In this document: piece after piece, positions 1 through 64,000 of the stretch
Layout of the letters: each line of letters opens with the position of its first letter
How positions within the stretch are numbered: the first letter of the stretch is position 1
Translations under genes and position numbers: made by a program
Assembly (NCBI GenBank): GCA_977020255.1
Contig: CDROCS010000506.1
Location: 496,001 to 560,000 of the forward strand
DNA from: Obrimoposthia wandeli
Lineage: Eukaryota
Direction of reading: 5' to 3'
DNA length: 64,000 bases
The notes under the pieces: generated by a model
Databases searched by the model: none
The model's input: only the letters and a program-made list of their open reading frames with translations
Told to the model about the DNA's origin: nothing

Positions 1-446
1 CCAATTTCGCCCGGCTGATTGGCATAATCTACTTTCGCTGCATTTTGCGTGTTATAGGCTTTATTTGGCATCTCACCACGGAATAAATCCATGGTGTTTA
101 ACGTGGTGATAAAGCGAATTAGACGGCGGTCATACTCTTCTTTTTTTATAATACCGAGTTCTAGTGCACTCGTCATACCCGCTAAATACGAAGCCGCATC
201 CCACCATGTTACTGATGGGTAATTATTTACCGCATTCACTAGCCCCGTAGATTCTTGATAATTATTCTCAAAATATTTCCATGCGATACGCGCCATGTCC
301 ATTTCTTTCTCGGTCAAATCACCTTGTCTTGCAGGTGGAATTGACCAATGATCTTTTCTATCAACGATGTCTTCTGAAAAACTATTATATTTACTGCCAC
401 AACCAGAGACCAGTAACCCTGCCAGGCAAACCATCGCTATCCGCAT
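1..446 (-). CDS. DUF3131-family lipoprotein, 3' end truncated by the window edge (absent from the ORF track)
   Basis: Read by hand from the reverse strand: AGGGAG RBS, ATG at 446, MRIAMVCLAGLLVSG-C (lipobox), then MARIAWKYFENNYQESTGLVNAVNNYPSVTWWDAASYLAG...EMPNKAYNT, collinear with the DUF3131 ORF at 471-1787. Confidence 0.85.
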   Translation of the reverse strand, partial: MRIAMVCLAGLLVSGCGSKYNSFSEDIVDRKDHWSIPPARQGDLTEKEMDMARIAWKYFENNYQESTGLVNAVNNYPSVTWWDAASYLAGMTSALELGIIKKEEYDRRLIRFITTLNTMDLFRGEMPNKAYNTQNAAKVDYANQPGEI

Positions 447-470
447 ATAAAACTCCCTGTGATATGCAAA

Positions 471-1787
471 CTATTTCGCACCAACACGTAATAATGTACC
501 ATTTTGAACATAAGCAAGAGACTCTAAGATAATGCCATTGGTATTTGCTGTAATTGCTTTGTTAAGACGGCCATCACTTTCATAACGACCTGAATACCAA
601 CCTTTTTGTGCTGAGTATAGGCTTTTAACATCACCCATTAACAGGCTTGTATACTCAGTATCGTACAAGGCGTACCAACCGAAGGATGCTTTAGTAGATA
701 ATGTCTTTAAATGTGACGCATCTTCACCTGTATCTGAAATTGCATTCCATTCTTTACCGTCAGAAAACACCGTGTTATAAACAAAATAAGGCGCAACATC
801 GACATTATCTTCACTCACAGCAGTTAAGATACCTAAGCGCTCGTAACGGTTTTCTTGCGCTTTATAAACACGATAGGCAAAGATTTCTGAAATACTGTCA
901 GCACCAAATTCTAAACTATCTAAAATATATGACTCACTCACCACGTAGTTATGTGCATGGTACTTAGCCGGATCACGTCTATCTGTTGGAATATCAACAC
1001 CATCAATATTAACCATTTCTAAATAATCAATATATTTCATCGCGTTAAATACATCGAGACCCATTAACGATAACGCTTTAGAGGCATATTCTTCATAGCC
1101 AATACGTCCTTCTTGCACCAGTTCTAAACCACCTGTTTTTGCTGGGCGAGAACCATATAAATAGCCTTTGTCGATCAAGCTGCCAACATGCCAGTGATTC
1201 AATACATCGTTCACTTGCTTGTTATAGTCAGGGTATTGCCAAATAAGAATGTTTAACGGCACCAAAATACGGCCAATATCAATCGCAGACCAACCAATAC
1301 CATCAGCCACAGGGTTATTTGCATAATCCACCATTTCAAGAGTTTTGGTGTTATAAGCTTTGTTTGGTAGCTTGCCTTCGATCAAGGGTAAGCGCGCTAA
1401 TGTGTGTAGCACTTTCTCCATTTTTAAATCAAATTCCGCTTGGCTAACGATATTTAATTTTTCAGCGCCAATAAGCCCCATTAAATAAGACGCAGTATCC
1501 CACATCGTTGTAGAAGGATAGCCATCAACAGAATTTACAAGTCCGGTATTCGGCTGCACATTATTATCAAAATAACGCCAAGCAGTCTTGGCCCACTCAT
1601 ACTCTTCTGCTGTTAAAATACGGCTTTCACGCAGTGGAATAGGCTCTTCCGTGGTAAAAGATAGATTACCTAGTACTTGCGTGTACTCACGTGTTTCAAT
1701 TGTAAAAGCAATGACTAACGCAGTCACTAGACCACCAATAAATACAAAATGGTGACGCGCTTTAATTAAGTTTTGTTTAAACGCCAT
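471..1787 (-). CDS. DUF3131-family protein (putative (alpha/alpha)6 glucanase/transglycosylase), N-terminal membrane anchor
   Basis: AKTAWRYFDNN, TGLVNSVDGYPSTTMWD, LPNKAYNT, GWSAIDIGR, EGRIGYEEY, VSED motifs; start reassigned to MAFKQ (ATG 1787), which overlaps the GT2 stop. Confidence 0.8.
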   Translation of the reverse strand: MAFKQNLIKARHHFVFIGGLVTALVIAFTIETREYTQVLGNLSFTTEEPIPLRESRILTAEEYEWAKTAWRYFDNNVQPNTGLVNSVDGYPSTTMWDTASYLMGLIGAEKLNIVSQAEFDLKMEKVLHTLARLPLIEGKLPNKAYNTKTLEMVDYANNPVADGIGWSAIDIGRILVPLNILIWQYPDYNKQVNDVLNHWHVGSLIDKGYLYGSRPAKTGGLELVQEGRIGYEEYASKALSLMGLDVFNAMKYIDYLEMVNIDGVDIPTDRRDPAKYHAHNYVVSESYILDSLEFGADSISEIFAYRVYKAQENRYERLGILTAVSEDNVDVAPYFVYNTVFSDGKEWNAISDTGEDASHLKTLSTKASFGWYALYDTEYTSLLMGDVKSLYSAQKGWYSGRYESDGRLNKAITANTNGIILESLAYVQNGTLLRVGAK

Positions 1788-3627
1788 ATTCAAATCCCTC
1801 TGATTCTTGTTCTTGTTTTTTTTCTGTTGGTGGAGTCCAAAATGCGGCAGCAATCATGCCCCACATCGCCATCATATTATTCACAATCCAAAAACTATTC
1901 AGTACTAACCCGCCAAACGAGTAATCACCAAAACTGCCCGTTACATAGCTAAACCAGGCAAAACACATACTGAATAAACTTAATACGAACACCCCTATTT
2001 GCGGCGCGACTAACTTCCAAAAAGTACCCGTTTGACGTTCTTTAGGGGTCGTTGGGAAGCTAATTTTACGGCCTCGAAGTACCGTCCATAACGCCCGCAG
2101 ATTAACTGGGAAGAAAGATAAGAAATTGGTTTTACCTTTATAACCAGCTACCCCCCAAGTACCTAACATCATGGCTAGTTCAGCGGTAATAACAAATGGC
2201 AAGAAGTGCATATAGAATGTCGTATCATAAGCACTTACTGGCGCAAGGCTGGTAAGGAAATAAACGATAGGACAAAGTAAGAAAATAATGTTCCATACAG
2301 CCGACAAATTTGACCAGAAACTGGCTAAATACATCGCCTTCTGCTTTAACGACATGCCTTTTTTCAATAACGGATTATCATTCATAAAGATATCAATCGA
2401 ACCACCAGCATATTTGAAACGCTGTACAGTCCAAGTTTGTAAATCCTGTGGCGACAGCATTTTACTTTCCACTTCAGGATGCTGTACTGAACGCCAATTA
2501 CGTTCGGTATCGGAATGCAAAACAATCGAGGTATAGATATCTTCTGATACATGAAATTTATACGGGGTAAAATCGGTATCAAACAAGATCTCTTGGCGTA
2601 AGTTAGCCGAAATATCTTTATCGACTTCTTTCTCTTTGGTTAACTTACGGATCTGCTTTTCAATATCTTCTTGTGACTGACTGATCTGCGCGCTGTAGCT
2701 TCGTAGTGCAGCTTCCATCACGGCTTCACGACGGTGGATAGAACCCGCACCACAACAGAAAGAAGCATTCACCCAGTTACGACGGCGCTGGATCACGTCA
2801 TAAAACATTTGTGGGTCGTTAACAAACGGGTCTTCGCCTAATGTGACAGGTCCATAGCACTTTTCAACTAAACGACCTAACCCATGTCCTACGCGACCCA
2901 TTTTACCTTGTAACCAATCAGGTAAGCGTTGGCCTTCAGGCAAGTCAAAGAACCATTGTGGTGTTTGTACCCATGCCACATCAGGGTCACGAAAGTAACC
3001 GAGAGTGTGTTCTAGTATTGTCGAGAATGGTCGAGTATCAGCGTCACAAATAACGATAAAATCACCATAGCTTTGCTCTAATGCATTTTTAAGGTTACCG
3101 GCTTTAAAACCTTCGTTGTTATCACGGGTAATATATTCAACATTATATTCCGCTGCTAACGCAGCCATCGCTGGACGACGACCGTCATCGAGAATGTATA
3201 TTTTAGTTTCAATTTCAAATGGGTAAGTAATATTTAACGCATCGCGAATACTCAAGCGCACCAATTCTGGGTCTTCATCATAAGTAGGGAAGAAAACATC
3301 AACACTGATTGGTCTATCTTCTTCTGTATCCGTGACACATTCAGCGAGTTTAAATGGCGGAGACTGTTTCGGCTCGTCTTGAGTTTTCCACAAGTTAAAG
3401 GTAAACAATACCGAACCAATAAAAGCACAAGATTCAGCGAATGCTAATGGCAGCGAAAACCACAACGCATCATAATTTAACGCAAAGCTCCAACGCCACC
3501 ACAGATACCACACACCTAGGGTCAGGTTACATGTCGCTAAATATTGATAAGCGAGCTCACGGCTAAAACTATATTCGGATGGTTTTGGCGGCTTACGATG
3601 CTCAAACTCTTTGAAATAAAAATCCAT
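1777..3627 (-). CDS. Processive GT2 glycosyltransferase, cellulose-synthase-like, without PilZ
   Basis: LDDGR, ICDAD (DxD), TPQ, FCCGAG, SED and QRFKY motifs; 2 N-terminal and about 4-5 C-terminal hydrophobic helices; start at MDFYF follows GGAG. Confidence 0.88.
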   Translation of the reverse strand: MDFYFKEFEHRKPPKPSEYSFSRELAYQYLATCNLTLGVWYLWWRWSFALNYDALWFSLPLAFAESCAFIGSVLFTFNLWKTQDEPKQSPPFKLAECVTDTEEDRPISVDVFFPTYDEDPELVRLSIRDALNITYPFEIETKIYILDDGRRPAMAALAAEYNVEYITRDNNEGFKAGNLKNALEQSYGDFIVICDADTRPFSTILEHTLGYFRDPDVAWVQTPQWFFDLPEGQRLPDWLQGKMGRVGHGLGRLVEKCYGPVTLGEDPFVNDPQMFYDVIQRRRNWVNASFCCGAGSIHRREAVMEAALRSYSAQISQSQEDIEKQIRKLTKEKEVDKDISANLRQEILFDTDFTPYKFHVSEDIYTSIVLHSDTERNWRSVQHPEVESKMLSPQDLQTWTVQRFKYAGGSIDIFMNDNPLLKKGMSLKQKAMYLASFWSNLSAVWNIIFLLCPIVYFLTSLAPVSAYDTTFYMHFLPFVITAELAMMLGTWGVAGYKGKTNFLSFFPVNLRALWTVLRGRKISFPTTPKERQTGTFWKLVAPQIGVFVLSLFSMCFAWFSYVTGSFGDYSFGGLVLNSFWIVNNMMAMWGMIAAAFWTPPTEKKQEQESEGFEYGV

Positions 3628-3648
3628 CTTCTTTCGCTCCAAGTAACT

Positions 3649-5352
3649 TTAATTAAAATAGCTATTATGTACAGCTAATAAACCAATTAGACTGGCGTTA
3701 TAATCAATTGCAAATTCATTCACGGCATATGATTTTTCACTGTCCACATAACTCATCATCCCTTCATTTTTCGGGGCTACCCCAGCTTGGGCTTTTTCGT
3801 TAGGCCCACCAACTAAGAAACCAGGTAAGCTAATACCCGTCGATATCCGGTATAAGTGATGCAGATTACGCACCGCATAAGTGCCAGTGTGAGTAACAAA
3901 ACTCATGTTAAATGCGTTAGCACCTAATAAATAATCAATCTGTGACTGCACTACACCACGGTAATTACGCGTCTGTGACGAGGCATCCACACCTGCCATT
4001 AACACGCCAGCCTCAGCGGTCATTTTATTTGACCCCCAAATAAAACGTTGGTTAGCAATGGCAAAAGGCGCTATTGAGGCTTGCTCTGAATAACGTTTGG
4101 CAACCTGCTCAACATCTTTACGTAATTGCGCGGTCAGTTCGCTATCAACAGATTCGATAAGATGAGAGATACCCATTAACGCCGGGTTTTTCCATTCAAA
4201 AATAGCCACAAACTCTTTATCGTATAAATCATCAAATCCAGTTAAGTACTTGCCTTGCTTCGTACTTAAATATAACTCTGCCAGTGCCCATAAACGGTCA
4301 TCTACATCCGTTTCTAATGATGCTTCACTGTCTTCTGGATTTTGCACATAAGGACCTGAACCACTATCGTCACCTTTTTGCCAATCTATATATTGTTCTG
4401 GCTGTTGCTCTAAATAGCGCCAAGCATGAATCGCAGACTTTAAATAATCACGCGCTAAATTTGGGCGCAAAGGTTTCAATACACGAGAGGCGAATGCCAT
4501 CGTTGCTGCAAATTTGGCCGTTTCAGGCGTACTCACACCGTAGATATAGCGAACCTGCTGATCTTGCCAAGGGACTATTTTATCCGGCCATTTAGCCCCT
4601 GATACTTTGCGATAAACAGCGCCATCTTCGCGCTGCATTTTACCTAACCAGTCCAAGCCATATATCGCTTCTTCCAATATGGCTGGTAATGTACTGTCGG
4701 CATGATTGCCAGTCATAAATAACGCTGGCGATTGACTATAAGCTTCCAGTAAACGCGCAACCGTGATCGTGGTCGTCGCAACATATTTACCGTAATCACC
4801 CGCGTCATACCAACCACCCGTCATATCTAATTGCTCTCCCGCTTGATGGTAATCATCACTGCGGAAAATAATTGCATCTTGAACATGGCTTTGTGGTCGA
4901 TTCATACCTGTTGTTTGATCGAAGATTGCGCTGCCTGAACGTTGTAAATACAATGCTTTAACAAGGCGAGCTGCCAGTCCCTGATAAACATTATCGGCAA
5001 TCTGAAACGGTGCAGAGGTCGTCGACTTACTTTGTAGTTGATACCAACCAGGCTGGGTAACATTAGAGAAATTAATTGCTTTAGAGCCAGATTCAATCGT
5101 CACACTGAAAACACCCACCTCATTTTCTTTTGTCTCATTACCTACAAGTGGTTCTGCACCTGCCGTATCCATGGCGACTAAATTGACTAATTCTTCAGAA
5201 GGGTTTAACCAATAGGCTTTTTTATCGCCACTAGGTAGATAACCAAGTTGATTAACAACGAGTTGATTACTGTCTTGCTCGCTCATAGCGGTACTAGAAA
5301 AAGCTAAACTTAATAATGTAACAACGACAATCCTTGCCATAGCTCTTGCCAT
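3649..5352 (-). CDS. GH9 endoglucanase with signal peptide and N-terminal Ig-like domain
   Basis: NQLGY Ig motif, GGWYDAGDYGK, LHH and NEFAIDYNA catalytic motifs. Confidence 0.9.
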   Translation of the reverse strand: MARAMARIVVVTLLSLAFSSTAMSEQDSNQLVVNQLGYLPSGDKKAYWLNPSEELVNLVAMDTAGAEPLVGNETKENEVGVFSVTIESGSKAINFSNVTQPGWYQLQSKSTTSAPFQIADNVYQGLAARLVKALYLQRSGSAIFDQTTGMNRPQSHVQDAIIFRSDDYHQAGEQLDMTGGWYDAGDYGKYVATTTITVARLLEAYSQSPALFMTGNHADSTLPAILEEAIYGLDWLGKMQREDGAVYRKVSGAKWPDKIVPWQDQQVRYIYGVSTPETAKFAATMAFASRVLKPLRPNLARDYLKSAIHAWRYLEQQPEQYIDWQKGDDSGSGPYVQNPEDSEASLETDVDDRLWALAELYLSTKQGKYLTGFDDLYDKEFVAIFEWKNPALMGISHLIESVDSELTAQLRKDVEQVAKRYSEQASIAPFAIANQRFIWGSNKMTAEAGVLMAGVDASSQTRNYRGVVQSQIDYLLGANAFNMSFVTHTGTYAVRNLHHLYRISTGISLPGFLVGGPNEKAQAGVAPKNEGMMSYVDSEKSYAVNEFAIDYNASLIGLLAVHNSYFN

Positions 5353-5361
5353 AGTTATCTC

Positions 5362-7680
5362 CTAACGGTCTTGGGGTAAATAGTCATTTCTACTTACTTC
5401 ATTATCTTGCTGGTCATATAAAATTATCGTCACTGCATCAGATAAACCTGCTAATGACTGTTTATTTAAAATAATACTTGCGGTGTTTGCGTCGATATTG
5501 ATGCTCTGCATACTCCAAGTATCACCATCTTCATTATCTCTAATCAGCATTTTCATATCTTGATAAGCACGTAAACTATCATTGATAACAGTGATAGTTA
5601 TCGACTGACTCGCGCTGCTATTTTCACGTTCTAACACTGCCAATAGCGGCTGGTAAGCACTTTGCATAGCAACAAAACCAGGTTTTGCAATACGATCTAC
5701 ATCAAGTACCGACCAAGTGATTGCATTCCAACTATCGTTAAACATAAATTGATAAATTGCAGCCAATCCTGACCCTTTATTTAATCTTAGTTGCTCGATT
5801 GCCGACTTGGTTATTAATCGTTGATATTCCTGACTATTACTCACGAATTGTGACAGAGATTCACCTTCGTCAATTTTGGCTATTTGTAGGGTTTCACGAG
5901 GTTGGTAATTGTGGTAGCTGAGTTGCTTAATAAGCTTAGCTGAAAGCGGCCATGCAGGCACTTCGTCCAACATGTCAATAACAGCGTTATAACTTGGCAT
6001 TGCTTGCGCACCAAATTCACTGACAATCGCCGTTTTCGGTTTCTGGCTATAATCACTATAATGCCCAGAGTACCAGCCAAGCCAAGGATGTTCAGCAGTA
6101 TAAGATGCCTTACGCACGATCCTGTCATCATTTACAGTAAGCAACTGCTGGTAGACAGCCTCTGTTAACGCGACATTTTTATCTGTTTTATAACTCGGGT
6201 ATTTGTATTGCATCCAAGTTGCATCCCAAGGCGGTTCATTTTGACCGCACCAAAATGCAATAGAGGCATGGTTATATAACATGTCAGTCATATCTTTAAC
6301 TTGTGATACCGCTTCAGCTCTAAATTCAGCGCTATCGCTATAGCCCCATTGCAGTGGGAAATCTTGCCACACGATCATGCCAAGTTTATCCGCTTGCTGA
6401 TAAAATGCTTTTCCAGCTACATGCGCATGTACGCGAATACTGTTGATGTTAGCCTTGCGCATTAGCTTTATATCATTGGCATAATCGAGTTCACTTACCC
6501 CGCCCAACCATTGACTAGCAATATAGTTCGTACCACGAATAAAATAAGCACGGTCATTAATATAGAAAACCCCTTGGCCTTCATCAAAAGCTACTTTTCT
6601 AAAACCGATATTTTGCTTACTTATATCGGATGTTTCATTATTCATGCTTACTTGTACTGATAGCTGGTATAAATTCGGATTGCCCCAGTCCCACGGCCAC
6701 CACAACGCCCGCTTAACTTGTGGTAACTGCCAATCAATAACCTGTTTGCCAGTCACTACTTGTGTGTTCAATTTATAAGTTTCTAGCTCATCACCAAACA
6801 CCTGTGTTTTATCATCAAGATCAAGGTCACCACTGCTATTACTCTGAATTCGAATTAACTTAAACTCTAATGTCACATCACCCGCATACAGGCTATCTAA
6901 CGTAATCGCGACCTGCCCCGCTGTTTTCTGGAGAGCCACATCGAGCACTTCCGCCTTTACCTTAATATTATCAATCGCGATTAAGCCAGTTGTACGTAAT
7001 GCGACATCGCCCCAAATACCACCAGAATTACGATCTTGACCGCGGTCAGACCATGCGCCTCCAGGGCGAGTGTCATGGTGATTAAGAACGCCTTTAATTA
7101 AGGTTTTATTTAAAGACCAATCTTGGGTTAGTGTTTCATTCGGGCTATCCACTAATACTTCTAGTTGATTATCTCCGCCATTAATCGCATTCGATACGTC
7201 TAACGAAAATGGCGCAAAGTAACCTTGATGAGAACCGACATCGATATTGTTTAAACGCACTGTCGCCGCGTAATCGACCGCGGTAAAATCCAGCCAATAA
7301 CGTTTAACTAGATCTGATGTTAAAGATGACGAGAGAGCGACATTTGGCAGTGAAAATTGGCGATGATAAATAGCTTTACCTGCATGATTTACGCCTTCAT
7401 TATACCAATTGTTTGGTACTGAAATGGCAGTGACCACGCCAGAAGCTACGGATTGATTATTGTCGACTTGCGTTTGAGAGTTCTTGAGTTGCGTATTATC
7501 GAGTTGTGTATTGTTGAATTGAGAACTTTTGAGTTGAGTAAACGTCGGGGGGATTATGTCGAACTGCCAATCACCGTTAAGTGATTGGCTATTCGGGTTG
7601 ACATCATGACTGTATTTAGATGTACTGCAAGAAGTAACTAACAAGATGTTCAACAAAATAAATACAGTTTTTATGTTCAC
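5362..7680 (-). CDS. GH2 glycoside hydrolase (beta-mannosidase/glucuronidase-like) lipoprotein
   Basis: GTG start at 7680 after GAGGA gives MNIKTVFILLNILLVTS-C (lipobox); IRGTNY, RVHAH, WCGQNE (acid/base) and VSEFG (nucleophile) motifs. Confidence 0.85.
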   Translation of the reverse strand: MNIKTVFILLNILLVTSCSTSKYSHDVNPNSQSLNGDWQFDIIPPTFTQLKSSQFNNTQLDNTQLKNSQTQVDNNQSVASGVVTAISVPNNWYNEGVNHAGKAIYHRQFSLPNVALSSSLTSDLVKRYWLDFTAVDYAATVRLNNIDVGSHQGYFAPFSLDVSNAINGGDNQLEVLVDSPNETLTQDWSLNKTLIKGVLNHHDTRPGGAWSDRGQDRNSGGIWGDVALRTTGLIAIDNIKVKAEVLDVALQKTAGQVAITLDSLYAGDVTLEFKLIRIQSNSSGDLDLDDKTQVFGDELETYKLNTQVVTGKQVIDWQLPQVKRALWWPWDWGNPNLYQLSVQVSMNNETSDISKQNIGFRKVAFDEGQGVFYINDRAYFIRGTNYIASQWLGGVSELDYANDIKLMRKANINSIRVHAHVAGKAFYQQADKLGMIVWQDFPLQWGYSDSAEFRAEAVSQVKDMTDMLYNHASIAFWCGQNEPPWDATWMQYKYPSYKTDKNVALTEAVYQQLLTVNDDRIVRKASYTAEHPWLGWYSGHYSDYSQKPKTAIVSEFGAQAMPSYNAVIDMLDEVPAWPLSAKLIKQLSYHNYQPRETLQIAKIDEGESLSQFVSNSQEYQRLITKSAIEQLRLNKGSGLAAIYQFMFNDSWNAITWSVLDVDRIAKPGFVAMQSAYQPLLAVLERENSSASQSITITVINDSLRAYQDMKMLIRDNEDGDTWSMQSINIDANTASIILNKQSLAGLSDAVTIILYDQQDNEVSRNDYLPQDR

Positions 7681-7690
7681 AATGTTCCTC

Positions 7691-8146
7691 TTACTGCGTC
7701 CACAATTTCTTGTGAAATTCAAAAGTGTTTTTATTATCTTCACAGGTATAGATAAGACTATCCGTTAGCTGAACAATAATGATGAAACCGCGTCCAGACG
7801 TAGTCCAAGTAGCCTCATCATCCGGATCTGGCACCACAAATTCAGCATTCACTGCCGCTTTAAAGGCACTGCGATCCATTGCTTGACCAAAATCAGAAAT
7901 CTCAATCACTAATTCAGCATCATCTTTTAAGTAACAGATCACTTCAATTGGGCAGCCATCAGTTAGCTCATATGCATGTTCGTAAGCATTATTAACTAAC
8001 TCTGCAATACATAATTCAACCTGCCCCATGATATTTTCTTCGATGTCATTTTCGAGAGCAAAAGCATTTATATCTTCCGCTATCACTCGCGCGACATCAT
8101 CCGAGCTTTGATAATTTTGCTTAAAAAGCTGCTGAGTGTTCGCCAT
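7691..8146 (-). CDS. RsbW/SpoIIAB-like Ser/Thr kinase (HATPase, anti-sigma type)
   Basis: ELVNNAYEH N-box, ISDFG, SGRGF; AAGGAG upstream of MANTQQ. Confidence 0.88.
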   Translation of the reverse strand: MANTQQLFKQNYQSSDDVARVIAEDINAFALENDIEENIMGQVELCIAELVNNAYEHAYELTDGCPIEVICYLKDDAELVIEISDFGQAMDRSAFKAAVNAEFVVPDPDDEATWTTSGRGFIIIVQLTDSLIYTCEDNKNTFEFHKKLWTQ

Positions 8147-9392
8147 CAGTAAGCTCCTTATGCTCATTATTTTTTATTTCATCCTTACTCTGACTAGCAG
8201 TCGCTTTTTTTGTTTGTTCTTCTTGCTTAATTTGTTCGCGGATCTGAGGAAGATACAAGGCCACTTCACTACGAATTGGGATCGGGTGTTGCGTTACACG
8301 TCGATCTTTAACGATATTAATAGCCCCCATTTCGAGTAACGATTGCGAGAATCCATCATGGCTAATAAAGTAATCACCAAACACGGTTTTATTCTCTATG
8401 TACGCGGCACTCGCGATATGAATGTAATCACGTAATAAACTATGTTTAACGACGGCTTCTGTCTCGATGGTACAATTCGCCCCTATCACTGCAGGACCAA
8501 CGATGGTGCAGCCAGGTCTAATGTCACAACCACTACCAATAATAATGGGCGGTGTAACATCACATGCATCGATATCAAACACAGTATTAATCCCTAACCA
8601 CACACCAGGTCTAACCTGCGTACCAGGGATTGGATAACCAGACACTTCGCCATTAAGAATATCTTTTGTCACCTGCCAAATATCGCTGATATTACCAACA
8701 TCAAGCCACTGAAAATCCATATCTACAGCACTAAACTTCACTTTATTTGCAACTAATGAAGGGAACAATTGGCTACCGATATCAAACTCTTCATCGTTAG
8801 GAATATAATCAAAAATCGCCGGTTCAAAAATATAAATACCGGTATTAATGCGATTAGAAAGTGCATCTTCTACCGCAGGTTTTTCTTGGAAACACGTAAC
8901 CATGTCAAAATCGTCAGTAACAACCACACCGTATTTATCGACTTCTTCAGGTTCGACCTGACGAGTGATAATCGTCGCAATAACACCTTTTTCTTTATGT
9001 CTGCGCACTGCTTCCGTTAAGTCCAAGTCAATCCAGGCATCACCACAAACAACCACAAACGTCTCATCAAAAAAACCTGAGAATTGCTGGATTTTATTCA
9101 TGCCACCCGCAGAACCCATGGCTTTAGTTTCAAACTTGCCGTCGCGTACTTCACCTTCGTACGAGTAAGTTAACTGCACATTAAAATGATGACCATCGCC
9201 GAAATAATTTTCGATAATTTCAGCTAAATGGCTGGTATTAACGGCGATCTTATCGATGCCATGAGCGGCAAATAATTGGATCATAGACTCCATAACCGGC
9301 TTACCTAAAATAGGAATCATCGGTTTTGGGATCATCTGTGTAATTGGCCTAACGCGGGTACCTTTACCTGCGGCAAGTATCATTCCTTTCAT
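8121..9392 (-). CDS. cugP: Sugar-phosphate nucleotidyltransferase with left-handed beta-helix, CugP-like (cyanobacterial-type UDP-glucose pyrophosphorylase)
   Basis: MILAAGKGTRVRPIT..IPKPMIPIL.KPVME, GSAGG..KIQ.F..FFD.TFVV.CGDA.IDLDL, FQEKP, INTGIYIFEP, IPG..VRPGV..GIN match my recollection of Synechocystis CugP (Sll1558); needs an alignment to confirm. Confidence 0.7.
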   Translation of the reverse strand: MKGMILAAGKGTRVRPITQMIPKPMIPILGKPVMESMIQLFAAHGIDKIAVNTSHLAEIIENYFGDGHHFNVQLTYSYEGEVRDGKFETKAMGSAGGMNKIQQFSGFFDETFVVVCGDAWIDLDLTEAVRRHKEKGVIATIITRQVEPEEVDKYGVVVTDDFDMVTCFQEKPAVEDALSNRINTGIYIFEPAIFDYIPNDEEFDIGSQLFPSLVANKVKFSAVDMDFQWLDVGNISDIWQVTKDILNGEVSGYPIPGTQVRPGVWLGINTVFDIDACDVTPPIIIGSGCDIRPGCTIVGPAVIGANCTIETEAVVKHSLLRDYIHIASAAYIENKTVFGDYFISHDGFSQSLLEMGAINIVKDRRVTQHPIPIRSEVALYLPQIREQIKQEEQTKKATASQSKDEIKNNEHKELTDGEHSAAF

Positions 9393-9404
9393 TTCAAACC
9401 TCCA

Positions 9405-9737
9405 TTAAGCATCAACTGCAATAGCATGATCAACGCTGTCGTAACACGTGATTAATTGATCCATACGAGTTAGTTTTAACAGCTCTTTCACTGCACGTTG
9501 TGGATTAACCACGCTCAGTTTTTTGCCACGTAACATTTTATAACCGGCCATCACGGCGCCTAATCCACTGCTATCCATAAACCTTACCTGTGTTAAATCA
9601 ATAACCAGATGTGCATCAACACTCTGAGACAACTCTGTTAATTGCGTTCTAAAATCTGGTGCTAAGCGAGCGTCAAAACGTTCCTCATTTATTTGAAGAA
9701 CTGTGCATTGACCTTGGTTGATAATTTCGTGTTGCAT
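9405..9737 (-). CDS. STAS-domain anti-sigma-factor antagonist (RsbV/SpoIIAA-like)
   Basis: LVIDLTQVRFMDSSGLG containing the conserved phosphoacceptor Ser; about 110 aa. Confidence 0.92.
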   Translation of the reverse strand: MQHEIINQGQCTVLQINEERFDARLAPDFRTQLTELSQSVDAHLVIDLTQVRFMDSSGLGAVMAGYKMLRGKKLSVVNPQRAVKELLKLTRMDQLITCYDSVDHAIAVDA

Positions 9738-10948
9738 GTGTGTTTCCCTTCTGAGTAGCCTGTCCATTCGACTGCTAATACACTAACATCGTCATCAAAT
9801 TGAGCGGATTGTTGCCATTCTCTGACTCTGTCAACGAGCAATTCGGTTTGAATCGTGGTTGGATGGTGTTGAAAATCAATTACTGCGTTTCTAAGACCTT
9901 CTTCTGAAAATTGTGTTTTATCTTTTTCTGCCTCGGTTAAACCATCTGAGTACATCCATATTTTATCACCGGGTTCTAACTGGATCTGCGCCGTTTTATA
10001 TTCTACAAAATCAAAGGCGCCGACAACAAAACTATCCTGACCAATAAACTCTGCACTGCATTTGTCATTGTGTAACCAGACAAGTGGTGGATGTCCCCCA
10101 ACTGAAAATGATAGCAAACCTGTTTTTACATTTAATACTGAATAGATCATGGTGAAATACAGTAGATTTTGCTCATCTGTCACATAGATATCATTCAGCT
10201 GTTTAATCACTTCATGAGGCGGTGTTATTTCGTAAAATGGTGGTGTATTGATAGTTCTTTTTAATAACGCACCTTTATCATTATTTGCGGTAATACTTTG
10301 CTGAATAGAGAACGACATTAATGCTGAAGACACACCATGGCCTGCTACATCAAGCAGGTAAAAAGCGACATGATCTTCATCTAACTGCATATACCCCAGC
10401 ATATCACCACCAATTTGGGCGCTGGGAATAGACACGTAACTCAATTCGACACCCGTATACTTACGCTTCGTCGGTAATAATCGTTTAACGAGTTCACCAG
10501 CAGATTCCAAATCTTTTTTTATCGTCGCGTAAGCCGTATCTAATTTAATATTTTTATCGGTAATTTCATTATGTAGGTCTAACGTTCTAAAACCGGCTTT
10601 AACACGGGCATCAACTTCATTAATGTCTGCATTTTTAACAAAAAAATCATCCGCACCGGCATTAATACCTTCAATTATCGAATGTTGATCGTCTTTTCCA
10701 GACAATAATACAAAGAATATATAGCGACCGAAATCAGCAGACTTAAGTCGACTACAAAGCTCAATACCATTCATATTTGGCATCATCCAATCACTCAATA
10801 CGAATTGGACTTGTGGGTTTTCAGCAAGTGTCGCTAATGCTTCAATACCATCCATCGCGGTTATTACATGGTAGCCACGTTTAATGAGGATTTGCTTCCA
10901 AACGAGTAGCATGGTGCGGTTATCGTCAACTAACAGTATGTTTTTCAT
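9689..10948 (-). CDS. Response regulator receiver fused to SpoIIE/PP2C phosphatase (RsbU/RsbP-like)
   Basis: LLVDD, SDWMMP, GADDFFVK receiver; GGD, DVAGHG, GHPP, YSDGLTE, DDVS PP2C motifs. Confidence 0.92.
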   Translation of the reverse strand: MKNILLVDDNRTMLLVWKQILIKRGYHVITAMDGIEALATLAENPQVQFVLSDWMMPNMNGIELCSRLKSADFGRYIFFVLLSGKDDQHSIIEGINAGADDFFVKNADINEVDARVKAGFRTLDLHNEITDKNIKLDTAYATIKKDLESAGELVKRLLPTKRKYTGVELSYVSIPSAQIGGDMLGYMQLDEDHVAFYLLDVAGHGVSSALMSFSIQQSITANNDKGALLKRTINTPPFYEITPPHEVIKQLNDIYVTDEQNLLYFTMIYSVLNVKTGLLSFSVGGHPPLVWLHNDKCSAEFIGQDSFVVGAFDFVEYKTAQIQLEPGDKIWMYSDGLTEAEKDKTQFSEEGLRNAVIDFQHHPTTIQTELLVDRVREWQQSAQFDDDVSVLAVEWTGYSEGKHTCNTKLSTKVNAQFFK

Positions 10949-11189
10949 TGATAAACTAACCACCCTAGAAGCTAAAAGAAATTAAATACACAAGGTGTAT
11001 CTATACCAAAAGTGTTAATATTCGGCCCATAACTTCAGTCTAGTTAAGCAGCTAATAGCTGCAGACAATTAGCACCAAAGTTTGATCTGTGCCACAAATA
11101 TTTATGTTACGGATAAGATTAACTTGATGTTATTGCTCCATTAATAAGAGGATAGGATCCTATTTTAGAATTAAGCATGACACTTACAA

Positions 11190-12200
11190 ATGCAAAAACT
11201 GTTAGCCCTCCTCACTTTTATCAGCTTTACCGCACACTCGACGGGCTATCAGACTGAGTCATCAAAACGAGCACCGACAACATCGTCCCCCAATATTAGC
11301 CAATCATCGTCTGCTACATCTAATGCCAATAAAAATGCCGAAGAAGACGAGGAAGATGAATTAGATCTCATATGGCGCGGTGCGAGCAGCTCATTTGCCT
11401 TACCTTTTGATTCATGGGCTTATCAAGAAGACACTAATAATGACAGCTTATTTCATGGCTTAAGTGGTAATGTCGCACTCAATTTTCCCTTATTAAAAAC
11501 GGAATCAGCAAATCTTCCTGCCGATGTACAATCTGGACCAACAAACACCAACGCTACCGCTACCTTGTCATTAAAATACAGTATCCTGGGTAATTGGTTT
11601 GTCTCTGGCACTATGTATTATTATTTAGATCAAGACCAGCAACAGCCTTGGAACCCCGACTTTACCTACGTCTTTGGCTACAGTGATTGGCGTCCCTATA
11701 CCGTCAGTCTGATGTATGCCAACTATGGTGGTAATCGTTTTAAATCAACGCCAGAACAAGCCGTTACTAACTTCGATCAAGGTACTTGGTCGTTAGGCTG
11801 GAAGTTCCCTATCACTAAGCCTTTTATCGATTGGTTATCTTTCACTGATAAAGGCGCCATTGGCTGCCAAGCTAATTATAATTACACTAAAGAGTATTTT
11901 GACCTTGCTTCAACAAGTTACCAAGCTGACCATCAAACCGTAAGCCTAGGCTGTAAGTATGCGATTATTGGTAATTGGTACGTCAATGCGACTGCATTTT
12001 ATTATTTTGATAGTGCACAAAAACAACCTTGGAATCCTGATTTCACCTATGGGTTTGGCTATTTTGATTGGCACCCAGGTACTATCACATTGCAATATAA
12101 TAACTATTCGGGGAACCGATGGAATTCATCTGATCGTGCAGAAGGAACGGGCCGATTTATTGACGGGGCAATTTCACTTTCCTATTCATTTAGTTTCTAA
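11190..12200 (+). CDS. Putative outer-membrane beta-barrel protein with internal duplication
   Basis: Signal peptide, acidic/Ser linker, aromatic alternating strands, C-terminal SYSFSF; the ~56-aa motif (KY.I.GNW...PWNPDFTY.FGY.DW.P.T..L.Y.NY.GNR) occurs twice, 127 aa apart. Confidence 0.7.
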   Translation: MQKLLALLTFISFTAHSTGYQTESSKRAPTTSSPNISQSSSATSNANKNAEEDEEDELDLIWRGASSSFALPFDSWAYQEDTNNDSLFHGLSGNVALNFPLLKTESANLPADVQSGPTNTNATATLSLKYSILGNWFVSGTMYYYLDQDQQQPWNPDFTYVFGYSDWRPYTVSLMYANYGGNRFKSTPEQAVTNFDQGTWSLGWKFPITKPFIDWLSFTDKGAIGCQANYNYTKEYFDLASTSYQADHQTVSLGCKYAIIGNWYVNATAFYYFDSAQKQPWNPDFTYGFGYFDWHPGTITLQYNNYSGNRWNSSDRAEGTGRFIDGAISLSYSFSF

Positions 12201-12214
12201 CGCCACACCTTGTG

Positions 12215-12291
12215 CTTCAATTCTTCAATTCTTCAATTCTTCAATTCTTCAATTCTTCAATTCTTCAATTCTTCAATTCTTCAATTCTTCA
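12215..12291. repeat. Octanucleotide microsatellite (CTTCAATT)x9 plus CTTCA
   Basis: Counted directly; perfect units. Confidence 0.98.
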
Positions 12292-12448
12292 GGAGGATAT
12301 TAGAGGGATATTTTAAATACCTCACACTTTGACTTTTATGTTGAAAATATCCGCTACGATAGAAAAATCCCTAACTATGTTTAGTAATGATGATCAAATT
12401 TATATACCACATTGGGTAGACATTATTGAACAAATAGTAGGAGTTCAT

Positions 12449-15400
12449 ATGCAAGGAACAAATAGCGATGATGAAGTTGTAGGTACATCTGCGGATGATA
12501 ATATTAACGTACGAGCAGGTAACGATACGGTGACAGCCAAAGCTGGCGATGATTTCGTTAGCGGTGGCGAAGGCAATGATAATTTATCCGGTGGTGAAGG
12601 TAACGATACCATTTTTGGTGATGTTGACTACGCTTCACTCCCCTCTGTAGAGCCAACTGGCAATGATAGTTGGGGGAATTCACAATCTATCTACAGCTTT
12701 ACAGCTCCAGTAAATAGCACTGAGCCAGCGGAACAGATTAATCACAGTGTGCGACTCGGTAATTACGTGGTCGATGATATCAGTGCTATCACCGCCAAAT
12801 TCACTCTAGAGCAACAAAATACTTCTGTTGTAGTCAATTTAACAGACAGCAATGGTGTGATCATCACATCTGTTCCTGCTACCGTTAATAATAGCGGCGA
12901 ACTCGAAATAGATCTTGATGTGACAGCTGCTCAAATCGGTAATGATGAATTAATCACGTTTAGTATCTCCGAACCCGATGGCACACCTATCACCACTATA
13001 GATAGCGTTGAATTCCTTGCAAACAATGTTTATGACGATGTCATCACTGGTGGTGAAGGTAATGATCTGCTCTTTGGGCAACAAGGCTCAGATACTATTT
13101 ATGGCGGCTCAGGTGATGACTTTATTGATGGTGATATCAATGATGACACCTTGTATGGCGGTGAAGGTAATGATGTCTTAGTGGGTGGTAATGGTGACGA
13201 TATATTAGATGGCGGCACTGGTAATGACACCCTATTAGGCAGTGACGGTAATGATACTTTAAATGGCGGCGCTGGTGACGATTTACTACTTGGTGAATTG
13301 GGGGACGATATCCTCGATGGCGGCGCAGGTAATGACACCTTAATCGGTGATGAAGGCAGCGACCAACTATTTGGCGGTGCTGGTAATGATGTGCTGCTAG
13401 GTGGTGCCGGTAATGACACTATTTCAGGAGGGCTTGATAATGATGAAATTCAAGGCGAATCCGGTGATGATGTCATCTACGGCGATGAAGGTGATGACTT
13501 TGTCTTAGGTGGCAGCGGCAGTGACATTATTGACGGTGGCACAGGTAATGATTTACTCCAAGGTGGTGACGATAACGATACCCTCCAAGGTGGTGAAGGT
13601 GATGATCGCGTATTTGGTGAAATGGGGGATGATATTGTCGCCGGTGGTGCTGGCAATGATCAAGTCTATGGTGGTGAAGGTAACGATCAACTAACTGGTG
13701 ATGAAGGGAACGACCAACTCTTTGCTGGTTCAGGGAACGATATCCTTGATGGCGGCGCTGGTGACGATATTCTGCACGCTAATGAAGGTGATGATGTTAT
13801 TTCAGGCGGAGCTGGCGACGACACCGTTTATGCGGGTAGTGGCAATGATGTCATCACCACAGGTCTAGGTAATGACATTGTTTTTGGCGAAACAGGGAAT
13901 AACACCATCAGCACGGGTGATGGCGAAGATACCGTTTACACCGATAGCGGCGATGATCTGATTAATACTGGCGCTGGAAATGACACCGTGTTTGCCGGTG
14001 AAGGTGAAAACACCATCACTACCGCAACTGGTGACGATACCATTTACTCGGCATCCGGTGCCGACACGATCAGCAGCGGTGATGGTAACGATATTGTTTA
14101 TGCTGGTGATGGTGATAATACGATCCTAGCAGAAAGTGGTGATGACCAAATCTTTACAGGGTCTGGAGATGATGCCATTGATGCCGGTATCGGCGATGAT
14201 CAGGTATATACTGGCGCAGGTGTTGATACGATCAGCGCAGGTGCTGGTAATGACACCGTTTATGCTGGTGCAGGTAACGATCTGATATCAGGCGACCAAG
14301 GTAATAATCAACTTTTCGGCGAAGACGGTAATGACACTATCACAGCAGGCAGCAATGCCAGTAACCTATTCGGTGGCCAAGGTGATGATGCACTAACGGG
14401 ATCGCAAGAATCTGACCAACTTTTCGGTGGGGCCAATAACGACACCCTACTCGGCCAAGAAGGTGATGATTATCTTGAAGGTAATTCAGGTAACGATAAC
14501 CTAGATGGTGGCACAGGTAATGATACCCTCATAGCCGGTAGTGGTGATGACATCGTCATCGGTGGCGAGGGTAACGATATTCTTGTGGGCGGTTCTGGTG
14601 CCGATACACTGAAAGGTGATGCCGGTGATGATGTACTTGTCGGTGGTGCTGGTAATGACAGCCTCGATGGTGGTCAAGGTGTAAGCGAGTTATACGGCGA
14701 TGCCGGTGATGATACGCTCGTCAGTGCCGACCAAAACGACATTCTTGGTGGCGGTGAAGGTAACGACACGATCACAGCAAACGCTGGTGACGACACCATT
14801 TATGCTGGTTCAGGTAATGATGTCATTGATGCGGGTGACGGCGCGGATACCATCTATGGTGAGGCGGGTAATAATACCATCACTGCAGGTACAGGCGACG
14901 ATATGATATACGGCGGTATCAATCAAGATACCATTGATGCTGGCGATGGTAATGACCAAATTTTCGCGGGCGATGGCCAGGATACGATAATAGCCGGCAG
15001 TGGTGATGATCATGTCGACGCTGGCGCTGGTGACGATACGCTATTGGGTGGTACTGGTAATGATGCACTCTTCGGGGGGGCTGGTAATGATACCCTTATC
15101 GGGGGCGAAGGCTATGATTTCTTAGCAGGTGGTGACGGTAACGATACCCTTGTTGATGACGGGCAAGACACCCTGCTCGGTCAAGGCGGTAACGACACAT
15201 TAACCGCAGCAGCAACAGGCAGCCATCAAATATATGGTGGCGCTGGTGATGATACGATTATCGGTAGTGCACAAGCTGATACCTTATATGGCGGTGCCGA
15301 CCAAGACACTATTCAATCTGGTGCTGGTGATGATATTGTCTATGCTGGTACGGGTGACGATAACGTTGATACAGGTGCCGGTAACGATACTGTCTATGCT

Positions 15401-17311
15401 GAAGATGGCAATAACACCATCAATTTAGGTGAAGGCACAAACACATTATACGGTGGTGCTGGTGCAGATACTGTCATCTCAGGCAGTGGTAACGATCAAC
15501 TCTCCGGATCTGGCGGAGACGATAACCTTTCAGGTGGTGCGGGTAGCGATCAACTCGAAGGTGGTGATGGCAGCGATATCTTATCGGGGGATACTGGTGA
15601 GGACACCCTCTTCGGTAATGACGGTAACGATACCTTACTTGGTGGTGATGGCGCAGATAAACTGTTTGCTGGTGCGGGTGATGACCAATTATTTGGTGGT
15701 GCTGGCGCCGATGAATTACATGCTAGCAGTGGTAACAACACCCTATCTGGTGGTGATGACAATGACACCCTTTATGGCGCAGCAGGTAATGACATTCTTA
15801 GAGGTGATGATGGTGATGACCGACTCGAAGGCTTTGACGGTAACGATACGTTAGAAGGCGGTGCTGGCGATGATAGCTTAAACGCTAGCAGTGGTAATAA
15901 CCAACTCGATGGCGGTATCGGTAATGACGAACTTTCGAGTGGCGATGGAGATGATACGCTCCTCGGTGGTGAAGGTAATGATACGCTCGATGCCGGGGCT
16001 GGTCATAACAACATATCTGGTGGTTTAGGTAACGACACTATCACCGCAGGCGCTGGCAATGATGTTATTAGCGGCGACTCGGGGAACGATACGATTAATG
16101 CCGGTGATGGTGATAACCAAGTTACTGGCGGCATAGGCAGTGATGTCATTAACGCGGGAACGGGTAACGATGCCATTAGTGGCGGTGATGACAATGACCA
16201 AATAACAGTGAGCGGTGGTAACAACCAAATCCTGGGTGATGCAGGTGATGATCAAATCAGAACTGGCGCAGGTAGTGACCAACTATTCGGTGGTGAAGGT
16301 GCGGATAAACTTTACGCCGGTAGTGGTGACGATCAGCTTGAAGGTGGTTCTGGTAACGATAGGCTTTATGGCCAAAATGATAATGACCAATTACTCGGTG
16401 GTCTTGGCGATGATTACCTTAGTGGTGGCTCTGGTGATGACTCCCTACTGGGTGGCGAAGGTAATGATTACATTCGCGGTGACAGTGGTAACGACACACT
16501 ATACGGTGGCGTTGGTGATGACACTGTTCGCGGCGGCAATAATGATGATATCGTCTTTGGTGAGTCCGGTAATGATACCTTAACTGGCGACAACGGTAAT
16601 GATCAGCTCTTCGGCGACATTGGCGACGACAGCCTGCAAGGTGGTTCAGGGGAAGATATTTTATCTGGTGGCGCAGACAACGATAACCTAGCTGGCGGTT
16701 CTGGTAATGATAATCTAGATGGCGGCCTAGGTGACGATCAATTAACCGGTGACAGTGGTGATGATATCCTCTTCGGCCAAGCGGGTAATGACACCTTAGA
16801 TGGCGGCACAGGTAGCGATCAATTATTCGCAGGCGCAGGTAATGATACCTTGATCTTTGATATCACTGAAACAACGAATACCGATGGGGCAACCGTACAC
16901 TTTAGTGGTGGTGCTGGCTTTGACGTATTAGCCGTTGGCAGTGATTCAGATAGCCAAATTATTGATATGACACAAACAGCCTTCCAAGAAATTGAAGGGG
17001 TGGTCGTCAATGCGAGCGATGCTCAACTGAAGATCTCTCTTGATAAAGTGCTGCTTAATGACACAGCTGAAGTGAGCAATAGTCAATTTGTTTGTACAGG
17101 CGCTGATAAGCTAGATTTAAACGGTTTCAACTGGGAAGTATCAAGTAATAATGCCACGCTAAATGATGACTTACGCGATGCCTACGAAGCAAGTAACATC
17201 AATACTGACTCACTATTTGGTTACACTTTTGCCAATGATGAAGGTAAAGAAGTGACAATCTGGAGTGACAGTGAGCAAGAGAATATTAGCTTTAACGGTG
17301 CAGATGTTTAG
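12449..17311 (+). CDS. Giant RTX (GGxGxD nonapeptide) calcium-binding protein, T1SS substrate
   Basis: AGGAG RBS before MQGTNSDD (12449); GGxGxDxLx repeats almost continuous from about 13040 to 16860; acidic C-terminal secretion region; no Sec signal. Confidence 0.9.
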
Positions 17312-17361
17312 CCACTAATAAGCAAATAACGTGAAGTCATAAACCAATAACTGAAGCAGTA

Positions 17362-17396
17362 AAAAAAGGCGGTGATATTTAATCACCGCCTTTTTT
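17362..17396. terminator. Bidirectional intrinsic terminator
   Basis: AAAAAAGGCGGTGAT-ATTTA-ATCACCGCCTTTTTT between convergent genes. Confidence 0.9.
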
Positions 17397-17558
17397 ATCT
17401 CTAAAATATAAACCACAGCTGCGAGAATAAACTCGGCAGGTATAAAAACGACAGACATAAAAAAACACACAGTACAGCTTTAGTTAAAAGCAATACTATG
17501 TGTTTCAAGCAGTTTAAGTAGACTTAACTATCTAGTTTCATCATAAGTTAAACCTAAG

Positions 17559-18395
17559 TTAACTATTCAGACATAGCTTTCTATTCTTAGCAGTAATCAA
17601 ACTATCATTGGAAATAACATAAAAGAAGTAATCATCATCCATTTCATTAGTCTGAATATAAGTACGGATATGATTTAGAATACTTTTAGCCTCGTTGTAA
17701 CTATACAAGTAGCCCTTATCACACTCATTCACCACGTCTAAATCGACCTGTAAGCGATCAAATTGACTCATTAGATCATCTACCCGAGTCACATGTGCTG
17801 CTTGCTGAGCTTCACTGGCATAGCGTACTTCGAACTCAGCCTTCTGTTTTTCCCACGCAGCTACATCACCCACTTTCGCCAATACCTGTGCCTCTTGCTG
17901 CTGTAAGCGCGCAGATTCTAAGTTCAGTTGGTTACGGATAATCGCCAAACCAGCTTGCTCTGCGATCAAGATTTGTTGCTGTTCGGCAATACTCGATGCT
18001 AATTCTTTCTGAAAAGAGCGGCGTAAATCTTTTATATTTTGATCTTTACGTTTCAGCTGTTTACTTTGATACTCTGATTTTAACTGTAATTCATCAATCA
18101 CTTTTTGCTGCGTAGCAAGTTCCTGCTTTTGTATTAACAGCATTTTTTCCAACGTAACATATTCCGTTGACATTATTTGTGCATCGCCTTGTTGATTAGC
18201 TTTCAATGAATCAATCGACACTTGCTGCTCGGTAATAATATTGTTTTTAGTGGCGAGTAAAGCCACATCATTATGACGCTCTGTATACTGCCACGCTGTC
18301 GTGCCAACTAACCCCAACAATATGACCATCACGGTACCAGCGAAAACCAATGCTTGGTTCATTGGCATTGATAAACGATTCTGCTTTTGTTTCAT
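17559..18395 (-). CDS. Hypothetical single-pass membrane coiled-coil protein
   Basis: One N-terminal TM helix, long Q/K/E/L heptad region, short C-terminal domain with 2 Cys; GGGGAG RBS. Confidence 0.75.
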   Translation of the reverse strand: MKQKQNRLSMPMNQALVFAGTVMVILLGLVGTTAWQYTERHNDVALLATKNNIITEQQVSIDSLKANQQGDAQIMSTEYVTLEKMLLIQKQELATQQKVIDELQLKSEYQSKQLKRKDQNIKDLRRSFQKELASSIAEQQQILIAEQAGLAIIRNQLNLESARLQQQEAQVLAKVGDVAAWEKQKAEFEVRYASEAQQAAHVTRVDDLMSQFDRLQVDLDVVNECDKGYLYSYNEAKSILNHIRTYIQTNEMDDDYFFYVISNDSLITAKNRKLCLNS

Positions 18396-18424
18396 CTCAA
18401 CTCCCCCCATTAAGCTACCCTCTA

Positions 18425-18664
18425 CTAAGCGATATATAGTTGTTTCGTTTTACACTGCGGACAAAAATATGACTTAATGTGAATGCTAGATTGGCAATTT
18501 TGACAGATCATATGTTTACGATCTTTGCTTAAATACATACAAATAACACCCACTGGCCCCAGCACATAACCGAGTAAAATACCGGCCACTAAATTACCTT
18601 TTTGATAGCCCATATAAGTCGACAACAAGAAGAAAAATAAATAAAACCCTAACCAAAATAACAT
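18425..18664 (-). CDS. Small membrane protein with C-terminal zinc ribbon
   Basis: Two hydrophobic segments then CQNC...CPQC. Confidence 0.75.
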   Translation of the reverse strand: MLFWLGFYLFFFLLSTYMGYQKGNLVAGILLGYVLGPVGVICMYLSKDRKHMICQNCQSSIHIKSYFCPQCKTKQLYIA

Positions 18665-18679
18665 GCTACATCCTTATAA

Positions 18680-19975
18680 TTATGTTTCTCTAAACGCACG
18701 GTTATACGACGTAAATAAAGGCGCGGTGAAATAATCCCACAACGTACGATCTTCTAATAAAATGAGTACTTCTGTGGGCATACCCGGGTACAAATTAATG
18801 TGAGTAAGCGCCTTTAATTCCGCGCTATTTAATTTTACTTTGATCCGGTAGCCTGCTTTGCCGTCATTGTTTTGTGGGATCCGGTCCGCCGCAACATACA
18901 CGACCTCCCCTGTCACCGGGGCTGTATTACGAATACTGTAAGCAGAAAGCCTGACTTTAGCTTTAAGACCCTGCCTAACCATATCAATATCTTCTGACTT
19001 AACGATAGCATCGACAATTAATTCATCGCCTTCAGGTACAATTTCCATCAGCACTGCTCCAGCGTTAACAACACCACCAACACTATGCACATTCAAACCA
19101 ACCACAGTACCTGCATGCTCACTGCGAATTGTCACCTTGGAACGCGCATCTCGCGCTACATTTAATGCTTGCAACACATCCCGAAGTTCCTTGGATAAGC
19201 TGTCCATTTTCATTGTATATTGCTGCTTTAGCTCTACGTTTTCAGTTTTAAAATCTTGTTCTAATGACGCTGCTTGACGGTTTAATACTCTGCTCTCTGA
19301 ATCAAGCCCTGCTCTTTTAGCTAGCACTTCGGCCTTATTACGTTGCAGCGCCATCACCCGTGTTTTGGATACATAACCTTTATCTAATAACCCTGATAAC
19401 ATCTCTAATTCTTGATCAATTAATACCAACTGGTTATCAACGGCAATAATTTGATATTGAGCGCCTCTAGACTTCTCTTCCAACAAGGTTTTTCGTTGTG
19501 AAAATTGCTCAATACGCAATTCATTATGTAGCACCTCTTGCTGATATTGTAATTGTTGACTGGCAATGATATTACTGTATTCAATACTTTCGACATCTTG
19601 AATAGTAGCGTCGCTCCACACCACGTTATCGTGCCCATTCAATGCAGCAGATAAACGATCATGCTGCGCTTGCAGAAATGTTGCACGCTGTTGTAATCGA
19701 CGAAAATCAGCATCCACTTGGCCACTTGCAAGCTCTAGTAACATATCACCAGCCTGTACTTTTTGCCCCTCAACAACATGTATCGCCTTCACCCAACCAC
19801 CGTCTAAGTGCTGGATTTTTTTACGCTGAGACTCGACAATAATCGTTCCAGGGGCAATAGCGGCAGAGCTTAAATGCATCGAGGTCGACCAAGCAATAAA
19901 ACCACCGATCGTAATAACAATACTAAGGCAACCCGCAATGATAAGCCCACGTGTATCAAATAGCTGTTTATCCAT
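18680..19975 (-). CDS. Type I secretion membrane fusion protein (HlyD/PrtE family)
   Basis: TM anchor, IQHLDGGWVKAIHVVEGQKV, IRSEHAGTV, LYPGMPTEV. Confidence 0.93.
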   Translation of the reverse strand: MDKQLFDTRGLIIAGCLSIVITIGGFIAWSTSMHLSSAAIAPGTIIVESQRKKIQHLDGGWVKAIHVVEGQKVQAGDMLLELASGQVDADFRRLQQRATFLQAQHDRLSAALNGHDNVVWSDATIQDVESIEYSNIIASQQLQYQQEVLHNELRIEQFSQRKTLLEEKSRGAQYQIIAVDNQLVLIDQELEMLSGLLDKGYVSKTRVMALQRNKAEVLAKRAGLDSESRVLNRQAASLEQDFKTENVELKQQYTMKMDSLSKELRDVLQALNVARDARSKVTIRSEHAGTVVGLNVHSVGGVVNAGAVLMEIVPEGDELIVDAIVKSEDIDMVRQGLKAKVRLSAYSIRNTAPVTGEVVYVAADRIPQNNDGKAGYRIKVKLNSAELKALTHINLYPGMPTEVLILLEDRTLWDYFTAPLFTSYNRAFRET

Positions 19976-21704
19976 GCTGTTTCACCTTCTTAACTTCACT
20001 ATCAACGGTAGACACACCATTCATTGCACCAAGGAATTGCTCACATGTCCCCGCTTTTTCAACCTTACCGTCTTTAAGCACCACGACCCAGTCCATCTGC
20101 CTTAAAAACCCAGGTCGGTGGCTAATCATCACTACTGTTATGCTATTTTCTTTACAGTATTGCAGTACAATTGACAGGGCGACTTCACCTTCAGGATCTA
20201 AATTAGAGTTGGGTTCATCAAGGACGAGTAATCTAGGATTAGAAAAAATAGCTCTAGCCAAGCCAATACGTTGTTTTTGACCGCCAGACAGCTGCAAACC
20301 GCCTTCACCAAGGTAAGTATCATAGCCTTTGGGTAATGAAATAATCAGTTCATGAATACAGGCAAGTTGCGCGGCATGAATTATTTTTTCAGCTGGTGCA
20401 TTCGAGTAACGGCAAATATTTTCAGCCACAGTGCCCGCGAGTAAACCCACTTCTTGTGGTAGAAAACCTATGTGTTCACCAATTTCATTTTCGGGCCATA
20501 ATTCCATCGCAGCGCCGTCAATTTTAACCGCCCCTACCGATGGTTTGTGGATCCCCATGATTAAAGCAGCAAGCGTTGATTTACCTGAACCAGTATTACC
20601 CATGATTGCGAGTGCTTGCCCTGCTCCGAGTTTAAAATTAATGTTTTGTAATACTGCGCGCTGTTGATTAGGAAACTTTAACCCCACATTTTCTAACTTC
20701 AATTCGCCTTTTGGTACTGGCAAGCTCGTTTTAAACTCGTCATCCAGCGCACCTTCATTTAATAATTGTAAACGTTTGAATGCATTCCAAGCGCTGTACC
20801 AGCCTTTCCATCCGGCAACCGCTTGTTCAAAAGGAGATAATAAACGCCCCATAATAATCGAACTGGCAATAATAGACCCAGCACCCAGCTGTTGCTGTAA
20901 TACCAGCATGACACCGACAGTCAAGATAGCCACTTGTAACAATGTTCTAAAGTAACGACTAACAGCTAATAGCTGCCCTGTTCTTGCGTTTACTTGCCAT
21001 TGCAGTGCTAACACTTGCTGGTTTTTATCGTGCCACACCTTGCCTATATTATCGGCCATGCCCATCGCGCGTAACATCGGCGCATTTCTTAAAAAGTCAT
21101 TAAGTTCCATACTGGTTTTCATGGCTAATTCTTGCGACTCGCCGCTCGGCTTACGTGCTGCATACATCATCAGCAATGCCAATACTACAAACACTGCACT
21201 ACCAATAAGGGCGACGATACCAAGATAGGGGTGCAGCATGAATAGAATAACCAGAAATACGGCAATCCAAGGAATATCAAAAATGGCAGATGTTGAAGGG
21301 CTAACTAAAAAATTCCTTAGTTCGGTTAAATCTTGTAAACCTTGTTTGTGAATGCAGTTATGCTTAGATGACTGACGAATACTGTCGGCAAGTAATAATG
21401 GACTGAGCGTCAGATCCAGGTTCAACCCCGTTTTTTGTAACAGTAGTGTACGAATATGTTCGATGACAGCTTGGGCTGTTAATAATATAACCGCGATGGC
21501 TAATAAGGCGTATAGCGTATCTAAACTGGCGCTACTCAATACCCGATCAAACAACTGCAAGCTATATAAAGGTAAGGTTAATACCAAAAAATTAATAGCA
21601 AGGCTAAATATAACCACGTAAACAAGATTTTTCTTGCACACACTAAACGCGCTTTGTAGCTCATTTTTCAACAAGGTAGATATCCTTAAAAGCGTAAGTC
21701 CCAA
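19968..21704 (-). CDS. Type I secretion ABC transporter (PrtD/AprD family), canonical ATPase
   Basis: GNTGSGKST, FLPQE, LSGGQKQR, LVLDEP, ISHR all intact; exact start uncertain (TTG). Confidence 0.93.
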   Translation of the reverse strand: MGLTLLRISTLLKNELQSAFSVCKKNLVYVVIFSLAINFLVLTLPLYSLQLFDRVLSSASLDTLYALLAIAVILLTAQAVIEHIRTLLLQKTGLNLDLTLSPLLLADSIRQSSKHNCIHKQGLQDLTELRNFLVSPSTSAIFDIPWIAVFLVILFMLHPYLGIVALIGSAVFVVLALLMMYAARKPSGESQELAMKTSMELNDFLRNAPMLRAMGMADNIGKVWHDKNQQVLALQWQVNARTGQLLAVSRYFRTLLQVAILTVGVMLVLQQQLGAGSIIASSIIMGRLLSPFEQAVAGWKGWYSAWNAFKRLQLLNEGALDDEFKTSLPVPKGELKLENVGLKFPNQQRAVLQNINFKLGAGQALAIMGNTGSGKSTLAALIMGIHKPSVGAVKIDGAAMELWPENEIGEHIGFLPQEVGLLAGTVAENICRYSNAPAEKIIHAAQLACIHELIISLPKGYDTYLGEGGLQLSGGQKQRIGLARAIFSNPRLLVLDEPNSNLDPEGEVALSIVLQYCKENSITVVMISHRPGFLRQMDWVVVLKDGKVEKAGTCEQFLGAMNGVSTVDSEVKKVKQHG

Positions 21705-21909
21705 CTAAAAAGTATAGTAAAAAAAATACCACAATTTAATTAGTTTTAGTGTTTTAAGATCAAGCTCACGTTTATGACTGCCCACTGCTAAAGATCGTAG
21801 GTAAAACCAAGTCACTATTCTAGTATCGAATGAATAAATCATGTATTACAGGTAATTAAGCACATTATGGCTAACCTAAGAGGTCTATATATTAACGCTT
21901 AACGCGAGA

Positions 21910-23496
21910 GTGATGATCTCAATAGCGATCTTATCGATCGTGAGCTTTACTAGCATTGCAGAACCGTCACCAACCCAACAAGATAACGAACCTGAAAAAT
22001 TAAGTTTTTATGGGGGCAGAGCTGTACCTCATGTACCTGTAAGTGATTCACAGACTCAAACATCATCATCAGGCGCTAGTGAAAACTCAAACAAGCGCGG
22101 GTCACAACGCCGAGCAATACACCCTACTGATACCGAAGACAGTAATACGGAAAGTGCGCCTCCCCAACTAACTAAACAAAGCCAAAAAAAGTTAAGCGTA
22201 AATAATGCTATAAAAATAACAGTTCAATCACCTGAAAAGGTTATTTTAAAAAACAATGGAATAAAAGTAACTTCGCTGTCTGACGATACAACAATAACCA
22301 CCAAACAGCTGACGCGAGAAGATTTAGTATTAGCCAAAAAAGCGCAGTATTATATCGAGCGTAATTGGAATAAAAACACCGGTTTAATTGATTCTGTACA
22401 AGGTTATCATCACGCAACACTTTGGGATATGGCCAGTGGTATTGGCGCCATTCTCGCGTTAGAAAAACTTGAGTTAATCAGCAGTTTTGATGCGTCATCT
22501 CGACTCACTAAAACCTTAATAACCCTGTTTAAACTACCACTGTATAACAACGAATTACCGAATCGAGAGTACAATACTCAATCAGGCTTACCGTCGGGTT
22601 CTCTCAGTAAAACAGCTTCTAACGGTAACGGTTGGTCGGCATTAGATATTGGCCGCCTGTTAATTTGGTTAGAAATAACCAAACAATACAAGCCAGAATT
22701 AACGCCGCTAATTACGTTAATTACCAAAAAGTGGAAGTTTGAACGAACAGTGTTTAATCAGACTCTGTATGGTGAACTGAAACAGAAACGCAGCACTTCA
22801 TATCGTCAAGAAGGTCGCTTAGGCTATTTACAATATGCAGCGCAAGGTTATCAATTCTCGGGACTTGATGTGGCAAATGCATTTAAACAAGATAATACCA
22901 CCGAGATTATGCAAGAAGGCATCCCCCTTCATATCGACCAACGTAACCTGCCTTTTTTTACTAGCGACAGTTATGTACTCCAAGCGATTGAACTCGGTAG
23001 CCCTATTGTGTGGTGGAATCAATTAGAAAACGTTTACCAATTACATAAAACGCATTATGCAGACACCAAAATACTGCGGATATTTGCTGAAGATGCGATG
23101 AGCAAAGCACCGTGGTTTTCTTATAACAATATTAATATCTATGGTAAATCATGGTTAAGTACCAATACCCGAGGCAAATCGATTACTAATCCGCAAATAT
23201 TTAGTAATAAAGTCGCCTTTGCTTTTAGTGTGCTTTTTGATGATGATTTTAGCCAACAACTCGCTACTCAAGTGCTTTCTAATAGCTTATCTAAGCGCTC
23301 AGTACCGACTGGGTTATATCAAGACAGTTCGACCAATACCGCTTACAACATCAATACTAACTCATTAATATTAGTCGCATTATGGTTTAAATCCCGTAAT
23401 AACACGCCGATTTATCAACCCGCAGATAGCCGCTTGAATAAAATAGTGAATACGACCGTTAATAAAAACAATAGTAACGACTTAACAGCACTTTAA
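21910..23496 (+). CDS. DUF3131-family protein, third paralogue, with signal peptide and disordered N-terminal linker
   Basis: TGLIDSVQGYHHATLWD, LPNREYNT, GWSALDIGR, EGRLGYLQY. Confidence 0.8.
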   Translation: MMISIAILSIVSFTSIAEPSPTQQDNEPEKLSFYGGRAVPHVPVSDSQTQTSSSGASENSNKRGSQRRAIHPTDTEDSNTESAPPQLTKQSQKKLSVNNAIKITVQSPEKVILKNNGIKVTSLSDDTTITTKQLTREDLVLAKKAQYYIERNWNKNTGLIDSVQGYHHATLWDMASGIGAILALEKLELISSFDASSRLTKTLITLFKLPLYNNELPNREYNTQSGLPSGSLSKTASNGNGWSALDIGRLLIWLEITKQYKPELTPLITLITKKWKFERTVFNQTLYGELKQKRSTSYRQEGRLGYLQYAAQGYQFSGLDVANAFKQDNTTEIMQEGIPLHIDQRNLPFFTSDSYVLQAIELGSPIVWWNQLENVYQLHKTHYADTKILRIFAEDAMSKAPWFSYNNINIYGKSWLSTNTRGKSITNPQIFSNKVAFAFSVLFDDDFSQQLATQVLSNSLSKRSVPTGLYQDSSTNTAYNINTNSLILVALWFKSRNNTPIYQPADSRLNKIVNTTVNKNNSNDLTAL

Positions 23497-23614
23497 CTGC
23501 ACTAATAGAAAATAATGATCCATCTATAAATAGATCATCAAGTGTACTAGGGCCAAAGAAGTTAACCACTGCTATACTTTTTTTGTATCCCCCCAACACG
23601 CTTATTGGAACCCC

Positions 23615-24421
23615 ATGTCCCTGCCACTTTTTAAACACAAAAAACTACCTTTAGCACTCTTGCTTTGTAGCGCGACGCTGCCAATGTCGAGCCTTGCCAA
23701 AGATGTTGATTTTTCTGATCCGCTCACTGAACTTAACTCAGCATTATGGTGGAAATCAGATGGCTGGAGCAATGGTTTTCCTTTCACTAATAGTTGGGAA
23801 GGTGAAGCTGTTAGCTTTAGTGATGCAGGTATGGCACTTAGCTTAGCGCCAACAAATTATGCTGATACTGGCTATCCATATCAGTCGGGGGAATTTCGTA
23901 GTCAAGGGTTTTATGGCTATGGTTGTTTTGAAATTGAAATGAAACCAGTAGCAAAACCTGGGATTGTTTCTTCCTTTTTCCTCTTTGCAGGACCTTATGA
24001 TAAACCAGAGAAAGGTAATGGCAAACATAACGAAATTGATATTGAATTTTTAGGCAAAGATACCAGCGTGGTACAAATTAACTTTTGGACCAATGATGAC
24101 CGCTATGAATTGGCACATGAACATATTATTCCACTGGGTTTTGATGCAGCCGAAGGTTTCCATCGCTATGGTATTGAATGGCGTAGAAAGTCAATATCTT
24201 GGTATGTAGATGGTCAGTTAGTGCATAAAGTAAAACATGATACCAGCGATCCTATCCCACAAATATCAAGCAGCAAGCTGAGAGTGATGGCTAACTTATG
24301 GGCAACGGATAACCGTATTTCTGATTGGGCAGGTTATTTTGAAGCAGGCGACTTCCCTATCACCGCTCATTACCGTAATGCTAGCTTTAAGAGCCGCTCT
24401 ACTTGTAAAAGCGATGAGTGA
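23615..24421 (+). CDS. GH16 beta-glucanase, lichenase-like, secreted
   Basis: SGEFRS..FYGYG.FEIEMKP...GIVSSFF, NEIDIEFLGKD (ExDxE), LGFDAA..FH.Y; signal peptide. Confidence 0.9.
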   Translation: MSLPLFKHKKLPLALLLCSATLPMSSLAKDVDFSDPLTELNSALWWKSDGWSNGFPFTNSWEGEAVSFSDAGMALSLAPTNYADTGYPYQSGEFRSQGFYGYGCFEIEMKPVAKPGIVSSFFLFAGPYDKPEKGNGKHNEIDIEFLGKDTSVVQINFWTNDDRYELAHEHIIPLGFDAAEGFHRYGIEWRRKSISWYVDGQLVHKVKHDTSDPIPQISSSKLRVMANLWATDNRISDWAGYFEAGDFPITAHYRNASFKSRSTCKSDE

Positions 24422-24434
24422 TTTAACAATCTAC

Positions 24435-25292
24435 CTACAAGGTGATTTTACTAAAAACGAGTTGCTTGAGCATAAGCAGAAAGCCAATTGGTAGTAAGAT
24501 CGTTTTAAGTAAAAATAATGCCATTAATTCCATAAAGCTAATAATGGAATCTTCAATACTTTGTTGCATGTAAGCAACTTTGTCAGTTTCTGCTTTTAGT
24601 TTGTTTGTGGCATTTTCCCAACTGGCTTTCATTGCATCAACAAAGCCCTGCTCTGCTTTAATGTCTAATTCCGCGCCACCATCTTGAGCTCCTTTAACTA
24701 ATGCCGTTACACCTTCAATTTGGCTGGATTGGAGTTGGATTTGTTCATCAATAAACAGCTTATCCACCATAATATTAAGTCCAAGCGATAGGACGACGGC
24801 AAAGCGTATTAATACGATGACTTTAAATACTGACAGCGCTATTTTTCTATATTGCTTAGCACCTCGGACCCACATTGTTATGAGCAACGCAAAAGACGCG
24901 AGCATTAACAAGATATTAGCTAATTTAGACGCCATCATCATTAACAGGATTTTTTGTAACGCTAATGAACCGACAGCTAATGTCATAACCCAAGTAAATT
25001 TGTTAATCAAGTCGCTCACCGGGTTGAGCATTTCACCTACATCAATCGATGCGACCCCAACTGATAACTCAGTACTTTTAACAACCGATATAACGGCATC
25101 AAGCGTACGTGCGACAGCGAAACTAGCACCTGCAGCAACAATTGACTCATCTACCATGGTATGCGCTTTCTCATCTGCGACACGAACAAGGCCTAAAACA
25201 GTGATAGCAATAATTAAAACTGTCATCAGCCATTTAATAGACAGGTTAGGTTTCGATTCAAGGGTTGTTGTCACTACATCTAAATTATTCAT
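24435..25292 (-). CDS. Hypothetical multi-pass membrane protein
   Basis: Long ORF with about 5 hydrophobic helices and a helical soluble segment; AGGA RBS. Confidence 0.7.
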   Translation of the reverse strand: MNNLDVVTTTLESKPNLSIKWLMTVLIIAITVLGLVRVADEKAHTMVDESIVAAGASFAVARTLDAVISVVKSTELSVGVASIDVGEMLNPVSDLINKFTWVMTLAVGSLALQKILLMMMASKLANILLMLASFALLITMWVRGAKQYRKIALSVFKVIVLIRFAVVLSLGLNIMVDKLFIDEQIQLQSSQIEGVTALVKGAQDGGAELDIKAEQGFVDAMKASWENATNKLKAETDKVAYMQQSIEDSIISFMELMALFLLKTILLPIGFLLMLKQLVFSKITL

Positions 25293-25398
25293 GCTGTTCC
25301 TATAATACGAAGCTCATGCCTTTGCACGATCGAGCAAGACTCGATAATCTTCCCATAACAACAAGAATTTAGCTACAGGTTACCGTGACAACCAGTCC

Positions 25399-27585
25399 TT
25401 AATCCACCATCGCAGCAACAGCATTCACGTTATGATGCAAAATACTCGACTTAGCCTGTAGCACTTTATCTGGCGCGCCAAAGAACTTCTGCCCGCCGTC
25501 ATCATCCAATAACAAACATAAATCAGACGCAGCGACCATGGTCTTGTCCGTTGTCGTAAAGATCACCGATGCTTGCGATAAGTGCTGGGCAAATAATGCG
25601 GTGAGATATTTACTGCTTTCTTGCTCGGAACCGACAAAAGGTTCATCAATCAATACGACTTTTTTACGACAATGACCCAAACCAATCGCTAAGGTCAGTT
25701 TACGAATAACACCATCGGGTAAAGAGGCAACAAACTCATTACTCAGGTACGTGTCCTTTCCATCAGGTAAAAACTTATCAAGGTGAAAAAAGGTCAGCAT
25801 GCTAGTTATAAACGATGCCGGTACGAAACCATTATAAATGATGTAATTTGATTCAACGGTCCCTTGATAAAAGTGCATATCAAACGGGATATAACAAATG
25901 CTATTACGAAAGCGAAAGTTATTAAATTGGTTAATATTGTAACCATCTAACGACACCTTGCCTTGAAATCTAGCTTCAACGCCACCGAGTATATTAAGCA
26001 AGGTAGTTTTACCTATACCGGAAGGCGTACACACAGACAGTTTTTGCCCAGGCGATAGCTTGAACGAGAGATTGGTTAACCCCTTTGTCGCATTGGGGTG
26101 TCGATGCGATAAACCAGCCACTGACACAGTTCCTTGAAACTGGTTAATGGGTGGGCTTTTCTCCATTTTGCTTTTATCATCATCCAACGACATCAGCGCA
26201 TTAATCTGAGCTGATGAGGCTTTGATACTGTCTAAACGAGTTAACGAATTATAAATGCCCATAATCGGCGTTAACGCTTTCCACACCAAAATGATAATCG
26301 CTAACATAGCGCCCGCATTAGTCGTGCCATCCATCACAGATGCCACCGCGACGACAATACTGGTCGTCCCGATGATTTGGATAAAGCTACTGCCGAGCTG
26401 CTGCACTTTAGTACTGGTAACCGCAACTAGGTGTGAATCTTGTAATCGTTGACCAAGTGCAGATGTGAAGCGCGATTTGATAACCGACACTAATGGTAGC
26501 CCCTGAATAGAGGCAACATTTTCGAGTACTTCATTCCACTGATTGGCGACAATAGCATTCGCTCGCGAACTCTTTGAGGTCACTTGACTAAATCGGTAGC
26601 GTGAATAAATACAAAACAACATCATAAACAATATACCGATGATAACCGTAACCGCAGCCGTTCCAGACATAATCAAAATAGCGACAATAAACACCAGAAT
26701 AAACGGTAAATCAAAATAGCTTAAACTCGATTCTGCAGTCACTAAGCGCCTAAATTGGTCAATATCCTTCAACCTAGCCAACTGAGATGATTTACCAGCA
26801 CCAGATGTTAGCGCATAAGGCAGCCAGAGGAGCTTGGAGATCACATGGTAGGAGATGTATTCGGCGAGCTCTTGCCCTGAGCTGTTAAGCACTGCCATAC
26901 GCTGGTGCTTACAAATATACTCAATAACAGCAACCATAACAGCACCTAACGCTAACCACAGTAAGGTTGACTGTGAATCAGCTGTTAGCGCAAAATTGTA
27001 TACGCTCATAATAAAAAACGGCTGTATTGCACCTAATAAGCTGATAATAAAACTGAGTAATGCCAGATTTTTTAACTCGCTAGAATAGTGATAAAAAGCG
27101 TGCTTTATCCAATTGCGTTTATCTTGTGACTCTGGTGGCGGCTCTCGAAATAACCGTGAATAGCGGGAAATACTGCATACTTCGGCCTCAAACGTGCCGG
27201 TATGTTGATGTTCAACCAACACATCATTTTCGTAATCATACAGATAGAGAACACCATCTCGATAATCAAGTAAGATATAAGACTGCGCCTGTAAGCGAAT
27301 AAAACTCGGACAATCGATATCGAGAAGTTGTTCAACGTCCTTAACTACATGATGCTCACACTGATAACCTAAACGCGTTAACGTTTTATCAAAGCTAAGG
27401 TGATGGTCTGCTTGGTAGATGAATGTATCGGATAAAATATCAGGCGTACCCTCCCACTCTAATGCGACGAGTGTATAAGCAAGACCTAATAATAAAGGGT
27501 TCTTAGCATATCGTTCCGATAACGAACCATGCTTGAATTGATCTAACCGTTGTTGGATCTCATCAAAAGCAATTAACGTATCCAT
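25399..27585 (-). CDS. T1SS-type ABC transporter with N-terminal C39-like domain; degenerate NBD
   Basis: ABC TMD; TPSGIGKT Walker A, LPDGV signature, VLIDEP Walker B. Confidence 0.8.
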   Translation of the reverse strand: MDTLIAFDEIQQRLDQFKHGSLSERYAKNPLLLGLAYTLVALEWEGTPDILSDTFIYQADHHLSFDKTLTRLGYQCEHHVVKDVEQLLDIDCPSFIRLQAQSYILLDYRDGVLYLYDYENDVLVEHQHTGTFEAEVCSISRYSRLFREPPPESQDKRNWIKHAFYHYSSELKNLALLSFIISLLGAIQPFFIMSVYNFALTADSQSTLLWLALGAVMVAVIEYICKHQRMAVLNSSGQELAEYISYHVISKLLWLPYALTSGAGKSSQLARLKDIDQFRRLVTAESSLSYFDLPFILVFIVAILIMSGTAAVTVIIGILFMMLFCIYSRYRFSQVTSKSSRANAIVANQWNEVLENVASIQGLPLVSVIKSRFTSALGQRLQDSHLVAVTSTKVQQLGSSFIQIIGTTSIVVAVASVMDGTTNAGAMLAIIILVWKALTPIMGIYNSLTRLDSIKASSAQINALMSLDDDKSKMEKSPPINQFQGTVSVAGLSHRHPNATKGLTNLSFKLSPGQKLSVCTPSGIGKTTLLNILGGVEARFQGKVSLDGYNINQFNNFRFRNSICYIPFDMHFYQGTVESNYIIYNGFVPASFITSMLTFFHLDKFLPDGKDTYLSNEFVASLPDGVIRKLTLAIGLGHCRKKVVLIDEPFVGSEQESSKYLTALFAQHLSQASVIFTTTDKTMVAASDLCLLLDDDGGQKFFGAPDKVLQAKSSILHHNVNAVAAMVD

Positions 27586-27586
27586 G

Positions 27587-29197
27587 TTAGTTCACCTCAT
27601 TTATTTTTAATCTATTAATCATCATATCAACTTGGCTGATTTTATTACTGGCAATGATAAACGTGTACGCTTGAGTGCGTGGTCGTAAACAAGCTAATAA
27701 ATTAACACTGAAGACTTCGTCATAAACAAGATCAATATCGTCGATCAAGATAATGTGTTTATTACTCAATAATGCTCTCACGATAAGCAAGGCAAAGTGA
27801 ACTTGGCGAGAAAATGGCTGAGCGTTGACACTATTAATATCGGTAAAGAAGCCTTGTTTTAACTCATCAATTTGTCCCTTTACAGCAAGCGCTTCACACA
27901 AGGAATACGCCGCTTTGTGGTATTGCGGGCGGAAACAAGTGATATTATCGATGATAGAACCTTCTATAAAATGACTATTTTTATCTATTTTAACAATGTC
28001 GTCCATATACTCAGAAACATAATAATGCGGGATAACACCACCATTAACTGCAACTTGATAACCTTCTATTTCTTGTTCGTACACAAGTGCATTTAACACA
28101 CTGCTTTTGCCACAACCTGATGGTCCAGTAATGATATTTATTTTTCTAGCATCAAACTGATAATCTTTATGGTGGTGATAACTGATTGAATCTATATTCG
28201 TTACACTATTCGCCGCTGCCCTGCCTTTAATTAGCACGCTTTTTTTCTCTGGATCTACTTCTTCTAAATCCAACATCTCATTGAGTCTATGAATATAGCT
28301 TTTATTAACCTGCCACTGACTTAATGTCCGCATCGCTTGTTGGTAAGGGGCGAAATAACGGTTCGTCAACAAAATAATCGCAGCCATCACACCTTGACTC
28401 ATGCCTAAGCTAATTACCGCAGTCGCACAGCTAATCACAACTAATATAATCGTGATTTGTTGGATAAAATTGAGCAATAAATTGTAACGAGATTCTTGCT
28501 GTTCAAATTCAGTATTATGTTGTTCCCTTTGTTTGATCATCGTATCCATCAAGTTTTCAACTCGATATTCCATCGCTCGACTTTTTATATCCATTGGATA
28601 AGACACGATTTCAATCACTTTCGAATTCGTCAGTCCTTCGATGTCAGATTTAGCTTCCAGTAACTGTACTTTTTTAGTCGCTAAATACCGCGCGACCACG
28701 AACAAAAATAAAGACGCGGCAAGTAACGTTAATCCTGCACCGAGATCTATAATTGCTATCACTAACAAAGTAATGCCGCAGGTAGCAATATTAATCGCGG
28801 CAGTGATCAAGTCACCGCTAAAGAACGATTTTAAATTTGGGATCGTACGTAATCGCTCTAAATATTCGCCCGTTTGCAAGCGACTTAAGTGGCTTAAATT
28901 GGCATGACAAATAGCATTAAAAAGTTGATTCGTGATATTTTTTTCAAATCGATTGGCGATCTTTGACACAATTTTTTCTTCGATGCCTTTGACTTTGTAA
29001 TCTAAAAAAATAGCCGTCAAAACAATAGCAAAGATGAAATACAATGAAGACGTTGAATTATTCGGTAAAATACGGTCAAAAATAATCAAGATAGAAAAAG
29101 GCAGCACAAAACCTAATAAGGTGGTGACAAGGCTGGAGATAAACAAAAAACACGAATCATAAACACTGAGTTTAGGTATATAGTTTAACTTCTTCAT
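27587..29197 (-). CDS. Second T1SS-type ABC transporter subunit; degenerate NBD
   Basis: HlyB-like TMD (LPFSILIIFDRIL), GPSGCGKS, FSRQV signature, IILIDD Walker B. Confidence 0.78.
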   Translation of the reverse strand: MKKLNYIPKLSVYDSCFLFISSLVTTLLGFVLPFSILIIFDRILPNNSTSSLYFIFAIVLTAIFLDYKVKGIEEKIVSKIANRFEKNITNQLFNAICHANLSHLSRLQTGEYLERLRTIPNLKSFFSGDLITAAINIATCGITLLVIAIIDLGAGLTLLAASLFLFVVARYLATKKVQLLEAKSDIEGLTNSKVIEIVSYPMDIKSRAMEYRVENLMDTMIKQREQHNTEFEQQESRYNLLLNFIQQITIILVVISCATAVISLGMSQGVMAAIILLTNRYFAPYQQAMRTLSQWQVNKSYIHRLNEMLDLEEVDPEKKSVLIKGRAAANSVTNIDSISYHHHKDYQFDARKINIITGPSGCGKSSVLNALVYEQEIEGYQVAVNGGVIPHYYVSEYMDDIVKIDKNSHFIEGSIIDNITCFRPQYHKAAYSLCEALAVKGQIDELKQGFFTDINSVNAQPFSRQVHFALLIVRALLSNKHIILIDDIDLVYDEVFSVNLLACLRPRTQAYTFIIASNKISQVDMMINRLKINEVN

Positions 29198-30591
29198 TGC
29201 CCACCCTCTTCGCTGGTTAATTTATCTAAAAGACTGATATCGAACTCACGCTTAAATGGGATCATGGTATCGGAAACTGCCGCTAACGTAGTTAAATTAA
29301 GAGGACCAAATAAAGCATGCAGCTTAGTGATATTAATAATGTAGTCGTATTGATTAGTATAATAATCGCGAATACTATCAAAAAGATCGGACTCTGCGCT
29401 GAGTAAATCAGTTAACGTCTTAGACCCTATTTTGTAAGCTCTTTGCATACCTTTATAAACAGAGTAATTCGATTTTACGACAGACGTTAATAAACTTAAC
29501 GATTCAACGTTATTGTTAATTTGAAAAACCAGCTCTTCAAAGCTTAGTTGGGAATCATTAATCGATTGTTCATAACGCGATGACAGCTGCGCTAGCTCAT
29601 TTTTACTTTTTTGATAATTAAAATAATTCGCCCCGCCATTAGTTATCGGGATACTGAGGTTGAGGCTGTAAATCATTTCATCGGTATCACTGCCCCCACT
29701 TAAATTACTATCAGTAAACTCGTAGTTAGCAGATGCTGACAAGGTTGGGTAAAAATCTGCGCGTGATTGTTTCAATGAATCTTCGCTGCGAGCAAGGTTA
29801 TTCTTCGCGATCACAATGTCATAATTACGCTCAAATAAACGCGTTTGTAACGCTGCTTTTTCGGTATCATCAATACCGACGTATTTATAAGACAACTCTA
29901 GATCATAAGCAGGTAAGACACTGCTTTGAGATACGGACCTTAGTTTAATCAAGCCAATATTAATATTACGCTGAATATTGGCTAGTTGGCGTCCATTTGA
30001 ATCTTGCTGTGCTTTCGCTTCATAGACATCGGTTTTCGGTAGATTACCTAATTCATGATTACGCTTGATTTGCTTTAATCGCGCTTGAGAAGAAGTGAGT
30101 TCTGCTTTTGTGGCTTTTAGTTGTGCTTGAAACTTAAGAAATGAAAAGTAATTATCGACAACGCCCACGATAGTATCGTTAACAATCTTGTGATGACGTA
30201 ACGCCTCAATTTGATAATCAGTATCACTGATATTATACGCGTAGATATCTGCAAAATTAAAAATGGTCTGGTTAACGGATACGTTATAGCCATTACTGTT
30301 ATAGCTATCAGCACTCGCTATACCTGAACGTGGTTTAACCTCCTTGTCATTCCAGCGCGTATTGACACCAGCTTCTATACTTGGGAAAAAAGCAGACATA
30401 CTTGTTTTTCGATCCCAGCCTGATGACTGCAATTCAAATTCTGCATTTTTGATATTATAGTTATTCGCAATGGTGTGCTCTATCAACGTTGAGAGTTCAC
30501 TGTTTACCGTTTGATTTACATTCGCCGCGGTCGCTTTAGTGGCAGTCCCTGCCACTGCAAATACCGAAATAAATAAATAAGCTGCTTTCAT
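29194..30591 (-). CDS. TolC-family outer-membrane efflux protein
   Basis: Signal peptide; duplicated TolC pattern (SAFFPSIEAG / ADFYPTLSAS), DLLSAE. Confidence 0.88.
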   Translation of the reverse strand: MKAAYLFISVFAVAGTATKATAANVNQTVNSELSTLIEHTIANNYNIKNAEFELQSSGWDRKTSMSAFFPSIEAGVNTRWNDKEVKPRSGIASADSYNSNGYNVSVNQTIFNFADIYAYNISDTDYQIEALRHHKIVNDTIVGVVDNYFSFLKFQAQLKATKAELTSSQARLKQIKRNHELGNLPKTDVYEAKAQQDSNGRQLANIQRNINIGLIKLRSVSQSSVLPAYDLELSYKYVGIDDTEKAALQTRLFERNYDIVIAKNNLARSEDSLKQSRADFYPTLSASANYEFTDSNLSGGSDTDEMIYSLNLSIPITNGGANYFNYQKSKNELAQLSSRYEQSINDSQLSFEELVFQINNNVESLSLLTSVVKSNYSVYKGMQRAYKIGSKTLTDLLSAESDLFDSIRDYYTNQYDYIINITKLHALFGPLNLTTLAAVSDTMIPFKREFDISLLDKLTSEEGGQ

Positions 30592-32813
30592 TAACCGACT
30601 TTCCTTATCGCCGTGTATTTTTTGATCACCGAATAGATTTCATCAGTTTTATAAGGTTTACTGATAACGTAATCCATACCGGCATCAATACACTGTTTAT
30701 GCTCAGCTTTACTGGTTAAACCGGTAGCACCGATAATGGTGCAATTGGCTTGCCTTTGTGTTGATTCATATCTTCGTATTAGTTGCGTAGCCTCCATACC
30801 GCCCATCCCCGGCATAATACAATCCATGAAAATCATGTCATATTGATGCACGGCAACGTTATCAAGGGCTTTTTTACCATCATCAACCGTCTCACATTCA
30901 AAGCCCAGATTATTTAAAATCTTCTTCAAGATAAATTGTTGGATCTTGTCATCTTCAACAATTAAGAATTTACTACTTTGTTCGGTGTTAACTTCGTTAT
31001 CTTGATTAAACGTGTCAACAATATTGCTGATAAATTCAGTCGGGATAAAGGGCTGATAAAATACGCGATCAACGTGGTTATAAATACCATCGAGTACGGC
31101 ACTTCCCGTCATTGAAATGAAGAGTTTAATACGTTTTTTGGCTAACCTAGACCGTAAGGTTTTACAGAATGAATTAAGGTTAACACCGGAAATTGAGTCT
31201 GTTAAAAACACCGCATCATTCTCATTCAGAAGGTGCATTGCTTTCAATATACTGGATGCTGTTGGCGCAATAATAATGTCAGCACCTTGTGCTTCAAGCG
31301 TCTTAGCAATAACGTCTATCTGCATTGCAGATTCACCACATACAATAATCTTTTTAGTCGCTAACAAATCATTATGTTTTTGGTATTCAGCTGCATTGAT
31401 GTCAAAGGAAACAGTCAATCTATTCACATTTTCAAGGCTGGATTGATTTGCTTGATAATCACCGACACCACTGAATAAGTTCTGAGATAACTCTTGATGG
31501 GCGATATCGTTACGCTTATTACCTTGCCAATCTAAAGCTTGCAGTGATTGCATTGAATCAAAGCTATCGTCATATTGATAAAGTTCAAAATCTACCCGTA
31601 ATTTATCCACGCGTTTAGCACTACTGCAGTTAACCATTAACACATTTTTGGTATATTTTGAACTCGAGAGAGTGTTAGAAAACTGCATCAATAACAACCA
31701 GAATAGACGTGACTGATTCCCATGAAACTTAGTCGGCAGTGTATTTTCTACATAACATTCTATCGATTGTGATGACTGCTTAGACTTACTATCAATTAAT
31801 ACAAACAGCTCGCTGAGCAACCCATATGAATCAATCAAGGTTTCATTATTGTCTGCTTCAATTGCCGATAAACTATTAAAATTATCCGCTAAATTTTCCA
31901 GTGTATTCGTTGCAGTGATCACCTCTTTCGCCAGTAATGCACCATCTTCGTCACTGTCTTTAACAAGTAACTTAACGCAGCCTTGAATGGTATTCGTGAT
32001 CCCCCTGACTTCATAACCTAATAAATTATATAAACGCTGGAGTAAATCTGTTTTTGATTTTTGTATTTCCAATTCTTCAAAATTAAACAACAATTTCGCA
32101 TAAATATTCTTTTCTATTTGGCTGGTATTGATGTTGCGAATACGCTGTTCTATTTCACTATAATCAATGTTCTTAATATCATTAGAAATACTCTTAAACG
32201 TGCTTTCAGTTTCCAACTTCGCGTTAACCGCAGCCGCTAAACTACGGCGACTATTATAGTGGTAATAACTAAACAACATTAATAAACCCAAGCTAAATAA
32301 TCCCCCTAGATAGAGCTGCGAGCTAGAGTCTGCAGTATTTTTTTGCTGGTAGTTTGAAATAATATTGTTCAATTCAACAGAACTGCTGAGTAATACAGTA
32401 TCCAATTGTCTATTTAACTCACCAATATCCTGTATTTCATTATATTTATTTATATATAATTCAATTAAGTCAAAATCTAATATACCGGTAGACATAACTA
32501 GTTGCTTTTCTTTCGAGACCTCAGCATGAAATCCATCAATAGCTTGAACCAGTTTGCCAGTGAATAAACTTAGCTGAGCCGTATTGCAACTAAACTCGCC
32601 ACCATTACACATACTTAACGCTGTCGTGAGTTGCGAGATTTGGTCGATCACTACTTGTGATTTAGTCACTAATAATGCCTGACTATCTTGTTCTTTATTA
32701 CGGTCTGAAATAAGATTTTCACCGTAAATATAAACAAACTGGAAGACCAAGGCCAAAACAGTGACGATAAAAATCACACGTAAGCGCGTGGCTGAGAAGT
32801 GAGTATTGGTCAT
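30591..32813 (-). CDS. Hybrid sensor-kinase-like protein with degenerate HisKA/HATPase and C-terminal receiver
   Basis: Two TM helices, GYEVRGIT at the H-box, pseudo-receiver, C-terminal VEDD...FMDCIMP...SKP. Confidence 0.75.
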   Translation of the reverse strand: MTNTHFSATRLRVIFIVTVLALVFQFVYIYGENLISDRNKEQDSQALLVTKSQVVIDQISQLTTALSMCNGGEFSCNTAQLSLFTGKLVQAIDGFHAEVSKEKQLVMSTGILDFDLIELYINKYNEIQDIGELNRQLDTVLLSSSVELNNIISNYQQKNTADSSSQLYLGGLFSLGLLMLFSYYHYNSRRSLAAAVNAKLETESTFKSISNDIKNIDYSEIEQRIRNINTSQIEKNIYAKLLFNFEELEIQKSKTDLLQRLYNLLGYEVRGITNTIQGCVKLLVKDSDEDGALLAKEVITATNTLENLADNFNSLSAIEADNNETLIDSYGLLSELFVLIDSKSKQSSQSIECYVENTLPTKFHGNQSRLFWLLLMQFSNTLSSSKYTKNVLMVNCSSAKRVDKLRVDFELYQYDDSFDSMQSLQALDWQGNKRNDIAHQELSQNLFSGVGDYQANQSSLENVNRLTVSFDINAAEYQKHNDLLATKKIIVCGESAMQIDVIAKTLEAQGADIIIAPTASSILKAMHLLNENDAVFLTDSISGVNLNSFCKTLRSRLAKKRIKLFISMTGSAVLDGIYNHVDRVFYQPFIPTEFISNIVDTFNQDNEVNTEQSSKFLIVEDDKIQQFILKKILNNLGFECETVDDGKKALDNVAVHQYDMIFMDCIMPGMGGMEATQLIRRYESTQRQANCTIIGATGLTSKAEHKQCIDAGMDYVISKPYKTDEIYSVIKKYTAIRKVG

Positions 32814-32814
32814 G

Positions 32815-34143
32815 TTATCTCTCATCAAAAGACTCATCGAGTGCAGTTATAACGGGTTTAAGTGCGTAATCAATTACTTTGCGAGTGCCCGTTTTAATAT
32901 CCGCGGTAAATTCCATATAAGGCGTGAGATAATATTTACTGCCCGCTTTATCAAGGTAGTGGCTATCCATGACTATTTTCGCAATATAATATTCAGCGTC
33001 ATCATCTTTGTAAGAACTACGTGATATTGACGATATAACACCATTTACAACACCGTATTTAGAAAAGCTATATGAATCAAATTTCAATTTAACAGCCTGC
33101 CCTTTTTCAACAAAACCAACGTCTTTACGTGGGATTTTGATTTCGCCGTGCAGGGTATTATTTAACGGGGTGATATCAGCGATACTGTCACCAGGGGCAA
33201 TGACGGCTGAGATATAGTTGTAGTGCACTTTATCAACGGTGCCATCAACTGGTGAGAACACTAATAAGCGCTCAACCTTGTCACGGATGGTCGGTAACTG
33301 AGTTTGCTTTACACCTAAGATTTTATTGGTATCGGTGATTTGACTTTGATATTCGCTATTTCTAGATTGGCGACTATCTATTAATGCCTTTTCCAATCGA
33401 ATAAGTGCATAACGTTCATTCAATGTCGCTTCTTCTAGATTCTCAATTTCCCTGACCATGTTCATACGCTGCACTTTCATATTTAGTACATCGACATAAG
33501 ACAGCATTTCTTCTTTATATAATTGAGTTTTAATCGACAATTGTTCAGAGATTAAAGCCAGCTGATTATTTGAAGACTTAATGCGCTTAGCCATCGATAC
33601 TATCAAGCCACTTTTGTGGTTAATATCATGTTCAACAAGCTGATCGTTCGACAGGTTTTTTTGCGATTCTTCTAACCATGATCGTCGATATTGTTGAACA
33701 AGAGCTGGATAACCAGAAAAACCTAAAAACGATGGTTCAAGCTGATTTATTAATGCTTTGTTCTTAATCAGGCTTAATTGTAAGTCCGCAATTTCAAGTT
33801 GGGTTTTATTTAATTCACTGGTTCTGTCTTGCGATGTTAGCGCTGCTATTTTCTGACCTTTGTAAACAAGATCACCTGGTGATATATAAATTTCATCTAA
33901 AATACCCCCCTCTAAATGCTGGACCTTTTCAACATCGGTATCTAACAATACTTCCCCGCGAGTAGACACAGTTATATCAAGTTGTGCAATTGAAGCCCAA
34001 ATAATAGCTATCAAAGCAAATACAGACATAAGTAGAAATACTTTATGTTTCGTCACTTTTTGTACTGCCATACTATTAGTGTGTTCACCACTGGTATGGC
34101 AATGATTAATCGAGCTTTCTATAATTTTATCCAAATTAGACAT
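32815..34143 (-). CDS. Type I secretion membrane fusion protein (HlyD family)
   Basis: VQHLEGGILDEI, SPVDGTV, VKLKFDSYSFSKYG, LTPYMEFTADIKTG. Confidence 0.92.
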   Translation of the reverse strand: MSNLDKIIESSINHCHTSGEHTNSMAVQKVTKHKVFLLMSVFALIAIIWASIAQLDITVSTRGEVLLDTDVEKVQHLEGGILDEIYISPGDLVYKGQKIAALTSQDRTSELNKTQLEIADLQLSLIKNKALINQLEPSFLGFSGYPALVQQYRRSWLEESQKNLSNDQLVEHDINHKSGLIVSMAKRIKSSNNQLALISEQLSIKTQLYKEEMLSYVDVLNMKVQRMNMVREIENLEEATLNERYALIRLEKALIDSRQSRNSEYQSQITDTNKILGVKQTQLPTIRDKVERLLVFSPVDGTVDKVHYNYISAVIAPGDSIADITPLNNTLHGEIKIPRKDVGFVEKGQAVKLKFDSYSFSKYGVVNGVISSISRSSYKDDDAEYYIAKIVMDSHYLDKAGSKYYLTPYMEFTADIKTGTRKVIDYALKPVITALDESFDER

Positions 34144-34445
34144 ATTTTGAATGCCTCCCTTTCTGTGCTACAACGCCATCATCCATGTGCTATAAAACAT
34201 AATAATAATTCACTAAAGATAAACCCAAATAGACAATCCAACCAAAGCGCACCAACAATTTAGCATCACATATATTTGATATTAGTAGTTAAATATATGT
34301 GATCAAATCGTATATATCTAAAGTAATACATAAATATGTCGTATCGCTCTTATTTTTCATAAATAAATCACCAAAATTACCAAAACTACAACTACATTAA
34401 CTATAAGCGTTTGTTAATTAACATATGACAAGAAAGGAATGATCT

Positions 34446-37400
34446 ATGTCTACAGAGAACAATGGCAATATTCTAAACGATGCAGTTGAGCAAGTTAATA
34501 CTGATGAAACCTCGATAAGACCGTCGGAAGGAACTGCTAACCAAAACAACCAACAGTCAACAACTGCAAATACTGTTGCCACTGGCGCAGATCTTCAGGC
34601 CCCGCAAGTTTCTGCCGATAGTCAGCCCGCAGAAAGTAGTTCTGAAGATAATCAAGGACGAGACGAGAACTCAAACTCTCAAGGCCAGCAAAATCAATCA
34701 CCAAATACAGCAAACGAGCAGTCAAACTCAGCGCAATCATCACCGGTTGGTAATGGCGAAAATCAAGAAGAGACTAATAAACCGAACAGCTCACAAAATA
34801 ATGACGTACAAGATGTGGGTGGAGCAGAACCGTCACAACAAGGCCTAGATAATGGTCGACAATCCAACCAACAAAATGAACCACAAAATCAAGAGTCAGA
34901 AAATGCGCCCTCTGCCAATGGCAGGGAACAAAATAACAGTGATGAAATTACTGATAATCACTCGTTTGACGTTAACGTCGCAGGTCCAACAAGATCTGAT
35001 GAACTAGAGAATAGCGACTCAATTGAAGATGAATTTAGCTTTGATGTCGACATAACTGCCGTCAATGACGCTGTCGTCATCGATACAAACAGTATTCCCG
35101 CATTTAATACCGATGAAGACAACCTGATCCACATTACTGAAGCCGCGCTATTAGCCAATGCAAGTGATGTTGATGGCGATGATTTAACGGTTACGAATCT
35201 CAGTATCGATAACGCCACGTTCACCACTGTGATTGACCCAGAAACAGGCGACCGCACATTTATCGTCACACCTGATGAAAATGTAAATGGCGATCTAGCG
35301 ATCAACTTTAATGTCACCGACTCACAAGGTAGCACTGTCGTTTCCGGAGCTGAGTTAGTTGTTGAAGCTGTTAACGATGCCCCGGTATTAGCTGAAACAA
35401 TCTTCACCATTAACGAAGACAATAGCATTATCATCACACCAGCGGATCTGCTCCCAAACATCAGTGATGTTGATGGCGATACTGTGACCGTCACTGATAT
35501 CAACGCAAATGACCACGGTAGTGTGACTCAAAATACAGATGGTAATTGGGTATTCACCCCTGATGAAAACTATGCCGGTGACGCAACACTAACGATTTCA
35601 CTATCTGATGGAACAGCTACTACCGAACACAACGCAACGGTTTCAATCACGCCCGATGCCGATGCGCCATCACTCACAGTGTCACCTGCAGAAACGGTAT
35701 TAATTGACTCTGAATCAGCCCCATCAATAACGACAGGCTGGCTCACTGACAATGCTAATGGTTACATTGAAACCCACCCAGACCACGTTTACACTGGTAT
35801 CAATGAAGGCCGTGGTAACGTCATTGAACTTGAAGCAAACCGTGGCGATGAGTCAAATATCTATCAAGACTTGAATGTCTCTGCTGGCGACACAGTTACG
35901 TTAAGCTTCGATCTTTCTGCCCGTAAAAACTACGAAGGCGAAGACTCTCAGGTTAATGTCTATTTCGACGGTGAGTTAGTGGATGTCATTATTCCTGAAC
36001 AAGTTGGCTGGAATACTTTCACCTACCAACTAACAGCGACAACTGATAACCCACGTCTTGAGTTTAATGCTCCTGGCGATAATAGCCTCGGCGCAGTACT
36101 GGATCAGATCAACGTTGTTGAAACCGAAATATTTGCCGAAGATACCGCTGTGAGTCTAGATATCAATGCGGCGCTAACAGATACCGACGGCAGTGAAGAG
36201 ATTGATTCAATTGTCCTTGATGCTGTCATGGTCGGCGCGACAATAACCGATGGCACCAACGAGTTTGTTGCTAGCGAAGGTAATGACAGTGTTGATGTGA
36301 AAGACTGGGATCTAAGCACCCTCACCTTCCAAGGTCCACAAGATTTTGTCGGCGATGTGTCATTAGATGTCACCGTCACAGCAGTTGAAACAGCCAATGG
36401 TGACAGTGCACAAACAACTGAAACCATCGAATTCAATGTATTCAACGTCAATGACCCTGTCGTCATTGATGAAAACAGTACCCCTGCATTTAATACCGAC
36501 GAAGATAGCGTGATCCACATTACCGAGGCGGCGCTATTAGCCAATGCAAGTGATGTTGATGGCGATGATTTAACGGTAACGAATCTCAGTATCGATAACG
36601 CCACGTTCACAACTGTGATTGACCCAGAAACAGGCGACCGCACGTTTATTGTGACTCCTGATGAAAATGTAAATGGCGATCTAGCGATCAACTTTAATGT
36701 CACCGACTCACAAGGTAGCACTGTCGTTTCCGGAGCTGAGTTAGTTGTTGAAGCTGTTAACGATGCCCCGGTATTAGCTGAAACAATCTTCACCATTAAC
36801 GAAGACAATAGCATTATCATCACACCAGCGGATCTGCTCCCAAACATCAGTGATGTTGATGGCGATACTGTGACCGTCACTGATATCAACGCAAATGACC
36901 ACGGTAGTGTGACTCAAAATACAGATGGTAATTGGGTATTCACCCCTGATGAAAACTATGCCGGTGACGCAACACTAACGATTTCACTATCTGATGGAAC
37001 AGCTACTACCGAACACAACGCAACGGTTTCAATCACGCCCGATGCCGATGTACCATCACTCACAGTGTCACCTGCAGAAACAGTATTAATTGACTCTGAA
37101 TCAGCCCCATCAATAACGACAGGCTGGCTCACTGACAATGCTAATGGTTACATTGAAACCCACCCAGACCACGTTTACACTGGTATCAATGAAGGCCGTG
37201 GTAACGTCATTGAACTTGAAGCAAACCGTGGCGATGAGTCAAATATCTATCAAGACTTGAATATCTCTGCTGGCGACACAGTTACGTTAAGCTTCGATCT
37301 TTCTGCCCGTAAAAACTACGAAGGCGAAGACTCTCAGGTTAATGTCTATTTCGACGGTGAGTTAGTGGATGTCATTATTCCTGAACAAGTTGGCTGGAAT

Positions 37401-40400
37401 ACTTTCACCTACCAACTAACAGCGACAACTGATAACCCACGCCTTGAGTTTAATGCTCCTGGCGATAATAGCCTCGGCGCAGTACTCGATCAGATAAACG
37501 TTGTTGAAACCGAAATATTTGCCGAAGATACTGCCGTAAGCCTAGATATCAACGCAGCGCTAATCGATACCGACGGCAGTGAAGAGATTGATTCAATTGT
37601 CCTTGATGCTGTCATGGTCGGCGCGACAATAACCGATGGCACCAACGAGTTTGTTGCTAGCGAAGGTAATGACAGTGTTGATGTGAAAGACTGGGATCTA
37701 AGCACCCTCACCTTCCAAGGCCCACAAGATTTTGTCGGTGATGTGTCGTTAGATGTTACTGTCACAGCAGTTGAAACAGCCAATGGTGACAGTGCACAAA
37801 CAACTGAAACCATCGAATTCAATGTATTCAACGTCAATGACCCTGTCGTCATTGATGAAAACAGTACCCCTGCATTTAATACCGACGAAGATAGCGTGAT
37901 CCACATTACCGAGGCGGCGCTATTAGCCAATGCAAGTGATGTTGATGGCGATGATTTAACGGTCACAAACCTCAGTATCGATAACGCCACGTTCACCACT
38001 GTGATTGACCCAGAAACAGGCGACCGCACATTTATTGTGACACCTGATGAAAACGTCAATGGCGATCTAGCGATCAACTTTAATGTCACTGATTCACAAG
38101 GTAGCACTGTCGTTTCCGGAGCTGAGTTAGTTGTTGAAGCTGTTAACGATGCCCCCGTATTAGCTGAAACAATCTTCACCATTAACGAAGACAATAGCAT
38201 TATCATCACACCAGCGGATCTGCTCCCAAACATCAGTGATGTTGATGGCGATACTGTGACCGTCACTGATATCAACGTAAATGACCACGGTAGTGTGACT
38301 CAAAATACAGATGGTAATTGGGTATTCACCCCTGATGAAAACTATGCCGGTGACGCAACACTAACGATTTCACTATCTGATGGAACAGCTACTACCGAAC
38401 ACAACGCAACGGTTTCAATCACGCCCGATGCCGATGCGCCATCACTCACAGTGTCACCTGCAGAAACGGTATTAATTGACTCTGAATCAGCCCCATCAAT
38501 AACGACAGGCTGGCTCACCGATAATGCTAATGGTTACATTGAAACCCACCCAGACCACGTTTACACTGGTATCAATGAAGGCCGTGGTAACGTCATTGAA
38601 CTTGAAGCAAACCGTGGCGATGAGTCAAATATCTATCAAGACTTGAATGTCTCTGCTGGCGACACAGTTACGTTAAGCTTCGATCTTTCTGCCCGTAAAA
38701 ACTACGAAGGCGAAGACTCTCAGGTTAATGTCTATTTCGACGGTGAGTTAGTGGATGTCATTATTCCTGAACAAGTTGGCTGGAATACTTTCACCTACCA
38801 ACTAACAGCGACAACTGATAACCCACGCCTTGAGTTTAATGCTCCTGGCGATAATAGCCTCGGCGCAGTACTCGATCAGATCAACGTTGTTGAAACCGAA
38901 ATATTTGCCGAAGATACCGCAGTTAGTCTAGATATCAACGCGGCGCTAACAGATACCGACGGCAGTGAAGAGATTGATTCAATTATCCTTGATGCTGTCA
39001 TGGTCGGCGCGACAATAACCGATGGCACCAACGAGTTTGTTGCTAGCGAAGGTAATGACAGTGTTGATGTGAAAGACTGGGATCTAAGCACCCTCACCTT
39101 CCAAGGCCCACAAGATTTTGTCGGTGATGTGTCGTTAGATGTCACCGTTACAGCAGTTGAAACAGCCAATGGTGACAGTGCACAAACAACTGAAACCATC
39201 GAATTCAATGTATTCAACGTCAATGACCCTGTCGTCATTGATGAAAACAGTACCCCTGCATTTAATACCGACGAAGATAGCGTGATCCACATTACCGAGG
39301 CGGCGCTATTAGCCAATGCAAGTGATGTTGATGGCGATGATTTAACGGTAACGAATCTCAGTATCGATAACGCCACGTTCACAACTGTGATTGACCCTGA
39401 AACAGGCGACCGCACGTTTATTGTGACTCCTGATGAAAATGTAAATGGCGATCTAGCGATCAACTTTAATGTCACCGACTCACAAGGTAGCACTGTCGTT
39501 TCCGGAGCAGAGTTAGTTGTTGAAGCTGTTAATGATCCAGTGATTGCCAATGATGATGACACAATATCAAGCCAGCCAGCCATGATCCGCATGGATGAAG
39601 AACCCGATTTCGGTAGTCTACAATATCAAAACGAAGCAGGTGAATGGGCTGATATGGTCACAGGTCAGGAATATGACGCTGATACTGATTTACAATTTAT
39701 GCCTGATGAAAATATGGTGCTTGCTGCCACTCGAGATATCAGAATTGGTAGTTTTGATAACGACACATCAACACATGTTTTTGATGGTACAGCTGAAACC
39801 AGTGATTGGGGCGAAGTCCGCGATAACGCAGCAGTATACACAGATGGTGACCTCACGATCACCACGCAAGTCAGTAGTGGCGATCTAACCGCTTGGAATG
39901 GTGCTGGTACATCAGTCGGTGCAGGCATCGGTAATGATTCGAGACATGGATTAAGTAATGAAGAAACCTTAACCGTTACGATAGAAGGTGAAGACGTTAA
40001 CCAAATAACCTTCCAACTGGATGGTCTTGGTGGTTATTTTGATAGTACCAATAGCCATGCAACCGAAGTCATCATTACTGCCTATGACAAAGAAGGTAAT
40101 GAAATTGATTCACAAGGTGATTTCCGCGAGTCGGGTAATTACCAAGATACTTATTCATTCTCGACAACGCAGCCTGTGCATCACTTTGAATTAGGTACAA
40201 CTGGCGGTAATGGTACTTACGTAGTACAGAACATGACTGTGTCACGAGTGGCTAACGAAGAATTACAGCTAACAACCATACAAGGTGACGGCAGTGAAAC
40301 CAGTAATGCGTTAAGCTTAGTTCTCGACCATGATAATGCGGCGAACCCTAGTGATGTCACTGAAGCACTTATCGATATTGACACGACAATAACAACATCG

Positions 40401-42413
40401 CTCATTAATGTTGATGAAGATGGCGAGTTAATAATCTCTGCGCAAGATTTACTGCAAAATGATACTGACGCCGACGGCGATATTCTCACTATCAGTGCAG
40501 TCACTGCGACTGAGGACACCCACGGTACTGTCAGTTTAAATGAAGATGGCGATATCGTCTTCACACCAGAAACGGATTATAACGGTCCAGCGAGTTTTAC
40601 TTATACAGCAATCGACGGCAATGGCAGTTCTGATACAGCGACAGTTTCAGTAAATGTCATTCCGGTGAATGATGCGCCAGTTGCACCAACGCTATCAGTT
40701 TCAGGCGTAGAAGATCAAACACTGACAATCGATCCAGCATACATTCTTGATAAAGTATCTGATATTGATAGTAATAACCTGACCTTAGAAAACCTTGTTA
40801 TTCGTCATCCAGATAACGCGACATTATCGCTAAATCAAGATGGTACTTATCAAGTCCTTGTACCCGAAAATTTTAACGGCCTTATCGATTTAAACTACGC
40901 TGTCAGTGATGGTGAGCTGACGACAGAGGGTAGTTTGAATCTTAATATTATGGCTGTAGATGATAAGCCATTCCAAACTGGTAATGCACATTTAGCCGCT
41001 GTGGAAGATGGCTCTGTCACATTTTACGGCGAAGATTTAATCGACCTGTTCAGTGATGTAGACAGTGCTTTAACCATTTCTCGCGTTATCACTGCGGACG
41101 GTGAAGAAGCTGAAGGTAACCTGCTGGATAATGGTGATGGCAGCTGGACATTTACCCCGACGGATGACTTCGCCGGTACGACGGGTTTAGTTGTAATCGC
41201 AACTGATGGGACAAGTGAAGCGACCCTAGATATGAATGTCTATGTGCGTCCAATAGCTGACGGTGTCGCAATAAGTACTGACTTTGAAGGCCCTCTCGTG
41301 TTTTCAGAAGATAGCTCAGGCTTTTACAGTTTGAACATTGAACAACTAGATACCTCTGAAGTAATCACCAGTGTAATGATGACTGGTTATCCGGTTGGCT
41401 TTACTGTCGGAGATGGTGTGAATAGCATAGCGATCACAGAAGAAGGACAAGCCGTAGATATCTCAAACTGGGATATGGATAGCATGTCAATCACACCACC
41501 AAGTGATTTTAATGGTAGTTTTTCCGTGACCGTATCAGTGGTATCTCTAGATGAGGTGGAATCTCCTTCACTCTATGATGTAACCGAAGAACTCGGTTCA
41601 CAGCCAAGTGAAAATACCCCTTTCATTGTTGACGAAGACGGCAGCGTACTAATTATTGCAGCAGAACTATTAGAAACCCTTAGCGATGCAGAGACCCTAG
41701 ATGTTAGTACTGTCGATTACAATGGTGATGACGGCACACTTATCGACAACAATAATGGTACTTGGACATTCTGGGCATCCCCAGATTATATAGGTGATAT
41801 CGACATTGCATTCACCACCAGCGATGGCCAAGAGCATATTCAATTAATCAGTGTACCTAGCGATACCGATGATGAACCAGAAATACAGCCATCAACAGTA
41901 GAGCCGACCGTTAACGATAATAATAGTGATTACACTGTCGCACCTGGTGATAGTGTCAATATCATGATTGATGAAGATATTGTTAACAATGCAGATATTG
42001 ATAGTGTCTTAATTAGTGGTTTACCTGATGGTATAGAGCCACAAAATGGCGTTGAATTAGACGGTGGTGACTTTGTTATAAGTGGTGAGCTTTCACAGCC
42101 AATCACGTTAGATATAGCCGATGAATTTAGCGGTGAAGTGACGATGACACTATCTGGTATTGATAGCCTAGATCAACCTGTTGACGGTGCAACTCAAGAA
42201 GTCATTATTGATGTCGACGAATCATATGCAATGCAAGGTAGCAGTGCTAACAACGCAGATCCGTTAGCAATTGAAAACGGAGGTGAAAATGCAGATTGGA
42301 CAACTGCAGATAATTCAGCATTTGTGGTAGACCCGATGGATGATCATGTCGCTATTGAGCAAGATAATGAGCCGACTATCGATGATGATATAAGCGGGGG
42401 CCTCGATATTTAG
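34446..42413 (+). CDS. Giant acidic adhesin with cadherin/Ig-like (tandem-95/VCBS-like) domains
   Basis: Repeated VNDAP...EDxxxxI...LLxNxSDVDGD...WxFTPDENY modules; no Sec signal; divergent from the T1SS operon. Confidence 0.88.
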   Translation: MSTENNGNILNDAVEQVNTDETSIRPSEGTANQNNQQSTTANTVATGADLQAPQVSADSQPAESSSEDNQGRDENSNSQGQQNQSPNTANEQSNSAQSSPVGNGENQEETNKPNSSQNNDVQDVGGAEPSQQGLDNGRQSNQQNEPQNQESENAPSANGREQNNSDEITDNHSFDVNVAGPTRSDELENSDSIEDEFSFDVDITAVNDAVVIDTNSIPAFNTDEDNLIHITEAALLANASDVDGDDLTVTNLSIDNATFTTVIDPETGDRTFIVTPDENVNGDLAINFNVTDSQGSTVVSGAELVVEAVNDAPVLAETIFTINEDNSIIITPADLLPNISDVDGDTVTVTDINANDHGSVTQNTDGNWVFTPDENYAGDATLTISLSDGTATTEHNATVSITPDADAPSLTVSPAETVLIDSESAPSITTGWLTDNANGYIETHPDHVYTGINEGRGNVIELEANRGDESNIYQDLNVSAGDTVTLSFDLSARKNYEGEDSQVNVYFDGELVDVIIPEQVGWNTFTYQLTATTDNPRLEFNAPGDNSLGAVLDQINVVETEIFAEDTAVSLDINAALTDTDGSEEIDSIVLDAVMVGATITDGTNEFVASEGNDSVDVKDWDLSTLTFQGPQDFVGDVSLDVTVTAVETANGDSAQTTETIEFNVFNVNDPVVIDENSTPAFNTDEDSVIHITEAALLANASDVDGDDLTVTNLSIDNATFTTVIDPETGDRTFIVTPDENVNGDLAINFNVTDSQGSTVVSGAELVVEAVNDAPVLAETIFTINEDNSIIITPADLLPNISDVDGDTVTVTDINANDHGSVTQNTDGNWVFTPDENYAGDATLTISLSDGTATTEHNATVSITPDADVPSLTVSPAETVLIDSESAPSITTGWLTDNANGYIETHPDHVYTGINEGRGNVIELEANRGDESNIYQDLNISAGDTVTLSFDLSARKNYEGEDSQVNVYFDGELVDVIIPEQVGWNTFTYQLTATTDNPRLEFNAPGDNSLGAVLDQINVVETEIFAEDTAVSLDINAALIDTDGSEEIDSIVLDAVMVGATITDGTNEFVASEGNDSVDVKDWDLSTLTFQGPQDFVGDVSLDVTVTAVETANGDSAQTTETIEFNVFNVNDPVVIDENSTPAFNTDEDSVIHITEAALLANASDVDGDDLTVTNLSIDNATFTTVIDPETGDRTFIVTPDENVNGDLAINFNVTDSQGSTVVSGAELVVEAVNDAPVLAETIFTINEDNSIIITPADLLPNISDVDGDTVTVTDINVNDHGSVTQNTDGNWVFTPDENYAGDATLTISLSDGTATTEHNATVSITPDADAPSLTVSPAETVLIDSESAPSITTGWLTDNANGYIETHPDHVYTGINEGRGNVIELEANRGDESNIYQDLNVSAGDTVTLSFDLSARKNYEGEDSQVNVYFDGELVDVIIPEQVGWNTFTYQLTATTDNPRLEFNAPGDNSLGAVLDQINVVETEIFAEDTAVSLDINAALTDTDGSEEIDSIILDAVMVGATITDGTNEFVASEGNDSVDVKDWDLSTLTFQGPQDFVGDVSLDVTVTAVETANGDSAQTTETIEFNVFNVNDPVVIDENSTPAFNTDEDSVIHITEAALLANASDVDGDDLTVTNLSIDNATFTTVIDPETGDRTFIVTPDENVNGDLAINFNVTDSQGSTVVSGAELVVEAVNDPVIANDDDTISSQPAMIRMDEEPDFGSLQYQNEAGEWADMVTGQEYDADTDLQFMPDENMVLAATRDIRIGSFDNDTSTHVFDGTAETSDWGEVRDNAAVYTDGDLTITTQVSSGDLTAWNGAGTSVGAGIGNDSRHGLSNEETLTVTIEGEDVNQITFQLDGLGGYFDSTNSHATEVIITAYDKEGNEIDSQGDFRESGNYQDTYSFSTTQPVHHFELGTTGGNGTYVVQNMTVSRVANEELQLTTIQGDGSETSNALSLVLDHDNAANPSDVTEALIDIDTTITTSLINVDEDGELIISAQDLLQNDTDADGDILTISAVTATEDTHGTVSLNEDGDIVFTPETDYNGPASFTYTAIDGNGSSDTATVSVNVIPVNDAPVAPTLSVSGVEDQTLTIDPAYILDKVSDIDSNNLTLENLVIRHPDNATLSLNQDGTYQVLVPENFNGLIDLNYAVSDGELTTEGSLNLNIMAVDDKPFQTGNAHLAAVEDGSVTFYGEDLIDLFSDVDSALTISRVITADGEEAEGNLLDNGDGSWTFTPTDDFAGTTGLVVIATDGTSEATLDMNVYVRPIADGVAISTDFEGPLVFSEDSSGFYSLNIEQLDTSEVITSVMMTGYPVGFTVGDGVNSIAITEEGQAVDISNWDMDSMSITPPSDFNGSFSVTVSVVSLDEVESPSLYDVTEELGSQPSENTPFIVDEDGSVLIIAAELLETLSDAETLDVSTVDYNGDDGTLIDNNNGTWTFWASPDYIGDIDIAFTTSDGQEHIQLISVPSDTDDEPEIQPSTVEPTVNDNNSDYTVAPGDSVNIMIDEDIVNNADIDSVLISGLPDGIEPQNGVELDGGDFVISGELSQPITLDIADEFSGEVTMTLSGIDSLDQPVDGATQEVIIDVDESYAMQGSSANNADPLAIENGGENADWTTADNSAFVVDPMDDHVAIEQDNEPTIDDDISGGLDI
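35061..39533 (+). repeat. Intragenic tandem repeat, 1386-bp (462-aa) unit, about 3.2 copies
   Basis: GTCAATGAC anchor at 35061, 36447, 37833, 39219; near-identical copies. Confidence 0.95.
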
Positions 42414-42441
42414 CCTGAATGAATGAATAAATGAATGAATC

Positions 42442-42469
42442 AAAGCCTGCTATCTCAGCAGGCTTTTTT
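42442..42469 (+). terminator. Intrinsic terminator after the adhesin
   Basis: AAAGCCTGCT-ATCTC-AGCAGGCTTTTTT. Confidence 0.85.
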
Positions 42470-42633
42470 ATAAGTATCTCGCGACGTCCGCATTATGTGA
42501 GGAGGTATGTGAATAGATATTTAAACTTGATTGATGTTAAATTTGAGCATGAATGAAGTGAGTTAACTATTATTGCTATAAGCTTTTATTGATATAGACT
42601 TTATAAAGCACGCTAATTTTTAAAAGGATCATC

Positions 42634-43110
42634 ATGAGATTAATACTCTTAACTACTTTTCTTTTACTCAGCAACCTTAGCCATTCAGCCTCACTCACAG
42701 CAGGCAGTAAGTCTGTGGGAATAAAACTAGGCAGCGCTTCCATTGGTACCGAGAACTACACTATTGCAGGTGCCTCAATGAACTACTTTGCCTTAGATAA
42801 CTTTGCTGTTGGTGCCGCTTATGAATATTGGTTTTCAGGTAAGCCAACAGTTTCAAAAGCAACTGCAGAGTCCACCTATTACATTCCCGCATCAGCACAA
42901 TTTAAACCCTATGTCGGTTTGCTATACAGCCGTTACTTTATCGAAGACAGCAGTGATATAGATGCGTATGGTTATCGTGTTGGCATCGCTTATATTAACT
43001 CGCCTATGTTCTTTAGCGCCGGTCTTAGACAAGAAAAATACACCTCAGACAGAGCTATATTTTCTAATGAGGACGCCACAGGCGAATTCATGATTGGTTT
43101 TTCTTTTTAG
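42634..43110 (+). CDS. Small outer-membrane beta-barrel protein
   Basis: Signal peptide, about 8 amphipathic strands, FKPYVG, C-terminal IGFSF. Confidence 0.7.
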   Translation: MRLILLTTFLLLSNLSHSASLTAGSKSVGIKLGSASIGTENYTIAGASMNYFALDNFAVGAAYEYWFSGKPTVSKATAESTYYIPASAQFKPYVGLLYSRYFIEDSSDIDAYGYRVGIAYINSPMFFSAGLRQEKYTSDRAIFSNEDATGEFMIGFSF

Positions 43111-43168
43111 AAAGGTATTGTTTCAAATAAAACCTGCAATAAACATTTAAATCTAACCTTTTAGGCAT

Positions 43169-43207
43169 AAAAAAAGCATTGATTAACGCTATGTTAATCA
43201 ATGCTTT
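43169..43207 (-). terminator. Intrinsic terminator
   Basis: 15-bp stem AAAGCATTGATTAAC/GTTAATCAATGCTTT with an A-run on the left. Confidence 0.75.
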
Positions 43208-43278
43208 ATAAGATAAAAAATTGTAGATTTACGTTATTAACAACTATTAGTTAAATGTGAAATCTACATTATTAACAA

Positions 43279-43614
43279 TTACAGCGCAGCAGCTTCTACA
43301 TCAGCTACTAGCGCGTTGATTTGCGCAATAGTGTCTTTTAGTTCAGCGCGGAAATCATCAGCAACTGTTGTAGCAGGTAGCGTTAGGTAGATTTCTAACT
43401 GTACTACTAACAATTTTAATAACGCAGAGTAAGTCGCAGTGTTTTGCTCTTCTTCTAGCGCTAATAATGCAATGTTAATCGCAAAATGTTGTGTTTCTGG
43501 TTGGTCTTTTTTCGCTAAGTGTTTATTTACTTTTAATTCAGCGTAATCAACAAATTGTAATTTAACGTCGATGTCATTGTTTAGCTTTTCTAAAAATTGT
43601 GTATTGTCAGTCAT
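43279..43614 (-). CDS. Hypothetical helical protein
   Basis: 111-aa ORF with AAGGA RBS and downstream terminator. Confidence 0.6.
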   Translation of the reverse strand: MTDNTQFLEKLNNDIDVKLQFVDYAELKVNKHLAKKDQPETQHFAINIALLALEEEQNTATYSALLKLLVVQLEIYLTLPATTVADDFRAELKDTIAQINALVADVEAAAL

Positions 43615-43698
43615 AATACTTTAATCCTTGATAAATAGGCGTTATTTGAACTGCTGACTTAAAACAATAAGCAGCAACTTTTAAAAAACAGTATAACG

Positions 43699-43726
43699 AA
43701 AAAAGCCTGCTCAATGAGCAGGCTTT
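43699..43726 (-). terminator. Terminator of the tRNA operon
   Basis: AAAAAAGCCTGCTC-AAT-GAGCAGGCTTT just downstream of the last tRNA. Confidence 0.8.
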
Positions 43727-43756
43727 CTCGAATTCCAATTTCTTGGAATAAATAAG

Positions 43757-43833
43757 TGGTCGGTGATAGAGGATTCGAACCTCTGACCCCCTGGTCCCAA
43801 ACCAGGTGCGCTACCAAGCTGCGCTAATCACCG
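43757..43833 (-). tRNA. tRNA-Pro(UGG)
   Basis: CGGTGATTAGCGCAGCTTGGTAGCGC...TTTGGGA...GGTTCGAATCC...ACCA; 77 nt. Confidence 0.97.
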
Positions 43834-43837
43834 AACA

Positions 43838-43922
43838 TGGTGCGGAAGGAGAGACTTGAACTCTCACACCCTAAGATACTAGAACCTAAATCTAGCGCGT
43901 CTACCAATTCCGCCACTCCCGC
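43838..43922 (-). tRNA. tRNA-Leu(UAG)
   Basis: GCGGGAGTGGCGGAATTGGTAGACGCG, CTAGA-TTTAGGT-TCTAG anticodon arm, long variable arm, CCA; 85 nt. Confidence 0.97.
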
Positions 43923-43993
43923 ACTAACTTACAACTTATCAGCAGGTAATACTGACAAGGGTCGATAACATCACCTTAGTGAGTTATCAAATA

Positions 43994-44070
43994 TGGGGCG
44001 ACTGAAGGGGATTGAACCCTCGACAACCGGAATCACAATCCGGGGCTCTACCAACTGAGCTACAACCGCC
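43994..44070 (-). tRNA. tRNA-His(GUG)
   Basis: G-1, CCGGA-TTGTGAT-TCCGG anticodon arm, C73, CCA. Confidence 0.97.
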
Positions 44071-44132
44071 ACAAACTTTTACATCAACCCGCTTTGGTAA
44101 GCGAATTAACTCTCTACTTTACGTAGATAATA

Positions 44133-44209
44133 TGGTGACCCCTATAGGATTCGAACCTATGGCCTACGGCTTAGAAGGCCGTTGCTCTATCCAACTGAGC
44201 TAAGGAGTC
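44133..44209 (-). tRNA. tRNA-Arg(UCU)
   Basis: ACGGC-CTTCTAA-GCCGT anticodon arm, GGTTCGAATCC, CCA. Confidence 0.97.
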
Positions 44210-44210
44210 G

Positions 44211-44287
44211 TGGTCGGTGATAGAGGATTCGAACCTCTGACCCCCTGGTCCCAAACCAGGTGCGCTACCAAGCTGCGCTAATCACCG
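44211..44287 (-). tRNA. tRNA-Pro(UGG), identical second copy
   Basis: Same 77-nt sequence as 43757-43833. Confidence 0.97.
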
Positions 44288-44313
44288 AACGTTGGAGGCA
44301 ATGCCTTGTCAAC

Positions 44314-44359
44314 GAGGTGGATATTACAGAGTTGGACTGTACTCGTCAAACTTTTTTAA
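44314..44359 (-). promoter_or_regulatory. Sigma70 stable-RNA promoter
   Basis: TTGACG (44349-44344), 17 nt, TAATAT (44326-44321), GC-rich discriminator CCACCTC, upstream A-tract. Confidence 0.8.
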
Positions 44360-44505
44360 TGCCTCTATTCATTCTGCTCATTAGTTATACGACAAATGTA
44401 ATAAACACCGCAATATGTAGAATTTAACTGCAAAATAACGCTTGTTCGCTGTTTTCATTCAAATATTAAGCTCTTTGAACTATCAACTGAACCGTTTAGC
44501 TAATA

Positions 44506-45039
44506 TCAATCTAGTTTAGCTAGTGCGATCCGTAGGTTATTCAAAGCGCCTACAGAAAAACCGCGATCATAGAAATAAACAATCTCATTATTACTATTTA
44601 ACAATATGATACGGGCGTTATTCGGATTTTCATTACCCGTATACTCCTGCATTTTTTCACCATCGTTATATAAAGTAATCACCCCACCCCATAATTCCTT
44701 AGGTATTCCCCGACGCATACCGTTATTAATCATAGAGCTAAACATTTTTGGAAACATACCTTGAATAGCAGGCAATTCGTAAATATCGACAAGTGTACTG
44801 GTCATGTCTAAACCAATTAACCAGCGGTCGATATCAAACTGGGTATCTTGTTTGTAACCCACCAGCAATAACGTCGTTTTATTGCCAAACAAACCGGGCA
44901 TAGATACATCTTCTTTTTCTAATGTCTGGCCTGAAAAAGTCGGTAATGTTTGTCCCACCAAAGATTGATTAGTGTAGCTTGACGAACAGCCAGCTAATAA
45001 GGTGGTTAATACGATAAGGATCCATTTTAATTTGTCCAT
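44506..45039 (-). CDS. Lipoprotein, thioredoxin-like fold lacking CxxC (ATP10-like by recollection)
   Basis: MDKLKW...LLAG-C lipobox; GQTLPTFSGQTL and TLLLVGY resemble AhpC/TSA-type folds. Confidence 0.6.
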   Translation of the reverse strand: MDKLKWILIVLTTLLAGCSSSYTNQSLVGQTLPTFSGQTLEKEDVSMPGLFGNKTTLLLVGYKQDTQFDIDRWLIGLDMTSTLVDIYELPAIQGMFPKMFSSMINNGMRRGIPKELWGGVITLYNDGEKMQEYTGNENPNNARIILLNSNNEIVYFYDRGFSVGALNNLRIALAKLD

Positions 45040-45096
45040 GTTTACCTGCTTATAGTTAGAGTTAGAGTTATGGCTAAGCCATTGTATACATAGCAA

Positions 45097-45121
45097 TACG
45101 CTCGACTTATAACTTCGATCA
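45097..45121 (-). promoter_or_regulatory. sigmaE(ChrR)-type promoter
   Basis: TGATC-N16-CGTAT on the minus strand. Confidence 0.6.
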
Positions 45122-45154
45122 CTTTATTTACGCATTATTTATCTCACTTTAAAA

Positions 45155-45181
45155 TGATCGATCACATCTCTTCTCTCGTAT
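45155..45181 (+). promoter_or_regulatory. sigmaE(ChrR)-type promoter
   Basis: TGATC-N17-CGTAT. Confidence 0.7.
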
Positions 45182-45214
45182 TGCCTAGAGTCAGATTAAC
45201 TCGAGGATACATTT

Positions 45215-45823
45215 ATGATGTTAGCAGTCTTTCCCTTACCTATCGTCTTACTGCCCGGCGGTGTAACGCGGTTAAACATATTTGAACCTAAATATATACG
45301 TTTAGTCACAGAGTCTTATCGAGATGGCGGATTTGCGTTGTTACCTTATAAACAATCAACATCCGACACAGTTCTCAGCTGCGCCAAAGACAGTATTGCC
45401 GCTTGGGTCGAGATAATTGACTTTAGTACATCAGCAGACGGCTTGCTTAGCATAGATATTAAAGCCAAGCAGTTAATTGAAATTACCTCGGTAGAATCTG
45501 AAGCTGATGGTCTACTCAGAGCTTCTTTTACCGCTCTTCAGCATTGGTCCGACACAAACGAATTAAGAAACATAAAACAAGACAATGTCGCTAACAAACA
45601 ATTATGCTCGGTATTAACGAATATTTTTGAAGAACATGAAAACTTAGCCGTGCTTTACCCTCACGCTAATCAGCAAGATTTACCCTGGGTTTGCGCGCGC
45701 TTTATCGAATTACTACCTCTGGACATGACACATAAAATTAACTTTATGGCGCCAGAAAGCTTTGATCAATGCCTAGCCTTCTTGCATACTACAATTAATG
45801 GACATAATAATGCGCCTGCCTGA
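45215..45823 (+). CDS. LON peptidase substrate-binding (N-terminal) domain protein
   Basis: LAVFPLPIVLLPGG..LNIFEPKY.RLV, WVCARFIELLPL. Confidence 0.85.
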   Translation: MMLAVFPLPIVLLPGGVTRLNIFEPKYIRLVTESYRDGGFALLPYKQSTSDTVLSCAKDSIAAWVEIIDFSTSADGLLSIDIKAKQLIEITSVESEADGLLRASFTALQHWSDTNELRNIKQDNVANKQLCSVLTNIFEEHENLAVLYPHANQQDLPWVCARFIELLPLDMTHKINFMAPESFDQCLAFLHTTINGHNNAPA

Positions 45824-45871
45824 CTTGTTGAAATAAAAAGTGATAGAAATAACGTGTTATCGAAAATAAAG

Positions 45872-45898
45872 TGATCGATGTTATTCATCACCCCGTAT
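45872..45898 (+). promoter_or_regulatory. sigmaE(ChrR)-type autoregulatory promoter
   Basis: TGATC-N17-CGTAT upstream of the ECF gene. Confidence 0.75.
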
Positions 45899-45940
45899 AA
45901 CTCTTTAACACAGCATGGCGACATTATATGAAGGATCCAG

Positions 45941-46570
45941 ATGATAAATCCTATCAGTATAAGTAATTCACCTCAGGTTAATTACGCAACTAAAAAGTCC
46001 ATTATGGAAGATGATGACACACAAGACCTAAGCACATGCTTAGTAAAAATAGGTAACGAACGAGATAAAGTCGCCTTTGCAACTTTGTTCAAATGGTTTG
46101 CACCTAAAATAATGCGTTTTGGTATTAAAACATTCAACAATGAAGCCAGTGCCAAAGAGTTGTTACAAGAAACAATGACCAAAGTATGGAAAAAAGCTCA
46201 CACCTACGATGAAACCAAAGGTAAAGCCAGTACCTGGGTTTATACCGTCATGCGTAATGTGTCTTTTGATATGCTCAGAAAGATCCAATCAAATAGAGAA
46301 GATACCATTAGTGATGATATCTGGCCGATGCTCGACAGCGATGAAAACAGTAGTGAAGATGCCTATCCTGATCACCTGATGAGTCGTACTATGTCCGATC
46401 ATGTAGATCAGTTACCCGACAATCAGCAGCAGGTCATTAAAGGTGTGTACTTCAACGAGCTATCGCAAGAACAACTTGCTAAGCAACTTGATATCCCCGT
46501 CGGTACCGTCAAATCAAGGCTACGTTTAGCACTTGCTAAGTTAAAACAGTATATCGGAGAAGATTCATGA
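45941..46570 (+). CDS. rpoE: ECF sigma factor of the sigmaE-ChrR group
   Basis: LLQETMTKVW, ASTWVYTVMRN, PVGTVKSRLRLAL; overlaps chrR. Confidence 0.92.
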   Translation: MINPISISNSPQVNYATKKSIMEDDDTQDLSTCLVKIGNERDKVAFATLFKWFAPKIMRFGIKTFNNEASAKELLQETMTKVWKKAHTYDETKGKASTWVYTVMRNVSFDMLRKIQSNREDTISDDIWPMLDSDENSSEDAYPDHLMSRTMSDHVDQLPDNQQQVIKGVYFNELSQEQLAKQLDIPVGTVKSRLRLALAKLKQYIGEDS

Positions 46571-47244
46571 TTAAATATCATCCTAGCCATGAGTTACTCG
46601 ACACCTTCGTTACGGGTCAACTACCAGCCTCGTTTAGTGCCGCTATCGCAATACATGCTGAGCTATGCGATGTCTGTCGCAACAAGATAACGCAATTAGA
46701 ATCAACCCATGCGAATAACGCCTTCAGCGCAGCTGCGGATGAAGACTTTGCTTTAACGGCTGATATGTTATTTAACGACTGGGAAATGGACAGCTTAATA
46801 TGCGCGATAACTGACGATACAGAAATAATTCATACGACAGTAACAACACCGATATCAGTCAACTTTAATAACACCGCATATCAACTACCACGTGCATTGC
46901 AGCATATCGACTTAGGCAAGCAGCTTAACGTAGGCAAGCTAACGCGATCTCGGTTAGACCTTAATGAAGGCGTTACCCACACTAGTTTGTTACATATTCA
47001 AGCTGGCGGCCACATTCCTAACCATACACACAAGGGCAGTGAGTTAACTCTATTACTTGAAGGTAGTTTTGAAGATGAAATGGGTACGTACAATAAAGGC
47101 GACTTTATTCTGCTTAATAGTAATCATACTCACAGCCCGATGACCAAACACGGTTGCCTCTGCTACACAGTCGTAGATAGCCCATTAACCTTCACCGAAG
47201 GCATGGCAAAAATCCTCAATCCTCTCGGTAACTTTATTTATTAG
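46567..47244 (+). CDS. chrR: ChrR anti-sigma factor (ZAS plus cupin)
   Basis: YHPSHELL, HAELCDVC, IPNHTHKGSELTLLLEGSFEDE. Confidence 0.93.
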   Translation: MIKYHPSHELLDTFVTGQLPASFSAAIAIHAELCDVCRNKITQLESTHANNAFSAAADEDFALTADMLFNDWEMDSLICAITDDTEIIHTTVTTPISVNFNNTAYQLPRALQHIDLGKQLNVGKLTRSRLDLNEGVTHTSLLHIQAGGHIPNHTHKGSELTLLLEGSFEDEMGTYNKGDFILLNSNHTHSPMTKHGCLCYTVVDSPLTFTEGMAKILNPLGNFIY

Positions 47245-47416
47245 CACTGGTAGCAGTTTATTGATAATTAATTGATAAACTGTTACTTATTAATATGCAG
47301 CTTGTCATTTTATTCGCTAAAATAGTATTTATCACTAAACTGTTTTTTCATAAAACCTGTCTTTCATACACCTGTTTTTCATGTAATAGGCTTTTGCATA
47401 AAAATAGTCATGTATG

Positions 47417-47443
47417 TGATCCTTTTTCTACTTCCAACCGTAT
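47417..47443 (+). promoter_or_regulatory. sigmaE(ChrR)-type promoter of the lipid-modification operon
   Basis: TGATCC start, TGATC-N17-CGTAT. Confidence 0.8.
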
Positions 47444-47494
47444 TAAAGACATAACCGTTATTAACAGTCTTTATTAACATAGCTTAATCATTAG

Positions 47495-47971
47495 ATGGAA
47501 TTGACAATGATAAATACCACGCTAAGTAATACTCAGTTGGAACAAGAGCAAGGACAGTGGCTCAGTAGATTTTCTGATATCTACACGGGTTTAAATAAAA
47601 ATAATTTACACACCCTTAAAAACATCTATCACCATGATATTAAATTTCAAGATCCCCTGCATGAAGTCGCAGGTATTACCCAACTTATCAGCTATTTTGA
47701 AAACCTCTACACCAACTTAGCCAGTTGTACATTCGATATTACTCACCAAGTACTGAATGATAAAGAAGCCGCTATTTATTGGGATATGACTTACGTCCAC
47801 CCAAAATTAAATGCGGGTAAAGCGATCTCGGTATCAGGTCATTCACACCTTAAAGCGCTTGATGGTAAAGTTATTTATCATCGTGATTATCTCGATGTCG
47901 GTGCGATGTTGTATGAACATGTTCCAGTATTGGGTCACATGGTCCGTTATTTAAAAAATAATATTGCATGA
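47495..47971 (+). CDS. SnoaL/NTF2-like protein
   Basis: IYHHDIKFQDP, YHRDYLD. Confidence 0.85.
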   Translation: MELTMINTTLSNTQLEQEQGQWLSRFSDIYTGLNKNNLHTLKNIYHHDIKFQDPLHEVAGITQLISYFENLYTNLASCTFDITHQVLNDKEAAIYWDMTYVHPKLNAGKAISVSGHSHLKALDGKVIYHRDYLDVGAMLYEHVPVLGHMVRYLKNNIA

Positions 47972-48012
47972 GAATGTATTCGATAAAAGCTAATTGGTAG
48001 GAGTATTAAATA

Positions 48013-48732
48013 ATGAAATCAGTATTAATTACAGGTGCCTCATCAGGGATCGGCAAAGCGCTAGCGATTCATTATGCTGACAAGGGTTATCAGGTTTTTG
48101 CTGGCGGCCGCAATATACAACGCCTCAATAAACTCAGTGAGGGTTATGACAACATTACTCCTTTAGTTTGTGATGTGACTTCTAAAGAAAGCATCAAAGA
48201 AGCAAGTTTAAACTTACCGCCCTTAGATATAGTGATCCTCAATGCTGGGGACTGTGAATACATTAATGATGCCAAGGATTTTGATGGCGATTTGTTTGCC
48301 CGCATCATCACCACCAATTTAATCTCTGTCGGCTACTGCCTGCAAGCATGGTTAAAGTTAATCAAGTCCGGTGGCAAACTCGCATTAACCAGTTCTAGCG
48401 CGGCTTTTTTACCATTACCCCGCGCAGAAGCTTACGGTGCATCAAAAGCTGGTCTTAGTTACCTAGCCAAAACATTACACATAGATTTAAAGGCCCATAA
48501 CATCCATGTGTCAGTGATTCACCCAGGGTTTGTTGATACACCATTAACGCAGAAAAACACCTTTGTGATGCCACAAATTATCACCGCAGAGAAAGCGGCA
48601 GGTTATATCGCCTCTGGTCTTGATAACAATAAAGTTGAAATTAACTTCCCGCGTTATTTTATTTGGATGATGAAATTTATACGCCTATTACCTTTTTCGT
48701 TATGGCAAAAAATAGCCTTAAAAATGTCTTAA
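48013..48732 (+). CDS. Short-chain dehydrogenase/reductase
   Basis: TGASSGIG, NAG, YGASK. Confidence 0.92.
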   Translation: MKSVLITGASSGIGKALAIHYADKGYQVFAGGRNIQRLNKLSEGYDNITPLVCDVTSKESIKEASLNLPPLDIVILNAGDCEYINDAKDFDGDLFARIITTNLISVGYCLQAWLKLIKSGGKLALTSSSAAFLPLPRAEAYGASKAGLSYLAKTLHIDLKAHNIHVSVIHPGFVDTPLTQKNTFVMPQIITAEKAAGYIASGLDNNKVEINFPRYFIWMMKFIRLLPFSLWQKIALKMS

Positions 48733-48859
48733 GGCTATTGTTATCAATAGATAATAATACTGTACACAAATACTAAAGAATATAGCGCTTAAAATGACTA
48801 ACGATATCTAACTAAATAAGAACGTATGTCGACAAAGAGCACTACAAGGAAGTTTAATT

Positions 48860-50128
48860 ATGAAAAAGAATATTGCGATTATCGGTACCGGCATCTCAGG
48901 ACTCACCAGTGCTTATTTATTAAGTCAGCAGCATGATGTCACCGTGTTTGAAAAAAATGATTACATCGGTGGTCATACCGCAACCAAAGACATTCATTAT
49001 GATGGCCAAGATTATGCAATTGATACTGGTTTTATCGTCTGTAATAACAAAACCTACCCGTATTTTTTAAAACTACTCAAGCAACTCAATGTGCCATTAC
49101 AAGACACAGAGATGAGCTTTAGCGTATTCAACAAGAATAATAATTTGGAATACAACGGTTGTGATTTAAATGGTTTATTTTCCCAACGCCGTAATATTTT
49201 CAATCTTAAATTTTGGCGGTTAATCTCAGAAATATTGAATTTTAACAAACGCTGCAAAGCGCATTATCATGCCGATGATATTGATGACCAACACACGTTA
49301 GGGACATTTTTAACTGAAAATGGATTTTCGGATTACTTTTGTCAGAATTATATTCTACCGATGGGCGCTGCCATTTGGTCCACCAGCTTGAACGAGATGA
49401 AAGATTTCCAGCTTAAATTCTTTGTACGATTTTTCTTTAATCATGGACTGCTCAATATCCAAGACCGACCACAATGGTACGTAATACCTGGTGGTTCACG
49501 CGAATATATCAGTCCTTTAATCGCCTCATTTAAAGACAATATCCGACTAAACAGCAATATTACCCGTGTCACGCGCACCGAAAATAATGTCTGCATACAA
49601 TTTATCGATGGCAGTGAACAGTTATTTGATGAAGTAGTATTTGCCTGTCATTCCGATCAAGCGCTCGCGTTACTCGGCGATCCATCAGTACAAGAAACTG
49701 CTATTTTAGGCGCTATTCCTTATAGCCGAAATGAAGTGGTCCTGCACACTGATATTAATATTTTACCGCGAAATGTTCGGTCATGGGCAAGTTGGAATTA
49801 CCTACTCAGTGCAGATAAACAAGCACAGCTGACTAAACCATCTTGCGTGACTTACAACATGAATATACTGCAAGGCATTGAATCAAAACATACCTTCTGT
49901 GTGACCTTGAATCAAACCGAACAAATAGCACCGCAAAAAATCATTCAAAAATTTGTCTATCACCACCCAGTGTTTAATCACCTCAGCTTAGCGGCGCAAC
50001 AACGTCGAGATGAAATATGTGGTCAGAACCGCACCCATTTCACTGGTGCTTATTGGCATCATGGTTTCCATGAAGACGGCGTCAACAGTGCGGTAATAGT
50101 AGCGCAACGCTTTGGTATTAGCTTATGA
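48860..50128 (+). CDS. FAD-dependent oxidoreductase (UfaD/RSP1091-like)
   Basis: IAIIGTGISGL, GGHT, DTGFIV, HGFHEDG. Confidence 0.85.
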   Translation: MKKNIAIIGTGISGLTSAYLLSQQHDVTVFEKNDYIGGHTATKDIHYDGQDYAIDTGFIVCNNKTYPYFLKLLKQLNVPLQDTEMSFSVFNKNNNLEYNGCDLNGLFSQRRNIFNLKFWRLISEILNFNKRCKAHYHADDIDDQHTLGTFLTENGFSDYFCQNYILPMGAAIWSTSLNEMKDFQLKFFVRFFFNHGLLNIQDRPQWYVIPGGSREYISPLIASFKDNIRLNSNITRVTRTENNVCIQFIDGSEQLFDEVVFACHSDQALALLGDPSVQETAILGAIPYSRNEVVLHTDINILPRNVRSWASWNYLLSADKQAQLTKPSCVTYNMNILQGIESKHTFCVTLNQTEQIAPQKIIQKFVYHHPVFNHLSLAAQQRRDEICGQNRTHFTGAYWHHGFHEDGVNSAVIVAQRFGISL

Positions 50129-50907
50129 CAGCCAGTCCCCGTCATAGCATCCATCACAGTGGTCTTTATCAAGGTTCCGTTACCCACCGCCGGTTTAGCC
50201 CACGGAAAAACAGCTTTACCTATCAAATAGCGATGTTAGGTATCGATCTAGACGAACTCGAAGATGTCATTGACCAACATTGGTTACTGGGTAAAAACTG
50301 GTTTAATCCAATTCGTTTTTTTGAAAAAGATTACCTAAAAAATGATCCAGGTACATTACGCCAACGTATAGAGAATAAGGTAGCCAAACTGGGTGGAGAT
50401 TGGGATGGTACTCGAGTATTAATGCTAGCCCAGTGTCGCTGTTTGGGGATCTATTTTAGTCCGATAAATTTGTACTACTGTTTTGAACAATCAGGTAATT
50501 GTAAATACATGTTAGCCGAAGTCAGTAATACCCCTTGGAATCAGCGTCATTACTACTTGGTTGATATGAAATCGAGTGCGTTGACGCCAAAAGAGTTTCA
50601 TGTATCACCGTTTATGACGTTAGACATGAAATATCGCTGGCGGTTAACCACACCTGGACAGAATATAAAGGTCAACATCGATAACATTAGCTCAAAACAT
50701 GGCCTAGAAAATGGCTTGAAAAATGAAAAGTTATTTGATGTAGCAATGCGCTTAAACAAAACGAAGATAACCACCATTGAGCTCGGTAAAAGCTGGATAA
50801 CATTGCCATTTAGCGTCATCAAAGTGCTAAGCCTTATCTACTGGCAAGCACTAAAATTAGTAGCTAAACGTATCCCTTTTATCTCTTATCAGAAGCACGG
50901 AGAGTAA
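50125..50907 (+). CDS. DUF1365 protein (UfaO/RSP1090-like)
   Basis: HRRFSP..NSFTY, FSPINLYYC, EVSNTPW, KEFHVSPFM. Confidence 0.88.
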   Translation: MTASPRHSIHHSGLYQGSVTHRRFSPRKNSFTYQIAMLGIDLDELEDVIDQHWLLGKNWFNPIRFFEKDYLKNDPGTLRQRIENKVAKLGGDWDGTRVLMLAQCRCLGIYFSPINLYYCFEQSGNCKYMLAEVSNTPWNQRHYYLVDMKSSALTPKEFHVSPFMTLDMKYRWRLTTPGQNIKVNIDNISSKHGLENGLKNEKLFDVAMRLNKTKITTIELGKSWITLPFSVIKVLSLIYWQALKLVAKRIPFISYQKHGE

Positions 50908-50909
50908 TA

Positions 50910-52208
50910 ATGACAACAACTCACAACTTAGATTTAAAACCAGCATCAAGTACTGAACGTGCAAATGTGAAAACAAAATTAAGCTGGTTTAATAATAAAT
51001 GCCGTTCATTAGTGTTATCGACATTAGATAAAATGGAAGATGCCTGCTTACAAATTGAAGAGCATGGCAATATTATCGAGCTAGGCAACCCTAACGCCAG
51101 CCTTAAAGGAACGATGATTGTCCACGATCCCTCGTTATATATTGATTTCATTCGTGGAGGCAGTGTCGGTGCATCCGAAGGTTACCTTACACAAAAGTGG
51201 TCAAGTCCTGATTTAACCGCGGTTATTCGAGTGTGCGCGCGCAGTCAAAATGCCCTCGATGATATTGAAAATAACGGCAGTTTAATTAATAAGATAAAAG
51301 GTAAACTATTACATTATCAAAATACCAATACTCAAGCGGGTTCGAAGAAAAATATTGTCGCGCATTATGATCTTGGTAATGACTTATATACCCGTTTTTT
51401 AGATCCTGAAATGATGTATTCATGTGCAATCTATTCACCACAACACAGCACCTTAGAGCAAGCACAAATACTGAAATTAAAGACTATTTGCGACAAGCTA
51501 AATTTAAAATCATCAGACACCTTGATTGAAATAGGTACTGGTTGGGGCGCACTAGCCATATATGCGGCGAGTAATTACGGCTGCCAAGTCACCACAACAA
51601 CCATTTCAGAAGAACAATATAGCTATGCACAAGCGCGTGTAAAAGCACTTAAACTCGACGATAAAATAACCCTACTAAAACAAGATTACCGACTGCTTGA
51701 AGGCACTTACGATAAATTAGTCTCTATCGAAATGATAGAAGCTGTTGGCCATGCCTTCATGCCCAGCTTTTTTGAAAAATGTAATGCTTTGCTAAAACCT
51801 AACGGCAAGATGCTGATTCAAGCTATTACCATTGCCGATCAACGCTATGATAGCTACAGACAAAACATTGATTTTATCCAAAAGTACATCTTCCCCGGTG
51901 GTTGCCTCCCCTCTGTATCGGTGATGAGCGAACATATTGCTAAATCAACCGACATGATGATCGATAACATTGAAGATATAGGCTTGCATTACGCCCGCAC
52001 TTTGAATGATTGGCGCGTTAAATTTGATGAAAACTGGGCCGATATCCAGTCCTTTGGTTACGATGATGCATTTAAACGTCTATGGCATTACTACTTTGGC
52101 TATTGCGAAGGCGCGTTCATTGAACGTGTCATTAGCACCCATCATATCGTCGCAAGGAAACCACTTAATAAGGAACAAGATGATGAAATCATACTTAATT
52201 ATTTATGA
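50910..52208 (+). CDS. cfa: Cyclopropane-fatty-acyl-phospholipid synthase family SAM methyltransferase
   Basis: HYDLGNDLY, MYSCA, EIGTGWG, SIEMIEAVG, YIFPGG. Confidence 0.92.
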   Translation: MTTTHNLDLKPASSTERANVKTKLSWFNNKCRSLVLSTLDKMEDACLQIEEHGNIIELGNPNASLKGTMIVHDPSLYIDFIRGGSVGASEGYLTQKWSSPDLTAVIRVCARSQNALDDIENNGSLINKIKGKLLHYQNTNTQAGSKKNIVAHYDLGNDLYTRFLDPEMMYSCAIYSPQHSTLEQAQILKLKTICDKLNLKSSDTLIEIGTGWGALAIYAASNYGCQVTTTTISEEQYSYAQARVKALKLDDKITLLKQDYRLLEGTYDKLVSIEMIEAVGHAFMPSFFEKCNALLKPNGKMLIQAITIADQRYDSYRQNIDFIQKYIFPGGCLPSVSVMSEHIAKSTDMMIDNIEDIGLHYARTLNDWRVKFDENWADIQSFGYDDAFKRLWHYYFGYCEGAFIERVISTHHIVARKPLNKEQDDEIILNYL

Positions 52209-52237
52209 GCTAAATACAGGGCTTAATAACGTAGCCA

Positions 52238-52813
52238 ATGTCATTCAAAGCCTTGCTCTCTCGATGGCTAGTGACAAATACAGGGTACGTTAATATGTGC
52301 ATGCTTCATCGTTACTTTAACGTTATCAATTTTTCTATCTATCAAGCTATGTTGCTACTGGCACTATTTTACCAACATAGCGCAGTTAAATTGATGTTGG
52401 TACTGCTGCTATTGCACTTTTTACTCAGTCCTAGTCGACAAACAGATATGCGATTTATGTTACTCGCATTGATTGGAGCGACTGTAGACCAAGTATTAGT
52501 AACAATGAATGTACTCACCGTTGATGGCGGTATTATTCCGTTTTATTTGGTATTGATCTGGTGCGCATTAGCGCTCACCTTTAATCACAGTCTGCGCTGG
52601 ATAACAACACTAAAACCTTTGTATATCATGCTAACAGGGGCAATCGCGGGTCCATTAAGTTATTACGCAGCGCTAAAAACGGGGGCATTAGAGACCCCAA
52701 TAACGACCACGAGTTACGTCGCCATTTATGCGTTTGTATGGCTGTTGCTATTGCCGTTGTTAAGCTATTTAGCTCAAGTCATCACGTATGACCATAGGAT
52801 TAGCCATGAATAG
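52238..52813 (+). CDS. DUF2878 membrane protein (start uncertain)
   Basis: Multi-TM, GAIAGPLSYYAA; usual position after cfa. Confidence 0.72.
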   Translation: MSFKALLSRWLVTNTGYVNMCMLHRYFNVINFSIYQAMLLLALFYQHSAVKLMLVLLLLHFLLSPSRQTDMRFMLLALIGATVDQVLVTMNVLTVDGGIIPFYLVLIWCALALTFNHSLRWITTLKPLYIMLTGAIAGPLSYYAALKTGALETPITTTSYVAIYAFVWLLLLPLLSYLAQVITYDHRISHE

Positions 52814-53339
52814 AATAACCCAAACTATGTGCCTGCTGGCGCTGTTATTATTACAGCTATTTATGCCCTTACGTTTATCGGCAATGCCGCTACTCAATAA
52901 CATGTACAAACATGGTGAAGGCGAGATGAGCTTTCTGTTTTGGACCTTATATAAAGCTGAACTCTATTCGGGCCAACCGGATTTTGATATTAAGCGTTAC
53001 CCACAAGCACTCAAAATTACCTATTTACGTGACATATCACAGCAAGACTTGATTGAAGCAACGCAAAAACAGTGGCGAGAGCTTGGATTGAATTTACCAG
53101 ATGAAGGCCAATGGCTTAAGGATTTAGCCAGCATATGGCCAGATGTTAACGAAGGTGATGTCATTACCCTGATTGTTGATGCACAACAAGTCAGTCATTT
53201 TTATCTATCTAACAACAATGATGTCACCACATTAGGCCGCTTAGATAACCAAGCTTTTGGCTCATCATTTCTCGCTATTTGGTTATCAAAAGACACATCT
53301 AGGCCTGACTTACGCTCGCAGCTAATAGGATATAAATAA
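52806..53339 (+). CDS. Chalcone-isomerase-like secreted protein
   Basis: GEGEMSFLFWTLYKAEL, WPDV, FLAIWLS..T..P.LR. Confidence 0.8.
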   Translation: MNRITQTMCLLALLLLQLFMPLRLSAMPLLNNMYKHGEGEMSFLFWTLYKAELYSGQPDFDIKRYPQALKITYLRDISQQDLIEATQKQWRELGLNLPDEGQWLKDLASIWPDVNEGDVITLIVDAQQVSHFYLSNNNDVTTLGRLDNQAFGSSFLAIWLSKDTSRPDLRSQLIGYK

Positions 53340-53896
53340 TGCATGTTTTAACACCTGTTTTAAATAAATTAAAGACAATGATAGCTGGCGTATTTACCCT
53401 ATTGTTTATTGTCTCCTGTAGTTCACCGGCATTAGAAGATTATCAACAAACAACACCCGTGTTCGCGTTTGATAGCTTCTTTGATGGTGAGTTGATTGCT
53501 TATGGCATTGTGTTTGATCGGGACGGTAAAATGACACGCCGCTTTCATGTAGATCTCAGCGCCACATGGCAAGATAATCAAGGGACGATTAAAGAGTGGT
53601 TTACCTTTGATGATGGTGAAAAATCAACACGTATTTGGAGCATCACCAAAAAATCAGCTAATCTATACGAAGGTACAGCCAGTGATGTAATCGGTGTAGC
53701 CCAAGGTAGAACCCAAGGTTCTGCATTACATTGGCAGTATGATCTTGTGATCAATGTCGACGGTTCTGACTATGAAGTGGCATTGGATGACTGGATGTAT
53801 TTATTAGATGAAAAACGCTTATTCAACAAAACCGATATTATCAAGTTTGGCATTAAGGTCGGTGAAATAAATCTGGTTATCGAAAAGCAAAACTAA
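53339..53896 (+). CDS. DUF3833 lipoprotein
   Basis: IVS-C lipobox, FFDG.L.AYG, DDWMYL. Confidence 0.85.
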   Translation: MHVLTPVLNKLKTMIAGVFTLLFIVSCSSPALEDYQQTTPVFAFDSFFDGELIAYGIVFDRDGKMTRRFHVDLSATWQDNQGTIKEWFTFDDGEKSTRIWSITKKSANLYEGTASDVIGVAQGRTQGSALHWQYDLVINVDGSDYEVALDDWMYLLDEKRLFNKTDIIKFGIKVGEINLVIEKQN

Positions 53897-53969
53897 CATC
53901 GACTCTTTTAATACTATAATACAGCTAAATCCATGATTCAATAAACAAAAAACACTTACTTTAAATACC

Positions 53970-54002
53970 AAGAAACCATACTATTACTAGTATGGTTTCT
54001 TT
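53970..54002. terminator. Bidirectional terminator
   Basis: Perfect 14-bp stem AAGAAACCATACTA/TAGTATGGTTTCTT between convergent genes. Confidence 0.8.
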
Positions 54003-54063
54003 ACGCATATCAGGATTATTTACAGCCATAGCACTATAACAACAGCTGTAATGACCTTAACAA

Positions 54064-54660
54064 TTATGCCGTTAGATGATCAACAACAGTTTCAGACCAT
54101 GATTCTAAGTTTAGCTTAGCCAATTCATCTGCAGTCAAGAAACCTGCTAGATTCAATGCATCTTCTTTACTGGTAATAACCAAGTCTGCATGTACTTCAG
54201 CTACTAATACGATACCTAAATGAACTTCATCCACAGGCGTTACGTCTTTAGACAAATAACCGATTGTCGTCATACCCAAAAAGTCAGCTTCTGTTAAACC
54301 TAACTCTTCGTGCAATTCACGATACATACCCGTGCGTAATGTATCTGTTAATTGGAATACACCTTTGTCATTATAAACAGCGTCAACGGCGTCAACATGA
54401 CCACCAATACCGATACTAAATAAGTTATGTAGACGTGATTCACCACCAGACTTAGAGCGTTCATAAGCTAAATACTTATCGCCCTGTTTTACCACTACAT
54501 AAGGGATAAGTTGACGGAATTTAGGGTTCGTTTCTAACAGCGCACGCTGCATAATAACAACGTCTTTACTTTCGATATTAACAGTCGCGCTGTCAATTAA
54601 ACGGGTTGAGGGTGCTGCTACGTCTGCAAAAACGGAAATAATATGCTCTTGATGTTTCAC
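54064..54660 (-). CDS. Predicted Nudix-family phosphoesterase (COG4112/YmaB-like)
   Basis: RQLIPYVV, SIGIGGHVD, RELHEELG, HLGIV. Confidence 0.75.
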   Translation of the reverse strand: MKHQEHIISVFADVAAPSTRLIDSATVNIESKDVVIMQRALLETNPKFRQLIPYVVVKQGDKYLAYERSKSGGESRLHNLFSIGIGGHVDAVDAVYNDKGVFQLTDTLRTGMYRELHEELGLTEADFLGMTTIGYLSKDVTPVDEVHLGIVLVAEVHADLVITSKEDALNLAGFLTADELAKLNLESWSETVVDHLTA

Positions 54661-54814
54661 TGTTATCTACCTAAGTAATTCAAAGCATCTTTATAACTAA
54701 ATCGCTCCACTTTGTCACTCTAATTAGATGATTATTTATTTTAAGAATTGCTGACAAAGTCACATTTTAGTGCGAAAATAGCGCAACTTTCTAACCAAGA
54801 GATTAAACAACTCA

Positions 54815-55672
54815 ATGACTGCTCAAATCATTAATGGAAAAAATATTTCTCAGCAAGTTCGCCAGAAAGTTGCTGATGAAGTGGCTACGCGTACTGCACA
54901 AGGATTACGCGCCCCGGGTCTTGCTGTGATTTTAGTGGGTGCCGATCCGGCATCACAAGTATATGTTGGGAGCAAACGTCGTGCCTGTGAAGAAGTAGGC
55001 TTCGTTTCTAAATCTTATGATCTTGAAAAAGATAGCTCACAAGAAGCGTTATTAACGCTAATTGATGAATTAAACGCAGATGCAACGATTGACGGAATAT
55101 TAGTGCAACTGCCTTTACCTGCGCATATTGATACAACCGTGGTGTTGGAACATATTCGCCCAGACAAAGATGTTGATGGTTTCCACCCATACAACGTCGG
55201 TCGTTTATCACAACGTATTCCTGCATTACGTCCTTGCACACCAAAAGGTATTATTACGCTACTTGAATCAACAGGTGTTGACCTACACGGTCTTGACGCA
55301 GTTGTTGTAGGCGCGTCTAATATTGTTGGTCGTCCAATGACGCTTGAATTATTACTTGCAGGTTGTACAACGACTACATGTCATCGCTTCACCCTAAACC
55401 TAGAAGAGCATGTTCGTCGTGCCGACTTAGTTGTGGTTGCAGTTGGCCGCCCTAACTTTATTCCAGGTGAATGGATCAAGAAAGGTGCTATGGTTGTCGA
55501 TGTAGGTATTAACCGTTTAGAAAATGGCAAACTTGTTGGTGATGTTGGCTTTGAAGTAGCAAAAGAAAACGCTGCTTTCATTACCCCTGTACCAGGTGGT
55601 GTTGGTCCAATGACAGTTGCAAGCTTGATTGAAAATACATTAATATCTTGCCGTGATTACCATTCAAAGTAA
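54815..55672 (+). CDS. folD: Methylene-THF dehydrogenase/cyclohydrolase
   Basis: [26 protein letters not shown]. Confidence 0.98.
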
Positions 55673-55699
55673 TCGATAGGTAGTCGATAGTTTATAAAT

Positions 55700-55736
55700 A
55701 AAAAGCCGCATCACCTTTAGGTCATGCGGCTTTTTT
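55700..55736. terminator. Bidirectional terminator
   Basis: AAAAGCCGCAT...ATGCGGCTTTTTT. Confidence 0.85.
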
Positions 55737-55784
55737 GTAAGCTCGATTTATTTAAATCTAAACGACTATTTAAAGCTAAACTGT

Positions 55785-56258
55785 TTATTTGAAACTTAAC
55801 AGCTCAACTTCAAAAATCAGCGTTGAACCGGCTTGGATACTGCCCGCGCCACGGTTGCCATAGGCTAAACGGCTTGGAATAAAGAAACGACGTTTCTCAC
55901 CCACAACCATCAACTGCACACCTTCAGTCCAACCAGGAATAACTTGATTCAAACCAAATGTAATTGGCTCGCCGCGTTGTACAGAGCTATCAAACACACT
56001 GCCATCTAATAATGTACCGTGATAATGCACTGTTACTTTAGAACGACCCGTTGGGTGCTCCGTACCTGTGCCTTCTGTAAGTATCATTGACTGTAGACCT
56101 GAAGCCGTTTCTTCAACACCTTCTTTCTCTAAGTTCGCAGCTAAAAACAGTTTACCTGCTTCAATGTTTACCGCCGCTTGCTTCTTGTTACCACCCATAC
56201 GTTGCATAACAAAGAAAATCAACGCACAACCAATGATAACCGAAATAACTTTAAACAT
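55785..56258 (-). CDS. FKBP-type peptidyl-prolyl isomerase with N-terminal membrane anchor
   Basis: VHYHGTL.DG.VFDSS, QVIPGWTEG, LAYG, TLIFEVEL. Confidence 0.93.
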   Translation of the reverse strand: MFKVISVIIGCALIFFVMQRMGGNKKQAAVNIEAGKLFLAANLEKEGVEETASGLQSMILTEGTGTEHPTGRSKVTVHYHGTLLDGSVFDSSVQRGEPITFGLNQVIPGWTEGVQLMVVGEKRRFFIPSRLAYGNRGAGSIQAGSTLIFEVELLSFK

Positions 56259-56322
56259 GTTTAATCCTTTATATAGTAAAAATGCCAATTACTGCTTAAA
56301 TTAAACAACAGAGCATGGCATT

Positions 56323-56351
56323 AAAAGTCGTGATTTATCTTTAGTCACGAC
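56323..56351 (-). terminator. Probable cysS terminator
   Basis: AAAA-GTCGTGA...TCACGAC. Confidence 0.5.
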
Positions 56352-56358
56352 ATCAAAA

Positions 56359-57762
56359 TTACTTGCGGCGCCAACTAGTACCGTTCGCGCCATCTTCCAA
56401 TACAATACCTAATGCATTCAACTTGTCACGCGCGTCATCCGCCATGCCCCAGTCTTTGCTTGCTCTTGCATCATTACGTTGCTTAATTAACGCTTCGATT
56501 ACTGCAACTTCGTCATCTTCACCTGCATCACCTTGCAAGAAAGCTTCTGGCGCTTGTGAAAGTAGACCAAGTACATTACCAAATGCAACTAACTGCGCCG
56601 CTAATTCACCAGCACGTTTCGCATCAGTTTCTTTAATACGGTTAATTTCTTTCGCGAGTTCAAACAACACAGGGAATGCTTCAGGTGTATTGAAGTCATC
56701 GTCCATTGCCGTTTTAAACGTTTCAACGTACGCTTCACAACCTGGTACAACGCCATCTGCATATTCAGTTACATCTGCAATTGTTACATCACGTAATGCT
56801 GTATATAAACGCTCCAAGCTTGAACGAGCTTGTTTTAAGTTGTCTTCAGAATAATTTAACTGGCTACGGTAATGCCCTGAAAGAAGGAAATAACGTACCG
56901 ATTCACCATCGTATTCTTCTAATACATCACGGATAGTGAAGAAATTGTTTAGTGATTTCGACATTTTAACTTTATCGATTTGTACCATACCTGAATGCAT
57001 CCAAGTATTTACGTACTCACCGTTATGCGCGCAGCATGATTGCGCTACTTCGTTTTCGTGATGTGGGAACATTAAATCAGAACCACCACCGTGAATATCA
57101 AATACTTCACCCAGTAGTTTGTTGTTCATTGCTGAACATTCAATATGCCAACCTGGACGGCCTTCGCCCCACGGAGAAACCCAGCTAGGTTCACCTGGTT
57201 TAGCCATTTTCCACAATACGAAGTCCATCGGGTTACGTTTGTTAGATTCAACTTCAACACGCGCGCCTGCTTGTAACATGTCTAAGTCTTGGCCACTTAA
57301 CTTACCGTAGTCAGCAAATGTCTTCACTTCAAACAATACATCACCACTGCTCGCAACATAGGCATTGCCTTTAGCCACTAACTTTTCAATGATTTCGATA
57401 ATATCAGGCATGTGACCTGTTACCGTTGGTTCGATATCCGGGCGGATCATATGCAGAGCATCAAAATCTTCATGCATTGCTTGGGTAAAACGTGTTGTTA
57501 ACTGGTCGCAAGTTTCACCGTTTTCATTAGCACGTTTAATGATCTTGTCATCAACGTCGGTAATGTTACGAATAAACTTAACGGCATAACCGCGATGGCG
57601 AAGATAACGCACCACAGTATCAAACGCGACAAAAGTACGACCATGACCAATGTGACAGTAATCGTAGATAGTCACGCCACATACGTACATACCGATTTCA
57701 CCTTCGGTGATAGGTTTGAATTGTTCTTTTTGGCGAGTCAGGGTGTTGTAAATCTTCAGCAT
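56359..57762 (-). CDS. cysS: Cysteinyl-tRNA synthetase
   Basis: CGVT, HIGH, PGWHIEC, KMSKS. Confidence 0.98.
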
Positions 57763-58008
57763 CGAATAATGATCCTTGCGCAAACAGTAAAATGCAATTA
57801 ATTGACTGATTTTACCATTCGCACTAATGATTACTAGCTTTGCAGTAGCATAAAACCACGAAATTTAGCTCAACCACTAAAAAAGTGTATAAATCAGGCA
57901 AATGAAAGGATAATTATAGCCATAGACCTTGCTTGTAGAGGTTAAGGCTTTTCGATCGCAGGGCTTTAGGATAGAATTTAGCAGTTAATTAACCAAAGGA
58001 TCATTAAA

Positions 58009-58506
58009 ATGATAACTCTACATACAGATTTCGGTGACATCAAAATCGCACTTAACTTTGAAAGTGCACCAAAAACAGCAGCTAACTTCCTAGAATACGC
58101 AAAAAGCGGCTTCTACGAAGGTACTATCTTTCACCGTGTAATCGATGGTTTCATGGTTCAAGGTGGCGGCATGCTTCCTGGTATGGAAGAGAAAAGTTCA
58201 AATGCATGTATCGAAAATGAAGCAGACAACGGTCTGTCGAATAAATTAGGTACATTAGCAATGGCACGTACTTCTGATCCACATTCAGCAAGTTCACAGT
58301 TTTTCATCAACGTGAAAGACAATAGCTTCCTAGACTTCTCAAGCAAGACGTCACAAGGTTGGGGTTATTGTGTATTTGCTGAAGTTGTTGAAGGCATGGA
58401 CATCGTTGAAAAAATGAAAAAAGTTGCTACAGGCAACAAACGTGGCCACGGTGACGTACCACTAGAAGACATTATCATTACTAAAGTAACTGTAGAAGAA
58501 GCTTAA
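58009..58506 (+). CDS. ppiB: Cyclophilin-type PPIase B
   Basis: [36 protein letters not shown]. Confidence 0.96.
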
Positions 58507-58529
58507 TAGCTCACTCAGTTGACTAAAAT

Positions 58530-58559
58530 AAATACACTGCTTCGGTAGTGTATTTTTTT
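58530..58559 (+). terminator. Terminator-like hairpin after ppiB
   Basis: AATACACTGC-TTCG-GTAGTGTATT followed by a T-run. Confidence 0.75.
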
Positions 58560-58585
58560 ATTCACGACAAGGATGCAACACCAAT

Positions 58586-59320
58586 ATGACTACTTTATTT
58601 ATTTCAGATCTACACCTTGATGATCGTCGTCCGCAAATTACCGAATTATTTTTGCATTTTCTTGCTACCGAGGCACGCCAAGCTGACGCACTCTATATTT
58701 TAGGCGATCTATTTGAATTTTGGTCTGGTGATGATATTAGCAATCCCCTTAACGACAGTGTGCAAGATGGGCTTAAAGCCTTAACTGAAAGCGGCGTGAA
58801 ATGTTTCTTAGTAAAAGGCAATAGAGACTTCTTAGTCAGCAAGCGCTTTGCTAAACGAACAGGCATGACGATTCTTGGTGATTACACAGCGATAAACCTC
58901 GATGGTCAGAATGTATTAATTGCCCACGGCGATACTTTTTGTACCCTTGATGAAAAATACCAAGCATTTAGAACGGCCGTTAATATTCCATGGCGTCAAA
59001 AGCTATTTACTGCGCTGCCAATCTTCGTGCGTGAAGCCATTGCCGATAAGATTCGTGGTAAGAGCCAAGCAGGTAATCAACAAAAAAGCATGAATATTAT
59101 GGATGTCACTGAATCAGAAGTGATCAGTAAAATGCTTGAGTTTAAATGCGACACATTAATACACGGTCATACTCATAAACCCTACATACACGACGTAGCC
59201 CTTTCAGCTAACAAACAAGGTAAACGTATTGTACTTGGCGATTGGTTTGATCAAGGCAGTGTATTAGTATGGAGTGAAGGTAAGTATGACTTGCAACAAC
59301 GTGCCTTTTTAACGAGCTAA
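58586..59320 (+). CDS. lpxH: UDP-2,3-diacylglucosamine hydrolase
   Basis: ISDLHL, GDLFE, GNRDFL, HGD, HGHTH, LGDW. Confidence 0.96.
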   Translation: MTTLFISDLHLDDRRPQITELFLHFLATEARQADALYILGDLFEFWSGDDISNPLNDSVQDGLKALTESGVKCFLVKGNRDFLVSKRFAKRTGMTILGDYTAINLDGQNVLIAHGDTFCTLDEKYQAFRTAVNIPWRQKLFTALPIFVREAIADKIRGKSQAGNQQKSMNIMDVTESEVISKMLEFKCDTLIHGHTHKPYIHDVALSANKQGKRIVLGDWFDQGSVLVWSEGKYDLQQRAFLTS

Positions 59321-59377
59321 GTGATTTACAACCTATAGCGACATTCAGCATCGTCTAGCACATCAAAAATCAAGATC

Positions 59378-59404
59378 AAAAAAAGGAGCATTACGCTCCT
59401 TTTA
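59378..59404. terminator. Bidirectional terminator
   Basis: AAAAGGAGC-ATTAC-GCTCCTTTT between lpxH and purF. Confidence 0.85.
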
Positions 59405-59421
59405 TGATCTATTTATGCTTA

Positions 59422-60933
59422 TTAGCCTTCGTTATGAATTTCTAAATTAGCAATTTCTTCTTTTTCTTTGTCCGTTTTAGCACCATCACTACGTACATCG
59501 TTAAGACGCTGTAAATACGCCTCATCAATATCGCCAGTCACATACTCACCACTAAACACAGAAGTTTCAAACTTTTTAATGTCTGGATTGCATTTTGAAA
59601 CTGCACTAATCAAGTCATCTAAGTCTTGGAAAATAAGTGCATCAGCACCAATCATCGTTGCAATTTCATCAACGTTACGACCATGTGCAATGAGCTCTTC
59701 AGTGCTAGGCATATCAATACCGTACACGTTCGGATAACGTACTTCTGGTGCCGCTGATGCTAAATAAACATTTTTAGCGCCTGCTTCACGAGCCATTTCA
59801 ATGATCTGCTCTGACGTAGTACCACGAACAATTGAGTCATCAACTAACAGTACGTTTTTACCAACAAATTCTGATGAAATTGCGTTTAGTTTACGGCGTA
59901 CAGACTTACGACGCAGCGTTTGTCCTGGCATAATAAACGTACGGCCAATATAACGGTTTTTAACAAAACCTTGGCGGTATGGTAATTCTAATACTTTAGC
60001 AATTTCTAATGCACTATCACATGATGTTTCTGGAATTGGAATAACAACATCAATCTCGATATCAGCCCATTCACGCTTGATCTTATGGCCAAGTTTCTCA
60101 CCCATAGCAAGACGTGACTCATAAACTGATACTTTATCAATTGTAGAATCTGGACGAGCAAAATAAACAAATTCAAAAATACATGGGTTATGTTGTGCGT
60201 CTTCAGCACAGTGCGCGCTAAATAACTCACCAGCGTCAGTAATATAAACCGCTTCACCTGGTTCAACATCACGTAAGAATTCAAAACCAACCGCATCAAG
60301 TGCAACAGACTCTGAAGCAACCATATATTCTTTATGACCGTTTTCAGTACGCATACCCAATACTAATGGGCGAATACCGTTAGGATCACGGAAAGCAACA
60401 AGACCATGGCTAATAATCAGAGATACCACAGCGTAAGCGCCGCGCGCCTGCTTGTGTACTGCTTTAACAGCAGTAAAGATATCTTCTGGAGATAAATGTA
60501 AGCTTGGGCATTTATCTAACTCATGAGCCATCACATTAAGTAATACTTCAGAATCTGAAGTTGTATTAATGTGGCGACGCGCTTTCTTAAACTGCTCTTC
60601 TTTTAATTCAGCGGCGTTGGTTAGATTTCCGTTATGCGCAAGGGAAATACCGAACGGAGAGTTAACATAGAAAGGTTGCGCCTCAGCGGCACTCGAGCTT
60701 CCTGCTGTCGGGTATCGCACGTGGCCGATACCGATATTACCTTTCAAGCGTTGCATATGTTTAGTTTCGAATACATCACTAACTAAACCATTCGCTTTGC
60801 GCTGCCTAAAGTTTCCATCACTTAGGGTTACAATCCCAGCAGCATCCTGTCCACGATGCTGTAATACTGTTAATGCGTCATAGATAGACTGATTAACAGG
60901 GGTTGTAGAAACAATGCCAACAATTCCACACAT
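59422..60933 (-). CDS. purF: Amidophosphoribosyltransferase
   Basis: [30 protein letters not shown]. Confidence 0.98.
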
Positions 60934-60989
60934 AACCTAAATTCCTCGTTTACGGTGCTTTCGATAAAATGCTATTTATACGTTAGTTG

Positions 60990-61499
60990 TTATAAGCCCT
61001 GCATGTTGTCCCATGCGGAAGCTTGATGTTCAAAAAACCATTTAATGAGTGGTTTCAACTCAGTGATTAATGGCGAGTTCTGCCACCAAACCGTTTCCGG
61101 AAAACTGGTGAATAACTGTAAAAATAACAGTAATACGCACACAACTAATACTCCTCGGGCAATACCAAAGCATACACCGAGCAATCTATCTGTACCTGAC
61201 AAGCCGGTTTTATCCACTAGCTGACCAAGTATATAATTTAGCAAAGCCCCTAAAATAAGGGTCGAAATAAATAATAACGCTATCGCCACGCCATTTTTAA
61301 CTAACTGTTCACTAAATGCGGCACTAAACGCATCAAAATTTTCTAAGTAAGCAGCAATATCTTGATAATAAAAGCGAGATATAAAGAAAGCACAGAACCA
61401 AGTGCAAAGAGAGAACGCTTCCTTGACAAAACCACGTACTAAACTTATTACTGAAGATAAACCAACAATCCCTATTATCAGGTAATCAATCCACGCCAT
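60990..61499 (-). CDS. cvpA: Colicin V production protein
   Basis: RGFVKEA, TGLSGTDR.LG..FG..RG; upstream of purF. Confidence 0.95.
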   Translation of the reverse strand: MAWIDYLIIGIVGLSSVISLVRGFVKEAFSLCTWFCAFFISRFYYQDIAAYLENFDAFSAAFSEQLVKNGVAIALLFISTLILGALLNYILGQLVDKTGLSGTDRLLGVCFGIARGVLVVCVLLLFLQLFTSFPETVWWQNSPLITELKPLIKWFFEHQASAWDNMQGL

Positions 61500-61524
61500 G
61501 TTTTGCTCTTCTCATTTTGAAATT

Positions 61525-61539
61525 CGCGCCATTGTAACA
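61525..61539 (-). promoter_or_regulatory. Extended -10 promoter for cvpA-purF
   Basis: TGtTACAAT followed by GGCGCG discriminator. Confidence 0.45.
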
Positions 61540-61571
61540 ACTAAAATACCAGATTGATAATAGTTATAAAC

Positions 61572-61601
61572 AAAAAAAGCCGACATAAATGTCGGCTTTT
61601 T
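61572..61601 (-). terminator. Terminator after dedD
   Basis: AAAAAAAGCCGACAT-AA-ATGTCGGCTTTTT. Confidence 0.85.
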
Positions 61602-61603
61602 AA

Positions 61604-62227
61604 TTACTTGTCTCGAGGGTCAAATTTTTCAATGACGCCTTTCAAACCTGTGATTTCTTGTAGTTTTGGCAATAAACTTTTTAGTTCATTTTTATCGGTA
61701 CTGGGCCCGACATATAACCTATTTAACTGCCCGGCTTGTTTATAGCGTGGCAGTCGATAAGCATCAAAACCAGACTTCCTGATCTTCTTAACCAAGTCAT
61801 CCACTGCGGCAGAATTTTTGAATGTGCCTAAGCGAACATTCCAGCTATGACCAACCGGAGGAGTAGCTCTCACCGTGCTAACTTTAGCTAATGGCACTAA
61901 CTTCGGCGCTTTAGTGAGAGGTTGTGGTTTTGATTCCGTTTTATTAACCTGCTTTGCAGCGGTTAAATTAACGGTTGGGGCCGGTTCAACCAGTAATTCA
62001 GTATCGACTAACGTGTTGTCGATAGAATTGTTATCAAATTCAGCATTGTCGAGCGAATCAAAATTAACGGGATCAGCAAGTTCAACAAGCGCTGGGCGCA
62101 AAGGAATACTCGCGGTATTTTCACGATAAGTTACCTTCTGACCATCAAGTAAGTCAGGTAAAAAGATAATACCAATCGCCACTAAAATGATAGTGCCGAC
62201 CAAGCGATGTTGAAATTTCGATGCCAC
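61604..62227 (-). CDS. dedD: SPOR-domain cell division protein
   Basis: MASKFQHRLVGTIILVA..IIFLPDLLDG, C-terminal SPOR domain. Confidence 0.93.
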   Translation of the reverse strand: MASKFQHRLVGTIILVAIGIIFLPDLLDGQKVTYRENTASIPLRPALVELADPVNFDSLDNAEFDNNSIDNTLVDTELLVEPAPTVNLTAAKQVNKTESKPQPLTKAPKLVPLAKVSTVRATPPVGHSWNVRLGTFKNSAAVDDLVKKIRKSGFDAYRLPRYKQAGQLNRLYVGPSTDKNELKSLLPKLQEITGLKGVIEKFDPRDK

Positions 62228-62233
62228 GTTTAT

Positions 62234-63559
62234 TTAACCACTTATATGTTGGGTAATTTCCGCTACGGTGAAAAATGAGCCGAAACCAATAATAATGTCA
62301 TTGCAATCAGCACGTTGATTTGCCGATTGCCAAGCTTGCGCTATTGTATCATGACTCATAGGCTGCTGCCTAAGGCTATCATGGCTTTTACTACTCGACT
62401 GCATTGCATCAGCTAACCCTTGCTCGATCTGCTGGCATGGCGCGGCACGTTCACCTTGCAATGCTGCAAGGTGCCAGCAATCGACCACATCCGTCAACGC
62501 AGCTAAGCTTGCGGCAATATCTTTATCTTTCAGCATACCAACAACGGCGATAACCTTAACTGGCGATCCAGCTTGTTGTTTTAAGCGATTAAGCTGGGTA
62601 GCCAAGTAACGTGCTGATTCAGGATTATGTGCAACATCTAAATACTGTTGAGGCGCAGTGCCCAACTGCTGCATACGTCCAGGTAATCTTGCGTTAGCAA
62701 CACCACTGCGAATTGCATGTTCAGGGACGGTTAGATCTAATGCTTGTACTGCTGCAATCGCAGTCGCGGCATTTTGTAATGGCAATTGTGGAATGGCTAA
62801 CCCGGTAAATGCAAATACAGGATCATGCTGCTTTTCACTAGTACTTAATTGCCAATCCCAGCTGTTCGCATGCTGCGTATAATGGTAGTCACGATTAACC
62901 GCGATCAAGTCAGCACCGATTTCATCGGCATACGCTGCAATCGTTAATGGTGGATTAATCACACCACAAATCGCTTTTTTACCTGCACGGAAGATACCGG
63001 ATTTCTCGCGGGCTATGACCGCTTTGTCCGTGCCTAACCAATCGGCGTGATCAATATCAATCGTGGTAACAACAGCTACATCAGCTGAAACGATGTTTGA
63101 CGCGTCTAAACGACCACCTAAACCGACTTCCAAGATCACCACATCTAATGCAGCGTCTTGAAATAATTTCAACGCTGATAATGTCGTAAACTCAAAATAA
63201 GTAAGGGTGGTATCGCCACGGCCTGATTCTATAAAAGCAAAAGAATCAGCGTGTGCTTGTGCAGTCAGCATTTTACCGTTAACGCGAACACGTTCTCGGT
63301 AATCTTGAATATGTGGAGAGCTAGTAACACCGACATTGAAGCCTGCATCCAGCAAAATACGCTCTAAAAAGGCGCAAGTAGACCCTTTACCATTAGTGCC
63401 AGCAACTGTAATTACTTTAGCATCAAATGTCGTTAATGCTAAGTCAGCAGCAACGCGGCCAATACGCCCTAAGCCCATTTCAATATTAACGGGATGAATA
63501 CTTTCTAAATAGCAAAGCCAGTCTGCAAGAGACTGGCTTTTATTAATATTGTTCAACAT
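62234..63559 (-). CDS. folC: Folylpolyglutamate synthase/dihydrofolate synthase
   Basis: VAGTNGKGST, TYFEFTT, EVGLGGRLDA, LDVAHNP. Confidence 0.97.
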   Translation of the reverse strand: MLNNINKSQSLADWLCYLESIHPVNIEMGLGRIGRVAADLALTTFDAKVITVAGTNGKGSTCAFLERILLDAGFNVGVTSSPHIQDYRERVRVNGKMLTAQAHADSFAFIESGRGDTTLTYFEFTTLSALKLFQDAALDVVILEVGLGGRLDASNIVSADVAVVTTIDIDHADWLGTDKAVIAREKSGIFRAGKKAICGVINPPLTIAAYADEIGADLIAVNRDYHYTQHANSWDWQLSTSEKQHDPVFAFTGLAIPQLPLQNAATAIAAVQALDLTVPEHAIRSGVANARLPGRMQQLGTAPQQYLDVAHNPESARYLATQLNRLKQQAGSPVKVIAVVGMLKDKDIAASLAALTDVVDCWHLAALQGERAAPCQQIEQGLADAMQSSSKSHDSLRQQPMSHDTIAQAWQSANQRADCNDIIIGFGSFFTVAEITQHISG

Positions 63560-63582
63560 CGGTAATAGTTACTCGCTAGTGT

Positions 63583-64000
63583 TTACTTGTTAATGCTTTC
63601 AGTTTCACTTGGCGTTTTAATTTCATCGGCTGCAGGAACAACGCTAGGTGTCACTTCAGTACTTGCTGCTTCAGTGGCGATGTTATCAGACGTTTCCAAG
63701 TTCATCATCTTCGCTAATAAGCTTGCAAGTTTATCACGCATTTCACGGCGGTCTACAATCATATCGATCGCGCCTTTTTCTAACAAGAACTCACTACGCT
63801 GGAAACCTTCAGGTAATTTTTCTCGTACCGTTTGCTCAATAACACGTGGGCCAGCAAAACCGATAAGTGCTTTAGGCTCAGCTAAGTTAAGATCACCTAA
63901 CATAGCAAGACTCGCAGATACACCACCCATTGTTGGATCAGTCATTACCGAGATATAAGGTAAGCCTTTCTTTGACAATTTAGCCAGTGCAGCACTTGTT
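63583..64000 (-). CDS. accD: Acetyl-CoA carboxylase beta subunit, 5' end outside the window
   Basis: [46 protein letters not shown]. Confidence 0.97.

Follow-up and report, generated by a model that had tools for sequence, protein, structure and literature searches.

The window, that is, the whole 64,000-nucleotide stretch of DNA analysed here, carries a minus-strand operon of five genes in the order hlyD, a His-less kinase-like receiver protein, tolC, and two different ABC subunits, which we call A and B. The gene of a 2655-aa acidic cadherin-repeat adhesin is divergent from this operon. The host of the ABC pump is a marine bacterium. The genes discussed here are as follows.

19968-21704: PrtD, a canonical ABC protein in the same window (NCBIfam score 608, cutoff 510)
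25399-27585, minus strand: ABC subunit B, a long half-transporter of 728 aa (Pfam ABC_membrane and ABC_tran)
27587-29197, minus strand: ABC subunit A, a short half-transporter of 536 aa (Pfam ABC_membrane and ABC_tran)
29194-30591, minus strand: TolC-family outer-membrane channel (Pfam OEP, 178.6 bits; syntenic in related loci)
30591-32837, minus strand: 748-aa membrane protein whose histidine-kinase-like core is degenerate, with a receiver domain (Pfam Response_reg)
32815-34143, minus strand: HlyD-family T1SS periplasmic adaptor (NCBIfam TIGR01843, 286.5 bits, over the cutoff of 208.65)
34446-42413, plus strand: adhesin of 2655 aa, the probable substrate (Pfam repeats, composition and termini)

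As an earlier sequence-only reading had proposed, the operon is of T1SS type and encodes two ABC subunits; the HlyD adaptor and TolC channel are encoded alongside. That reading had also described the A and B ORFs as intact and tightly coupled, and translation confirmed both points. The stop codon of A (TAA) is followed by a single nucleotide and then by the start codon of B (ATG), the two genes being translationally coupled, and the end of tolC overlaps the start of A as ATGA. The TolC-family channel scored 165.9 bits with the NCBIfam model type_I_sec_TolC, under the cutoff of 225. Downstream of B is a gene for a 285-aa membrane protein (24435-25292) with no family match in Pfam or NCBIfam and no tblastn match in the related loci that were fetched. 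Promoter and terminator scans gave chance-level results. Contigs of other strains from three DNA-type runs span most of the stretch with zero indels. Evidence of transcription is weak and consists of three small contigs from one metatranscriptome library.

Subunit A is built from a 6-TM domain and a shortened NBD. Its motifs are listed below, with counts among 77 orthologues where available.

28103-28126, minus strand: Walker A GPSGCGKS, kept (translation)
27977-27985, minus strand: Q-loop position DKN, without Gln (translation)
27800-27814, minus strand: signature FSRQV instead of LSGGQ (Ser in 71/77, Arg in 76/77 and Gln in 70/77 orthologues)
27737-27754, minus strand: Walker B IILIDD, with Asp where the catalytic Glu is expected (D486 in 77/77, D487 in 75/77 orthologues)
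27641-27649, minus strand: H-loop SNK, with Asn instead of His (translation)

Residues K364, R464 and N518 are each conserved in 76 of the 77 orthologues, and the A-loop aromatic residue is poorly conserved in the same set. The best NCBIfam matches of A are T1SS or peptidase-ABC models, every one under its cutoff (153 vs 693.1 for LssB and 108.7 vs 510 for PrtD). The AF2 model of A has a pLDDT of 80.6, and Foldseek matched it to the ABC exporter cores of TM287/288, HlyB and PCAT1.

Subunit B, at ~20% identity to A, has an N-terminal C39-like domain (~residues 1-150) followed by a 6-TM domain and an NBD. Its motifs are given in the same way, with counts among 81 orthologues.

26005-26028, minus strand: Walker A TPSGIGKT (translation)
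25882-25890, minus strand: Q-loop IPF, no Gln (translation)
25708-25722, minus strand: signature LPDGV instead of LSGGQ, family form LPxG[VI] (Pro in 73/81, fourth-position Gly in 65/81)
25642-25659, minus strand: Walker B VVLIDE, catalytic Glu retained (D647 in 80/81, E648 in 80/81)
25549-25557, minus strand: H-loop TTT, no His (translation)

K526 is conserved in 80/81 and P567 in 79/81 B orthologues. At the first position of Walker A, Thr is a local variant (Gly in 60/81), and at the H-loop it is a clade variant; the H-loop position, 679, is Asn in 55/81, Thr in 9/81 and Ser in 8/81, with Val and Met also found and His never. The highest-scoring NCBIfam model for B is LssB-type (252.7 bits vs a cutoff of 693.1), and the PrtD model gave 194.1 vs 510. 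The AF2 model has a pLDDT of 81 (~80-88 in the N-terminal domain), and its best full-length TM-score match is HlyB 8dck_A (TM 0.76/0.80; the 701 aligned columns include the N-terminal domain). Pfam found no C39 match in the N-terminal domain, and residues 1-150 contain zero invariant Cys or His among the orthologues. As modelled, B fits the C39-like-domain (CLD) T1SS ABC proteins of group 2, which have a C39 peptidase fold without the catalytic Cys/His. Both subunits are like T1SS ABC proteins in fold (AF2 matches to HlyB, PrtD and PCAT1) and in their HlyD and TolC partners; they fall below the curated NCBIfam cutoffs and depart from the consensus NBD motifs. Translation recovered all of the A and B motifs described earlier, as well as the canonical set of PrtD (GNTGSGKS, LPQE, LSGGQ, LVLDEP and ISHR).

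The most probable arrangement of A and B is a heterodimer. In such a dimer, site I would combine Walker A and B of A with the LPxG[VI] signature of B, and site II would combine Walker A and B of B with the FSRQV signature of A. Assigned in this way, site I is without the catalytic Glu (Asp), Q-loop Gln, H-loop His and signature Ser. Site II keeps the Walker A Lys/Thr, Walker B Asp and catalytic Glu, but its Q-loop Gln is replaced by Phe, its H-loop His by Asn/Thr and its signature Gly-Gly by Arg-Gln. A composite site with all consensus motifs is absent from the pair. The claim that both ATPase sites are degenerate stands in that both are off consensus. It needs qualifying for the only residues kept in both subunits, namely the Walker A Lys (followed by Ser or Thr) and the Walker B Asp, and for the catalytic Glu, kept in B alone. 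Given these residues, one site is plausibly slow-hydrolytic rather than dead. By analogy with the degenerate site of TM287/288, TmrAB and TAP, site I should bind ATP and not hydrolyse it. From its residues, site II would be the sole hydrolytic site, and a slow one. The H-loop His is reportedly essential in HlyB, and site II, lacking both this His and the Q-loop Gln, could be dead too. The conserved replacements could also support normal turnover. In ABCC1 NBS2, transport is retained when Asn or Gln takes the place of the H-loop His (PMC7756269), and in TmrAB, ATP binding by itself can power a translocation stroke (PMC7205462).

Next, we considered whether the deviant motifs reflect decay. They are near-invariant in the 77 A and 81 B orthologues, whose identities range from 34 to 90%. 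The five-gene module (HlyD, REC protein, TolC, A and B) was found in ~66 species of at least ten genera, including Vibrio, Aliivibrio, Photobacterium, Shewanella, Psychromonas, Colwellia and others, and all named hosts belong to marine genera. A and B co-occur in ~66 fetched genomes, and a related adhesin gene adjoins the module in nearly all related loci. Purifying selection acts on both NBDs, with dN/dS ratios of 0.019 (A) and 0.022 (B), as against 0.014-0.022 in the TMDs and 0.015 in HlyD; the ratios are rough because dS in this test is 1.4-1.7, near saturation. Conservation in canonical PrtD is higher in the NBD (74%) than in the TMD (63%). A and B show the opposite order (NBD 56-58% and TMD 69-70% in A, NBD 65-66% and TMD 76-77% in B), a relaxed but real constraint on the NBDs. 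Decaying remnants, strain- or lineage-specific, of a once-canonical T1SS ABC would fit the NCBIfam scores far under cutoff, but we give this explanation almost no credence. The same motifs recur across the orthologues, dN/dS is ~0.02, the ORFs are intact without indels in other strains' contigs, and synteny is kept across at least ten genera. Strain-specific decay is ruled out by the motif counts, dN/dS and absence of indels, and the earlier argument against simple decay is borne out. Conserved so faithfully across dozens of marine species, the pair is a working variant.

The adhesin has 11 Cadherin_5, Big_9 and Cadherin_4 repeats and DUF642 modules by Pfam. It contains 19.5% D+E and 1.6% K+R, and its C-terminus is acidic. 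Its N-terminus is a low-complexity Asn/Gln/Ser-rich region without a signal peptide. Pfam found no RTX nonapeptide matches in the protein, and Tandem Repeats Finder found no tandem repeats in the gene. Judged by its composition, which is as expected, and its lack of an N-terminal signal, the adhesin is the probable substrate of the A/B T1SS. The 748-aa membrane-anchored protein accompanies the module throughout. Tyr occupies its H-box position in 53/54 orthologues, and the receiver domain is intact (Response_reg, residues 625-738), with D629, D630, D672, T705 and K727 conserved. With regard to the suggestion of a machine repurposed for sensing, its constant presence fits secretion that is regulated rather than repurposed. 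As for another energiser, we looked for an extra energiser gene in the conserved module and found no candidate.

Our full-text literature searches, which have incomplete coverage, found no published description of the A/B family. Among described T1SS, only the MARTX T1SS of Vibrio resembles the A/B operon in encoding two different ABC proteins within its secretion operon, and it too occurs in Vibrionaceae. RtxB and RtxE are reportedly both long with consensus motifs, whereas A and B are short and long, respectively, and both deviant. The MARTX operon is without a kinase-like receiver protein and its tolC is elsewhere, whereas the A/B operon has both. The substrate also differs, being the MARTX toxin in one case and probably a cadherin/Big_9/DUF642 adhesin, with no rtxHCA operon alongside, in the other. 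In the MARTX system (RtxB, RtxD, RtxE and TolC), both ABC proteins are required for secretion (PMC3034196).

TM287/288, TmrAB, BmrCD, TAP1/2 and MsRv1273c/72c are, like A/B, encoded by two adjacent half-transporter genes and have the same fold. Heterodimers of the TM287/288 type also share with A/B the Asp for the catalytic Glu in one subunit and a non-consensus signature in the partner. However, these exporters keep one fully consensus site (PMC7756269), whereas the second site of A/B lacks the Q-loop Gln, H-loop His and LSGGQ. Unlike A/B, they are not coupled to an HlyD adaptor and a TolC channel. Such partners are present in HlyB/LssB-type systems, with which B also shares a three-domain architecture, but HlyB is a homodimer with consensus motifs whereas B has a deviant Q-loop, signature and H-loop. 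The Lap systems (LapB/LapC/LapE; LapA, FrhA, MpIBP) resemble A/B in having a dedicated ABC/MFP/OMP set that exports a giant repeat adhesin, whose extender domains bind Ca and are Ig- or cadherin-like. However, they rely on one ABC protein only, and their control by LapD/LapG and c-di-GMP acts through a retention module at the N-terminus; Pfam found no LapD/LapG-type domains in the genes beside the A/B module within the window. Five candidate loci (L067-L071) were pattern matches only, being ordinary canonical LssB-type T1SS, and were left out. The BapP system of Pseudoalteromonas tunicata is MacB/LolD-like and different from the A/B family (PMC12153261).

Our preferred reading, to which we give an even chance of being correct, is a self-contained, conserved T1SS for the divergent adhesin, with an A/B engine that has one slow site and is gated by the receiver protein. 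The inner-membrane engine would consist of the short A and the long, C39-like-domain-bearing B, working with the HlyD adaptor and the TolC-like channel. ATP binding would close the NBD dimer and keep the conduit open for long while the unfolded 2655-residue chain passes. In seawater, the cadherin-type repeats would fold in a Ca2+-dependent manner and so aid translocation, as possibly would the proton-motive force. Slow hydrolysis at site II would then reset the machine, and the receiver-domain protein would gate export in response to phosphorylation.

Several other readings were weighed against this one. It seems unlikely that hydrolysis is absent altogether, with both sites only binding nucleotide as structural glue or a ligand gate, as in the CFTR degenerate site, and with the whole cost of translocation borne by the proton-motive force and by extracellular, Ca2+-driven folding of the cadherin repeats. 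Such a machine would be in keeping with two sites that both lack the Q-loop Gln, H-loop His and consensus signature, with the poorly conserved A-loop aromatic of A, and with NBDs less conserved than TMDs, opposite to PrtD. The named hosts are all marine, external Ca2+ in marine settings being ~10 mM, and the substrate is made of Ca-binding repeat families. However, the Walker B Asp and catalytic Glu, each kept in 80/81 B orthologues, are hard to explain without chemistry, and a machine that binds ATP still must reopen somehow. We are similarly doubtful of an ATP-gated, phosphorelay-controlled conduit without canonical catalysis in both sites, in which hydrolysis would be absent or triggered in trans by the FSRQV Arg finger and the adhesin would be moved mainly by Ca2+-driven folding in seawater.

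A normally active ATPase with a non-canonical catalytic set, in which the FSRQV Arg of A reaches site II in trans like an arginine finger and an H-loop Asn replaces His, is quite unlikely in our view. The replacements are near-invariant (R464 and N518 in A, with Asn most frequent at B 679), which suggests selection for function rather than mere tolerance, and the H-to-N change keeps transport in ABCC1 NBS2, as noted above. However, the A/B NBDs evolve faster than the TMDs, and B 679 varies among Asn, Thr, Ser, Val and Met, unlike a catalytic residue. Moreover, ABC ATPases are not known to use an arginine finger from the signature motif. It is improbable that A and B do not pair at all and instead form A2 and B2 homodimers, possibly mixed in a multi-dimer HlyB/HlyD-like assembly, with differing roles such as conduit and scaffold. 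The HlyB/D complex reportedly has three ABC dimers (PDB entries 7sgr and 8dck, by their titles), and the low identity of A and B would suit this arrangement. Yet the two genes are adjacent, translationally coupled and co-occurring, and heterodimers typically pair an Asp in one subunit with a deviant signature in the other. Homodimers would still have all sites non-consensus, so the main conclusion is unchanged. Finally, the neighbouring canonical PrtD/HlyD as the real engine was ruled out as a general explanation by synteny, because the PrtD system adjoins B only in the window and in three Aliivibrio loci and not in other genera.

In the prevailing picture, a T1SS engine is an ABC ATPase homodimer in which both sites are consensus, and heterodimeric exporters keep one such site. 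The T1SS described here, which is widespread and strongly conserved, fits neither: its two different ABC subunits leave no consensus site. In three distant contigs (L072-L074), a short ABC gene is likewise followed by a long one, also with deviant signatures. The class may therefore be broader, with the Vibrionaceae type at one end of it, and such pairs hint at what could be a general, unrecognised T1SS subclass. The system is a natural experiment on the amount of ATP hydrolysis required by an ABC machine that conducts protein, and it bears on what else, be it ATP binding, the proton-motive force or a Ca2+ ratchet, drives the passage of a chain several thousand residues long. The addition of an integral receiver-domain protein to a T1SS points to direct phosphorelay control of adhesin export, in hosts that are abundant marine, symbiotic and food-spoilage bacteria.

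We assigned genes around the two ABC subunits, A and B, using open reading frames together with Pfam and NCBIfam models. Five closely packed minus-strand genes span 25399-34143, with an adhesin encoded divergently beside them:

32815-34143, minus: HlyD-family T1SS adaptor (TIGR01843, 286.5 bits, above cutoff)
30591-32837, minus: REC protein, 748 aa, whose sole Pfam match is a C-terminal receiver domain
29194-30591, minus: TolC-family channel
27587-29197, minus: ABC subunit A, 536 aa
25399-27585, minus: ABC subunit B, 728 aa
34446-42413, plus (divergent): adhesin, 2655 aa, with 11 Cadherin_5, Big_9, Cadherin_4 repeats and DUF642 modules

Every junction in the five-gene operon is an overlap or a single nucleotide. 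The hlyD and REC genes overlap by 23 nt, the REC gene and tolC by 1 nt, and tolC and A by ATGA; one base separates the A stop codon (TAA) from the B start codon (ATG). GAGG-type ribosome sites lie upstream. A 285-aa predicted multi-pass membrane protein is encoded 106 nt downstream of B (24435-25292, minus). It had no Pfam or NCBIfam match and no tblastn match among the fetched relatives' loci, and so probably lies outside the conserved module.

The deviant motifs that the sequence-only reading had listed for A and B were all present on translation, and the motif coordinates were confirmed. PrtD (19968-21704), put forward there as a fully canonical control, held up as such, with 608 bits against an NCBIfam cutoff of 510. 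A three-way NBD alignment of A, B and PrtD fixed the motif correspondence and shows an A NBD shortened at both ends. A and B share only ~20% identity. Word-based homology searches found relatives in the hundreds (Vibrio, Aliivibrio, Photobacterium, Shewanella, Colwellia, Psychromonas and others); among named relatives, Aliivibrio gives the best matches to A and B, at ~70% identity. We aligned 77 A orthologues (43-86% identical to the window) and 81 B orthologues (34-90%), which are phylogenetically non-independent, and found the deviant residues near-invariant. The Thr at the first Walker A position of B is a local variant, this residue being Gly in 60/81.

Table. Motif residues in aligned orthologues of A (n = 77) and B (n = 81).
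Walker A: A, G358 77/77, G363 77/77, K364 76/77; B, K526 80/81
Q-loop of A: without Gln; position 405 Asp 58/77, Asn 19/77; next residue mostly Lys/Arg
Q-loop of B: P567 79/81; position 568 Phe 60/81, Tyr 9/81
Signature: A, S463 71/77, R464 76/77, Q465 70/77; B, P623 73/81
Walker B: A, D486 77/77, D487 75/77; B, D647 80/81, E648 80/81
D-loop: A, D489 77/77
H-loop of A: N518 76/77
H-loop of B: position 679 Asn 55/81, Thr 9/81, Ser 8/81; His in none of 81

Next to this conservation, selection was estimated by the Nei-Gojobori method; the codon alignments came from fetched genomes and were limited to pairs whose B sequences share 80-97% identity. Median dN/dS was 0.019 for the A NBD, 0.022 for the B NBD, 0.014-0.022 for the TMDs of A and B, and 0.015 for HlyD; dS is near saturation (1.4-1.7), which makes these ratios rough, but dN is still far below dS. 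The earlier argument against simple decay of A and B is borne out by these values and the near-invariant motifs. Strain-specific decay is ruled out by the orthologue motifs, the low dN/dS and the absence of indels in other strains' contigs, which come from three other DNA-type runs and cover most of the stretch. We then set the domains of the window's proteins against those of three Aliivibrio genomes. As is usual for ABC proteins, PrtD has an NBD (73-74% identity) that is more conserved than its TMD (63%). This is inverted in A (NBD 56-58%, TMD 69-70%) and B (NBD 65-66%, TMD 76-77%), which fits a partial loss of catalytic constraint on domains that are still needed.

Marine and food metagenome runs contain near-identical copies of 25399-29197 (at least half of sampled words), and metagenomes from estuary, seawater and aquatic sources give partial matches. 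Three small contigs at 98-99% identity in one metatranscriptome library hint at transcription of the stretch.

AlphaFold 2 gave confident models of both subunits (mean pLDDT 81.0 for B and 80.6 for A). The best full-length TM-score match of B is HlyB of the HlyB/D complex (8dck_A, TM 0.76/0.80 over 701 columns), and it covers the N-terminal C39-like domain. Residues 1-150 of B contain no invariant Cys or His in the 81-sequence alignment; therefore, this domain is C39-like and not a peptidase. The A model matches the exporter cores of TM287/288, HlyB, PCAT1 and PrtD.

We read the two ATP sites in the light of what is known of ABC proteins, following the summary in PMC7756269. Site I, formed by the A Walker motifs and the B signature, has Asp for the catalytic Glu, no His in its H-loop and no Ser in the partner signature, and resembles a classical degenerate site. 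Site II, formed by the B Walker motifs and the A signature, retains Lys, Thr, Asp and Glu; its Q-loop Gln is replaced by Phe, its His by Asn/Thr, and LSGGQ by FSRQV. Judged by motifs, no consensus ATP site is predicted in A/B heterodimers or in homodimers of either subunit.

The residues expected to be needed for Mg-ATP binding are kept in A and B, which favours a machine that would bind ATP at both sites and hydrolyse it slowly at site II only. A rival reading is that neither site would hydrolyse ATP. In the opposite direction, hydrolysis might be normal and supported by the conserved replacements themselves, for instance through a trans-acting role of the invariant Arg in the signature. Binding at both sites with slow turnover at site II is the reading we favour.

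Scanning a single genome for each species gave 66 loci with this T1SS family. The order HlyD, REC protein, TolC, A, B holds in almost all of them, two distant loci having the module genes rearranged, and the REC protein occurs in essentially every related locus; it is thus a constant fourth or fifth component of the module. Its N-terminal region is TM/periplasmic/TM, and no HATPase_c domain was detectable. Across 54 orthologues the receiver keeps its acidic pocket, phospho-acceptor Asp, Thr and Lys, and the H-box position has Tyr in place of His in 53/54. Many Vibrio loci, including those of the Splendidus clade, encode a hybrid histidine kinase (HisKA, HATPase_c, two receiver domains) ~0.7 kb downstream of B, as at 12823-16038 (plus) of the relative locus L014; in the window it is not adjacent to the module. 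This kinase is a candidate phosphodonor for the His-less REC protein.

A cadherin-type adhesin gene adjoins the module in nearly all 66 loci and is mostly divergent; in some Shewanella it shares the module's strand, and one locus has it on the opposite side of the module. The window's adhesin is strongly acidic (D+E 19.5%, K+R 1.6%), ends in an acidic tail and has no N-terminal signal peptide, features that fit a T1SS substrate. Its opening ~200 residues (34446-35050, plus), which agree with such a role as well, are Asn/Gln/Ser/Glu-rich low complexity in place of a LapA-type retention module. The conserved adjacency makes it the putative substrate of the A/B machine. A second, canonical T1SS lies at 12329-21704, consisting of an RTX protein (1660 aa, 50 nonapeptide-repeat stretches), a 283-aa unknown protein, HlyD and PrtD, without its own outer-membrane channel gene. 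The window has the GH16, DUF3131, PrtD and HlyD surroundings of B in common with three Aliivibrio genomes only.

MARTX RtxB/RtxD/RtxE is the sole described two-ABC T1SS that we found, and it differs from the A/B module in substrate and operon content (PMC3034196). A single degenerate site is a familiar feature of heterodimeric exporters in which one consensus site is kept (PMC7756269); A/B has no consensus site. Literature searches returned no description of the A/B family; BapP, a locus with a superficial similarity, is MacB-like and belongs to another family. The MARTX ABC proteins, unlike A and B, presumably have consensus motifs.

Next-tier relatives of B, at 21-26% identity, also have deviant signatures. 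Three of their contigs encode first a short ABC (557-597 aa), next a long one (727-742 aa) and then HlyD, with both signatures non-consensus in all three:

L072:6331-10229, alphaproteobacterial Marinicaulis MAG: TolC and a cadherin/RTX adhesin alongside; Glu/Gln/His in the short subunit only
L073:5319-9184, metagenome: several two-component signalling proteins nearby; Glu/Gln/His in the long subunit only
L074:2463-6472, metagenome: response-regulator genes nearby; Glu/Gln/His divided between both subunits

A and B fall below the cutoffs of curated T1SS ABC models and do not carry the full consensus motif set, yet the module is predicted to work like a T1SS. The non-consensus short-then-long pairs (n = 3) suggest a short-plus-long T1SS subclass, so far unrecognised, with the Vibrionaceae and Shewanella A/B family at one extreme.
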